Positions 1 through 64,000 are shown, counted from the stretch's first letter. The stretch is 64,000 nucleotides of DNA from Amphiscolops sp. MND2022 (GCA_964187785.1 OZ076409.1:68388001-68452000); one strand, 5' to 3'. The notes: generated by a model from the letters alone, not told the origin. Numbers and translations are program-made.

Positions 1-1430
1 TGGTTATGATGGATACGATAAACAATCCGAAGGTAATGTCATGCATACATTCTTTTCATTGCTTACAAGTTCTCAAGTGTCTCTGCTTCGGTGCTTTGTA
101 CAGGAATTTTTCAGGAAGCTCGCAATGTTGGATCTTGGTTTATAAGTTACAGGAAGTGGAAATTGTATTGATTATTTTCGTGTTTTTTCGATTTTCCTAT
201 ACCTTCGCGATTGTTGAAGGTGATAGCGAAAGTCTTTCTTCAGGAGCTTTACCTCCACGGAAGCGTCTGGAGCTGAAGCCTAGGACGGTTGCCGATCCTC
301 CAGCCTCCATGCCAAAGGCAGCTGAGAACAGACCCTCGTCCATATTCGGCAACGCCAAGCCAGTGGACACGGCCCAGAGGGAACAGGAACTAGCTGCCAA
401 AAGGGCCGAGAAAAGTGAGTATCGAAGAAATCAATGTCACCGTTTTTAAAACGAGTTTAGTTAGTTTTTGAATGGTTTAGCTTGTTTCCTACACTCCCAT
501 GATACTGAGAACTTCCCGAAGAGACTCTCTTAAAACTGGATCAGACGTTGCGCCTTAAAAATTTATGATGTTCGAAAAATGTGATAATTCAGAACCCCAA
601 TAATCATGTGAAATTACATAGAACAAAATGTGTTCATCCCGTGTGGCGAAACCATGGAATGGGTGATGGATGATTGTTGCGTTATATTGAATCGAAGTGG
701 AAATTGTGTTTATTCAGGCCAGCAGCTGTCATCTCAAAGAGGGGGTTCAGGGGTTTCATCTGGCGGCCCTGGTACAGGGGGCAAAGGAAGGGGCAGGAGT
801 GACGTATACCAACCGCCAATGCGAGGAGCAGGCGGAGTCAACCCTGTAAACAGTCATGCCTCTTCCAAAAGTGCTCATTACAACTCCAATGCCAACATGA
901 CCGGAGCAGGTGGTGGAGGACCTCGATCTAACTTTGGCGGTCCATTGAGTCCTGAAAGCCCAATGGACAACGTAAATATTTCCTTGATCACCTCAAATAG
1001 AAAACATTGCTTCTTTGGTAGTGCTTCTAAGGCTTGACAAGACACACCGACTGTGAAATGGAGAATATTTAATAATAGAATTGACGCTAAACCAATACTA
1101 CACGCTCATTATTTCTTAGTTTTCGAAATTTAAGTTAAAAAAAATTAGTATAAAGTTGACTTGGTCAAAATTTTGTTCCAGGCTGACGTTTTGAAGTAAA
1201 TTTGATGAATCAGGTGTTCATAATACTGTTTCTCGACTTCTATGTATCGTCTTTCGTCTCCATTCCGTTGCATCATGTTATGAGTACTCTATCCCCACCT
1301 TTCAATTTTTTACGGGGATACTTATCAAAATGTATATCTTTGAAGATAATGGTTCAACTTTTACTCTTTTATCCAGGGCGTGATCAACAAATTCGCCGTA
1401 TTGAATACGGACGACGACGACGATCAGTAA
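1..1430 (+). CDS. eIF4B: Eukaryotic translation initiation factor 4B-like gene, 3' part; exons <1-32, 244-414, 718-971, 1377-1430 (stop TAA 1428-1430)
   Basis: GT-AG introns join in consistent phases (1,1,0) to give ...GYDGYDKQSEGALPPRKRLELKPRTV...SSIFGNAKPVDTAQREQELAAKR...G/S-rich...GVINKFAVLNTDDDDDQ*. The RxxLxLKPR and SIFGxAKPVDTAxRE motifs and the NKFAxL-acidic tail match the eIF4B C-terminal half (eIF4H shares the first motif). Confidence 0.85.
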
Positions 1431-2570
1431 TGGTTGTGCTCTGAAACAAAAACCAACAAACACTATTTTGTAATAACACCCCAGGAAGCAATGAGAGATT
1501 GGTGCCCTCCGTGGATTTTACACCATCATGACCGATCGCTCTGAGGAGCTGCTTTCTAGCTCTGCTTCCGGAACTGTTTGCGAAGCTAACTTCTGTTGTA
1601 CTTCTGGATTATTTGATAGGTGTAATTTGATGACAACAGTGATTGTTTTTTTTTCGTTCTTCTTCCGCCATGTGCCCACCTCGGACCTGTAAATAACGTG
1701 AATAAATGTGAACTATACTACCCTAGACGACACTTTGTCCTACACTATCAACCGCCCCCGAGACTTTCTTCTGACTTGCGTATATATAAAACAGACCTTC
1801 AATCATTTGTATAAGGACCGTGCTCTGCCGTTCTTCTGCTGACGACAGACAACCGACTGTAATCAAGATGAAGTTCTGGCAGCAATAGCACGTTGTCGTT
1901 GTTGTGATAGAAGAAACTTATTTTTGGTGATTTTGTGATTTTTTCTAATTAGAGTTTGTTTAAAGTAGCTAATGACTTTTTGATAGCAGAATGTACCACG
2001 CCATTATTGCGCCTCTCGAGCGAGAAAGAGTCACAGTGGTGTGTGTATTGTATGTACATGTACCTAACTACCTACCATTCACTGTGTACGCTTTCTGGCC
2101 CTGTTGCTGTTTATAAATTTCACTGGGCTAGTGGGCGGCCCGGCCTCCAGGACCTTTCGAAATTGTCTTAATTTGAATTCACCCTAATTAATGGTAAAGT
2201 GGATAATGACGTAATTCTCTTCTCTTTATTTCCTGCTCCTACTCCCTTTTTGGTGTGTTAATGTCTTATTTCTCGTCTCCTCCTCGTTTTCTTTGGATTT
2301 ATTATGTCATTTTATACTGCGATCAACCTGCGCGTTTGACTTCGAACAACAACAACAGGTGCTGAGAGAAGGGCGGAAAACCGGAAAGAGGCTCAAAGTC
2401 GTCTTGAAGTGTTCTTCCCTTCTCAGTATTTTCATTAGAGTGGTTATTAATAACAACTTAAAGTGAAGTAAATTTCTGATGAACTTGACCCGAAATTATT
2501 GTTTAATCATCGCATTTTTACATGTATTTGAAATTATATTGGATCATAATGTCACTGTCTAATAATGAAT

Positions 2571-2930
2571 ACTCGTATTATTATGATATTATTACTATTG
2601 TTAATGATATTGGAAAATGAAATATTTTTATATGTAAACTTTTCTTTTCAATTCACAAATCTGAGATTGTCTCAAGATTATTATTATTATTATTATTACT
2701 CGTATTATTATGATATTATTACTATTGTTAATGATATTGGAAAATGAAATATTTTTATATGTAAACTTTTCTTTTCAATTCACAAATCTGAGATTGTCTC
2801 AAGATTATTATTATTATTATTATTACTCGTATTATTATGATATTATTACTATTGTTAATGATATTGGAAAATGAAATATTTTTATATGTAAACTTTTCTT
2901 TTCAATTCACAAATCTGAGATTGTCTCAAG
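2571..2930. repeat. Tandem repeat, 127-bp unit, ~2.8 near-identical copies, AT-rich with (TAT)n
   Basis: ACTCGTATTATTATG...GAGATTGTCTCAAG recurs at 2571, 2698 and 2825. Confidence 0.95.
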
Positions 2931-3157
2931 CCACAAAGCTCGAGATGGTCGCCACAAATCGAAAGTTGACCGGTTGGTTTCACAAAATCAACAAATTTTC
3001 CTGAAATGGTTGAATGAAAGTCAGAAAAGTCTATTGAAAAAACACTTCTGAATATGGACAAATGACTGGAAACTATGAAAGGAGAATAGAGGTTTCTTTG
3101 CTCGAACGCTCGATTTCATATCTTCAACTCATCTGATGGGCTATTTCACTGTATTTA

Positions 3158-3667
3158 CACCGTTTCCGCGTTGAGTGAAGCATATCAGATGTTGAGTGAA
3201 TCGTCTCGGCTTTCGTTCCAAATTTTCAGCCAATCACCGGCCACCAAACTAAAAATGCTTTACAATCAGAAGTCAAGTGAACAATATCAGCTTCCAAGTG
3301 AGTTAGCGAATAAGAATCACCAACGACGCTTTCAAATTGACCAGACGCTGACCAAAGAATGCTGTACATGTACACAAAATCGTATGCGGCATTCGCTTAC
3401 ACTTTCATTCAAGCTGCGATTTCGTTCACATTATTTGAGATTTGCTGTAGCAAGCTAATCAATTTCTATTGGTTGTTCATTTAACATCTGATGTGCTTCA
3501 TTTAACGTGGAAACGGTGTACATATACACAAAATCGTATGCGGCGTTCGCTTACATTTTTATTCAAGCTTTCGTTCACATTATTTGAGATTTGCTGTAGC
3601 AAGCTAATCAATTTCTATTGGTTGTTCATTTAATATCTGATATGTTTCATTTAACGCGGAAACTGTG
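3158..3667. mobile_element. MITE with ~45-bp TIRs and TA flanks; right half tandemly duplicated (~150 bp)
   Basis: Left end TA|CACCGTTTCCGCGTTGAGTGAAGCATATCAGATG is the reverse complement of ends at 3518 (...CGTGGAAACGGTG|TA) and 3667 (...CGCGGAAACTGTG|TA); segment ~3371-3520 repeats at ~3525-3669. Confidence 0.75.
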
Positions 3668-4461
3668 TATACAACCGAGATGAAATATAGCAGTTTTTCG
3701 CTTTTTCTTGAAAGTCGTTTCTCCCTGAAATGTTTCTAATTTCCTGGCTTGCAACCAATGTTTTTGAGAGATAACTTGGTTTAAAATTAATATGCATATC
3801 CTCATGAATTATTTGAGTTTTCATAAGTTTTCGTATTGATACCGATAAGTTTCAAATTATGAAATAGGCTGTAGGAACTTTTTATTCAAAGGCTTCCTTC
3901 AACCGTGTAGTAACCTTTGGGAAGTTAAATTGGCGTGGAAATGGTTCTTTTGTTTGTGTATGAAGTGTTTTTCTTTTAAATAGCCAGATAATTGTTCATT
4001 ATATAAGTGTAGAATTTCGACAGTTTTCATTTTTTTTCAAAACTCCCACTCAATTTCTTCGGCATTGTTCCCTAGTTGGGAAATAAGCACCTCCAGATTG
4101 ATCCTAATGGAAATCATTTTGAGATTTTGATTTTGTTGAGAAATACTCGCTCGAAAGTAACGAAATTGTCACTTTGACTCTAATTATGGTTAAGTAATTT
4201 AATTACTACTTGGTTAAGGTTGATCAACATGGTTACGGTTAATTTACCAATTTTTTTCGAAAAGAACTTCGTCAAAAGTTCCTGAATAACCGTGGCCTGA
4301 ATAATTCAGGATGGAAATTATCTCTTTATTTAGCAGGTGCATTGCTTCAATAATAATGGCCAAAATAGGTTTTTGAATTGAGAAAGTTGGTCTGAACTCT
4401 CACAGAATATTCATAGTAATTGCATTACCGAACATTGCCAAATCAATTTTTCGTCAGAAAT

Positions 4462-5626
4462 AAGCCGGGACCGGCCCAAGTCGGCGCCATATCAAAAAAT
4501 AGCAAAAGGACTCCGAAGTGTCAAATTATTGATGAATTGAGGACCCTTTGGTGAGTTTTTTTTGAAAAAAGTCCCACAATGCCGAAAAAACTCGCCCGGT
4601 ATTGTATGTTGCGCGGAAAAAAGGATAAACATCTTTGGTTCAGTTACCTGGGCCAACAGGAACAATTTAAAATTTTGTAGAACTTTTGGTGGAATTATTT
4701 TGGTCACCTCAGGTGTATCGAAAAAACAAGCCGGGAACGGCCAAAGTCGGCGCTATATTTAAGGCTTAAAAAGCGCAAAGTTTCTAAAATATACATGGAC
4801 ATTTTTATGGAAAGCTTCGAGAACAGTTTCGAGACGCCCAAAGGGTGCCTTTCATTCTCAATAAGAGTCAGACCACATTTCCCGGAAACATTTTTTTTTG
4901 AAAAAATGGATTTTTTTCTTAAGGAAAACGTCGCATAGTGCCGAAAACCTTAGGAGTCTTCTGTGCTCGCAAAAACGATTCGTTCCTAGTAAAAGTTGAA
5001 GGCTGCCCTGTACAAGCAAGTTAGAAAAAAGTTACATGGAAAAAAACGCCAGCCTTAAAAAACATATCAGATATAGCGTGCTAATAAAACCTAATTTTAA
5101 GACGAAAAGTGATCATTTTGAAAAATCTTACAATGCCGAAAATTGGAAAAAAAGGGGAGCCTTTAGAATTTTTGGAAAAAATCAAAAATGAGAATTTTTA
5201 ATAGTCTTATAAAGCCGAAAAATGTAAAAGGGGGACTCTTTGGGATTTATTGACATTCATTCTGTAGCAAACTATCATAAAATTGAAGCGAGGCCCTTTG
5301 GCGCAATCAAAAATTTCTCGAAAGTCTTAGTGTCGAAAAACAAAGTTAAAATCAAGATAGCCAAAGGGGGATCCTTAGTATGTTGTCGAAGTTCTGGACG
5401 TTGTTTTTGTTTTTTTTTGCTTCGAATGTGGCTCTGACGCTTCGAGTTCGAGTACGTTTTGAACATTCAAGTTGTTGAACAAATGAACAAAAAAGTGGAC
5501 CTTACGCGATTAAAAACTACCCATTGTAAGAGTCGGGGCACTTTTCTTCAGAAGCGCCGACTAAAAACACTGACGGAAAGCCATGACTATAGTAGACACT
5601 TTTCTTAAGATAAGCGCTGACTAAAA
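4462..5626 (-). mobile_element. Helentron-associated non-autonomous element (HINE family A), with a second family-A copy nested at 4726-5567
   Basis: Plus strand reads (ac)AAG-hairpin-AAGTCGGCGC ... GCGC(C/T)GACTAAAA: asymmetric subterminal inverted repeats, terminal hairpin, A/T-run target and no TSD. Confidence 0.75.
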
Positions 5627-5659
5627 TGAAAGCTTCAATTTTTTGAACGGAAAAGTAAA

Positions 5660-6207
5660 ACAAGACGAGATCGTCTCAAGTCGGCGCCATATCTAAGGCT
5701 CAAAAAAATTCAAGGAACAACTATTGGAAACATTTGCAAAAAAATTTTTTTTCAAAAAAATTATTTTTTGAAATTTTTTTTTTCGAAACAAGTATTTTTT
5801 AAGTCGCACAATGCCGAAAAACTCAAAAAGAGGCCATTCAGGCTCATTAAACGTTTTTACAAACCGAAAACTTCAAAAAATGCAAGGGGGTACCCTTTGA
5901 TAGAATCCGAAAATTTTCGAAAAAAAGTCGCATAGTACCGAAAAAAAACCAAATAAAAAAAACGAAACGAAAAAAACCTTTGGTCTCGCATCTACTTTTG
6001 GAAGCATAAAAAATGTGGTTTAGTGCGAGAATCGAACCCACGATCTCCTGTTTCTCAGAAATTAGTTGAACAAATGTGAACAAATGAACAAAGATTGTAA
6101 GAAAAGTGGACCACTCAGTGAGATTGTCAACTGAAAAAAAAACAAAAAAAACTACTCACTAAGAGTCGAGCTTTTTTCCTCAAGGGAAAAGGCGCCGACT
6201 AAAAAAA
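5660..6207 (-). mobile_element. HINE family A copy
   Basis: ACAAGACGAGATCGTCTCAAGTCGGCGCC ... GGCGCCGACTAAAAAAA. Confidence 0.75.
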
Positions 6208-6980
6208 CAGTGGCAAGAAACATTATTGAACATAATTGATGCTCTTGAGATCTTAGTTGAACTTAGCGGAACTGTTTTGGTTATTTCGTCTGAAAAACAC
6301 AAAAGGCGCATTGGAACTGCGAAACTCTCCCTACACTGTTAAATCAAGATTTGTGATTTTTTCTTGAAAAATTATTGTTGAAAAAGATAACTGCCAAAAT
6401 TACCCAAATATGCGACCCTTCTTGCTCAAAATAAAGTTTTCTGAATTGTTTTCAAAGAAACACGAAGTAGCGAACCTCCAGTGAATAGGAAAAATCTCGT
6501 ACAAAGTACGAAACAGCCGAAAAAACCGTAGGTCGTTTCCACAATTTTTGAGAAAAATCGCATCATCTCCACATGCCCAAAAGAAAACTCTTGAAGCTCT
6601 GAAAATCAGTTTTTTAGAGAAAACCTCAAAAAGTAACATGTGTGAAAAAAATCCAAAAAATGTTTCGGCAAGTCACATAGCCTCAAATTTTTTTAAGTTT
6701 TCTTTTCTGGCAAAACGATTTGTTCAGCTGAAAGTCGAAGGGGGTCATTTGGAGGAAAAAATCGCATAATGCTGAAAGAACCACAGAGGTCATTTGGTCT
6801 CCTTTTACATTTTCAAGGGTTAAAAAATTTGGTAGAGTAGATAAATGAACCACGTACACTGAGAGAAACTCACTCACCACGCGAAGAGGCTCGCCCTAAC
6901 CTCTACGCAAAGTACTTTGGGTGCTACAAAAATTTCCCGTCAAAATTAAGATTTTCGTTTTTGGAGACTGCGAAATGTAA

Positions 6981-8068
6981 ACAAGCCGGGAACGGCAAAT
7001 GTCGGTGCCCCGCTCAAGGGTAAAAAGCACAGTTTTGAAATTTGCAAATTGACACTATGGTGAAAAATTCATCAAAGGCACAATGTTGGAAAATACCTGA
7101 ATGGGTAAGCATAAGTCTCGAAAACCGCTTTTCCTTAACATGAAACATCAAAGAACTGAATTTGTGGAAAAGGTCAATTTTTTCGAAAATGTTTTTCTTT
7201 GCGACAAAGGTCTCAAAGTCTCGAAGAAGGAACTTTAACCTCGGCAAACCTTTTTTCAGGTCAAAGAACGTTATTAAAGTGCAGGGTACTTTCGACCAAA
7301 TGGAATTTGACCCGAAAAACTTCCCACAGTGCCAAAGAAAGCTTGGGTCTTTTCCACAATCATTGAGAAAACAGAGGAGTTCCAGAGGATCAAACAATTT
7401 TTCAAAAAATATGTCATGGTGCCAAAAAACGCATATGAGGGGACCCTTTGGGCTATTTCATTATCCAGTTTTCATCATCAAAAGTTCGGATATAGCGTGT
7501 TGGGCCACATTGGAGCGCTTTGTTTCGAATATCGGCCTCCTCTTTAGTGAACCGCAACTTACTTCGGATATAACGTCAAAAATTCGAATAGTATTGATAT
7601 AAAAATATGGTGGAACTAATTTGCGAAAACCTAATTTCAGAGAAAAATGAAATTTTCCATAGTCTAATAGTGCCGAAAAATGTGGAAAATGTAAAAAGGG
7701 GGAAACATCCAATTTCTTGATCAAAGAAAGTCAACGAAATTGAATGGGGAACCTTTGGAGACATTGAAAATTTTTCGAAAAAGGTCACATAGTCCCCAAA
7801 AATCGAAAGGCTACCCTTTAGTCTCGTCCGGGTGTGTATGTTACGTTGAAAATCAAAAAAAAATGAAAGGGGAGCCCATTTGCACTGGCATAGATGCGTT
7901 TCGAGGTGTTCGTTTGGTTGAACAAACTGAACAAAAAATGTCCAAATTTAATGAAAAAAAATAGACAATGCAATAGCCGGGATCTTTTTTCTTACGAAAG
8001 GCCCTGACTGAAAAGAGTCACTGTAAGAGCTGGCTTTATTTGTTTACACAAAAATCGCCAACTAAAAA
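6981..8068 (-). mobile_element. HINE family A copy (diverged, possibly composite)
   Basis: ACAAGCCGGGAACGGC...GTCGGTGC start; CGCCAACTAAAAA end; shares internal ATAGTGCCGAAAAA and GGACCCTTT blocks with other copies. Confidence 0.6.
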
Positions 8069-8521
8069 CTTTTGCGAAAAACACGTACAATGAGCCATAT
8101 TTCATAGCTATAGCGTCGACTAAAACCCCAAGTGGAGCAATTCAAACTAGATTATAGTAAACAAAATCATGTTCACTGGCTGTTAATTATAGCGTTTGGT
8201 TACGCGTTAGGCGCAGCTGAAAAGCACAATTCAAAAACCGTTTTAGAAACACCGAGTCTTGAAAAAACGGAACAAGGGCCCAAGTCGGTACCCCGATCAA
8301 GGCTCAAAATGGTTTTTAAATATGAAAAGGGACACTAATGTGAAAAAAAATACAGTGCTGAAAACATTCAAAGAAAAACCAATAAGACTCGAAATCCGCT
8401 TTTTCCTGAATTAACAAAAAAAAACAATTTTTGATAAAATATTTTGGAAAGTCTCATAGTGCCAAAAAAAGAACTTTGAGCTCTCAAAAACCTTTTTTGA
8501 AGTCGAAAAGATTTATTAAAG

Positions 8522-8794
8522 TGTTTTAGGGTAGTTTCCAGTAAAGTAACGCCCTATTGTATAATTCAGTTTTCACTGTGAAGTGTATGTTTCAGGTAAA
8601 AGACGAGAAGCAATACTTTAAAGACCATATGGTGACTGAGCGGATCTCAAACTTCAAGCTCTATAATTTAACCAGTACATTATTTGTAAATATATAAGAT
8701 AAAATGTACAACTTGTTGGTAAAGTTTACGTCACTCATATGTTGTTTTTAATTTAGTGTTTTGTTCTTTGCTTCTTTGATTGAGCCCTGTCACA
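8522..8794 (-). repeat. 3' LTR of Gypsy 1 (273 bp)
   Basis: Near-identical to 13677-13954; by eye one 5-bp indel and about one substitution. Confidence 0.95.
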
Positions 8795-8909
8795 CTCCTC
8801 CTTCGTTTCTTGACGTTCAGTCATGAAATTGAACATAAATAATTTGGCTCTGTAAGTTTCTGTTGCTTCTAAGTTTTTCTATTTCCTTTAGCTGCTTCTC
8901 GTAGCTACT

Positions 8910-11900
8910 TTAGTTTTCATCCGTTGATGAACTGATAGTGATGATTTCGGGGAGTTGTTCTCCTTGTTCAACTCCACAGATCAAAACCGGGTTTCCGAAG
9001 TAATTTGGGGTTTTTCGTTCTCTTCTTGGTCTGTCGCTCGTTTGTTGACTTGCCGTTTCTTCTTCTGATTTTGGTTCTTCTTTTGGCTGTTTTTCCCAGT
9101 TTGTTGTGGCTTTTATTGGTGCCTTTTGTCGCCTCCTTTCCTCCTCTTCGTCGGTTGAGTCTGGTTCTAGTAGTTGTTGCCAGTTTTGTAGTCTGTGGAA
9201 CTCTTTTGGGAGTTTGGATTTTTTTCTTTTCATTCACTTTAGCTGGTTGTGGCTTTTTGATTGGTTCGCTGTCAGTGCTTGGTGTTCGTCTTTCCCATTG
9301 TGCGTCTGCGGTTGGTTGGCTTGTTGTAGCTTCTTGGTTTTGTGCTGTTCGCGCCTCATTTGTATTTGCCATCGCTACGTCTCGCTTGCTGTATATAGTT
9401 GGTCGCCGTTTCTTGCCGCTCACTGTGATTGTGTGATCTGTTTCTTTTGTGATCACCCCTTTTTTCTTCTTGTAGAGTCCGTCCAGCTTCGTACCTCTTG
9501 CACGTTCTCTCACCAGTATTTCCGAGTCTTGTTCCCCCGGAAAGTCTGACAGTTCCAATTGGAAGTTGTTGTCGTTTTCTGAAACATTGTAGTTATTTCT
9601 TGGTTTTGTAGTAATAATATCTTTTACAGTCGTGAATTTCCGATTGTTATGTAGTTCTGCGGCGCAAAGTTTATTTTGTCGTTTCGCACCTCTTAGTGCG
9701 TAGAGCATTTCTGATAATCCTGTGTTATCTTTTTCTAGTATTATTTTCTTGTTTGCTCGTAGTCGTTCGTTTATCGTCCTTATTAGTCTTTCGACTTTTC
9801 AATTACCTTTGTGGTCATTTACTGGGCATGTAATATGTTTTATGAAATATTTTTCGCAAAATTCTTTAAATTTATTGCTGGTAAAAGCTGTGCCGGGGTC
9901 TGTCCTTATTTGTTTGGGAATTCCGTTATCTGCTATATATCTTTGTAAAAATTCGATTACTTTTCGTGTTGTCGGTGCTCTTAGAAACTTTGCATCTTGC
10001 CATCCGGTTTTACTATCAATCGATACGATTAAGTATCTTTTTGAGCTTGCTGCTATTTTGAACGGTCCTGCGAAGTCGATTGCAATTTCATCGTTAGTTT
10101 CTTCCGGCGTTGGTATTTTTCCAAAATTATTTTGTTTTAATATTGGTTTTATCGACTTACCGGCTTCTTGGCAGTTTGGGCAGCTTTTGGCTAGAAGTGT
10201 GATGTCACGGTGAATGCGTGGCCACCAGATGTCGCTGATCTGTTGGAGCATCGCGTCTCTGCCGGGATGTCCCCAGTGTAACGAATTTTTGATTGGTGCT
10301 TGCAGTATTTTTGGGATTACGAGCCGGTCGTCGAGATTTAGTAAGTCGTTTTCGTCTAACGATAATGCTTGAAATCTTTCACGCCATGGGCTGTCTAAAG
10401 CCTTTATTTTCCCTTTTGTTGGATTTTTCACGATTCCGATAACTTTCTGTGAAAACTCGTCGTCTAGATAATTTGCGGCTAGTAAATTTTGTCCAATTTG
10501 GTTGGCGAACTTTAGTTTGGGTTGTAATTTACTTGAGACTTGATAAATACCAGTACCTGGTAAATTGTCTGCTGAGTAGGCTTGTCCCATTTTGTTGGCG
10601 GCGTTTGAATTTTCGTATTTCTTGCTTTCGCGTGCGTTTGATTGTTTGCCTTGTATTGGCCAATGTGCACTCTTACTTCGTTCGTCACTTCTTTTCAGCT
10701 TTAGCCAACTCCGCCCTCTGATTAGTTCGTTTAATTCATTCACTAAAACGGCATTCAAGTTGTTTACGTGTTTCACTGTGAACCATGTATTCCAAAGTTC
10801 AGTTGCTTTTACGCTTTCTCCTTCAATTGGTGATGGGTGGCGTGAGAGGTAGTCGGCGATTCCCATCGTTCTGCCTGGTGCATGGGCTATTTCAAATTCA
10901 AATGGGAGTAGGCGATCCACCCATCGTGTTAGTCGGCTTGAGTATGTTTTATTATTTTTATTTCCTTTAAGTACTGACGCCAGTGTTTTGTGGTCTGAAA
11001 TTATTTGGAATTTTGTTCCGTATAAATAATTTTTGAAATGTTCTATCGCCCATACGATGGCGAGTAATTCTAGTTCGTTTTAGAATATTTACTTTCTAAT
11101 GGCGTTAAAAATCTCGATGCGAAATGTATTGGTCTCCAGTTGTTTTCGTTATTTTCGTCTGTTTGTTGTAGTACAGCGCCTAATCCGGCTTTGCTTTCAT
11201 CGCAAATGATTCTGATTGGGCTGCTTCTTTTGAAGTGTCCTACTTCTGCGACTTGTCTTACTTTTTCATTTATTAGGTTAAATGCTTTGTCGTGTTTTTC
11301 GCCCCAATTCCAGGGTTGATCCTTTTTCCATAGTGGACGTGGTTCATGGCAAAGTTGCGCCAAGTTTGGTATGAACCGATTTAGTTGGTTCACTGCTCCT
11401 AGGTATGATCGAAGTTCTTTTAAACTTTTCGGTGTCAGTTTTTCCGTTATGGCTTGAACTTTGGAGTTTATTGGTTTTATTCCTGTTTGGGATAATTTGT
11501 ACCCCAACCAGTTGATCTCTTCCGCCGAAAATTTACATTTTTCCCGTTTTAGTCTGATATTAGCGTTATCTAGCTTTTTCAGAACTTGTTTTACTGTTTC
11601 GAAGTGTTTTTCCTTTGAGCCCCGTGTTACGATTAATATATCATCTAGAAACACGTATGTGTTTGGGATGTTTCCCAACTCTTGGTCCATGGCCCTTTGG
11701 AATTCTGTGGGCATTGTAGTGAGCCCATAGAATCCTGTTACGAACCTGTATGTGCCGTTGGCTTTCCCACCTATAATTTGAAAATTACAGTGTTTTGATG
11801 TTTCTTCATCAAGCGGCACTTGTCCATACGCGTAGCGCATGTCAAGTGATGTGTAAAGTGCCTTTCCGTTTTCTTTGTTGTCTAATTGCTCTGCTACTAA

Positions 11901-12872
11901 GTCAACTAAATGTTCAAGATTGGGCATTTGGTATTTATCTTTCACAACTTCATTATTCAATGCACGTGCGTCTAAAGAAATTTTCACACTTTTGTCTTTC
12001 TTCACTGTGATTACCACAGGTTGTATAAATTGTTTATCTGTCACTTCACTGACTCGTTCAATATGGCCTTCATTTAATAATCTTTCGATTCCGTCTTGTA
12101 CCGCGTCTTGGAGTTGGATCGGTACCCTTCTACCTTTTTGTTGTGTTATTTTGGCGTTTTGTTTAAATTCTATTTTTACTTTATGTTTATTTAGTTTTCC
12201 TTGCCGTTCAAATAATTCTTTAAATTGTTGTTTTAGTTTAGTTTGTTCATTTTGTTGGTCGTTCCAATTTTCTGGTTCAATGGTTTTGTTTGGTTTATCC
12301 AATTTAATTGGTTGTGTAGTTCCGCTTGTTATTTTACAAATAGTTCTTTTACCTTCGTTTTGATTGGGTTAGACGAATTTGTCGTTGAAGGCGTTCAGCC
12401 AGTCCCTTCCAATTAGTGATTTTGCGCCTCTTTCTGCTACCAATATTCCCGCCTTCTGTAGTTTGCTGTCTCCCACTTCCAATTGGCAGAATACATAACC
12501 CAGTAAGTTCAATTTTCGTTTATTGAAGTCCACGTACTCCTCGTCTTCCGGTAGTTGTCGTATGAATAAAGTTTTTCTTTTCATTATTCGTTTGATTTCT
12601 TCAATTTCGAATCTTGTTACTGGTGACCCTGAGTCAACCATTGTTTTGAAAGGATTGCCATTTATTTTTCCGCTCATTGAAAATTGTCCATTTTCATCAC
12701 CGTCTATTGTTAGCACAATTTTATCGTCTTCTATTGCTGATCCCGAACTGCTTTCTTCCCAATCATCTATTCTTTGGATTCTTTGTGGTGGCGGTTTTGT
12801 GATTTTCCGGCTTTTTGCAAAATTACCGGCTCCTCTGGTTTGGCAACATTTTGCAAAGTGGCCTTTTTCCAC
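8910..12872 (-). pseudogene. pol: Gypsy 1 pol: protease, reverse transcriptase, RNase H, integrase, long basic tail
   Basis: PR MVDSGS (ORF 12369-12872); RT LDMRYAYGQ...FLDD (ORF 11070-12302); RH CDES..GLGAVL and ADYLSR; IN HxxH..CxxC, IDFAGP, TDPG, KVER. Lesions: TAA at 12369-12371, frameshift near 11075, TGA at 9799-9801, probable frameshift near 9230. Confidence 0.92.
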
Positions 12873-13677
12873 ATTTCATGCATGTAATGCCCATTGCCTT
12901 ACACTCCTTTAGGTGTTGTGGACTGAATGGGGCTTCGCAACGAAAGCACTTTTTTGTTGGTCCCCACCGTTTGGTCTCTGTATTTATATTATTGATTTCG
13001 TTTGGTTCGTTTTTAATGTTTGGTTTGTCCAGTTTGTCAAATGTTTGTTGTCTCAGCGTTCCTTCTTCGTAGGCTATTGCGAATTGAATTGTATCAGCGA
13101 TTGATGTTTTGGGCTCTGTACATAATTTTTGTTGAACTTCTTTATTATTCATATTCACAATGAATACATCCTTCACCAAACTTTCAGTTATTGTCCCAAA
13201 ATTGCACTTCGCCGCCAGTCCGTTAAGTTCGTTCCAGAACTGTTTTAGCGTTTCGTTTTCGTTTTGTTTTCTGCTCAGGAACTTGAATCTATCCAGCGTT
13301 TCATTTTTTGGTTTTTCAAAGCAGTCTTTGCATTTTTGTAGTAGTTCGACCAAAGTGATTGTAGCGATATTCGTTGTCGGGAATTTGTCTGAAATCGTCT
13401 TCCTTGCTGCCATTCCTAGGGCTAGATAGAGTACGCTGTTGGCTTTCTTCATTGCCGTTGCCTCTTCCATGTCTCCCATGAGGCTTTTTTCTTTGGTACC
13501 TGTAGTTTTGATGAGTTCTGCTACAGAGATGTTAGTTTTTGCCATAAGGGCTACTTCAAATAGGTCTCTCCACTTTTCCCATTCTAATTCAGGGATTTTT
13601 GTTGCTTCTTGCCAAAAGAAGGGTAATCCCGCAATTGAAGAAGTTGATGTACTTGAAGAATTGGCTCGCAGCGCCAT
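12823..13677 (-). pseudogene. gag: Gypsy 1 gag with two Cys/His knuckles, frameshifted at ~12870 into the protease frame
   Basis: RFKFLSRKQNENETLKQF..LAAKCNFG capsid-like region; CFRC..H...C followed by CMKCGK/KGHFAKCC, split by an A-run deletion. Confidence 0.9.
13664..13676 (-). promoter_or_regulatory. Primer-binding site, tRNA-Ser-like
   Basis: TGGCGCTGCGAGC directly after the 5' LTR; complementary to a ...GCUCGCAGCGCCA 3' end of the kind found in animal tRNA-Ser. Confidence 0.75.
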
Positions 13678-13954
13678 GTTTTAGGGTAGTTTCCAGTAAA
13701 GTAACGCCCTATTGTATAATTCAGTTTTCACTGTGAAGTGTATGTTTCAGGTAAAAGACGAGAAGCAATACTTTATTGTATAGACCATATGGTGACTGAG
13801 CGGATCTCAAACTTCAAGCTCTATAATTTAACCAGTACATTATTTGTAAATATATAAGATAAAATGTACAACTTGTTGGTAAAGTTTACTTCACTCATAT
13901 GTTGTTTTTAATTTAGTGTTTTGTTCTTTGCTTCTTTGATTGAGCCCTGTCACA
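13677..13954 (-). repeat. 5' LTR of Gypsy 1 (278 bp)
   Basis: TG...CA ends, followed directly by the PBS on the minus strand. Confidence 0.95.
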
Positions 13955-14973
13955 TAAAGTCAAGTGGGTATGACCAATTAAAAAATTTCCGAAGAAGGTC
14001 GCACAGTGCCGAAAAAACCGCAGCTCTTTTCGACAATAATTGAGAAATTTTTTTATGTTCCACATGAAAAAATGATCAACTAGTTTACCCTTAAACTTCG
14101 TCAAACGACTTTTGTTTCCCGAAAACCTCAAAACCGTAAATTGTGTGAAAAAATAGTTTTCGGTAACCTTTTTTCCGGTGATCCGTGAAGTGCCTAAAAA
14201 CCTCGAGGAGGTTATCTATACTTGTAAACGCGAAACGCTTCGGTTCTGCTAAAAATCGATGAGGTCACTTCGGTTTAAAAACGTCAGAAAAAAACGTCAC
14301 AAAGTTCTGAAAAAAACCCGAAGGGGCCCTTTAGTCTTCCCTCTACTATTCGCCAGCGTAAAAAGTAGTAAGTGCCAGGCTGGAACTCGTCCTTTTTCTC
14401 GGACCTCGGCTTTAGCAAATCTGAGTTAACCTATAGGCCGCGTGGCAGTGAGAAGGTACTAAGTTACAACTTATAAAAATGTTTACAGACTGTCAGCTCG
14501 TTGACCTTCAAAAAATGAACTACTTTAGTTGGCTTTTTCTATCGGAAACGCCAACTATAAATAGAAAAATATGCCCCTTGCTAGTTGGAACGAAATCAAA
14601 ATCTAGAAAGTATTTTTGAACGAATCTGGTAAAAAAAGGTATAGTTCGGTTTTTGCGACCCGGTTTCTCTAATCAATTGATTCGAAATAATTTTGTTTAG
14701 TTTTGAGATATTTCCATTAGACTCATTCTAAAACTAATTTTCACCAGCGGATAGTAAGTGAAAATTGGTTCACGAATTTTGCTAGCACAATTCAACTGGT
14801 GGTGGAGTACTACGCGATGAGCTGCCAATCGGTAAAAAACTTTAAACTAACTTTTAACCGACTCCCAATTTTGGCGCAAGAGGTGAACGAAAATTAAAAA
14901 ACCAGTGAAATGAACATTTCTCTTTCATCTTGTCTACATTTCAACAAAAGAAACTCATTTTAAAAAAAAGTGG

Positions 14974-15983
14974 AATGAATTAATTACAAAGAATTATGTG
15001 TCGAATATAAAGATCGTTATCGACGGAGAGCAGAGAAATTGCCATCCGCCTTTCTAGTCAAGAAATTAAAGAAGTACGCATCGCTGAAACTCTATACTGT
15101 ACCACGGACCCATTTACCGCAATATTCAAATGTTCCAAGAAACGGGCTAAAAACGAGTATATCCGAAGTGGGAGGAAAACGTCTATCACCCAAAAAATTA
15201 TATGATCATTGGTAGGACTTGAAAAGTTTGTTTTTGCAAAATACTGGAATTTATCACGTCCAAATTTATTCAATAAACATTTTTTCATGTTAGCTCCAAA
15301 ACTGTATGTCGACAGCATTCAAAATCGGACTATAATAGACGTGTTTCAGAAAAAAAATTTGGGTATCACTTAGAAAAATCCGATAGTTTCAAGTTGGCGT
15401 CGCAACCGAACTAAATAGATTTTTTTGGATTCGAGACAATGGATATTCTCCGACGAATGTCAACTAGTAATTACTTCCGGCGAAACAATCCGAATGGATT
15501 TCAACAGTGTTTACAAAAGCTTTAAAAATTTCAGTTCTGATCTGGGTTGGCGCAACCTTCCATGGAGTTATATTCATTTCAGAAATGTAGGGAAAAGTTT
15601 ATTCCAGTCAAAACAGTGGCGTCTTGGCGACGACTTTGCCTGCTATCAATTGAAGTTGCTATAGCTACCCTTTCATTTTCCAGCAAGACAACGCGAGTAT
15701 TCACACATCAATTTACACATCTCAATTCTTCCTCCTAAACATTATACAAAGATCAGCGTGGCCAGCACAGTCACCCATTTTGAATATCATTAAAAACATT
15801 TGGTTGCATTGTAAGCTGTATACAGTAAAATACCCACCCTTCACAAAAGTCTGAGCAACTATATCAAACGTTTTTAGAAATGTTCTACGCATATCCCCAG
15901 GAAAACCTCCAAAATTTGTATGATAGCCTGTCCCGACGATTGAAAGAGGCGTTCGCTTGAAAGGGCATTCGTCTAAACATTAA
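14974..15983 (+). pseudogene. Degenerate Tc1-family (DD34E) transposase
   Basis: WIFSDE at ~15440, FQQDNASIH at ~15678, and WPAQSPILNIIKNIW (consensus WPxxSPDLNPIENLW) with 34 residues between the second D and the E position (E>K); several frameshifts. 5' boundary approximate. Confidence 0.85.
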
Positions 15984-16011
15984 CAAGCGAAACGTTTGAA
16001 TCCACTCCCGT

Positions 16012-16195
16012 TGTTGTATTCTAGCTTTATGGTTGAAGAAGTATTTCAGTACAAAACTCAATTGTTTTCTAGCTTACTATTCGAGCTATATGATTGTAGA
16101 TCATCTGCACTTAAGTGGCAGGTATTTAGACAAAAGAACATCAACAATACAAATAGCATATAGACTAATTAAGTTAATTGTCTGCACTCTCTACA
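16012..16195 (-). repeat. 3' LTR of Gypsy 2 (184 bp)
   Basis: Matches 21821-22013. Confidence 0.95.
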
Positions 16196-19100
16196 TTTCC
16201 CCTCTCACTATTGGCTGATGTTCGGCCAATGGGGTTCTGTTCTTCTGCTGTATGGCGGTAGTCCCTCCAATGGTCCAGTTGTTTGTGGACGGGTACCCGA
16301 TCCTCGCTTGTATGGTTGTCACGGTGAGCGTTTATCCGTGACGTCAGTTTGCTGTCCGTTGTATGGTCGAATTGGGGTTGTTTGTTTCCGTTTCCATTTG
16401 ACTCAGTGTTGCTTCCGAGTTCAGCCTTTCTACGATGTTTCCTGTAATCATGACATACTGGATTATTATATCTAACAATTGGGTTGGTTTTTGTTAGTCT
16501 TTTTGATCTGCGTATTGTTTTTTCTTCTTCGTGTTTAATGTCTGCTTCAAATTCGGTGCTAGAGCTCATGTTACTGATCAGGTCTAATTCAGAATTTTCA
16601 AAGTTGTTCTCTTCCCCCGTTTTAGGGAAAGAAGTCAGATTTTTAAACACCTTACCGTTATCATCTCTGATAAATAGTTCATCGTTCGCTTGTCTAGCGT
16701 CTTCGATAGCACGGTTGATCTCCGTGTCTGTCATGTTGGCGGCAGTGATGGTAAGCGGACCAGTGCTGCTCATCCCTCCTGGTGAGGATTGGTGGGGGCT
16801 TGAGCTCTTCCGGTCTCGTACTGATATCACTGGTCTGCCTCTGCCATACGTGCCCTTTTTCACCGTGGCGTTGTCTGATTGGTCCGTGGTGATTGGGTTG
16901 TTTGTCTCTCGTGGCGGTGTCTCGGTGTCTGATTCGATCACGTATGCCCTCTTCGGTTTTGATGGTGATCTTGTAAACCGGCCGTCTGGTCCTCTCGGCC
17001 CGGTTCCTCTGTTGTTGTTGCAATCCTGGTTAAAATCACAGATGGGTTTACTAATGGATTTCTTGTGTATTATTCTTCCGTTTGGCGTTGTTACGGTATG
17101 GTTCGTTTCCGAAATAGCTATATTCGGTTTATCTGTATATGCACTTTCGAATTTTGATTTCTGATGTTTTTTTCTAAGAAAAGGAAGGGTTGATTACTAA
17201 CTCCTTTATCGTTTTTTCTTGTCTTCATCGGTAGCTGGTCAGAGGCATCGCCAACTCCGCTGAATGAATATACCTGTAAGGTATCTGGTTTCGCTGAAAT
17301 GGAATTCTTTGTTAGATTTTTTAAGTTATCTAAGTTTAACAGATTGGATATTTCCGTGTTTGGTTTTCGAACGTAGTGTAGTTCGAATGCGGATTTCTTT
17401 AGTTTCGTGTGAGGTGTTTTTCTCATCACGTCTAATGACAAGTCTAAGGCTTTTCCTAACCGCTCGCCGGCCTTAATGTTCGTTAGAAGATTGTCTTTCA
17501 GAGTTCTGACCCCTCGTTCTACTAAGCCTGTGGGGGTGTGAATATACGGTGTTCCGTAAATCAGTTTGATGTAGTGTTTTTTGCAGGAATTGCGAAAAGT
17601 GCGGCCCGTGACTGCAGTTGCCTTATCTGTTCTGATTGTCTTTGGTATACCGTTCAGCTGAATATATTGTTCAAGAAATTTTACCGCCGTTTCCCCGTCG
17701 GTATATTTACAAAAACTGGCTGCCGGCTATTGCTGTACCGGTCAATTTACAAAAGTATATGAAATCGACGGTTGTTATCCGTGTATGGTCCGATGAAATC
17801 CAATTGGATTTCTTCGTTCGGGCTATTCACCGGGGGTAGGTTATTTTTTTTCGTGCTGGGTATGTTAGGTTTTATACTCTTACCGGACATTTTGCAGGGG
17901 ATGCAAGTTTCACATTTCTTTGGTATGGCTTCCGTCATCTTTGGCCACCAGAAGTGTCGAGCTGCCAAGGTCATCTTATTGATGGCTGGGTGTCCTTTGT
18001 GCAAAAGACTGATGACTGTGGTTCGGAGATTCTTTGGCAATATGATTCTGTCCTCCATGAAGACAAGACCGAACCGGCTGGATAACTTTCTTCGGACCAT
18101 TTGGTACTCGTCGGGTATCATTTCTTGTTTTTGTCTTTCGAGACATACCAGGGTTTTTAGCAGGCTGGGGTCATTTGTGGTCTCAGTCATTAATAGCTGT
18201 AAATCCGTGGAGAAGTTCTTTTCTGTCTCCTGCACTGCTTGTATTAGGTTCCAGTCGTTTTGCTCTTCGGCTGCAATTCTTGGTGCGTGTCCAATCTTTA
18301 CATACTGGACACTTTTTACCCCGACATATCGTGCCCAATTTATCGCTGGTACTTCTAGGACTGAAGGGTCTTGGTCTGTTTCTGAGTCGATCTCACCTTC
18401 TTCCATGGGGATCGGTGCGGAGGATGGGCCAGGTTTGTCCGGTTGGTGTTGTTGCACTGCGGTTGGTCGATCCATTTCCCAAAATGTGTCCACAAATTGC
18501 TCGGAGTAACCGGTTTGTGGTTGATAGCCCCCTTTGTGTTGCGGTCCGATAATTTGTCGAAGGTCTTCTGGTTGTCGATTACTGGTAAGTTGTTGTAATC
18601 GTTCCTCTATGACTTTCCTTTCGTTGCGAAGGAATTTGTGTTCATGGTAGCGTTTCCATCTCCCCCCGGTCATGCGATAAATTCCAGGTTTTACAATTTC
18701 TTTCCACCGAGTCGTTAGCTCGGTTATTTCGGCGGAATTAATTCTCGCTTTGATGTTTTCGATTGTTCTAGCATCCATTGTTAATGTGGTATGCTTTGAA
18801 TTATTCGATTTGTTTGGATTTGAGCGTGTGTGTACGTCGCTGTAAAGGCAATTAATGGCAGTTTGTTTACGCGTGTCGTTTGTCAATGGCTCGTTGTTTG
18901 ATTTGCGTTCGCTTTTCTCGGTACCGTTTTCTGATTGGCTCGTGTGGTTGCTAAGGCAACCGTATTTGGAGATGAAGCTGTAGTGTGGATTGATATTGTT
19001 GATTACGTATTCTTCGTCGTACGTGTCGTCCGCTTGTGGTGGTAATACCGGATTTCTGCTGAGATAATCCGTGAGTGCTAAATGTTTGCCGGCTATGTGG

Positions 19101-21753
19101 TTTACGTTGATCGTAAAATGTGCTAACCGGTCCAACCACCGTGTTAAACGTGCGCTATATGTTTTATTGGAACGATTTCGTTTAATTAATGGTTCTAATG
19201 CCTGGTGATCCGTCAAGAGTTTAATAGGTTTACCGTAAATATAGACGGAAATGTTCTAGGCCCCAAACTACTGCCAGTAATTCGAGCTCATTGATGGCGT
19301 CTTTTTTTTCTGTGTCTGATAGGAAACGATTTGCAAAACCGATGGGTTTTAGTGTTCCGTTTGGTTGTTCTTGCCATAAGGTCGCCCCTAGGCCTTTTGT
19401 GCTCGCGTCGGTTGTTATTACGTTTGGATAGTCGGAGTTGTAATGTGCTAGACACGGTATTTCCGTGATCTTTTGTGTTTTATATTTTCGAAAGCCAGTG
19501 TGTGTTCTTCCGTCCAGAGCCTTTGCTATTTTTTTTCAACAACTGTCTCAGACTGTCAGTTTGGGCGGAAAGATTGTCAATGTACTTTGACAGATACTGG
19601 ATGGCTCCCAGAAAGGATTTTAGTTCCTTTTCGTTGTTCGGTTGTTTTAGTTCTTTTATAGCCAGTAACTTGTCTTGTAACGGTCGGATTCCGGCTTGGT
19701 CTATCCGGTGACCGATCCTTTCAATTTCTGTTTTGAAAAATTCGGATTTTGTTTCGCTCAGTCTGTATCCGGCGTTTTCCTGTATCCGGCGTTTTCGAGC
19801 TTGGTTAGGACGTCGATTAATTCTTTCATGTGCTCTTCTTTGGATCCTTTCGTTACTACGATGATATCGTCTAACCATGCTGGGTGTTTTTTTTCCAGTG
19901 TCTGGTCGATCTTTTCTTGAAAGATCGTCGGTATATCCGCTAACCCGTAAAACCCTTTTAGGAAACGGTAGTAACCGGTGAAGTTTCCTCCGGTTACGGC
20001 GAATAAGCACAAGTTTCTGGCTGATTTTGAGAGTATGAGCTGACCGTAGGCGTAATCTAAATCGAATTTGGAGATCCAGATTTCGTCTGCTGGGCCATCT
20101 GCTATTTTTCTCGATATTCTCGAAATCAACTCCTCCATGTTCGGCCTTTGAGCTTTTCGTTTCACGGTTATTTCGTTTAGCTTTCTTGAATCTAACGCGA
20201 TTTTTACGGAATTATCTTTCTTTACCGTGATGACTGCTGGGCTTACGAAGCAATTTTCGTCGATATTATTGGCCTTTTCGATGTGGCCTTGTTTTATTAG
20301 CTTTTCTATTTCTTTTTCCACCGATTGTTGTAAATGTATCGGTATGGGTCTTCCTTTCTGTTGTATCAATTTTGCGTCTTCTTTCAGTTGTATTTCAACT
20401 TCTAGCACGTTTACTGTATGGTTTTCCTTGAACAGTTTTTTGAATATCGTTTTTAGTTTCGTTACGTCTGGGTCTTCTTTTATTTGGTGTATTTAGAGGA
20501 CGGTCGTACCGGTCTCCAGTGTTATTCCCAATTTTTCATCCAGTCCAAACCTAGCAAGGGGTTTGTTTTCTTGGTTGTTACTAAGAGCTCCAGTTCTTTT
20601 CGGGTTCCGTTAATTTCTACTTTCGCGGTTGTTTTCCCTTCAAATCGTATCCGGTTGTCATTCACGTCCCGGTATTCTGTTTCCAGGGGTCGTAATGGTG
20701 TTAACTTGTTGAATTGTGATTTTGGTATTAGCGTTACTGGTGAACCGCTGTCTATTATAAATTTGATTGGTCGGTTATTGACCAATGCAGTGACTGTGAA
20801 GAATTCCGGTCCGTTGCTGCTCATCGACCGGGTTGAGTGTATCTTTTGTTTTACCGAATGGATTGTGTTCGGTATCCAGTCATCTTCACCCGCGCTGCTT
20901 GTTTCGCCTTCCATTAGGTGGTTTACTCTTTTGTTTGCGCGGCAGCATTTAGCAAAATGGCCGATTTTGCCGCATTTTGCGCATTTCTTTCCTCTGGCGG
21001 GACATTCATGTTGGCGTGACCAGTTCGGTGCTCCGCAACGGTTGCAGTCGATCTTTTTAAATTTTGCCGGTTTTTCTGGTTGTTCTTTTTTGGTTTTTGT
21101 TTTTCGTTTGTTTACATATCGGATTATCTTCTCTTCCTCTGTTTCGGGTGAGTCGTTTAATTTTTCATACATATACTCATGTATTGCATCAGTTATGGCT
21201 TCTACCGACATGTCACTCTTTCTGATTTTCTTTTTTAGGTCGTAATCACCGGTTGATTTACCAATAAGTGACAAAAATTTTGAAGCGAGAAGTTGTGCTG
21301 CGGTAACTGTTTCAAATTCGCAGTTCTTTTCTACTTCTACAGTACAGTTTTCTACTTTCTACTTTCTACTTACAGTTTGTATAATGGTAATGAGCTCGGT
21401 TCTCTTTCCCTGACCGTCTTTGTCATCTCCGTGATAGCATTTTGTCCGATTGCCCAAATAAAAATGTCTTTTATATCTGTTTCGAGTTGTTCACGGTATT
21501 GTGGTAGGATTTCTTTACTGTTCGTCATGGTTGACAAATCTATATCTTTCGTCATTTTTATGTATTGGACGAATTTTCTCCACCACATGCTTGCATTGGC
21601 TTGGTCTTGTTTTTCTAGCGTGGGAATGGTGAGCTTCTGGGAGCAGGTCCGGTCTACCGTCCTGTTCATTGTGTCGATCGGTAACATTTGTCCGTCTCGT
21701 TGTGTTCCCGCTGACGTCTGTGTGTTTTCTCCGTCTCCCGTATTTTCTTCCAT
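16174..21753 (-). pseudogene. pol: Gypsy 2 gag-pol, fragmented
   Basis: gag 21370-21753; knuckles CNRC..H.C and CAKCGKIGHFAKCC plus PR FIIDSGS (20522-21274); RT FDLDYAYGQ...WLDD (19758-20408); RH TDHQAL..RW...TDYLSR; IN HKGH...CETC, LDFIGP. Many frameshifts, including a 17-bp duplication at 19763-19796. Confidence 0.92.
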
Positions 21754-21820
21754 ATTGAATGGTTAATTTCTCTTTTTGGTGTAAATCGTGTATAGCTTTA
21801 AAGCTATTCTGACTGCGCCA

Positions 21821-22013
21821 TGTTGTATTCTAGCTTTATGGTTGAAGAAGTATTTCAGTACAAAACTCAATTGTTTTCTAGCTTACTATTCGAGCTATAT
21901 GATTGTAGATCATCTGCACTTAAGTGGCAGGTATTTAGACAAAAGAACATCAACAATACAAATGTAGTAAATAGCATATAGACTAATTAAGTTAATTGTC
22001 TGCACTCTCTACA
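21821..22013 (-). repeat. 5' LTR of Gypsy 2 (193 bp), with tRNA-Ser-like PBS at 21809-21820
   Basis: TG...CA ends followed directly by TGGCGCAGTCAG. Confidence 0.93.
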
Positions 22014-22107
22014 CCCCTTGAGGTTAATATAATTTAATTTATACTTGCTGCAGGTTTAATTATGTTCAAAACGGTGCAATTATTCAGTCCAATGACTGGC
22101 TGTGCAA

Positions 22108-22599
22108 GCAAGACGGGAATATCTAAACTCTGCGCTATACCTAAGACCCAAACAGTGCAGTTTTTAAATATGCGCAGGACGTTTTTTTTGAAAAACACAA
22201 AAAGTTTCGAATTTCGAAACAGTCTTATAGTTCCTGAAAACGCAAAAAAGAGGGGATCTTTGTGTATTTGTATCATCCAGTTGGGCGCAGTTAATTAAAA
22301 TAACGAAAGAGAGGACCCTTTGGTGACATCAAAAACACTCGAGAAAAGAGTCTCTCAATGCCGAAAAATCAGTAAAACTAAACCCTTTGGGTTGTCTAGT
22401 AACGAAAAAAGCTCTGAAAACTATGGCACTTAAAGGTGGCACCCTTTGAAATCACCCGAGATTGCTTTCTAGTGAGGTAAAAAGTCCTAGAGAAATTGTG
22501 TAAAAAGTGGACGTTTCAGTTTGATGCCTGTTGTCTGGAGAAAAAAGGTCACTATAAGAGTGACATTTTTAGTTTCACAAAAAGTGCCGACTAAAAAAA
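22108..22599 (-). mobile_element. HINE family A copy (diverged)
   Basis: CAAGACGGGAATATC start, GTGCCGACTAAAAAAA end. Confidence 0.65.
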
Positions 22600-23160
22600 C
22601 GGTTTTTAGGTATTTAGCGATGCTCCTGCAACTGTAAATTTTCCCGCAAACAGTTAAAAGGTTGACCTGTCTCCTGGGTCACCGGATCGAATGAAAATTC
22701 GGGGCTGACATCTCGTCAGGTGAAAATATGCAGAAGGAAATTTCGCAATTCTAGATGTATTTTTAGCAACAATTTTGATTGTACACTTATCTCTCCACAT
22801 GTTGCGCTATTTGGACCAATATATTTACTTTTGCTACAGAAAAAAACTTGACCTTAGTGATCTATCATCATTCCAGCTGACACTGGGGTAAAAAATATGA
22901 AATTCCATCTAACGTCAACACTCTTGGTCGTACTGCAAATTGGTTACAGACTGTTTCATGCTTGAGTCATTTCAGATCGTCTCAAAAAAATTTCCTGAAT
23001 TTGTCAAGATTACGACAATAAATTCGATTGAGATTGTATCGTTCATAGTTTAAATCTGGACGGACTTGACATCTGCAGATAATCTGTACCGTACAATGTA
23101 ACAATCATAAATGCATAGTACGGAATTTTCGTAGCAATTAGAAAAGTAGAGGTAGGACAA

Positions 23161-23765
23161 ACAAGACGGGAACGTCTAAAGTCGGCGCTATATCTAAGGC
23201 TCAAAAAGCGCAGAGTTTTCTAAATATGCCCAGGATGTATTCATGAAAAGCTTTGAAAACACTTTCGAGACACCCAAAGTGTGCCTTTCATGCTTGATAT
23301 GACTGGAAAATCACTTTTCCCGACTGGAAACAAAAAAATTAAAAATTTTTTTCGAAAAAAACTTCGAAAACGTCACATAGTGCCGAAAAATGAAAAAGGG
23401 GGACCCTTTGGGATTCATTAACATACTTTCTGTTGCAAAATATCAAAAAATCCGAAGGGGGGACCCTTTTGAGACATTAAAAATTTTCGAAAAAAAAATT
23501 CGCACAGTGCCGAAAAAAATTGAAAGGGGGACCCTTTGGAGTCTTCCGGTTTTGTAGGTTACGTAAAAAAGGTAAAAAACGAAAGGGCGGACCCTTTCCA
23601 GTAAGTTTGCATTGGTCGAACTTGGCCTGCGTGAACTTATCAGTTTCTGTAGAAAGTGGTACATACGCGATGAGCTCTATGGTCTGACGAAAAAAAAAGA
23701 AAAAAAAACTAGCCACTGTAATAGTCGGGCTTTTTTCCTTAAAGGAAAATGCGCCGACTAAAAAC
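23161..23765 (-). mobile_element. HINE family A copy
   Basis: ACAAGACGGGAACGTCTAAAGTCGGCGC ... AGTCGGGC..GCGCCGACTAAAAA. Confidence 0.8.
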
Positions 23766-23988
23766 ACTTGTGGAAAGGTTTTGAACTATCTAGAGCAAGG
23801 TTTTAAAATACAGTTGAATCCGCTAAGGACCGAATTAGTACAAATAATCAGAAATACGAATTAACACGATGATATTGCTTCGGTCGTCTCAGATAAAAGC
23901 GAATTGAACGGAGATCCGAATTATCCGGAGTTGACGGTTGATAACAGCTGAGAAAGTTTTAGAAACCACAAAAAATGTCTTGGGGTAC

Positions 23989-24734
23989 TGTAACGACACC
24001 CTCTGATACAACAAACTCAGTCAATTTCGGAACTGTGACATGTCAAGAAAGTTCATGAAAAAATCTAATTCGACGTGTGACGTGGCACTAGGCATGTGAT
24101 TGATCTTTTCACTGTTTCCGCCATTTTCAATGCAAAAACGAGGACGAGAGCAGACAGAGCGAGAACACAGAGAACGAGATGACCTGAGAGCCCATAGAGA
24201 CTGTGAAAACTACGGGAAAGATTTTTTTGGTGCTAACTCCCAGGTTTTTATCGATTTTCAGAATTAGGCTACCCTATGCAGCAGAAACCGGAAAATGAGT
24301 ATTTTCTAAAGATCCTTGTTTGGTACTTGGAGCCCATGCGCCCCAACTTGTAGCTGTGTGGTTTGCCAGATTTAGGTGTGCTTTGATGTGTTTTCACTGT
24401 TTTTAGCTATACTTGGTAGCCCGGGAACTTTTGGCAATTTTAGATGTTAATCCCATGTCACCCTTGAACTGGAAATTAACCTTATTCTTGGCATTGCTTT
24501 CCTGTGCTAGTTAAGCGGTAGTCTTTAGAGAGTCAGGAAGATGCACGTTACTATTAGCAATCAAAAACTAGGACCGGTTGCACATTATTTGTCGAAGCAC
24601 CCGAGACGTATTTCATCCCGGGAGGCAAAATGGATCTGTGGCTATGGGTGCATGTCCCGAGCGATACTACCAGTTCTACAGGTTCCTCCATCTCTGCTAA
24701 CGCGTTAAGCGACCGATAACAGCTTGCTGTTACA
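23989..24734 (+). mobile_element. Solo-LTR-like element, family X (TGTAAC...GTTACA)
   Basis: Homologous along its length to the reverse complement of 58728-59453; flanks TAC/TAC. Confidence 0.65.
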
Positions 24735-24772
24735 TACAATTGCTTCTGAAATGATAAACAATCCTTTGCTTA

Positions 24773-25338
24773 CCCAGCGTTCGACATCTTGAATATCTTG
24801 CCAAGATCTTGCCAAGATCTTGCCAAGATCTTGCAAGTTCTGGGATGATCTTCGAAGAAATCCGAGATAGAATCCAAGATCTTGTCAAGATATTCAAGAT
24901 GAAATGCAAGATCTTGTCAAGATATCCAATATGAAATCGAAGATCTTACCAAAAAATTCAATATAGATTCCAAGAATTTATTTGTCGAACATGTAGTTCT
25001 TCTGCAAGCAACGCTTCCAGAAACTGAACAATATCCTTATTCTGAGGTGGGGGCTCTCTGCTGATGTGTAGTTATATAACACAGGTGACAGGACAAGATA
25101 TTCAAAATGTCAATACAAAATTCAAGATCTTGTCAAGATGTTCAAGATCTCAAGACAAAGTCCAAGATCTTGCCAAGATTTTCAAGATCCAAGATCTTGT
25201 CAAGATATCCAATATGAAATCCAAGTTTTTACCAAGAAATTAAAGATGTCAAAACAAAACCTAAGATTTTCCAAGATATTCAAGAATTCAAGATTTTTCA
25301 AAGATCTTGGCAAGATATCCAAGATATCGAACGCTGGG
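24773..25338. mobile_element. MITE with ~40-bp TIRs, TA flanks and internal CAAGATCTT-type repeats
   Basis: TA|CCCAGCGTTCGACATCTTGAATATCTTGCCAAGATCTT ... AAGATCTTGGCAAGATATCCAAGATATCGAACGCTGGG|TA. Confidence 0.88.
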
Positions 25339-26721
25339 TAATATTAACGGTTTAACCACAGGAAGCAGAACTAACCTGTTGAACGGTTAATCGAACCCAA
25401 GTTAGACCATTAAGGTTCTTTGAGAATTTAAAAAACAAGAATTAGAGACAATAGCAGTAGTACCAATATTGATCGAAATCTCGGAAATGGCTCCATTTGA
25501 CCTTGATGATGTAAACCAAGGTCGCTAAGATTCAATCAAACGACCCCAAATTTAGATCGTATGGTCAACTTATGGCTCTTTTGTGTCCCTGATCTAATTT
25601 TTTTCAAAATCTGAACTGGCCTTTGTAATAAGGAAATCTTTTTCCATTACCGAAAGTTGACTTCAATTGAAATTTTGACAAAAACTTTTTTACGCAATTT
25701 GGCGATGATCTTGCTTGAAGTAACTAATTTAGGTGACTTGAAAACCAAAGCTGTTGATTTCCTAATCAGGCCAATTGGCGAACCGCTTGTATTCCCAAAC
25801 GTTTTTGATGTTTTGAGACATTTTTGAGACATTTGAGACATTTTGGTGTCAAATTTTTGCGACATTTTTGATGTCGAATAGGCAAATTTCATCATTGCAT
25901 TTTGTTATTCCAAAATCATGAGTTCTGTGAGTGAGTTTACAATAGTTTGCTGATTGCATAATTTCGCGTGACTCATTCAAACGTGGCTTAATGGCTCGAC
26001 TTGTAAACACTGAATATTACCTTCATCCTAAAGAGCTGCTACTCCGGGTTGGTAAAGATCGGTTGTACATTTACCCACTCTGCGTTAGTTAATTTGTTTT
26101 TTTTCTGTATTCTGCAGTCTTTCATAAATATTGAAATCTCGGCTCTTTTCATTCCCTCTACTTTAAAACGAAGTTTTAGCATGTCGGATTGAACTTGAAC
26201 TCTGAATACAAGTTAAAACATCTACACTAGTGTTTCAAAAGCTGAAGATACTCGAATTCGCTAGCGAAAAATTTACAAGCGCAATAAGTTTTCCAAAATA
26301 TCCAGGCCCAAAAAGTGCAAATAACGTATGCGCAATAAGTTTCATAGGCAAGACTCTTTCGGGTTTTGATCAGAAATACAACTGTACTTTGTTTTGAAAT
26401 TGGAGAAAAATAAAAATATATTTCACTTGGCTTGTTTTCTTTCTGGTATTTTCCGAAATTTATCATTCGTTATCTGGCAAACCGCTGGTCATAAAGAAAA
26501 GCTCCAGCGAAGATTTTGATCCTTTGGGCAACGAAGAGAACGTGGGCACCATACAAAGAATGAAAGTGCAAATTAGAACTATTGGAACCTCGAGAATAAA
26601 GTAACATTTTCTTCCACACCTTTCAAACGTTTCAAAAATTTTCTATTGTTAGGACTCAAAAATGTCAAAATGTTGAAGATATGTGCGGGAAAAAGGAAAA
26701 AATCACTTTTCAATGCTTTAG

Positions 26722-26849
26722 GGTGAATTTGTTGACGCTACTATCCAAACAGATGATGGGACTCAATTCACAGTGCATCGTTTTTTCATGGCGTCTTGCA
26801 GTCCAGTTCTCAGCCAGCTTTTCTCCAGAAGGGAAACATCCACTTACAG
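26722..26849 (+). CDS. Kelch-like gene exon, BTB N-half
   Basis: tttag|GEFVDATIQTDDGTQFTVHRFFMASCSPVLSQLF...|gtaaca. Confidence 0.85.
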
Positions 26850-29800
26850 GTAACACTTTTTTCAGAGAAACCTTCAGAAAATTTTGTTTTGCTGTTTAAG
26901 CAATGAACCGAGTTTAGAAGAATTAGTTTGGTTTGCTCATTATTTGGGTATAAAATGTAGAACAACAAACGCATGAAAAGACGAAAGTTTTATGCAAACA
27001 TCCAATAAGTTCTTTGCATGAGAAATTCTAGTTCGCGCACTTGAGAACAGATTTGCAACATGGTGCAGAGACCTTCGTTGTCCACTTTGTCCTCTTGTCA
27101 TGATCTTGCCCCTTTCATGCTCCTGGTGTGGTATAGCCAACATAGTTAGATGGCTAGACGGTAATGAAAGTGAACTACGTGCCAAAAACGGTGACCTAAA
27201 ACATCCTCATTACACTATGATGCTACCATTGATTTCAGTTAGGTTGATGCACTGATGATACACGTTGATTTTACTCAATTCTTAATCTGAAGAAGTCTTA
27301 GAAATTTCTCTTTTCTATCAGTCTATTACATGGCGCAGTCAGCATAAAACACAAGAAGACATGGATTCTACGATTGAACCCAATGTACCCGATCAGACAG
27401 CTACAAATCAAACTACAGTCATAGAGAGAATGAAGAAAAACAAATACAAAATACCGATCCCCTCGCACTGAGAAACGGACTTGACCAAAATAAACCCGAG
27501 GATGTGGTGGGAGCAAATTTTAGAGTACATCGACCTCACATACCGGATAAACCTAGATGAATTGATCAAGGGTGATGTCATTTGGGCACAGGGCACACGA
27601 ATTATTGAGAGGCCAATGGGGAAAAAACAGAAAGATAACAGTCTACAGGAACTGTTAAAATTATTCAAAAAGACATTCCAACCCACAAGAAACGTATTTC
27701 ACAGTAGAGCCCAGTTCTTCAATATCAGACAAAAAGATAACGACACATTAGACGAGTATTGGAAAAGATTTGTGAATATTGAAAGAAAATGCGAATTCAA
27801 CAGAATTACACTTGAAGATACTATTACCTACAAATTCGCAGCAACCATAAATGACCGGAAAGCGCGGGACAAATTCATCAAGGGGTCATTTAAATTACAA
27901 TTTCTACTTGAAACTATCGAATTAGACAACTACAACCGTAAGTACGGAGATTAAAAGTCCAAGCAAAAGAAACAGCGAAGACCGTCGTCAGACAGCTTAT
28001 CAGACGGAGAACAAGTTGCTTAAACCAAGCAGATACGGAAAAGACAACTAATGACAGGGATAAAAAGAAACAAGCTTAGCACGCTATATCCGAATTTTTG
28101 ACGTTTTATCCGAAGTAAAGATGCGTTTCACTAAAGAGGAGGTAGAGGTTCGAGAACATTGCGTTATATCTGAATTTTTGATATTATATGCGTACTATAC
28201 TATAAACGTTAATGACGTTGTTAACGTCATTTATGTTATAAATGTCATTATTGATGGAAAACAATTTTGGAAGCCAATTATTTGTTAAGAGCTCTCACAG
28301 AAAAAGCAAGTATTTCGTCCAATCGGTGAGCATCCAGGGTGAAGCTGGTTGATAACTGCTCGGAAATGGTCGTTTTCAAGACAACAAAATTAAATGTTGC
28401 ATGCGAAAAAGAATAGGCCCACAAAATCATCAAACCTGGTCTTGTCTTCGGATGTGGTTTTGACAGTAACACCTTCAATTTTCGGCTGTTTTGCCCCACT
28501 GGGTCCAGCAACTTCTGTGATTTCACTATTGCCATTCGCTACGGACGGGCGGTCCGAAGTATGTTTTTAGAAATGTTTTTTCAAGCGCTGTGGTACACCA
28601 GCAAACTCTCAAACACAATGTCTGCTCTTTCTTTATTGTCAGTTAACCTGTCGAATTCTCCCCATATGGGATTTAACTTTTCGACCAGCCGTTAGAATCT
28701 GAAAATGCCTAAATGACTTTGTGAAAAATGACAATTAAAAAGTCATTTTTTTATTTCTCCAAAAAAAGGGAGCATAGTGTAGTGGTTAGAGCGTTCGTCC
28801 TGTACTGGGGCGGTATCAGGTTCGAATCTCTCTCAAATCACCATTGTTGTGCCTCAAGCAAGTCTTTCATTCCTAGCTTAGTGTTATGGCCAGTGACAAA
28901 AAATAACGCATTTAGCGGGAAAAGCAAAATAAAAAGAGTAACGATGAGCAGTCAGACCTTTGAGACCTTGAGCAAGTCACTTTGAAACCACAGCGCCGAC
29001 TTATTAGGCGTCCACCCGCGGAATTGGGGAAATAAACACGAATAAATGACGTCATTAATGACACGTCATAAATGTACGCTGTTATTTTTGGTCCAACACT
29101 GTAACTATATTACCTTTTACTGAGGAGGTGGAGGAGGAGGATGCGTAGGTTCAAAAAAGTGTTGCCAAATCTCAGCACGCTTTATCCGAACTTTTGAGGC
29201 GTTTTGCGAGCACAAAAGTCCCCTTTGAGCGTTTCGACACTTTTATGGTTTTTCATAAGAAAGTCCTGAGCATATTTTACAAGTTGTGGTAACTTACCAC
29301 AAATAATGGTTCATATACGTTTTAAAGTATTCGAGGAAGTTCTTGCCCCCTATTTGAGGCGAAAACTCAAAAAAAAACTAAATAGCGTACATTTTTGGCC
29401 GTTCTTTCCATTTCTGCTGAATGAGTTAACGCAGGGTCCGACTCTGTATGTTGATCGCACAGCGACAACCCATATCATGCGACAACTCATATCAGGCGAC
29501 AACTCATATCATATATTGAAATCGAATGAGGTGCTAACTGATGCTAACTTGCAATCAATTAACTCATCGCTCAAAGAGCGTCTTGGTCAATTTGATCACC
29601 CATTAGTGACTAATAACATTATTACACCAAATGAACGTTGAATTAACTAACCTGTATCAAAATCCGGAAGTTTTGCGTTGCTAGAAAGGTCTAGCGAACA
29701 TTTTTGAATTTCAAACTACTTTTGATCTTTTTAATTTCTAAATTAGGTATTGTTTGTGTTTCATTTCAATATGGATCTGAGTTGTCGCTTGATATGAGTT

Positions 29801-32800
29801 GTCGCCTTCTCGATTTGATATGAGTTGTCGCTTGATATGAGTTGTTGCTTGATCTGAGTTTTGTCATTTTCGGTGTCAATTTAAGACATTTACGTTCAGA
29901 ACATTGCAATTATCTCTTCATAAAAGACTCCTGGACAACCAATTTTTTCCTTTAAATTATTCCAATCCACGAAGTCTGCCGCAACTTTAACAAAAATGCA
30001 TAAAAACTTTGAAAGGTGGAAAATTTTCGGTTTTTGTCATGATGGTGTCAATTTGGAACATTTTCATTTAAAAAATGCAATAAACTTTTCGGAAAAGACC
30101 ACTGGACAACCAACCGTTTACTTTCTGACCCTTTTAAACATTCTAATCCACAAAGTCTATCAAAAATTTGACAAAAATTGCATAAAAACGTTAAAAATCG
30201 GGAAATTTTGGAATTTTAGTCATCGTTGGGGTAACTTTTCTTTTTAAAAACCGCATTTATATCCTCATTGAATACTATTGGAGAACGAATTCGTGCCTTG
30301 TTGAACGTTTTCAACATTCTAATACACGATGTTTATCGAAAAAAGGACAAAAATTGCATAAAAACGTTGAAAATTGTGAAATTTTTAACTCTTTGTCATT
30401 TTCGGGGTCATTTTGGGTCATTATGGGGTCATTTTTGTCATTCCCAAAAATGTCCAAAAATCTCTACAAATACATATCGTACGAAGCTAAATTTACGTGA
30501 GTTGAATTCTATGGGTAACGCCTTTTAAGATGAACATAAGTTTCGTGCGTGGCAAATTTTGTAAAAAAAACCGTTTGATTTAAATATTCTCCTTTCCCAT
30601 ATGAAAGATGGGCGGAGAATAACAATCGTTTTTCAAAAAAGTTTCTGACTTGTGGAATCCACTATCTAACGAAATCAAGAAAAATTGACTACAAAAATGG
30701 GAATTAAAATATTCGTTCAAATATTGGAATGCGAGGTTAAATTGAAATTCTCCGACCTATAAAGAAGAAAAGTGCTGGCTTGAGTTCAGATTCACTTAAC
30801 AAAAAGTGTGATAGTATTCGTATAATTTGTCACATTTTTAGTCGGCGTTTTCGAACTTAGGCCGTTCCCGGCTTGTTATCTTTTCAACTTTCAAATTACT
30901 AAAATTATATACCCACACCAATATTACTTACTTACTTACTTACTTGCTTACTTGAACGTCATTTTTTAAACGTCATTTTTGTTTTTACTTTTCGATTGAC
31001 CTTCATCTATTTTCTATTCTGACCAAAGTTGCCTTACATTGTGTAAAAGCGTTAAATTAGGGCTAAAAACGATTCACAATACCTTTCGTGTTTTCAGTCG
31101 TTGCGGAAATTGCCAATAGCGTTTTATCTTTGAAATTTGAGAAGAAAAGTCTAAGAAAAATTCAAAGCTTGTTTTTTTTTGTATTTTTGACCTTTAAAAA
31201 CACAGGGCCGACTTGTTATGTTTCACCATAACTTTTTTCTCAGAGTCACAGGGGTGGATAGCAAAATGATGAAAATCATAATTGACGAGATCTATGGAGA
31301 AGTGTACCATCTCAGTGATGTCACGGAAGCTCTGAGTTTGTTAGAAGCCTCCAAGAGACTGCAAGTGGACGAAATTACAGTGAAGTGCATCAACCACATT
31401 GTCAATGTTAGTCTGCGCTTGCTGGAGTGGATAATTTTTTTAAATTTTAGGAATCAATGGAGTGGGAAAAAAGAGCAGTTGAAGTTGGTTAGATTTTGAA
31501 TCTTCACAGGTTTAAAAATATTACTTTTGAGAGTCCGCCAATATCTCCAGGACAGGAACCCATTGATAGGAGAGCTATTCCTGTGATTCGTATCTCCGAA
31601 GGTTCTTTAACCTTTTTTCGTAGCTAATTCAGTTTTTTACGGGTTTTGAATTACGTAAAAGAGGCTAGCCTTACGTAAAAGAGGCTAGCAAAAAGAACGA
31701 GTTAGTTTACAAGAAACTCCGTAACTCGGTCACCAGTGAAATTCGGAAAGCTAAACGATCCTATTATGACAGAAAAATCAAAAACGTGTGCAATTCAAAA
31801 GAATTATTCAACTGTTTTAACCATTTTTGTGGGAAAGAAACCAAGAAACAAAGAGAAGTAGACGTTGAGAAATTTAATGATTTTTTTGTAAGTATTGGAA
31901 AAAAACTTGCAAATGAGTGTAGTGAATCCTTACCCAATGTTGACTTCGACTCGGACGGACCTGTTCAAACTTTCGCTCTCTTCGAGACAGATGCATCTGA
32001 AGTTTACAGTATAATCAAACACCTAAAGAACAAAATTTCTTCTGGTCATGATGGCATCTCTAATAAACTTTTGAGGCTTGCGGCATCTTCAATTAGTCAA
32101 TTTTTAGCCAATATTTTCAAAGAGTGTAAAAAAGATTCAAAGTTTCCTAAGTCTATGAAAATTGCGAAAGTTCTTCCGCTTTTAAAGAATGGTGATTTTT
32201 CCCTACCGGATAATTATCGCCCTATTAGTCTTTTGACTTCGCTGAGCAAAATTTTTGAAAAACTCATTCACAAACGTATAACAAAATTTTTGGCGAAGCA
32301 TAAACTACTAACTCCCAAACAATTCGGTATTAGAGAAAATTTTTCTTGTGCACATGCAATTGCAGAAATCACTGAATTTTCGAGAAAAACAATTGACAAA
32401 AAACACTATGGCTTGGCAGCTTTCATTGATTTAAAAAAAGCCTTTGATACCGTTGATCACAATCTTCTTATTAAAAAACTAAATAGCTTTGGACTACGCG
32501 GTCAAATTGAAAATTTGCTCAGAGATTACTTATCTGATAGAGAACAATTCGTATTTTCGGGTAATCAAAAGTCTTCATCGAGGAGCATTGATTGTGGAGT
32601 TCCACAAGGTTCAATCTTGGGCCCACTCTTGTTTTTGATATACATAAATGATTTGCCTGAAACATGTAAGAATTCAAACATGGTTCTTTTTGCTGATGAT
32701 ACCGCAATTGTAACTTCTAAAAGCTGTAGAAATGTAACAAAAGATGTAGAATTGGATCTAGAAAGCATGAATCAATGGTTTTCGGTTAACAAAATGACTG

Positions 32801-35800
32801 TCAACGTATCTAAGTGTACAATTTTACCCTTTGGAAAAACAATAACCGCAACGGAAATTGACGAACTTGAGGGTTTAGCAGGCGAAATAGACATTGTAGA
32901 TAATTTCAAGTACCTAGGCGTTAGTATCGACAAAAGATTGAATTTTCATAGCCATATAGCGAGTATCCAGAAAAGATTAGCTAAATTTAATGGTTTGGTC
33001 TACAAGGCACGTTATTGTTTTTCCCGGAAAGCTCTCTTAAGGTTTTATCAAGCATATGCAAAACCAATTATACTGTACGGTTTGCTCATATACGGCGGTA
33101 CAAGACATTCAGTGCTGAATGAGATTCTATTAATGCAAAAACGAATTATACGAACAATTTTCTTCAGAAAACGTAGCGATACAGTTTCTGACTTGTTTAT
33201 GAAGCATAAAATAAAAACAGTTTTTGAACTTTACATTGAAGAATTATTCAAAGAGACTCTATTTCAAATTTATGGTTTTTCGACAATTAGATCATTGGAT
33301 CTTCAAAATCAAGCTTTCCTACGGACAACTCGATCTCAAATTGCTGGACTAATTCGACCCCATTTTTCTCGAACTGTTACAGCCAAAAACTCATTAGCCG
33401 GGAGAGTTACAAAATGTTACAACTTTTTAATGAAAAACGGTCTATTGCCTAGTTTCGGAAACAATATTGACAAAATAATGTTAAAAAAGTTCATAATGAA
33501 TTTCAAAGAACTGTACATCCTTGACAGTGAAACAACTTTTAACCTCATTTTTGGTTAAAGTTCCAGAATTCCTAGTATATTCCTTTATTGGAGCTGACAA
33601 CTCTTCTTTTGTTTTTGGGGGCGTATACCCTAGAGCTGTAAAGCTCCTTTCTGTGTCGCGGTCAGATATGTGTTCCTCATATGAATAAATATAAATTGTT
33701 TTGTGTTTTTAGTTCATACCATATTTATCTGACCAAATCAATTCAAATATTCAAATATTCAAATTCATGCAAAAAGCAGTACGGACATGCACAGGAACAC
33801 TTATCTGGTAAAAATAAATTTGGAACGCATAGTGATTTTAAAATTTTCTCAAAATTTTTTCTTAAGTATGATGGGGACAAAAGTTTTTCGGATTTTAATC
33901 TAGTGTACATTCCTAAGACCAATTGGTGAATAATACAATTTACATGTAACATAATAGAAATCCATTTTCAGAATCTCTAAATTATGAACAGAAGCTGGTT
34001 ATTTTTCACATTTTCACATCGCAACAAAAAGTGCCTGACTTTTACCAAAGCAAGTTTTTTTTGTTTTTTGTAAAACCCCAGACCGCACACTGAATGGTCC
34101 ATTCTTTGCAGACTTTTCACGAGTAGATTCTTAAGGGTACCTAAAAAAACACAAAATGTATCCAAAGAATCCGAATATTATTCTTTGAATATTTTATAGT
34201 TTTACTAGGGTTACCTTAGGGTCTTTTTGGCAATGTTTGACTTTTGTCGAAGATGTTTTCTCGAAAAATGTTTTTTCCCATAATCTTATGGTATTTTCAG
34301 TTTTAAAAAAAGATTTTCTGTGCACGAACGGCTTCCTTTGGGGATTTTTATATATTTTACAGCACTCCTATATTTTATATTTTATACAGCACTTCTATAT
34401 TTAAAAGATTTCACTCAAAAACGCCCTGAGCATTTAAAAAACTTTGGTTTTTTGAGCCTCAAGCGGGGCGGCGACTTTCCCTTCTTGTTCTCTTTGTAGA
34501 ATATGCAGTCAGCAGATGATTGCTTGAATGCGTGGAAGGCCATGAAGTCTCTGGAGCAGTCTCTTGAGCCGGAAATTTCCCGTATTGATGACGTCACACT
34601 GATCATAATGAAGGTGAGACGAGTGAGGGACGAGGCCTGGAGGCGCATCACCCACAACATCTCCCTTGTGAGCACCCAGTCTTTGGAGTTCCTCAAGCTC
34701 AGGGTAGAACACCTGTATCACATCTTGCAAGACGTTAGTCCCAACATGTCCTAATTCCAACCGGTTTCCTTACTTCGCGTGATTTTTGTCGAAAAATTTT
34801 TATATTTCCAAAAAGGTCCCCTTCAGTTATTGATACTTTCAGTTTTTTCAAGGTCTAAGGTATTGATAATTTTACAAAGGGGATTCCTGTACGCATTGAC
34901 GTACTTTAGCGCTTTTTAAGCCTTGAGCAGGCCACCAACTTATGCCGTTCCCGTTTTTGCTACTATTTATGCCTGTCGATGCAAGTTTTCTCAACCTCAA
35001 TAGTCACAAAATTTTTCCACAAAACCGATCGAGAAATTGTTAAGCAACTGATAAAAATTAATCCTTCCTATCAAGTTTGTTTTTCTACGGCAAATTCGGA
35101 ATATGTTTTTAGGCGAGCGTAGCGTGAGCGGAGCAGCGAAGCCTTTTGCCACAATTTGCACTGAAATTTGAACGATCGGACTGTTTTTTTACCCGTTTGT
35201 AAGTGTGACATCCCTGTTTTATGGCTATGCTGTCACTTCAGATGAAGATTCAAAACTGAGGAGCTGTTTACACTGTATTGTATAAAGACCATGTGACAAA
35301 TGGCCGTTTGCTCGTTTTCGTTTGATACACTTTATTTGCAAACAACGTATTAGTGAATGTTTGTAACGACCGGCTAGCGACGCACATCTAGGAAGAGGGA
35401 CAATGCCTAGGGTGCTTAAACAGGAGACCGTTGTCTTACTACATCCCTAGGCACTAGTTTTTGATCCCAAAATGGTCTCCAAGGGGGACGTTTCTATCGT
35501 CCAAGGCGGCTTCTCTAGTTAGAGCTCTGAGGCGACGTACCGGCACTTTCAAAGTCCGGACACGCCCCACAAGCCTGTAAAAACGAATCCCAGGTTCCTA
35601 ACATACAATCCTGCCACCTCCTACAAACTTCCGAGGTCCAAAAAGGTGTCTAACTGAAATACATTGTATTTGGGGAATAAGTTCTAAAATACAGATCTAG
35701 TAGATCAAACATTATCCAAATACTCCGTAAACGGTAAGAAAGCACGGGGATAAGCCCCAATAACATTAGTTTAGGGTCGGTTGTCACTCTGGCCTCTGGC

Positions 35801-38800
35801 ATCATTCCTCATCTTCGGGGCACAATGGTCTCATTTGGCACTTTTCTGCCGAAACCCTGTCTTTTTGCTGTCAGATGGCACAATTCCTGATTTTCTCGCC
35901 TTCTGGGTGATGACATCGCTGACTTTCACGTTCCTGGGTCGGGTTTGGGGTCTTCGGGGTGGTGTTTTGTCTTTATTTTGCTTCCTCTACGGTTTTCGTA
36001 CCTACCGGGTCGGCCATCTTGAATGTGCTTGTTTGATACCGCACATTTCGAAATTTCGATCGAAATTTTCAAAAACTTCTGCAACGTCCTTTGCCTGAGG
36101 TTACAGTTAATAAAAATGTTCAACAACCTGCTCGTGCGTGATATCTCTAAGCGCATTATTTCGACCGTTCGTTCTATTTTTGAACAAGCCGGGACCTGCC
36201 CAAGTCGGCGCCATATCCAAGGCTCAAAAATAGCAAAAAGATTTCCAAGTGTCAAGTATTCTCTATTACAGTACTCGAAAATCGAAAATTTTTCGAAAAA
36301 AAATTTCGAAAAAAATTACATACTCAAAAAATGAAAAAAAATGGACCTAGTGGCGCGCAGGGGCTCGCTAGCGCGAGCCCCTGGCGCGCTAAAGTCTCAC
36401 AATGCCGAAAAACTGAATGGGGGACCCTTTGAGGTTTTTCAACATTCATTCTGTCGCAAAACATCAAAAAATTGCAGGGGGGACCCTTTGGGGATTTTTT
36501 TTTCGAAAAAAAATCTCGCAGTGCCGAAAAAAATGAAAGGGGGTACCCTTTGGTCTCGCCCGGTATGGTATATTACGCGGAAAAACAGGAAAAACTTTTT
36601 TGGTTCAGTTCGCTAGGCCAAATAGTGCAATTTGGTGCAATAATATTTTGTAGAACTTTTAAGAACTATTTTGGTCAGTTCGTGTGGATAGAAAAAAAAG
36701 AGTCACTATAATAGTCGCGTTTCACTTCATGAAGCGCCGAATAAAAACTCCTCAAGTTAGCAATTGAACATGGTGTAAGTTTTGATTTTCGTCAGAAAGT
36801 TTTACGTTAAATTATTTTTAAAGGGTAATTTTTTGTCGAATTAGGGCCTTTAATCTTAGACAATTAGAGTGAAAGCAAAATGAACCGAAGGGGCAAGAAG
36901 TCTTGCAAATTTTCATGCAACTTGTCTTTCGAAAAAAATTCTGTTACGGAAAAATTGGCTAGTAATTTTCGGAAAAGTTTTGCAAAATTTCTTGTAAAAG
37001 TTTTCTGAGCAAAATTAATGCTCCAATATGGCATCTTTTTCCCTTAAGAGTTATAAAGAGCAGCAATGCGCCAAGGAGCGCTGCCAATATTGATGTACCT
37101 TCTGTCTCCAAAAAGTTTCTTGTAACGGAGTAAATGGCCGTTATTTTTTGAACGCAAAATTTTTTTAAAATATCCTGTCAATGCTGATAAGGTCCTCGCC
37201 CTTGCAAAATTCATCTCGGGAAAAAAATCTTCATATCATCTTTCTTGCTTTTACCTGGCATTGATTTTTAACGTAGATAATTTATCGTCCTTTTAAGACA
37301 TTAGTTGACTTGGCGGACGTGGGAAGTAGGCATAAAAAATTTGGAGAAAAAGTAACGTGAGATTTGACCTGTTTTTCCTAGTTTGAATTCTAGTGATGCA
37401 TTCATAGGTTCTGCGTGCATGCAAATGTGGGTCCATTTTAACGCGAACCTTGCGCAAAGCTCCTTTGTGCCTTCATTTGTATGTGGAAAAATCAGTTTTC
37501 ATGGCTAATGAATTTTGAATTAGGCCGACGTGGGATCGAAATCAGTTATGAAGTCCATGGTTAGTAAGTTTTCGTAAATTCATCGGGGAGTGTCAAAAAT
37601 TTTTGTTTCTAGAATCTTTTCTGTGTTTTCTTTTTAGCTGGTGGGAGCGTTTTCGTCAAAGTTTTTTCAAGCGTTTTTGGAGCTATTATTTTATGCTTCT
37701 CTTAAAATTCCAAATGAAGTTCGGATTTTTTTTCAATCACTGTTTTTGCATGCTGACAGCTGAATACTCCTCGTACTCTCATTACTGCGGTAATGCGTTT
37801 GGGATTTGCGCCTGTTTTCATGATCGAAAACAAATATAGGATGGTGCCAACGTTTGGGATAAACCTAGTTGGTTTGTATCATACTCTGCGTCGTTACAAA
37901 AATGGAAAAGAACTCAGTGTTACTGCACTTCTCGTTTCTGATTAATATTCAATATTTCCAATCCCATACTTTTCCAGGATGATTTGAACGTGAAGAACGA
38001 ACAAGAAGTTGAAGACATGATTGAGAAATGGATTTCTTTTGATGCAAGCAGCCATTTCAGCGAATTTTTATTTTCTTGGGTCTCAAAAATATCGATGTCT
38101 GAGGCAGTTTGAAACCAAACACTTTACAAATCTCTTTTCTTTCATAACGTAACCTAAGTAAAAATATACACGAGGTTGAAAGACACGCTAAAATTAACTG
38201 TATGCTTATGTGCTATTTATTATTTTCCGCCAATATTTCATATGGGAAAGGAAAATATTTACATCAAACGGTTTTTTTTACAAAATTTGCCAAGCACCCC
38301 ATAATAACCCAAAATGATCCCGAAAATGACAAAAATTCAAAAATTTCCCAATTTTCAACGTTTTTATGCAATTTTTGTCCTTTTTTCGGTAAACATTGTG
38401 GATTAGAATGTTGAAAACGTTCAACAAGGCACGAATTCGTTCTCCAATAGTATTCAATGAGGATATAAATGCGGTTTTTCAAAAGAAAAATTACCCCAAC
38501 GATGACAAAATTTCCAAAATTTTTCGAATTTTAACGTTTAATGCAATTTTTGTCAAATTTTCGATAGACTTCGTGGATTAGAATGTTGAAAACGCTCAAC
38601 ATGGCAGGATTTCGTTGTCCAGTAGGCTTTTCCGAAGAGATAATTTCTGTTTTCTAAATGAAAAATATATCAAACTGAAACCGAAAATGACAAAAAACCC
38701 AAAAATTTCAAATTTTCAAAGTTTTGCGGTTAATTGCGGTTTTCAAGTTGAAAAAAAACTCAAATTGGCACCGAATTCGACAAAAAAAACCTAAAATTCT

Positions 38801-41800
38801 CCAATTTTCAAAAGTTTTTATGCAATTGTTGTCAAAATTTCGACAGACTTCGCGGATTGGAATGTTGAAAACGGTCATCGAAGTGTGAATTTGTTGTGCA
38901 GTAGTGTTTTATGAAGACATAATTGCGGTTTTCATGTTGAAAAATTTTTCAAATTGGCACTGAAAAAGACAAAAAACCCAAACTTTTCACATTTTTAAAT
39001 AGTTTTGTCAAATTTATGACAGATTCCGTGGATTGGAATGTTACAAAGTGTCAACCTGAAACGAGTTTGTTGTCTAGTAGTCTTTTATGAAGAGATAATT
39101 GCAGTTTTCTAGATGAAAATTATCTCAAATTGACTAGAATGTTAAAAGCCCTAAGCAATGGAAGGACTCCTCATTTCAATGAGCTTTCGTTGGGAGATAA
39201 ATACAATTTGTAATAGAAATTGCCCCGAATTGACTCAGAAAATGTCAAAAAATTCAATGTTTTGTTGTTTTGATGCAATTTCTTTACAATTTCCGAGAGC
39301 TTTTGTTATAAGTTCTAACTGTCAAAACGAAAAAATGGAAACTATGCAGTACATTATTTAAAGAGTATGTTGCAGCGTATTGCTCCAAAAACACTCCTGA
39401 ATGACTCCAAATGAGTCGAAAAATCGAAAACGTTCAACATCTCGTTTTTATGCAACTTATATGTACTTTTTGAATCGTTTTGGAGTCAGAATGTTGGCAA
39501 ACGTTCAACAATGATTGTACTTATTATCCAGTAGGCTCTTGAGGAAAAATTTGCAGACTTCGGTTTGAAAATGGTCAAAATTGACCGCAAAAAGTCGAAA
39601 TTTTGCCTATTTCTGACATTTCCAGTGAACTTTTATCTAAGACTAGAAAATATTTACATCGGAAAATTATAAAAATAAAAGCTTACAAAAGCTTTAGATG
39701 GTAAAATTAGGTCCGCATCACGTTTTGTGAAGAAAAATTTTTAAGTTTATGGCAGAAAGTTTCCTCAGAAGGACCCAATAAATGCAAAAACAGATTTTTC
39801 ATTTTTTAAAACATTTTATGCACATTTTTCTTTGTACAACTTTTGATCTACTTCCTTGCATAAAGAGGATATAAAAACTCAGTAATGACATTCCGGTATC
39901 CAGTAGGCATTTTGAAGATATAACTGCAATGTTTTTGGACTTGGCATCAATAACACCCCAAAATCAAACAAACGACAAAAAAGCACGTTTTTTGACAAAT
40001 CAATCCAAATTTTTGTTCAAACTACGAAAGTTTTCTGGAATAGAAGTTCCCTTTACCTGAACGTTGAAGCAATAAGGTATTCAAAACGCAATTTGGGAAA
40101 GAAAGTACAATGAAGTTCTTCGAGTTTACAACAAAGGTGTCAGAATTTCCGAATTTTCTCAATTTTCGGCAACCAAGTAACAACTTTGAAACCTTTCCGA
40201 AAATTTACTTCAATAAGAAAACTCATAGGTTCAAGATTGAAACGTGTAAGTTGCATAGTGCCGAAAATACAAAAAGTGGGCAGTTATTGCAGAAATAATA
40301 AAATAGGTGTTGGCTTTAAAAATGGAATAAGATGAATCAAAGATTTTTTTTCTGCGAACTTCTTTTCATTGTGCATTGGCTATTCTTGAGCCTCAAATTT
40401 ATATAGTTGTAGAACAGTTTGGGGCGGAAAATATCTCGCTGCTCAGCGGGCGTCTTGGTACCGTATATACTCAAATACGCCCTCGAAATACTCTGACTTA
40501 CACTTTTATACTCATGAATATCCAAACAAATATATGCAAATTTATATGAAATGGCTCTCTATGTGAGTGTAGCCCGCTGTTCGGTCCCATTCGAGACAAC
40601 TGTTGCTGACCACAATCCGCAAGTCCATTCCTTCAGGCGGTGACTCGAAGGAGACCTCAAGTCCCCCCTCCTTCTCTGGCTTCCACGAGGGTGCTCGCAA
40701 CCCCCACGAAGTAGCCTTGGTTTTCGCGGGTTTTTGCTGCAGCCGACAAGGCTGCAAAACTGTATGTCGAAATATTTGTGGGGTTTAGAGATTCGACATT
40801 TTGAGAAGTTAAGGTTTGCGAGAAGTTAAGATGTTTGCAATAAGAGGTATTGAAAGAGACAGTGGTTCATTTCTTCAAGGGAAGTAATGAAAAAAATGTC
40901 CCGAAGCAAACGAGTAATGAAAAAAATGAACTTGTTGATTAATAATTCAATCATTCAAATTAGACGTTTCTGGATTACTTCGAAAATGAAAACAGTCAAC
41001 TTTCTTGTGGTAGTGCTTTTTCTGGATTGCTTTTTCAATTAATTTTTCAAATCAACTTATAGCAATCCGAATCCCACAACATTTGTCCACGAAGGCACAC
41101 AAAGGTATGTCAATGATTGTAGAGACGCAAAAATTCAACAATCATAATGCATTTTTACACAAGTTGTATAACTTGTTTGTATTCCTGTAATTCCAAGTCA
41201 AAATACCAGAAGACAAAATACATAAAACCAAGGGACAAGGACCATGAAGTCAAAATACCACGTCTAATTAATGACGTGAAAGTATGACAGAATTTGGCGA
41301 TTGATCAAATTTAACCATGATGTAATTCATTCATTATTGAGTAACAAAATCGGTTGTAAGACTCGGGCTTCCACCTTTGCGCGTTGCGCCCCTACAGGTC
41401 GGCTTTCATCAAAACCAGCCGCTGGTCGAGAATGGCACGCTGATACTAGTTCACTACGCTGATATTTTGTCCCAGTGAATATTTTTCCTAAGGTATTTCA
41501 TTTCGGCAGTATTTTGACATCTGGCATTTTGCCCCCTGGGTGTTTTGTCCTAACACCATTCCGGTACTCTTCCTTAAAGTTTACATACTGCTTTTTAACA
41601 ACAAAAACTTGAGTCACAGGAGCAAAAATAAGTTTCAAAGCATGTTGCTCCTAAAATATTCTAGCGAGAAATTTTTGGCTAGTTTTGGTTCAACTGTGCA
41701 ACTTGATTTATTATATTGAAGCATTTTGCGAATCATATTAAATTTTTGGGCGTATTAAGTGACAGCCAATCGAATATGAATGACAGCAAGTGCCACTTTC

Positions 41801-44800
41801 ATCTTTATACTCTTAATTTTTGTGCATTATTTCCAATGTTTTCAATTTTTTATACTTTATAATTGCAGTTGATTTGACATTTTTGGAGAATTATTTTAAA
41901 ATGAAATCACCTGGAGTGGTGTAATAGCCGGAATTTCATGTACACTGTTTTAGAAGTTTGCTTTTTTTACCCAAAACTATTAATGCAAACTCCTTTACGT
42001 TTTATCAACATAAACTGATGAGAAATGGTTTTTTTAAATTCAGGTGTATATATGTTCAACCCTAAAGTTAACGGATGGAGGCGTATCTACGTGAACGAGT
42101 TGTCGCAATTACAAATAGTGTACCACTGCACCGCTAATGTTGATGGGAAGATATACATCCTAGGTGGCAGTTTCGACCCGTCCGCCTCTTATGAGAGCAG
42201 GTCAGCAAACGAAACAATTCGAAGAGGGAAGCGGCTAAAACAAATTCTGTTCATAGTTTCAGCAAAACTAAACAAAATTGCAGCTTTACTGACTAGAAAA
42301 CGTCTTGAAATCACCTGTAAAACAATCTCTAAAGTTGAAAAAAAATTTCCAACCCCGATATTCATGGAAAAGTTTTTTTTTAATTTTGTTTGCTACAAAT
42401 TTTCTCTACAAAAATTGAGCGCAGAGTCTATCTAGTGAAAGCTTTGACAATGTTTCCTCTCCATTCAAAGGGGATTGAGAACAAAGTGTCTACGTTTTTC
42501 TCATCATTCTTGATATTTCGTTCGATCATCAACTTCATATTTGGTTTAGAAGCCATATGAAGTACTTCTCAAAGGAGCTTCTATGTTTCGACACACGGAA
42601 GAACGAGATGTGTCAGATGAAGGCTCTACAGACTCGCAGGGTTCACGCTTGCTCGACAGTGCTTAATGGGTACATATACGTCATTTGTGGAATCCTCCTC
42701 GACAGCCGTGAAGGTATTACCAGTATTTTGAAGTCTGCAATCCTATCGAACTTGGAAAAACGAGAGAATTATTTTCTTCAATCATTGTGGCAACTGCATG
42801 CATAACTGCTTCCCTTTTAGCTTCCGACATCATCCGTTGAAGGCTGACGCTTCCGAGGCCATGAATTAGACATTTAGTCTGTAGCAAGACAGTGACAGTG
42901 CGTGCTGCTAGGAACTTTCCCAATTAATTTAAACTTTGTGATGCCAATTCATTGAGCTTTTTCTTTGGTAGAAGTTTTCTTTCACTTTTTAACCAATTTC
43001 ATAAAACACGCAGTTCGCGCAGAAACTTTTGATTTTTCTGTCGACCAAAATTCAATTAGTCTTAACCGAATAGTTCTCAAATTCAACCGAAGTTTTTACG
43101 CGAGAACATTTCGGTTTTCGGAAAAACAAAACTTATAGGGGCAACTGTTCTCAAAAATCAATTCTTTAAAAATTACTTCCGAGAGCAAAGCATGAAGCAC
43201 GTTACTAATCCAATACCGGACCGCGGCAAAAATAAGGGAAGCGAATGTTTAATGAAAACGATAACTAAATGACTGCGTGTCAAAGAGTGGACCCAGTAAA
43301 AGTGTAGCGCTTGTGTGACAGTTGCCCTTATAGGTTTTGTTTTTCCGAAAACCGAAATGTTCTCGCGCAAAAACTTCCGAACTTTGTTCGTATTCGGTTA
43401 AGACTAATTCAATTTTGGTCGACAGAAAAATCAAACGTTTTGCGCGAACTGCGTGTTTTATGAAATAGGACGGCACGTTTTCTACGTTTTGCTCGAGCAC
43501 TGTTGTTTGTGATTTAAAAAGTATGAAGTTTTTTTTACCTGCCTTTGACACTGGACGCCAATAAGACAACCCCGCTGTAGAACTTTGGAAACCAAATATT
43601 TGCCACTAACCAGCGCTCGCGGAAGCCCCGAAAACATTCTGTTGCTAAAGTAATTAAGGGTGGAACACATCCCGTTGATCAGCTGAAGTTTTCCCTTTTA
43701 TTTCTTTTTTACTTTTTATCACAAGGTACCCATACTGATCATTTTTGAAGACGTCTTGAATTCAGTGTATTGAAAGACTATCAAAATGAGCTTTCACTTC
43801 AGAAAACAGTTTTTGCAGGTAATGTGGCCATTGAGTAAACTCATGGAGACAATATTTCCTCTGCAGCTGTGTAAAGTTAGTTTCTTGAGACTTTAGGACT
43901 TGCTGTGTATTCCTAACAGACGTTAAACTAAAAGTGAAACTTGAAAACTGACGTTTGCTTCAGAAGATGGCATTTGCACGAACAGCGTGGAGAGATACAA
44001 TATCGAGCGTGGTTGGTGGGAGACTTTTTTTGATACCCTCAAGCGGCGGGTCGATGCCACTGCTGTCACCTATAAAGACCAGGTTAGCTTTTCTTACCCG
44101 ACCTAGTCTTGAAAAACGGCAACGTGCTTCCATACATGCATTCTTTATGATCATAAAGAATGCAAGTATGGAAGAACGTTGCCGTGTTTCAATCAATTCC
44201 TAATATTGAGACTTTTATTTGAACAAGACGCCCGCTGACCAGCGACATTATTTCCGTCCTAAACTGTTCTACAACTACATAAATTTGAGGCTCAAGTGTA
44301 GAAAAAAAATGGAATTGTCTTACTTTATATGGGGGTCGAAACTCTTGATGTTGATGAATCACTTCATTCAATTTTTGACAATAACTAATAATGGCACGTG
44401 ACAAATTATTCACAGATTTCCATTACACTCCAGGGGACATAACTGGAGGACACTCTCATCAGTTTGTTTCGCCAGTCTTGGTTTTGAGTTTGCACTTTCG
44501 AACAATGTCCGACCGTGGACAAACTTCTGTCACAAGACCCAAAGGCCATAGTCCTCTGGGCGAGTTTTACTCAAGAAGCCATACCAATTGACCACACTTA
44601 ATTGCATCTTTGGTGGTATCCCACTTTTATTGGGACCTCAGTGTCGACAAATACTTTTCTTTCATGAGTCTTGTCCACAATTGAGTGGCATTAGACTCGC
44701 ACTATCTATTCAGTTGAATGAGTCTACCGGTGTATTTGTTCACTTCCAATGTTATCGATGATGAAATGGTTGGGCGTGAGGCATTATATGTCGAGGCTTT

Positions 44801-47800
44801 CGTCAGGGGTCCGCTATTCATAATTCCTTCCACTTGGCAAATGAACGTATTGAATGACTGTTGGGTCCATTTTTAGGTTACAGACACTGAGTAAAGGATT
44901 TGTTTCGCGACTCTGATTATACGTTCACAAGCTCCTCCTTGATGTGAGGTTCCAGGGGGTATAAACTTCTAATCTATTTGGTGTGATCCTAGTTGTTCTT
45001 CTATCGTTCCAAGGTCCAAGGTTTTCGCTGCTGCGTGGAATATACTTGCGTTGTCAGATGTTATACTCGTTGGTTTTTCTCGTCAGCTCGAAGTGTACTG
45101 CTCTTGTGTTGAAACAGGTGAAAATGCAGACGTATTGGCTGGTGCGTTGATTTCTTTAATATACAGGAAAAGGTCCAAAGTAATCGATTCCAAAAACTTC
45201 GAAAGCTGCAGGCGTTTTCGCGTTATTGAATTTTCGCAGGTTACCCATTTGGGCGTTTGCAGATGAAACAGTTGAAGATTATTTGTTTGAGTGTTGTTGT
45301 CAAATGGGTCATCCAGTGTTCTTGTTGCATTATTACTCTCATGTATTCTAGTCCAACGTGGCCTTCGTCTTCGTGTTTGTGCTGTATGTAAAGTCGTATG
45401 ATGAAATGCTTGGCTGGTATGATGAAATGGATTCGAGGGTTTTTTACTCGAAGGTTGATTGGGGTTTTTTGAAGTCGGCTGAGTGATCGAAGTGATCCTT
45501 GCTGATCAAGATATGGGTTGAAGTTGACAAGCTTGCTTTGTGCTTTTACGGCTTGTGTACTTTGGATGTCCTTGATGTCTTCCGGGAAGCTTTCATTTTG
45601 TGTGATTCTGAAAAGCTCTTTTTTACTCCGTTGATATTGTTCTTTTACTGTGAACAGTCGTCTTCTGGCGAGAGCGAAAGTCTTCAGAAAGTAAAAGGTG
45701 GTTCGAAGTAGTCTTTTCCACGATCACAATCGTTTGTAGTCAACGAAGGTGTGAGGTGTATGGCAGGTTAGACTGTAAGTTCGTATGTCCTTTGTTTCTG
45801 TTGTCGGCATATACTCTGCGGTGTTGGGCGTGCTTTCTGCGATGGTTCGATGCCATAATTGTGAAGGCAACTGAAGAAAAGCTGGTCCATTCTTCCATTC
45901 CGAGTGTTTGAGTTCTGTTGTCTTGAGTCCTGGGCTTCATTCGACGGCTGGATTGTGTTTGGTAGGTACGTATTCCCAGTCATCTACTGGTGTAGTGTGT
46001 CGAATTTCGTTTAGTTGGTTGGCAATTTACATCTTCTGTCGGTTGTTATTGTTGTATATCCAATGTAGCACAACCGTGCTGTCAGTCCAGTGTGTGATCT
46101 TTGAGGTCGGTGGGGTTGTGTTTTTCTTTTCCGAACCCATATTTCATAAATGGGCGAAGAAAATCATGATCTGTGACGCGTTTTTGTCCAACTTTTTCCA
46201 AATCTCCACAATCTCCACCTTTTGATTACTTGACTATTTTATATCGTTAATAGTAACTAAAATAGTGACCTAACTAAAATACCATACAACGGGAATATTA
46301 TCTAAAGTAAAAAAAGGAATAAGATCTAAAATTTCAGTGCGGGAATAAAATCTAAAAGGAATAAGATCTTAAAACACTAAATTTTAGATCTTATTCTTTA
46401 GATCTTATTCCCCCTATCAAAATAGCTTTGGCTCAGGTGGTGAAGGCGAACAGGTTGGAAAATATCCCGGTGCTTAGCGGGCGTCTTGTTGTGGAATGCT
46501 GTTTGTAGTCGGCATGCGTAGACTGCTGCTTGTAATTCCAAATTCGGAGTGGTCTGTGTTTTCAGTGGGGCGACTCTAGTTTTTCCCATGATAATTTTTG
46601 TACGGTACACTGTTTTGTCTGTGAATCGGATGAAAATTACTGTGGCGAGGGCCTGCGTTGAGGCATCGCAGAAGACGTGTAGTTCTTTTGGCTGAGCGGT
46701 TGGCAGATTGTAATATCGAAAATTTTTTACTTCCTCCAAGTTTGCCGAATTAAGGATCCAGTCCTCTGCGAATTGTTGAAAGTCCTCGGGTAGTTCTTTG
46801 TCCCAATGCTGTGCATTTTGCCATATCTTTTGTAAGTTTATCTTCATGACATTTGTGACAGGTGCTGTTATTCCCAGTGGGTCAAAATGTCGTGAAAAAG
46901 TTCTAACAGTTTGCGTTGAGTCCAGTTCTGGAGGTTGTCCGCGTTGTGTTTGTTTATGTGAGCTGCAAACATGTCGGTGAGTGGGAACCAGGAAACTCCC
47001 AGTCCCTTATGGCTGTTGTTCTCCGTGAAAATTTCGTCTTCCTTGTTCCTTAAAAGGCTTTCATCCAGTTCATTGTAGAACTTTTGGGAATAGCTACACC
47101 ACTTGATGAGGTTGAAGGAGAGGATTTCCTAAAACTTGTCTTAGTCGTTGATGTAGTTGTGGTACTTCTTCAGTTGATCTAAAGGATTTCACAATGTTGT
47201 CCATGTATGTCAGTTGTCACAATTTCGAGAACATCTGGATACTTGTCAGCGTTGTCTCTGGCTGCTTGTTGTAAAGCGTAGATAGCGCAAGCGGGTGAAT
47301 CTCTTGCACCAAATATGTGCCTTTGGTACTCGAACTCCTTCGGTGGTTTGTTGAAGTCTTCGTTCCTCAAAAAGCGCACGAACTTTCGATCTTCTGTTCC
47401 AGCTCCAACTTGCATAAAAAACCTTCTAAGTTTGCTTCATAAGTTCTCTCTTCTATGACTTCAAATCGTTCTTGAACAGTTTTGTTGTAATGCTTTATAG
47501 CAAAAAAAGTAGGGTTTTCTGACATTATTTCTTTCGAACAACTGGTAAACGCTGACGTCATTTTAGTTTTTGCAATCTGAAGTTTTGCCGTTATTGTGGC
47601 GATTGACTTTTTTGGGGGAATGTTCATTCAAAATCTCCGGAGGGGTCACCAGATTTTTTAGAAGACAATTGGAAATGTCTTACTTTGAATGGGGGCCGAA
47701 ACTCTTGACGTTGGTGAATCACTTCATTCAAATTTTGACAATAACTATTAATGGCTTTTGAGTAATTATTCACAGTTTTGCATTACATCAAGAATGACCA

Positions 47801-50800
47801 TTGCACTACAAAGTCGCAAAAGAAGTTCGAAAAAACGAAAGTTTTGATTCATCTAAGCCCACTTGAAAGGAAAGCCCCAGTTTATTGTTTCTTAGATAGC
47901 AATTATTATTTCATTTTTCGACACTTTGCGACATATCGAAAAAGGAAAAAAGTTTCGGAAAACATTTAACGCAGTTTTTAGTTTTGAGGTTGTCTGTGAA
48001 CGAAATAAGTTTCCCGAGTCTTGAGGGTGACCTGTTCATTACTTTTGATTTTGTGGAACTGATGAGTATTCTTATTGGTAGTGGAAAATACCTCATTTCA
48101 CTTTTTTCCGGCTCTGTGCGTCTTTCCGAAACATTCGTTCGGTCAAATGGTACTCCATGTCTTTTTTAGCTGATTTCGGCTTGCTTGAGAGAAGTAGTTT
48201 TGCGAGCTGAAAATTGTTTCGGCATCATATAATTTTACCGGAAAAGTTCACAAAAATGAATTTCTGTGATTCCTGTTGGGGAGATTTGGTTCCATCTGAG
48301 GAACTTTTTGAACAACTGGTTCCACTTGAGGAACTTTTTAAACATGAATCTACAGATGTCTCTTCAAAATTAAGCCAATGGACACCAAGTTTACACCACT
48401 CTAACCCACGAGTCAGCTCGAAACATTTTTTTGGAAGGTGTACTCCATATCTAGTGATTTTGCTCTGAGGTTTTCGAATATTAAATAATGGACATTCGAG
48501 ATCAAAATTTACGTTTTAGAGTAGAATTTTTGAAAGTTGTGCAAATAAACTTGTCTGATATCTTTTCGAAACACTACCGCTAGCTACACGTTTCAATCCT
48601 GACCCTATCATATTTCTGATTGAAGTGAATTTTTGGAAAGCGTCCAAAATTGGGACATCATTGTCAAAAATAAAGAAAGTTCGAAAACATTGACACCTTT
48701 GTTTTAAACTCGGTTAACTTCATCCCACTTTTTGCCCCAATTGCGTTTTGAAAACTTTATTGTTTGAACGCTCAGGTCATTGAAAGTTCTATTCTTCAAC
48801 ATTTTTCGTGTTTTGAACAAACATTGGGATTATTTAGTCAAACAACGTGCTTTTTTGTTGTTTCATGGCTTTTTGGGTGTTTTTGAGGCCAATTCTTACA
48901 AAAACGCAATTATCGCTTATCAATTACATACTGGGGATACCTGAATTAGTCGTTGTTGAGTTTTTAAAACCATTTAGTGCGGAGAAATAGCTCAAAAATT
49001 GAACAAAAAACGCCTAAAATTGTAAAAAAAACACCTGAAAGTCCTCAGTTTTTTTATATATTTGGGTCATTCTGAGGAAATGTTGTACCATAAATCAGTC
49101 AATTTTCGAAAAACATGCGCTTCGGAACCTCTTTTATCACCTCGAGTTTTTCGAAGGTTTTATTTTACGGAAATTTTCCAACCTCAAATAAAATTTCAAA
49201 ACTGAAAATGTCAGAAATCGACAAAAATTTCAACATTTTTGATTTTGCGGTCAATTTTCAGCTATTTCCCACCCGAAGTCTACAAATATTGCTTTAAAGG
49301 ACTAATGGAATATGAGTTCAGTCTTGGTTGAACGTTTTTCAACATTCTGACTCCAAAAAGACTCAAAAGGTACAGAAGTTGCACAAAAACGAAGATGTTG
49401 AGAATTTTCGACTCCTTTGGAGTCAATCTGAAGTGTTTGCTCAGCAATGTTCTCTTCCAAAATAGTAATGCATAGGTTTTTTCCTCGTTGTTGAGTTGAT
49501 TGTGTTTGAACTAAGAACAAAATCTCTCAGAAGCTGTACAGAAATTGCATCAAAAACGACTAAATCTTCAAAGTTTTCGACAATTCGTGTCAATTTGAAA
49601 CATTTTTCTTCTACAAATTGAACTTATCTCGTGTTGAAAACTCATCGAAACAACAAATTCGCCCATGCCTTAGGCGTTTTGTCATTCTAGTTCACGAAGT
49701 GTATCGATATTTTGACAAAAATTGAACAAAAATATTGAAAATTGGAAAATTTTCGAAAATTTGTCCATTTCGATGTCGATTTCGGACATTTTTCGTTTGA
49801 AAAACTGCGTTTATCTGTTTTCTAAGCATACTGGACAACACATTTGTTTCTTTGTTGACCCTTTTCAATGTTCAAATTGTTGAAGTCTGGCGAAAATTTG
49901 GAAAAAATGCATAAAATCTTCGAAACTTGGAAAATTATGAAACTTTTGTCATTTTCGGTGTCAATTTGAGACATTTTTATTCGGAACATTGCACATATCT
50001 CTTCATTAAAGACTACTGCACAACACATTCTTTCCTTGTTGACGCTTTTCAACGTTCCAATCTACAAAGTCCGTCGAAAATTTGACGAAAATATATTCAT
50101 GAAATTTCTTTTTTTTTGTCATTTTTCGGTCTTTTTCTGTCCACAGAAATCGCATTTATCTCTTCATAAACGACTACTGGACAACGAACTCTTGTCTTGT
50201 TGAACCTTCTCAACATTCTTATCCGCGACATCTATCGAAAAATTGACAAAAATTGCATTAAAACATAAAAATTAGAAATTTTGCAAATTTTCTATTTTTG
50301 GGGTCATTTTTGGGTCATTCTGGGGTCCTTGGGGTCAACTAAAAAAGTCCCGAAATCTCCAAAAACTTAAATCACACGAAGCTAAATTGATGTGAGTTGA
50401 ATTCTAAGGGTAACACCCTTAAAGTCAAAATTAAATTTGTTTCTTGGCAAATTTTGTAAAAAAAAATCCGTTTTATTTAATTATTTTCCTTCCCCATTTG
50501 AAATATGGGCGGAAAATAAAAATCCCGTTACGGTTGTGGGAAGATCTTTAAATCTACGGTAACCAATTGATGAGTAACAATATCTTCAACTTGATACTAT
50601 CGAATCTATACCGAACAATGAGAATACTACATACCTAATTAACACAAATAGACAGCAAGCAATTCAATAAGTGTTTGATATTCAACAACTCCCTGTCTGG
50701 GACTGTTCGGTTCAACGGTGACAATTTGACCTCTTCTTTCCACAGGTTGTTTTCTTAAGACTAATTAGACAAATTTTGAGACAAATTTTCACAAATTTAA

Positions 50801-53800
50801 ACTGGTGAGAAAACATTTCCGAAGATCCACTATTATTATGAGAAATTTTTGAGAAAAGATCATAGCCTTACAGAAAAAAAAATAATTGCTCCATTTTCAT
50901 GCATTTTTCATGATACCTTTTTTTTACTTCAGGTTTTCAGACAAAACTGTGGGCGTTTCGAGGTAATTTTGGCTGAGTCACTTTTAGCCGACGCCTATTC
51001 CTTCAAACGAAAAAAGCCCGACTATTAGAGTGACTAGTTTTTTTTTCGTCAGACAACAGAATGTATCCGTAGTGGACACTTTTTCTACAGAACTACTAAA
51101 CTACTGGACCGGCAAGCGGAAACGCATCTAAATTAGTGAAAAGTGTCCCCCTTTCGTGTTCTCAATTTTTAACGTAAGATACAAAACCGGACGGGACTAT
51201 AGGGTCGCCCTTTGAATTTTTTCGGCACTGTGCAACTTTTTTTCGAATTGTTTTTTGTCTCCAAAGGGCCCCCTTCAAATTTTTTGATGTCTTGCAATAA
51301 ACTTGACTTTCCAAAAGCACAAAGTGTTCCCCTTTTACAATTTTAAAAACTTTGAAGGCTGTTGAATGCTTGGTCAGTTTGATTGCAGATTTTTGTAATT
51401 GGAGGATACTCGAACATCGAGACTCACTGTTCGGTGGAGAAGTTGAACAGCAGGGGCAATATGTGGATCAACGCCAACCGTCTCAACATCCCCCGCCATG
51501 GATGCGCAGCCCACGTGATCAATCAGTACATATACGTGGTCGGAGGTTACGACGGTCTACAAGAATTGGTGAGTATTCAGGGAATTCATACATTTTAGAG
51601 CTGATACTTAGTTTTACTTCTATTGTCTTTTTGGGCTGGTCTGGGCACTCACCGGTTGATAAGAAGCCATAACTGCAGTTAATGTCAAGTGGTTGATGTA
51701 GAATTGGTAAAAGCTCATTTGTTTTTGACCACTTTAATGCTCCTAAATTCAAAATCAAACGATTAGTCAAAATATTTGTGACCAACTAACTTTGAAATGT
51801 TTAGAAATTCCCAATTCAGCTATTCAATCCTTAACAATTAGATAACACCGCATAGCAGGTCGCATATGAGATTTTATAGAGAATGGCTGTACTATGCCCT
51901 CGCTTTCATTGCCATTTTGTAACTTATGGTTGGACCAAAATTCAAGTTCGCTCGTGTCCGATTAAACAGTCCGGAGTATGAGTCGGAAAAAATTTTTGAC
52001 TACTTCTGCAATCGTGTCGTTTTTTTTTCTCCCGAAAATTCCAAATTTCTCAAAAACTGAGCATACGATTTTCATAAAATTTTGCACAGTCATTCTACAC
52101 CCAAAGGGGCCCCTGCGTGCTCAAAAGCACCAAAATCGTATGAATGGAATGTGAGAAACAGCCAAAATTAGCCCAAAAACAGACATTTTTCGACTTTTTT
52201 TCGATTTTCTCAAAAACTATCCATACGATTCGAACGAAGTTTTCTACAGTCATTCTACCCCAAATAAAAGTCCTATATGTGCAATGGCATCAAAATCGTA
52301 TGGCTGGGATGTGAGAAACATAGCCAAAATTAGCCCAAAAATGGCCAAAAAACAGTCATTTTTCGACTTTTTTTGATTTTTGCAAAAACCGTTTGACTCT
52401 TACGATTCGAACGAAAATTTCTACAGTCATTTTCTACACCATAGTATGGTCTATGTGTGCAATTTCAATAAATTCGTATAACTGGGATTGGAGCGAGTCA
52501 GAAGGAAAAAGACCTAAGCCGACTCCTTTACCGCGAATGCGGCTCTGGTTCAGTTTACAATCCAAATTGAGGTGTTTCAATTTTAATTAAATTTGATGAA
52601 ATTTTAAATACGATATTTTTCATGTCAACCCTTTTCCTAATGAAATAATGCAGTCATAAGTATGTTTAAAATGAGATAAAACGTGTCGATCTTTAGTTGG
52701 CGCTTTTCCGTAGAAAAACGCTGACTATAGTAGTGACTTTTCTTTTTAGTCGGCGTTTTTTCGTACCTTTGAGTTTTTTGCACTATGCCACTTTTTTCCG
52801 AAATTTTAAAAAAATTTTGTCAAAGGGTTATATGAGTTATTTGAAGTTTTCGGTTTGTAAAAAACGTTTAATGAGCCTAAAGGGTCTCTTTTTGGGTTTT
52901 TCAGCATCATGCGCCTTTTTTACCGAATACGTTTTTTTGAAAAAAAGTTTTCCCAAATGTTTCCAAAAGTTGTTCCTTGATTATTTTTGAGCCTTAGATA
53001 TTGCGTCGACTTGGGCCGTTCCCGGCTTGTTTTTTTTAAGACCAACGAAGTGACAGATTTTATAAGCTTTATAAGCTGACTTGAACTAACACTAAATGCC
53101 ACACTACTTCTACTGGCATTTGAGATAGAGGTTAATTAGGATTTTTTGAGGTCCCCTTTTACATTTTTCGGCGCTATGCGACTTACCGGACCAAAAAAAA
53201 ATTTTTTTAAAAATCGATTTTTTAATTTTTACCTCATGCGGGTACTGTAGAAGAGAATACTTGACACTTTGAAGTCCTTTTGCTATTTTTGAGCCTTCGA
53301 TATGGCGCCGACTTGGGCCGTTCCCGGCTCGTTTGTTCCTACCGTATCAAGAACTATTTGTTCAACTATTTTTTCCAGCGTAGGTAAAAAACGTTCCCAA
53401 AACGGATACAACTTACTGATGTTAAAACTGTGATATTTCCTATTGCAATCGTATTTATAAACATCTAAGGTACTTAATGTCCATGGTTGGAAAAACATGC
53501 AATAATTGCAAAATGGTTACGAGATCTGTAAATTTTGATGGAGTTTTCCCTCTGAGATTCTTGCAAGTACAGCGTATTACGCAACCAATAATGTCGCCTT
53601 TCAGACATCAATAGAGAAGTATTGCGATGATTCCGATAGTTGGACCTTGATTGATTGCTCTCTCAACATCAGCAGGCGAAACATGGCCATCTTTGCTGTG
53701 GACGAGCGGTAAGATAGACCATGAGGAAGGTATTCAAGAACATTACAAAGCAAAATCTACTACAATTCAATTACTAATAAAGTCTAATCTAGGAGCAAGT

Positions 53801-55568
53801 TTTTGCAAATTTACTCGCCTCACAGACCCAGTATTGCAATTTTGTATTATTGACAGAAACTAATCCATCCACAAATGACTATATGGTTTGTTTACAGAAA
53901 ATTCAAGAAAAACTATATACATGGATTCATCAATTTTACGCCTTATCTTAATACATTGCGTTCAAGTTCCTTTGAAAAGTCCTGTTCAAGAAGGTTTCTT
54001 TTCAAATTTCTGCAATAGAAATTATTTCAGTGGATACTTTTGTTAATAAATTTTAATGTTGACTACAAACATTTTGTTTGCAAATTCGGAGATCAATATA
54101 CAAAAACTTGAAAACTATGCATTTTACTACTGATTTCGTTTCTAACTTATTTTTGTTCAAATTTTGAAAGCCTTGAGAGTTGAAAAAAATCGTTTTTAAT
54201 GTTTCAGACGCTTTTTCAACAAAAGTATCCACTGAAATAAAAAGTGTAATACTAAATGCTTGAAGCTTTTAGTATTACACTTTTTCAAAATACCTTTTCG
54301 TTCAGAAGATTTTGGTCTTCTTTAATCCAGCCCAAATCATTTTTCACAATCACAGGTCCAATTCGTTTATTAGAGTACGGTAGGTGAAAATTACGGAAAG
54401 AATAGATAAAGCTATTGTAGTCTTCAGTCCCGCTAACATCACGGAATTTTCTAGTCAATTCTCCGGTACAAAAACCAGGAAAACAACACAATAAAGAAAA
54501 TTAACCATCTCGATATTTTACTCGAAATGTCTTTATTCTCAAAAAAGAAATTTCGGCGATGAAAACTGTTGTTCACTTGTTGAAACTGCTGGGAAGTTTT
54601 CACGCTGTTTGCATGCATGCAAAGCTTCCAGGGCATTTTCCAGAGCATGGAAAATTACTGGAGTGTGCTGGAAAAACATTGTAGGATTATAATGCTGGTT
54701 CCACTATTTCAATTGAAACTAAAAATATTTCCGCTTCTTCGCCGTCTTCACACTTCGTTTTCTTTAATATTCCTATGCAATCACCGTTATTCAATTGGAC
54801 GCTAACTATGACGCTACTTTGGAATCTACGTATAAAATGACTGAAGTTGATTTCATTCAAAATGGGGGCAAAATTGATGAGGTTTCAGCAGCATTTTAAA
54901 CTAGAATTAAAGCATATTAAAACTTCATGGCTCTGCATTGCCGCCAAATTTAAGATGCATCTTGTCAATTGAACCAGTGATGATGCATGGAAGTTTCTTT
55001 GAGAACCTACAAAACTGGCAGAGATCCTGAACCACGAAATTCCAGACAAACAAAAGCAATAAAAATCAAATTTTGTTGGTTTCAGTTAATGAAAACAATT
55101 TTTATAAAAGCAACGTTTTCAAAATACGCTTAATTTTGCGAGATCAAACTATTTATAGCAAAAATCACGGAAAATAATGCTGGATTATGATTGCCTAAAA
55201 TTATAGAAAAACTTGAACATTATTGGCTATCCCGGAAATAGGCTAAATTTGTTAACGTCATTCGATAATTCCCAAAAACTACTTACTCACTTTTAACTGT
55301 TTTAAACCCACGGCCTCATTACTCTAGAGTTTTGGAAATGCAAGGTATGTTTTGCTTGTGGTTAAGGTATGACGTTGGCTTATTTTTCAGGGTGCCCAAT
55401 AAAGTTCAAACTTGAAATTGCTATTTTGATTGTAGGCTCTTTGTTGTTGGAGGCATGACCAGTGATGGCACAGCCGCGCCCTCGACTGAAGAACTCATTA
55501 TGGAACCTGAAACATCCAAGATTGTGTCTTGCAAGCTGCTGAGCAGGGATGCACGAACAAAATTTTAG
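26722..55568 (+). CDS. Kelch-like (BTB-BACK-Kelch, KLHL family) gene; exons 26722-26849, 31244-31406, 34500-34733, 37978-38043, 40573-40761, 40964-41009, 41063-41104, 42044-42200, 42550-42713, 43964-44082, 51389-51568, 53605-53708, 55436-55568; first exon unresolved
   Basis: Exons join in matching phases (2,0,0,0,0,1,1,2,1,0,0,2) to give BTB (GEFVDATI..FTVHRFFMASCSP), BACK (EFLKL...DDLNVKNEQEV..IEKWISFD) and Kelch repeats (IYILGG, SVERYN..W, IFVIGG, IYVVGGYDG, SIEKY..W, LFVVGG). The two micro-exons are the least certain. Confidence 0.88.
27127..28072 (+). mobile_element. gag: Truncated Gypsy relative of element 2: 5' LTR (~27127-27330), PBS and gag pseudogene (27361-~28070)
   Basis: ...TATTACA|TGGCGCAGTCAGCA PBS; gag IPSH*..NPRMWWEQ...HSRAQFFNIRQ..ERKCEF resembles element 2 gag; internal stops; lies in a Kelch-gene intron. 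LTR start is approximate. Confidence 0.8.
28767..29046 (+). mobile_element. tRNA-derived SINE
   Basis: A box TAGTGTAGTGG and B box GGTTCGAATC in a tRNA-like head, then CORE-like GACCTTGAGCAAGTCACTT and an AATAAA-repeat tail. Confidence 0.65.
29461..29860. repeat. Element with inverted arrays of a 17-bp unit (GCGACAACTCATATCA)
   Basis: Three forward copies at 29461-29510 and about five reverse copies at 29774-29860. Confidence 0.75.
29862..30625 (-). mobile_element. Partial HINE family B copy with ~175-bp tandem units
   Basis: Reverse complement of 38216-39100; ends TATTCTCCTTTCCCATATGAAAGATGGGCGGAGAATAA. Confidence 0.7.
30835..30877 (+). mobile_element. Minimal (43-bp) HINE family A made of the two ends only
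   Basis: TTTTTAGTCGGCG joined to ACTTAGGCCGTTCCCGGCTTGTT. Confidence 0.7.
31244..31406 (+). CDS. Kelch-like gene exon, BTB C-half
   Basis: ctcag|VTGVDSKMMKIIIDEIYG...LLEASKRLQVDEITVKCINHIVN|gttagt. Confidence 0.88.
31651..33696 (+). mobile_element. 5'-truncated non-LTR retrotransposon (CR1/L2/Crack-Daphne group)
   Basis: Open frame from 31669 with no endonuclease domain; short 3' UTR ending AATAAATATAAAT; no clear TSD. Confidence 0.9.
31786..33558 (+). CDS. LINE ORF2 reverse transcriptase (frame open from 31669, N-terminally truncated)
   Basis: SGHDGI, NYRPISL, FIDLKKAFDTVDH, GVPQGSILGPLLFLIYINDL, FADD, KYLGV motifs; no internal stops. Confidence 0.93.
   Translation: MCNSKELFNCFNHFCGKETKKQREVDVEKFNDFFVSIGKKLANECSESLPNVDFDSDGPVQTFALFETDASEVYSIIKHLKNKISSGHDGISNKLLRLAASSISQFLANIFKECKKDSKFPKSMKIAKVLPLLKNGDFSLPDNYRPISLLTSLSKIFEKLIHKRITKFLAKHKLLTPKQFGIRENFSCAHAIAEITEFSRKTIDKKHYGLAAFIDLKKAFDTVDHNLLIKKLNSFGLRGQIENLLRDYLSDREQFVFSGNQKSSSRSIDCGVPQGSILGPLLFLIYINDLPETCKNSNMVLFADDTAIVTSKSCRNVTKDVELDLESMNQWFSVNKMTVNVSKCTILPFGKTITATEIDELEGLAGEIDIVDNFKYLGVSIDKRLNFHSHIASIQKRLAKFNGLVYKARYCFSRKALLRFYQAYAKPIILYGLLIYGGTRHSVLNEILLMQKRIIRTIFFRKRSDTVSDLFMKHKIKTVFELYIEELFKETLFQIYGFSTIRSLDLQNQAFLRTTRSQIAGLIRPHFSRTVTAKNSLAGRVTKCYNFLMKNGLLPSFGNNIDKIMLKKFIMNFKELYILDSETTFNLIFG
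34500..34733 (+). CDS. Kelch-like gene exon, BACK domain
   Basis: tgtag|NMQSADDCLNAW...LEFLKLRVEHLYHILQD|gttagt. Confidence 0.85.
35362..36105 (+). mobile_element. Solo-LTR-like element, family Y (TGTAAC...GTTACA)
   Basis: Homologous to the reverse complement of 61224-61936 (e.g. AAAGTCCGGACACG.CCCACAAGCCTGTAAAAACG); flanks GTT/GTT. Confidence 0.7.
36184..36747 (-). mobile_element. HINE family A copy with an internal GC-rich palindrome
   Basis: ACAAGCCGGGACCTGCCCAAGTCGGCGCC ... GAAGCGCCGAATAAAAA. Confidence 0.8.
37978..38043 (+). CDS. Kelch-like gene exon, BACK domain
   Basis: ttccag|DDLNVKNEQEVEDMIEKWISFD| followed by a probable GC donor. Confidence 0.8.
38216..40459 (+). mobile_element. 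HINE family B element with an internal degenerate ~175-bp tandem array
   Basis: 5' TTATTTTCCGCC plus nearby partial inverted repeat GGAAAATA; 3' GGCGGAAAATAT, hairpin CGCTG-CT-CAGCG, then GGCGTCTTG; unit marker GGATT.GAATGTT near 38400, 38575, 38854 and 39030. Confidence 0.7.
40573..40761 (+). CDS. Kelch-like gene exon, BACK end to Kelch 1 start
   Basis: tgtag|PAVRSHSRQLLLTTIRKS...ARNPHEVALVFAGF...|gtatgt. Confidence 0.75.
42044..42200 (+). CDS. Kelch-like gene exon, Kelch 1-2
   Basis: VYMFNPKVNGW...YHCTANVDGKIYILGG. Confidence 0.88.
42550..42713 (+). CDS. Kelch-like gene exon, Kelch 2-3
   Basis: LLCFDTRKNE...RRVHACSTVLNGYIYVICG. Confidence 0.88.
42996..43467. mobile_element. Foldback element/MITE with ~150-bp imperfect terminal inverted repeats
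   Basis: 42996-43148 is the reverse complement of 43318-43467 (CATAAAACACGCAGTTCGCGC ... GCGCGAACTGCGTGTTTTATG). Confidence 0.85.
43964..44082 (+). CDS. Kelch-like gene exon, Kelch 3
   Basis: cttcag|EDGICTNSVERYNIERGWWE..RRVDATAVTYKDQ|gttagc; this frame is absent from the ORF track. Confidence 0.88.
44428..47428 (-). pseudogene. BEL/Pao retrotransposon pol fragment (RT-RNaseH-integrase), heavily decayed, no LTRs seen
   Basis: FMQV...DRKFVRFL..RHIFGARDSP; WDKELP; LHVFCDAS; KTRVAPLK...LELQAA; WTDSTVVLHW; SDNA; GGACER; RGLWPLG, all characteristic of BEL/Pao. Confidence 0.88.
46121..46490 (+). mobile_element. Short HINE family B variant inserted in the Pao fragment
   Basis: TTTTCTTTTCCGAACCCATATTTCATAAATGGG 5' end and GGAAAATATCCCGGTGCTTAGCGGGCGTCTTGTT 3' end; Pao coding sequence resumes on both sides at a TT site. 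Confidence 0.65.
50982..51350 (+). mobile_element. Truncated HINE family A copy ending ~40 bp before a Kelch exon
   Basis: TTTTAGCCGACGCC...GCCCGACTATTAG; reverse complement of the 23450-23765 type. Confidence 0.65.
51389..51568 (+). CDS. Kelch-like gene exon, Kelch 4-5
   Basis: ttgcag|IFVIGGYS...SVEKL...W...LNIPRHGCAAHVINQYIYVVGGYDGLQEL|gtgagt. Confidence 0.93.
51975..52550 (+). repeat. ~160-170-bp tandem repeat (3 copies) with a HINE-like 3' end (possible family C)
   Basis: CAAAAAC..CATACGATT...ACAGTCATT recurs at ~52050, 52210 and 52383; ends CCGACTC, hairpin CCGC-GAAT-GCGG, CTCTGGTT. Confidence 0.6.
52692..53334 (+). mobile_element. Two nested HINE family A copies
   Basis: 5' ends at ~52692 and ~52743; 3' ends GACTTGGGCCGTTCCCGGCT at ~53028 and ~53329. 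Confidence 0.75.
53605..53708 (+). CDS. Kelch-like gene exon, Kelch 5
   Basis: tttcag|TSIEKYCDDSDSWTLIDCSLNISRRNMAIFAVDER|gtaaga. Confidence 0.88.
54022..54241. repeat. Small inverted-repeat element
   Basis: TTATTTCAGTGGATACTTTTGTT ... AACAAAAGTATCCACTGAAATAA. Confidence 0.65.
55436..55568 (+). CDS. Kelch-like gene, probable last coding exon (Kelch 6 start, stop TAG)
   Basis: tgtag|LFVVGGMTSDGTAAPSTEEL...RTKF*. Confidence 0.8.
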
Positions 55569-58500
55569 AAAATAACGAAGCGCTTGGAGCCGGCTCTTCC
55601 TGTCTAATGCTGATTGCACTCACTCTCTAACCTATACGTATATTGAGAGTTACCATTAAAAAATCATTCGAAAATTGTCCCAAGGCTGTATAAATTTGAT
55701 CTCAATCAATTCAAATTGTTGAAAAATAGACAGAAGAAATTAATTCACAGCTCAAAGTTTGCATCATAGATGCAAATTCGGCAGCAAAAATTGGGTCAAA
55801 AATTTCTGAGATATATATCAGACATATATACATTTGTGACCCAATGATGAAACAATCTACTGTAAAGAAAAACTCTATGGCGAGTTAACAATAATGAAAT
55901 GACGAAACTCCTGACATAATTGGCCTCGGATATGCGAATTCAAGGCAACGTTTTCATGTATTCCAAATAGGAACCAATGGTTAAATGATTTAATTTCTGC
56001 GTTTCAAAACTTAGCTGCCTTCTGATACAACCCTGCATTGGGTAAACAAAATTGAAACAAGCCAATCAAATCTTAGTGCATCCCATGCGTCTTATACTCT
56101 GAAGCGCTCTCCTACCCCGAGGAATCAGTGGCACCTGTGCAGTCGCAATTCAGGGAGTGGACGAAATCAAACAACTGTCGTGCTCCTTCGAAGACACCTT
56201 GAACTGCTGCGAGCCCCTGGATGAGTATCCAGGCCCCAATGTCGGACGAGATGGCGACTGGCTGGGAGCCTCCGATCGCCCTTTCAACAGTCAAGGTCGA
56301 AACCGACGAATGCCTAGTTAAGCCAGGCTCCGCTGTCAATCCTATCGTTCGGCATCTTGAACATGTTGTCAAAACCTTCCAAGATTTTGAGAAACCTTCA
56401 AATAAATACAATATAAGATCAAGATGTTACCAAGGTTTCGAAGACCAACATAGCCAAGACGTTTGGCAGATTATCGAATTATTACTCAGAACGTCGAAAA
56501 AATTTGTTCTCAAAAATGATTCATTTAGATGAATGATAGCCTCAAAAATCACATTGCTCAACATTTACTTATCCAAGAGCATTAGCGGAAAAAGACTAAC
56601 ATATTCAGGTCAAAACTCTTCAGACAAAATGCCCATTTTTCCGAAGTTTACTTTGTGCAATTTCGTCAAAGAAATTTCAAAAATGGAACAGGTGGTTATT
56701 AAACTCAGATGTTCAAGGAAATGCGAGACTGAAGAATGAATAGAACTTTTTGGTGTGCATGCAGATGAGCTTGGTTCAATTTGATGGGAACTTCGAACTT
56801 AGACAGAATTCACTGAACAATTGCTTAGTTGGATTGGAACTTCTCTCTGCAGTTAGTTAAATGGAGTAGAAGTAATATACAGTGTACAACGTTGAAACCA
56901 GGGAAGGCAGTAATTAACGGCATAAAAGCTCGAGATATTTTCTTTTACACGGCATTCAAAAGTAATCCAGAAGCCATTATATTGATTTTTTAGGATGAGT
57001 TTCGATCTCAATCTGGGTTAATAGAATCAATTGACTTAATTACTTTTCAATACCACGAACTTCTGCCATTCTTAGAGCAACCCATGATGGTGAAATATAC
57101 CATTTCACGAAAATCATGCGGCCTAAATAAATTCATAATATTTTTTTCATTCAAGGAGTAAATGATAGATTTGGTTACATGTTAACGTTTTAATGAAAAA
57201 ATTGTATCTGGTGTGGTAACTAAGCATTAATTAGAGAATGTTTTTACAAACTCATGTTTTCAAACAAAAGTTACCTAATATATTGACAGAAGAAAACCTT
57301 CGTTGAAATATGGTTTCAACACAAATTCTACACATTTGGGGCTTATTGTTGTGAATGAAATCAATCTGAAACGAAGCGATAGCACAAAATTCTAACAGTG
57401 TTTCAAGCTGTCAATCAAAGGGAAAGCAAACAGTCGAAAACATATATCCACGTTTTTAAAAACGAGCTCTCCAAAAACGTGCTCACGTGCTCAGTGGAAT
57501 TGAATTTAAGCGAGTAATGATCTGGCATCTGACCAAAATTTGAATTTGTTTTCGGGCATCCACATTTTACAATCAACATCAGTTTCACTATTTTTCAGAA
57601 ACGCAACTCTAATTTGCTTATTTTTTTCAAGACCGATGCACTGTAGGATTCTAAGACTAGTCACTGAAAAAGCCGATGTTGCGAAAGTGAAGTTTTATGC
57701 GAAAAGAATTATTCACAGAGACTGGAACTTTTCCACACATATACAGTTAGGACTGAGAGTACCTGTCGATAGGGTTGGAACTGCGTCGTACGCTTCGGCC
57801 CCGAATTATTAGCACCGGAAGTGAAATGCAGTAAGTCAACTCTCTAAAGAACGCCACGGTAATGCTCCAAATAAATTATTCATAGAAGGAATCGGTAGCT
57901 CCTTGGTTAATTAGCTAATTTTGTACATTTCAGTTGTCCTAAGGTGTGAGTTGGTACTAGGCGGTTTCTCAAAAACCATCAATATCATGTATATCTTCAC
58001 AACTCCCAAAATCATGAAACTTGTTCATAATACTCACCTACCAGTCCCAAGTAAAATAAATGATAGTTACATTCATTGATCCAATGCGCGTGAAAACTAT
58101 CAAATCGAAGGACACTTGATAGACTTCTCACGTATTAAAAAGTGAAAATTGTATTAGCAATACTTGCACTTCAATGCATATTGGTAAGGAAAACTCATGC
58201 ATTTTAGAAACGTACACTTACGCGCACTCTGAAAGTTGTGTCTTGTAATGATCTTTGGTGGTTTCAGGTGGCCCATGGTCCCAGTGGAAAACAGTCATTT
58301 GTCATTGACTCGCAATATCTCAAACGAATCACAAAAATGGAAGTAGTCACCGAGAGAGGAGCGAGCTATATCAATAGAATATCCGGGGGTGTCGCATTAT
58401 CATCTATCGTAATCGAAATCTTCGAAAACAAACTAAAAAGCCTGAATCAGCATGGAATGTGAATTTCAAAAAAATCATTGAACAATTTTCAAAAAGGGGG

Positions 58501-58727
58501 AATGACTTTTTGTAGAATTATGACTTTTTTCCGGAAGTCATGATAAGATCTATAAACTCATGTGCTAGTCCAATATAGCTGGTGAGGAACTGGAATCTAC
58601 TTGAGTAACAAAATCAGACATAATGGGCAAAGAGCAGCTGAGTGTCGCTGAGGCAAGATACCGGCTTTAGTCGCGTTTGTTGATTGCGATAAATAGAGCG
58701 TCAGACTGACTCGGAGAATGAAGAAAT

Positions 58728-59453
58728 TGTAACGGCAAGCTGTTGTCGATCACTAAACACGATACCAGAGGTGGAGGAACCTGAGGAAATGGGTGAATCG
58801 CTCGGGACAGGCGCCCATCGCCACAGATCAATTTTGCTTCCAGGGGTGAAATACGTCCCGAGGCGGTGTTTCAACGAATACTGTCCGACCGGTCCTAGTC
58901 TTTTATTGCTAATAGTAACAGGCATCTCTCTTTGCTGATTCCAGAGACTATTGCTTAACTAGCTTGTAGAAACAACACCGAGTACAAGGTAAATTTCCAA
59001 TCGCAGGGTCACATGGTAATAATATCTAAAATCCGGAATAGTATCTAAACTAGCGCTCGAGCTAGTGATTACAGCCAAAATCAATGAAAATACATGAAAA
59101 CAGGCACGAATACGGCAATTTACACAGCTACCAGCTGGGGCGCAGTGACTCCAAGCACCAAAAAAGGTTAATTAGGCTACAGGACACATTTGACTGGTTT
59201 CCATACATAATGCAAAATTCAATGAAAACCAGGGTTAGCACCTAAAAAAGAGTGTTTTTTCCTAGTTCTCTAAGCTCTCAAGCTGTTCCGTTCTCTGCGT
59301 TCTTGCTCGGTCTTGCTCGGTCCTCATTTTGCATTGCAAATGGCGAAAATAACGAAAACGTCACACATCGAATTCGAATTTATCAGAAAATTTTTGACAT
59401 GTCACACTTCCAAGAATTGGCTGTGTCAGAGGGTCCCGTTCCAAATAGTTACA
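58728..59453 (-). mobile_element. Solo-LTR-like element, family X, second copy
   Basis: TGTAAC...GTTACA ends; homologous to 23989-24734. Confidence 0.65.
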
Positions 59454-59522
59454 ATTGTCTTCCGGCTCGTGCAGCTAGCGTAGTGGAACGCCAGTTGTGG
59501 GTGAAGTGTGGATCTCACATTA

Positions 59523-60315
59523 GAGTGCATATGCAAGCTTAATTTGCTCAAAGCGCAACTTTGTGCTTTCAATACCTCGGATTCCACGACCATACCTTTA
59601 ATTGGCAATTACGTCATATGTCTCGGATTCCACGGATTTCGTCGTGGATTCCAGTAACAAATGCTTAGCTGTGCGCACTGTCGGCATGCCGCTGTGTCCC
59701 GGATTCCACAAAAACGTAAGTTTTGCAAAATGAACTAATCAGATTGCAGAAATCATGAACTTCCTGGATTCCAGGACTTTGTGCTTGACGCGATTCGCGG
59801 CATCTCTTCTTGAATTAAATTCAAGTGGATGACCGAACAAACATAATATTATGCACTATTTTTCGTATATTAACTCAAAATGATTCAGACAAACACACCA
59901 ATATCACATAAATATTCGTATTTTTCCAAGTTAAGCCAGTTTTGAACAAACTGCCAGATCATCACAATTTGCCATTTTTTGATGATATGCTGCAATTTTG
60001 GTACCAGTGATGAGTATCTCTCTTTAGGATTTTTCGTGTCAATCAAAACAATTTCCTTTGATATAAAATTAATTTAATTAAAAGTTATTTTGCCTTTCCA
60101 ATAATAATTACTTGAAATCAGCGGACCAATCAGAGAACAGCGACAAAAGCGTCATTATAGCAGCAGTATTGGCGTGGAATCCAGGACAAGCACTGTCGTG
60201 GAATCCAAGACACGCTCAACATCAAAGGGAAATTTGGTCCTGGATTCCACGACTTTTCTCAATTTTCGTGTCCCGGATTCCACGAAAAGCAGCAAAATAG
60301 CTTGCCTGTGCACTG
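59523..60315. mobile_element. Old MITE with TA flanks and repeated GGATTCCAC motifs
   Basis: TA|GAGTGCATATGCAAGCTTAATTTGCT pairs with AGCAAAATAGCTTGCCTGTGCACTG|TA; multiple GGATTCCA/TGGAATCC copies inside. Confidence 0.6.
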
Positions 60316-61223
60316 TAATGCAATCTTCACCAGTTTGTTATACTCGGGTGATTATTGTAATGAGTCGATTTGATTATCTTTGTTAGAAGTATATACGTTG
60401 TTGCTGCTTTCATTTCGTGACCAATCGAATGGAGCCGAAGAGAATCTCGGAGAAAATACCCGCAGAGCTAGTCATTGAAGCAAAAGGCTTATCCACGAAA
60501 CAATTTTTTTGTAAGAAATCGATCCTTGGGAAAATGTCTCTACCCTTGTAACAACCTAAATTTCTAAATACACAAACAGTTGTAACCAGAACAGGGTCTG
60601 TTTCTTTCCCCGATTTACCCAACCCAATTTGCCATGTTATGGTTGTATAATCGAACGATAGAGGTCTCTTTGAGAATTTCAAAACGACTATGTTATGTTT
60701 GTAGCATAAAAGTGATGAAAATGAAAATGGCCAAAATAATCCCCATAAAGTGCAAAAATTGTGAACTATTTTCTAATTTATTTTTCCTATCAATCTCTCG
60801 TTTCAGACAAGTGGTCAAGAACGTTTTAATATTATTATTGGCATGGGCATCTGCAGAGTTCAGCAACAAAATAATTAGCACTTTAGCATACTTTTTAAAT
60901 GACACCCGAAGTTTTTGTTCTGAAGATAATCAGCAATTTCAAATTTTTGATTGTTTAAGTTTGGAAAGTTGGCCTTGACATTGATTTTTTGATTACGCTC
61001 GAGCCATTGAAATTTTCTAAAATGTTTTAGAGCCGAAAATAATCCCGTCTTCAGTGGACTTCTTGTATTTCAGTATTAGGGCCATCTTTGCTAGTTCAAC
61101 AGCTATTGCCCAGCTATGATTAACAGCTACATCCCATCACATAATTTTTAACACATAGAATTATATGATTTCATTCAGACAATTCGATGCTGTTTTCGTG
61201 AACCGTACTGCGTCGACATACAT

Positions 61224-61936
61224 TGTAACGTCCAGCAACTGATGCTACAAAAAATTCGTTCAAAAAGTTGAAATTGTGCGACAATCTTCAAAATGAAGAT
61301 GGCCGACCTGGCAGGTACCCAAAATCAAAAAGGAACCCAATAAAAGTGCAAATCACCCCCACCCCGTCCCGATTGCAAAGAAGAGTGCAGAAAAGAGCCC
61401 CAGAAGCGAGAGAAGATAGAAAATCACAGTTGTGTGGCGTCTTGTCCAGAAAATGTCCTGGAAAATCCCAAAAAGGAAGTCAACCCGTCGATGGTATACC
61501 CCAAAAAACTCTGAAAACTTCATGAGACAGCAGGATGTGCTAGTTTCAGTGTATTTCATTGTTAACTTATTTCATTGTTATTTAGCAGATTTGCGATGAA
61601 ACTGGATCTAGCAGAGTCCAATTTTGCCGATTTTAGACCTTATTCTGCAATTATAATGTACTTTGGCTAAACCCTGTTTTTGAACCTCGGGAGTATGCAG
61701 GAATCTTAAGATCCGTTTTTACAGGCTTGTGGGACGTGTCCGGACTTTGAGTGTGCCGGCACGTCGCCACGGAGCTCTAATTTGAGGAGTCACCTTAGAC
61801 GTATAAAAAAGTCCCCTAGGCGACCTTTATGGACTACAAACTAGTGTTTAGGTTAGCTTTAGGACTATGGTTTCCTGTCTAGGCAACGTGATCATTGTCC
61901 CAGTTCTAATATGTGCGTCACTAGCTTGACGTTACA
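61224..61936 (-). mobile_element. Solo-LTR-like element, family Y, second copy
   Basis: TGTAACGTC...GACGTTACA ends; flanks ATACAT/ATACAT. Confidence 0.72.
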
Positions 61937-62453
61937 ATACATACAATACATACAATCATTTGGCATCATTCAGGGAATCCTCCGATCTTAGCTAGAGCAA
62001 GAACATAAAAAAGCCCTAAAATTACGCTAGCTCATGAGACGTATATTTGCTTAGCTAAACCATTTTCTCCTGTTTCAAGTTTTTGGGGCTCGAAGCATCT
62101 GAAAGATTTCCAAGTTTGACAAATGTAAATGTTTCTACGGAAATACATATTTCCTAGTTTTTGAGGTTGTACTCATTCTCAGTTACTACGTTGCTGATGT
62201 ACCGATAGCTCGAAGTAACTACCAATTTTTCATCAATCAATCACAATGAAACAGACATAAAAATGTCCAAGCAAGTTGTTTGCAAGAGTTTTTGGGAAAA
62301 CCCTCACATATTTTTCCAGTGGAAATAAAACCTCCTATCTTCAATGGATTTCCTTTCAGCAAAAAGTTTTGGGAAACAAAGCGAAACGAATTTTTTTCTC
62401 TTTTTACTTAGAAAAATAACGAGGCAGGATTCGACCGAGTAATTTCACCAATT

Positions 62454-62793
62454 GTCATTTAGAAAATTAACAGTTTTGACATCAAAGTGGTAACACTACC
62501 ACCTGATTTCAAATTCAAATATGACACTCTTAAATTATTTGCAGGATTCATTCTCGCAATTTGTTTATTTTGATGGAAACACCCCAACTATAACTATGCT
62601 AATATTGTACCCAAAAAGTCCCCACATTTCCACATATTTGATTGTTATTTAGGAAATAAACAGTTTTGCCGTCAAAATGGTAGCATTCCCATCTTATTTC
62701 AAATTCAATTACGACACTCTCAAAATATTTGCTATCTTTAAATATTTGTTCTCGCAATTTGTTCATTTTGATGAAAACACCCCAATTATAACT
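62454..62793. repeat. Two diverged tandem copies of a ~190-bp unit
   Basis: TTTAG.AAAT.AACAGTTTTG...ACACCCCAA.TATAACT at ~62454 and ~62643. Confidence 0.75.
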
Positions 62794-63722
62794 CAGTTAT
62801 AATTCATGACTAAATCCAAATCTCACATCAAACAGCTGCTCTCCGGCTACATTTGATCTAATGAGAACAAACCACGAAATTTGTAGCTACTCAACCACTC
62901 AAAAAAATTTTCAACCGACATAGGTAAGCGATTAACAATTAATATCAATTCTCATTTCCGATAGAAAACGGGACGAGAACGTCTCAAGTCGGCAATCCTC
63001 TCAAGGCTCGAAAAGTGTAAAGTCTTTGTAAAATAATCAGGGCAATTTCCAAGAATTTCTAATCAAATTTGGGATCGAGAAACTCTTTTCTCTAACTAGA
63101 ACGATTGAAAAACCCAAAAATTTTTCGAAAAATTTACTTTCGAAAAAATCGCACGGTGCTTTTGATCTTCGAAATTTGCGTACATGAATAATAATTTTTA
63201 GATCTACGCCGTATTTAAAGACCCATTTTAACTTTCAAATCAAGTGGTGGGTCGTTGTCTTAAAGTCAGTTCAAACTAGACAGGAACCGCTCAAAGAAGC
63301 CGTTTTATAGAATTTCTGAAAAATCTCAGTCCTGGAAAATGCCAATTGGGCTTGAAGTATCTATTTATATAAAACGTTAAGAAACCAAAGGCACTCTTTT
63401 GTGGTAGGAATTGTTTGAAAAAGTCACACCGGGCCAAAAAAAAACAAAGTTAGTGTGAGCTTGGAAGCCTAAAATTATCTGCTCATTCAATTCGTCTAGT
63501 TGAAGGCAAACAGCCTTGGGAAAAAGTAAAGCACACGGATATGAACTAAAAAGCATGTAAACTTTAAAAGGCACTAAATGTTGTTCAAATAGAAAGAACT
63601 GAACAAACGTTGCCTGAATTTTCACATAATTACCGATGTTCTCCGATTTGAACTATCAACGAACCACGACTTTCTAAACCTTTATTTCTTAAACATAATA
63701 GAAGTTTTGTTTGATGTCCTAA

Positions 63723-64000
63723 TTTTTAGTCGGCTCTTCTCTTAAGAAAAGAGTCAACTCTAGTCATGGTTTTTCGTCAGTGATTTTTTTCGATACACCT
63801 GAAGTGACCAAAATAGTTCTACCAAAAGTTCTACAAAATTTAAACGAAGGCGCTAAATTGTACCGGTTGGCCCAGGGCACTGAACCAAAAAGGTTTTTCC
63901 TGTTTTCCGCGTAACCTACAATACCGGGCGAGACTAAAGGATCTCCCTTTCAGTTTTTTTTGGTATTGTGAGCTTTTTTTCAAAAAAAGATCCTCAAGGG
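63723..64000 (+). mobile_element. HINE family A copy running off the window end
   Basis: TTTTTAGTCGGC start; reverse complement of 4590-4725 joined to 5568-5626. Confidence 0.8.

Follow-up and report, generated by a model that had tools for sequence, protein, structure and literature searches.

How does a retrotransposon that carries gag and pol in one reading frame supply its integrase? In the standard model, Ty3/Gypsy and retroviral integrases are obtained only by cleavage of a polyprotein. A sequence-only reading of a 64,000-nucleotide stretch from Amphiscolops sp. MND2022 (the window) departed from that model: it pointed to an array of promoter-like motifs within the pol gene of a Gypsy element, in the spacer between RNase H and integrase, and suggested that integrase may be made separately from a subgenomic RNA. 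Comparison with related proteins now argues that a real, clade-wide conserved feature occupies this spacer. We favour, with a probability of roughly two in three, its interpretation as an internal TATA-less, CCAAT-driven promoter that would produce a subgenomic mRNA for free integrase beside the polyprotein form.

The element concerned (element 1; coordinates of all features are given in Table 1) has the domain order protease, RT, RNase H, integrase. The copy is a recent insertion, yet broken. Its LTRs are identical at 271 of 273 aligned bases, apart from one 5-nt indel, and the pair is flanked on both sides by the 5-bp target duplication CTTTA; two frame changes (near 12865 and 11080) and two stops (near 12369 and, in the integrase part, at 9799) interrupt it from gag to the integrase core. 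The open frame from 9799 to 11079 contains the end of RNase H and the H2C2 and rve domains. The stretch from the integrase tail to the 3′ LTR has no separate long sense-strand ORF, and hence no env ORF. We take the primer-binding site to be of tRNA-Ser type, and this site and the single ORF presumably reflect a likeness to the Mag clade. In both Gypsy elements of the window an ATG is built from the LTR end and the primer-binding site (13664-13680 and 21808-21824, minus strand); in element 1 it is the start of gag.

Table 1. Features of the two Gypsy elements (positions are those of the window)
Feature	Position	Strand	Remarks
Element 1, Ty3/Gypsy LTR retrotransposon	8522-13954	minus	5.4 kb
5′ LTR, element 1	13677..13954	minus	TG...CA
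Primer-binding site TGGCGCTGCGAGC, element 1	13664..13676	minus	
gag-protease-RT-RNase H, element 1	10840..13677	minus	single ORF in intact relatives
Hydrophobic strand after RNase H	10765..10785	minus	putative, RT/IN protease-site-like
Inserted, hypervariable, in-frame spacer, element 1	10490..10764	minus	about 80-90 codons beyond ordinary gypsy linkers
Upstream CCAAT-type box CTAATCAG	10718-10725, box to 10728	minus	one mismatch here; element conserved across the clade
GC box GGGCGG	10711-10716	minus	adjoins CCAAT box
Second CCAAT ATTGGCCAAT	10655-10664	minus	palindromic
CACGCG(AAA), CACGCGAAA	10626-10634	minus	CpG-rich, E2F-like
AATTCAAA	10604..10611	minus	TTCAAA at 10604-10609
Kozak-like AACAAA-ATG-G and MGQAYS	10573..10596	minus	AACAAAATGG at 10587-10596
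Met-initiated integrase, element 1	8968..10590	minus	~30-aa linker, N-terminal extension domain, HHCC, catalytic core, C-terminal tail
Purine tract before 3′ LTR, element 1	about 8795-8809	minus	
3′ LTR, element 1	8522..8794	minus	
Element 2, Gypsy of a different family	16012-21963	minus	
Spacer motif region, element 2	18776..18940	minus	
CCAAT box AGCCAATCAG, element 2	18931-18940	minus	
CACGCG, element 2	18870-18875	minus	
AATTCAAA, element 2	18795-18802	minus	8-mer identical to element 1
Kozak ACA-ATG-G, element 2	18778	minus	
Folded ~66-aa domain starting at conserved Met, element 2	18581..18778	minus	predicted model

The spacer is long by the standards of the superfamily. From the D.LSR motif at the end of RNase H to the first zinc-binding His there are 192 aa in element 1 and 175-409 in its relatives; among other gypsy proteins (146 proteins) the same stretch measures 95-125 residues in 32 of the 36 rows scored. 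An RNase H tree built from 41 rows (53 had been picked, of which 12 lacked the block) unites the 30 long-spacer rows in one clade with support of 100/97; it includes no named references and gave long-branch warnings among the outgroups. For the comparisons below, relatives of the element 1 region (family 1) are the best 120 of 220 proteins and those of the element 2 region (family 2) the best 120 of 382, and spacers were delimited in 77 and 72 of them, the remainder, truncated or missed by the pattern, being dropped. These relatives are proteins, so their DNA motifs are back-inferred, actual DNA being that of two copies, both broken; they are also kin and come mostly from ENA records, so that the counts do not amount to independent observations and the number of host species behind them may be small. 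Searching by pattern for the DNA of relatives produced 105 and 303 hits among metagenome contigs and 44 among viral ones, of which not one was confirmed.

Spacer length and sequence vary greatly among the relatives, and intact ones are single ORFs (1269-1683 aa and more) that run through the spacer with integrase in frame with RT. ORF ends are not enriched in the spacer (3 in 6959 codons vs 14 in 12811 downstream). Of 177 clade proteins, 155 have ahead of it a strand of the F/Y-x-[VI]-N-x-[IV] type, whose counterpart in element 1 is a putative RT/IN protease site. An in-frame spacer preceded by a protease-site-like strand indicates that the polyprotein route to integrase persists and that an internal route would be additional. 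The departure from the polyprotein model cannot therefore be one of replacement, and we rejected the possibility that integrase is made solely from an internal RNA, the spacer being open in relatives.

All six motifs of the proposed array are present on the minus (sense) strand of element 1. None of 3000 dinucleotide-shuffled versions of the segment had them all, a figure that alone proves little because the motifs were picked after looking. There are 11 copies of TTTGAA/TTCAAA in element 1 and 8 of perfect RRCCAATCRR in the window; therefore no single motif is rare, and the list alone could be chance. Each element has a further perfect RRCCAATCRR on the minus strand of its integrase tail, at 9266 and 16884, and element 2 has another at 20772, in the protease region. 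Neither spacer segment contains a TATA box, and both are moderately CpG-rich, in the top 4% and 8% of windows of their respective elements. The upstream box CTAATCAG looks decayed in this copy, encoding Leu where 20 of 20 near relatives have Pro. Conservation of the GC-box codons (I-R-G-R) at 0.9-0.95 is restricted to the near family, and the second CCAAT is kept in part (Pro 0.71 in the near family). The octamer AATTCAAA could be an inverse CHR or an initiator-like element and likely marks the start region. Downstream of the upstream box no ATG precedes the one at 10590, which comes 135 nt later and lies in the open frame of integrase.

Element 2 provides a fairer test than shuffles of element 1. 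Four motifs named from element 1 are all found in its spacer, a combination that none of 3000 dinucleotide-shuffled segments reproduced (rates for the single motifs were 0.02, 0.19, 0.15 and 0.04), and their order, CCAAT box, CACGCG, TTCAAA, Kozak ATG, is common to both spacers between RNase H and integrase. The box reads AGC CAA TCA GAA, and the in-frame Kozak ATG is again the first ATG after it, 160 nt downstream; the ATG-free run from box to start has a chance probability of ~0.17 per element. In both elements AATTCAAA lies ~20 nt before the ATG and may be a plain initiator. An ‘ordered layout’ pattern matches only the two spacers within the window and was left uncounted, since it was written with both in view. 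The 143-nt LTRs of element 2 are 100% identical though its coding region is broken several times, with no evident target duplication, a combination that transposition of an already defective copy, or recombination, may explain.

The window holds other mobile sequences. A decayed Bel/Pao LTR element (44299-47787) has Peptidase_A17 and H2C2 matches and LTR-like repeats that are 86% identical; a 629-aa reverse transcriptase ORF at 31669-33558 (plus) is probably from a non-LTR element, and an isolated gag-like fragment at 27541-27921 (plus) has 30% identity to family-2 Gag. Two dispersed repeat families, one of ~176-nt tandem units in both orientations and the other a 48-69-nt repeat of 7-9 copies with possibly MITE-like ends, lie at 29859-30570, 38217-39175 and 49674-50465, and at 4458-8309, 22106-23227, 36182 and 62966.

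The main evidence for selection on DNA, as read from the relatives' proteins, is frame-independence. The binding consensus of NF-Y is RRCCAATCR, and a word of this type is kept a short way upstream of the start, with one mismatch in element 1. Spelled in two frames it yields two different peptides, containing P-I or Q-S. The P-I form, [QEKGRW]-P-I followed by a purine-start codon, is found in 66 of 77 family-1 spacers (best 120 of 220 relatives) and in 18 of 20 cluster representatives, where 500 shuffles gave a mean of 1.2 and a maximum of 5; it is the majority form in all 20 clusters. In family 2 (best 120 of 382 relatives) the P-I form is missing from all 72 spacers and [NDSG]-Q-S is present in 60, in 9 of 11 representatives (shuffle mean 1.5, maximum 5) and as the majority form in 11/11 clusters. 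The third frame, [TA]-N-[QR], is used in two further clusters, 4/4 in each. The residue before the core is almost always one whose codon provides the two purines of the word, being Q/E/K/G in 67/70 cases in family 1 and N/D/S in 57/63 in family 2, against background shares of 0.35 and 0.29, respectively, in family 1. Per 1000 residues the footprint occurs 9.3 times in spacers, as against 2.6 times in RT-RNase H and 2.2 times in integrase tails, and in a scan for which no motif was specified beforehand Q-S and P-I, the latter level with the common K-S, were the most widely kept spacer dipeptides. That a single DNA word persists in more than one frame argues for an element of the DNA rather than for a protein motif.

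The CCAAT footprint is absent from several branches (0/9, 0/8 and 0/6 in three clusters), and one of these clusters (0/9) lacks any footprint. Elsewhere among the further branches, which were drawn from 24 protein matches and their cluster members, x-D-V-[IT] recurs (4/4, 5/5 and 3/6); back-translated it is TGACGTCA-like, which we take to be CRE-like. One branch has G-C-Y-[SD]-N in its spacer (5/8; proteins P0494-P0497, P0559-P0572), which presumably could spell the palindrome of the RFX X-box; RFX is linked to ciliated and sperm cells. In another branch F-H-F-Q-x-x-M ends a long hydrophobic in-frame stretch (P0480, P0483, P0484, P0490), which may be a T-rich intron that, with its acceptor, is translated in frame, or a genuine membrane segment within pol. 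The CRE-like, RFX-like and acceptor-like footprints, spotted post hoc and back-translated, are leads.

A conserved start codon accompanies the box, the first in the predicted RNA and in frame with integrase. In family 1, 48 of 52 segments (best 120 of 220 relatives) have a Met 22-46 codons downstream of the box, a count with some circularity built in, since the Met scored was the first one lying 20 or more codons past the box. The equivalent figure for family 2, 43-58 codons in 61 of 62 segments (best 120 of 382), was independently anchored; here only 3 in-frame Met occur in 3035 box-to-start codons, vs 1.4-1.5% elsewhere, a scarcity that gives no probability because the sequences are related. 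A Kozak-like context, with K/T/I before Met, is seen in 37/48 and 55/61 segments of families 1 and 2. The family-2 Met is invariant in 37/37 aligned rows, chosen from the best 120 of 382 and with a first row that began there, and it opens a confidently modelled ~66-residue domain (pLDDT mostly 70-87 across residues 1-70, 58 at residues 31-40). In the model of element 2 this domain is a helix-helix-hairpin-helix, followed by a long low-confidence stretch and then the integrase domains. Fold comparison gave nothing clear for it, the top result having Z 6.2 with an rmsd of 4.6 across 63 residues; viral matches with E under 0.001 were likewise lacking, as were Pfam and Atlas matches, although an absent fold match does not make the fold new. 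In family 1 the Met precedes a linker of ~30 residues and then the integrase N-terminal domains, whose best fold matches, to Ty3 and foamy-virus integrase, are weak (E 0.01-0.3); Atlas matches for this region are to generic integrase clusters only, and low confidence in the spacer of the model is uninformative, since the RNase H fragment is also low. The product of this Met would be the whole integrase. Of the proposal of a separate route to integrase, comparison supports a CCAAT-type DNA element and an in-frame Met that are conserved clade-wide ahead of the complete enzyme.

A conserved box need not be a promoter for integrase. It could be a genuine DNA element that acts as an internal enhancer for a short LTR, or that drives an antisense or non-coding RNA, the Met being incidental or an old N-terminus of integrase. 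The LTRs are indeed short (273-278 nt in element 1 and 143 nt in element 2) and lack a perfect RRCCAATCRR, the second CCAAT word of element 1 is palindromic, and CCAAT boxes work in both orientations. We consider this reading unlikely, since the footprint is kept in one orientation, 22-58 codons from a conserved Kozak-like Met, and in-frame Met are scarce between the two.

Somewhat less probable again is that the integrase isoform is real and arises by splicing, in cis from the LTR or in trans, or by internal ribosome entry on the genomic RNA. The acceptor-like motif of one branch (4 proteins; 5/5 cluster members), which a seemingly T-rich stretch precedes, a weak acceptor-like CCTTTACAG 70 nt before the element 2 ATG, and the precedent of foamy virus, whose Pol is made from a spliced RNA (PMC7828637), lend this some credit. 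However, the 120 nt before the ATG of element 1 are T-poor and contain no pyrimidine tract or splice acceptor, and splicing leaves unexplained why a CCAAT word is conserved in three frames. The acceptor branch has an upstream Q-S footprint too (5/5), a combination that fits a promoter plus a 5′ UTR intron. Least probable of the three is protein-level constraint or chance, with P-I-K/R and N-Q-S as polyprotein linker or docking motifs and the DNA motifs a product of A-rich codon use: the spacer is kept open, other near-family spacer residues match Gly2 and Ser6 in conservation and the relatives' DNA words are back-inferred from proteins, but two branches keep different peptides for the same DNA word, Leu, Val or Met is never the majority in place of Ile in scored clusters (19/20), and the flanking residues G, E, K and Q are chemically unlike, yet share codon purines.

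Two further suggestions concerned the character of the putative promoter and its product. Met-Gly with Ser/Thr at position 6 is the substrate consensus of N-myristoyltransferase, and the MGQAYS start had been read as such a signal, dependent on a free N-terminus. MGxxxS/T occurs in 17 of 21 near relatives that span the Met (Lys before Met in 21, Met in 19, Gly2 in 20 and Ser/Thr6 in 20), whilst position 4 takes six residues. The pattern is found in 3 of 20 family-1 clusters and is absent in family 2, which begins Met-Asp in 54 of 61 segments. Conservation thus extends across the clade for the Met and the CCAAT footprint and is confined to the near family for Met-Gly, and myristoylation as a clade-wide trait was rejected on these counts. 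Within the near family the start pattern fits an N-myristoyltransferase substrate, and the free N-terminus of its integrase may be myristoylated, a suggestion to which we give not quite even odds.

The other suggestion was that the motifs follow the CCAAT plus E2F/CHR layout of cell-cycle promoters. In its favour, the TTCAAA footprint is enriched in both families (27/48, null mean 15.7, maximum 26; 50/61, null mean 19.1, maximum 31) and that of CGCG exceeds shuffles (22/48 and 41/61), all counts being over related sequences. The codons of the E2F-like site vary in the near family, and TTGGCGG abuts the inverse CHR in element 1 and not in element 2. Promoters of the CCAAT and CDE/CHR type are likewise TATA-less, with upstream CCAAT boxes and TTTGAA or its inverse TTCAAA near the start; in them CDE/E2F lies 5′ of CHR at a tandem spacing of 4 nt, and CHR-only promoters exist (PMC3287175). 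Unlike in that arrangement, the E2F-like CACGCGAAA of element 1 lies 16 nt from the CHR hexamer on its opposite side, and other branches have CRE-like or RFX-like footprints. The cell-cycle reading of the spacer is weak.

Our preferred reading, an internal promoter for integrase, can be set out as follows. The ancestor of the clade would have gained an insertion between the end of RNase H and integrase that acts as a TATA-less RNA polymerase II promoter, within which, as comparison of the relatives suggests, the CCAAT-box word is held at the DNA level whilst the surrounding peptide drifts. Transcription directed by NF-Y and CpG-rich sites would begin near 10605-10615 and end within the 3′ LTR, giving a capped subgenomic RNA. 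Scanning ribosomes would begin at the first Kozak in-frame ATG, the conserved one, to give a free, complete integrase, and the gag-pol ORF, open in the relatives, would still yield particle-borne integrase on processing. In the last and weakest step, the second form would serve timing and place rather than amount, because integrase and Gag already come 1:1 from an element with a single ORF. If the transcript exists, our tentative first choice, just short of an even chance, is that it supplies newly made enzyme for integration, with a host-type control that is independent of the LTR. Ranked next, by analogy, and doubtful, is a regulator similar to Ty1 p22.

Several known systems share parts of the scheme proposed here. 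One is the Penv promoter of Oikopleura Tor3b/4b, a precedent for a promoter within the pol of an LTR retrotransposon; the Tor3b RNA is capped, unspliced, begins inside pol and is independent of the LTR (PMC4402516). Tor Penv serves a separate env ORF after pol, in contrast to element 1, which has no env ORF, starts in an in-frame spacer before integrase and would make a product that overlaps the polyprotein. The Ty1i RNA of yeast, source of p22/p18, is likewise reported to start internally; its product is the C-terminal portion of a polyprotein, in the same frame, and acts in copy-number control (PMC8458377, PMC4551931, PMC5408680). It differs in belonging to Ty1/Copia, in starting in GAG and in giving a Gag fragment, whereas here the element is Ty3/Gypsy, the product would be whole integrase and the promoter would lie in a dedicated insertion. 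The element 1 system is a member of neither the Tor env nor the Ty1i type. Foamy viruses also uncouple enzyme expression from Gag by a subgenomic RNA, which in their case is spliced from the LTR and encodes all of Pol, from whose precursor integrase is still cut (PMC7828637). In plant Ty1/Copia elements with one ORF, a conserved subgenomic short GAG RNA rebalances the proteins; unlike the RNA proposed here, it arises by splicing and early termination and raises Gag rather than integrase (PMC5580714). In the literature searched, which takes in few subscription journals or Repbase reports, we found no report of an integrase-specific internal promoter or of a myristoylated integrase.

If true, the internal promoter for integrase would add a new route of integrase expression, in which integration is timed apart from particle production, and would place promoter DNA under double constraint inside an open frame; a myristoylated integrase would itself be unusual. 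A wider reading, which we regard as rather unlikely as a whole, is that an undescribed, envelope-less Ty3/Gypsy clade depends on a second integrase mRNA from an in-frame promoter cassette in pol. Its branches would have swapped host-type control modules (CCAAT and GC box, CRE-like, RFX X-box-like, 5′ UTR intron) and N-terminal additions (a myristoylation signal, the 66-aa domain), giving integrases that are tissue- or cell-cycle-timed and differently localised.
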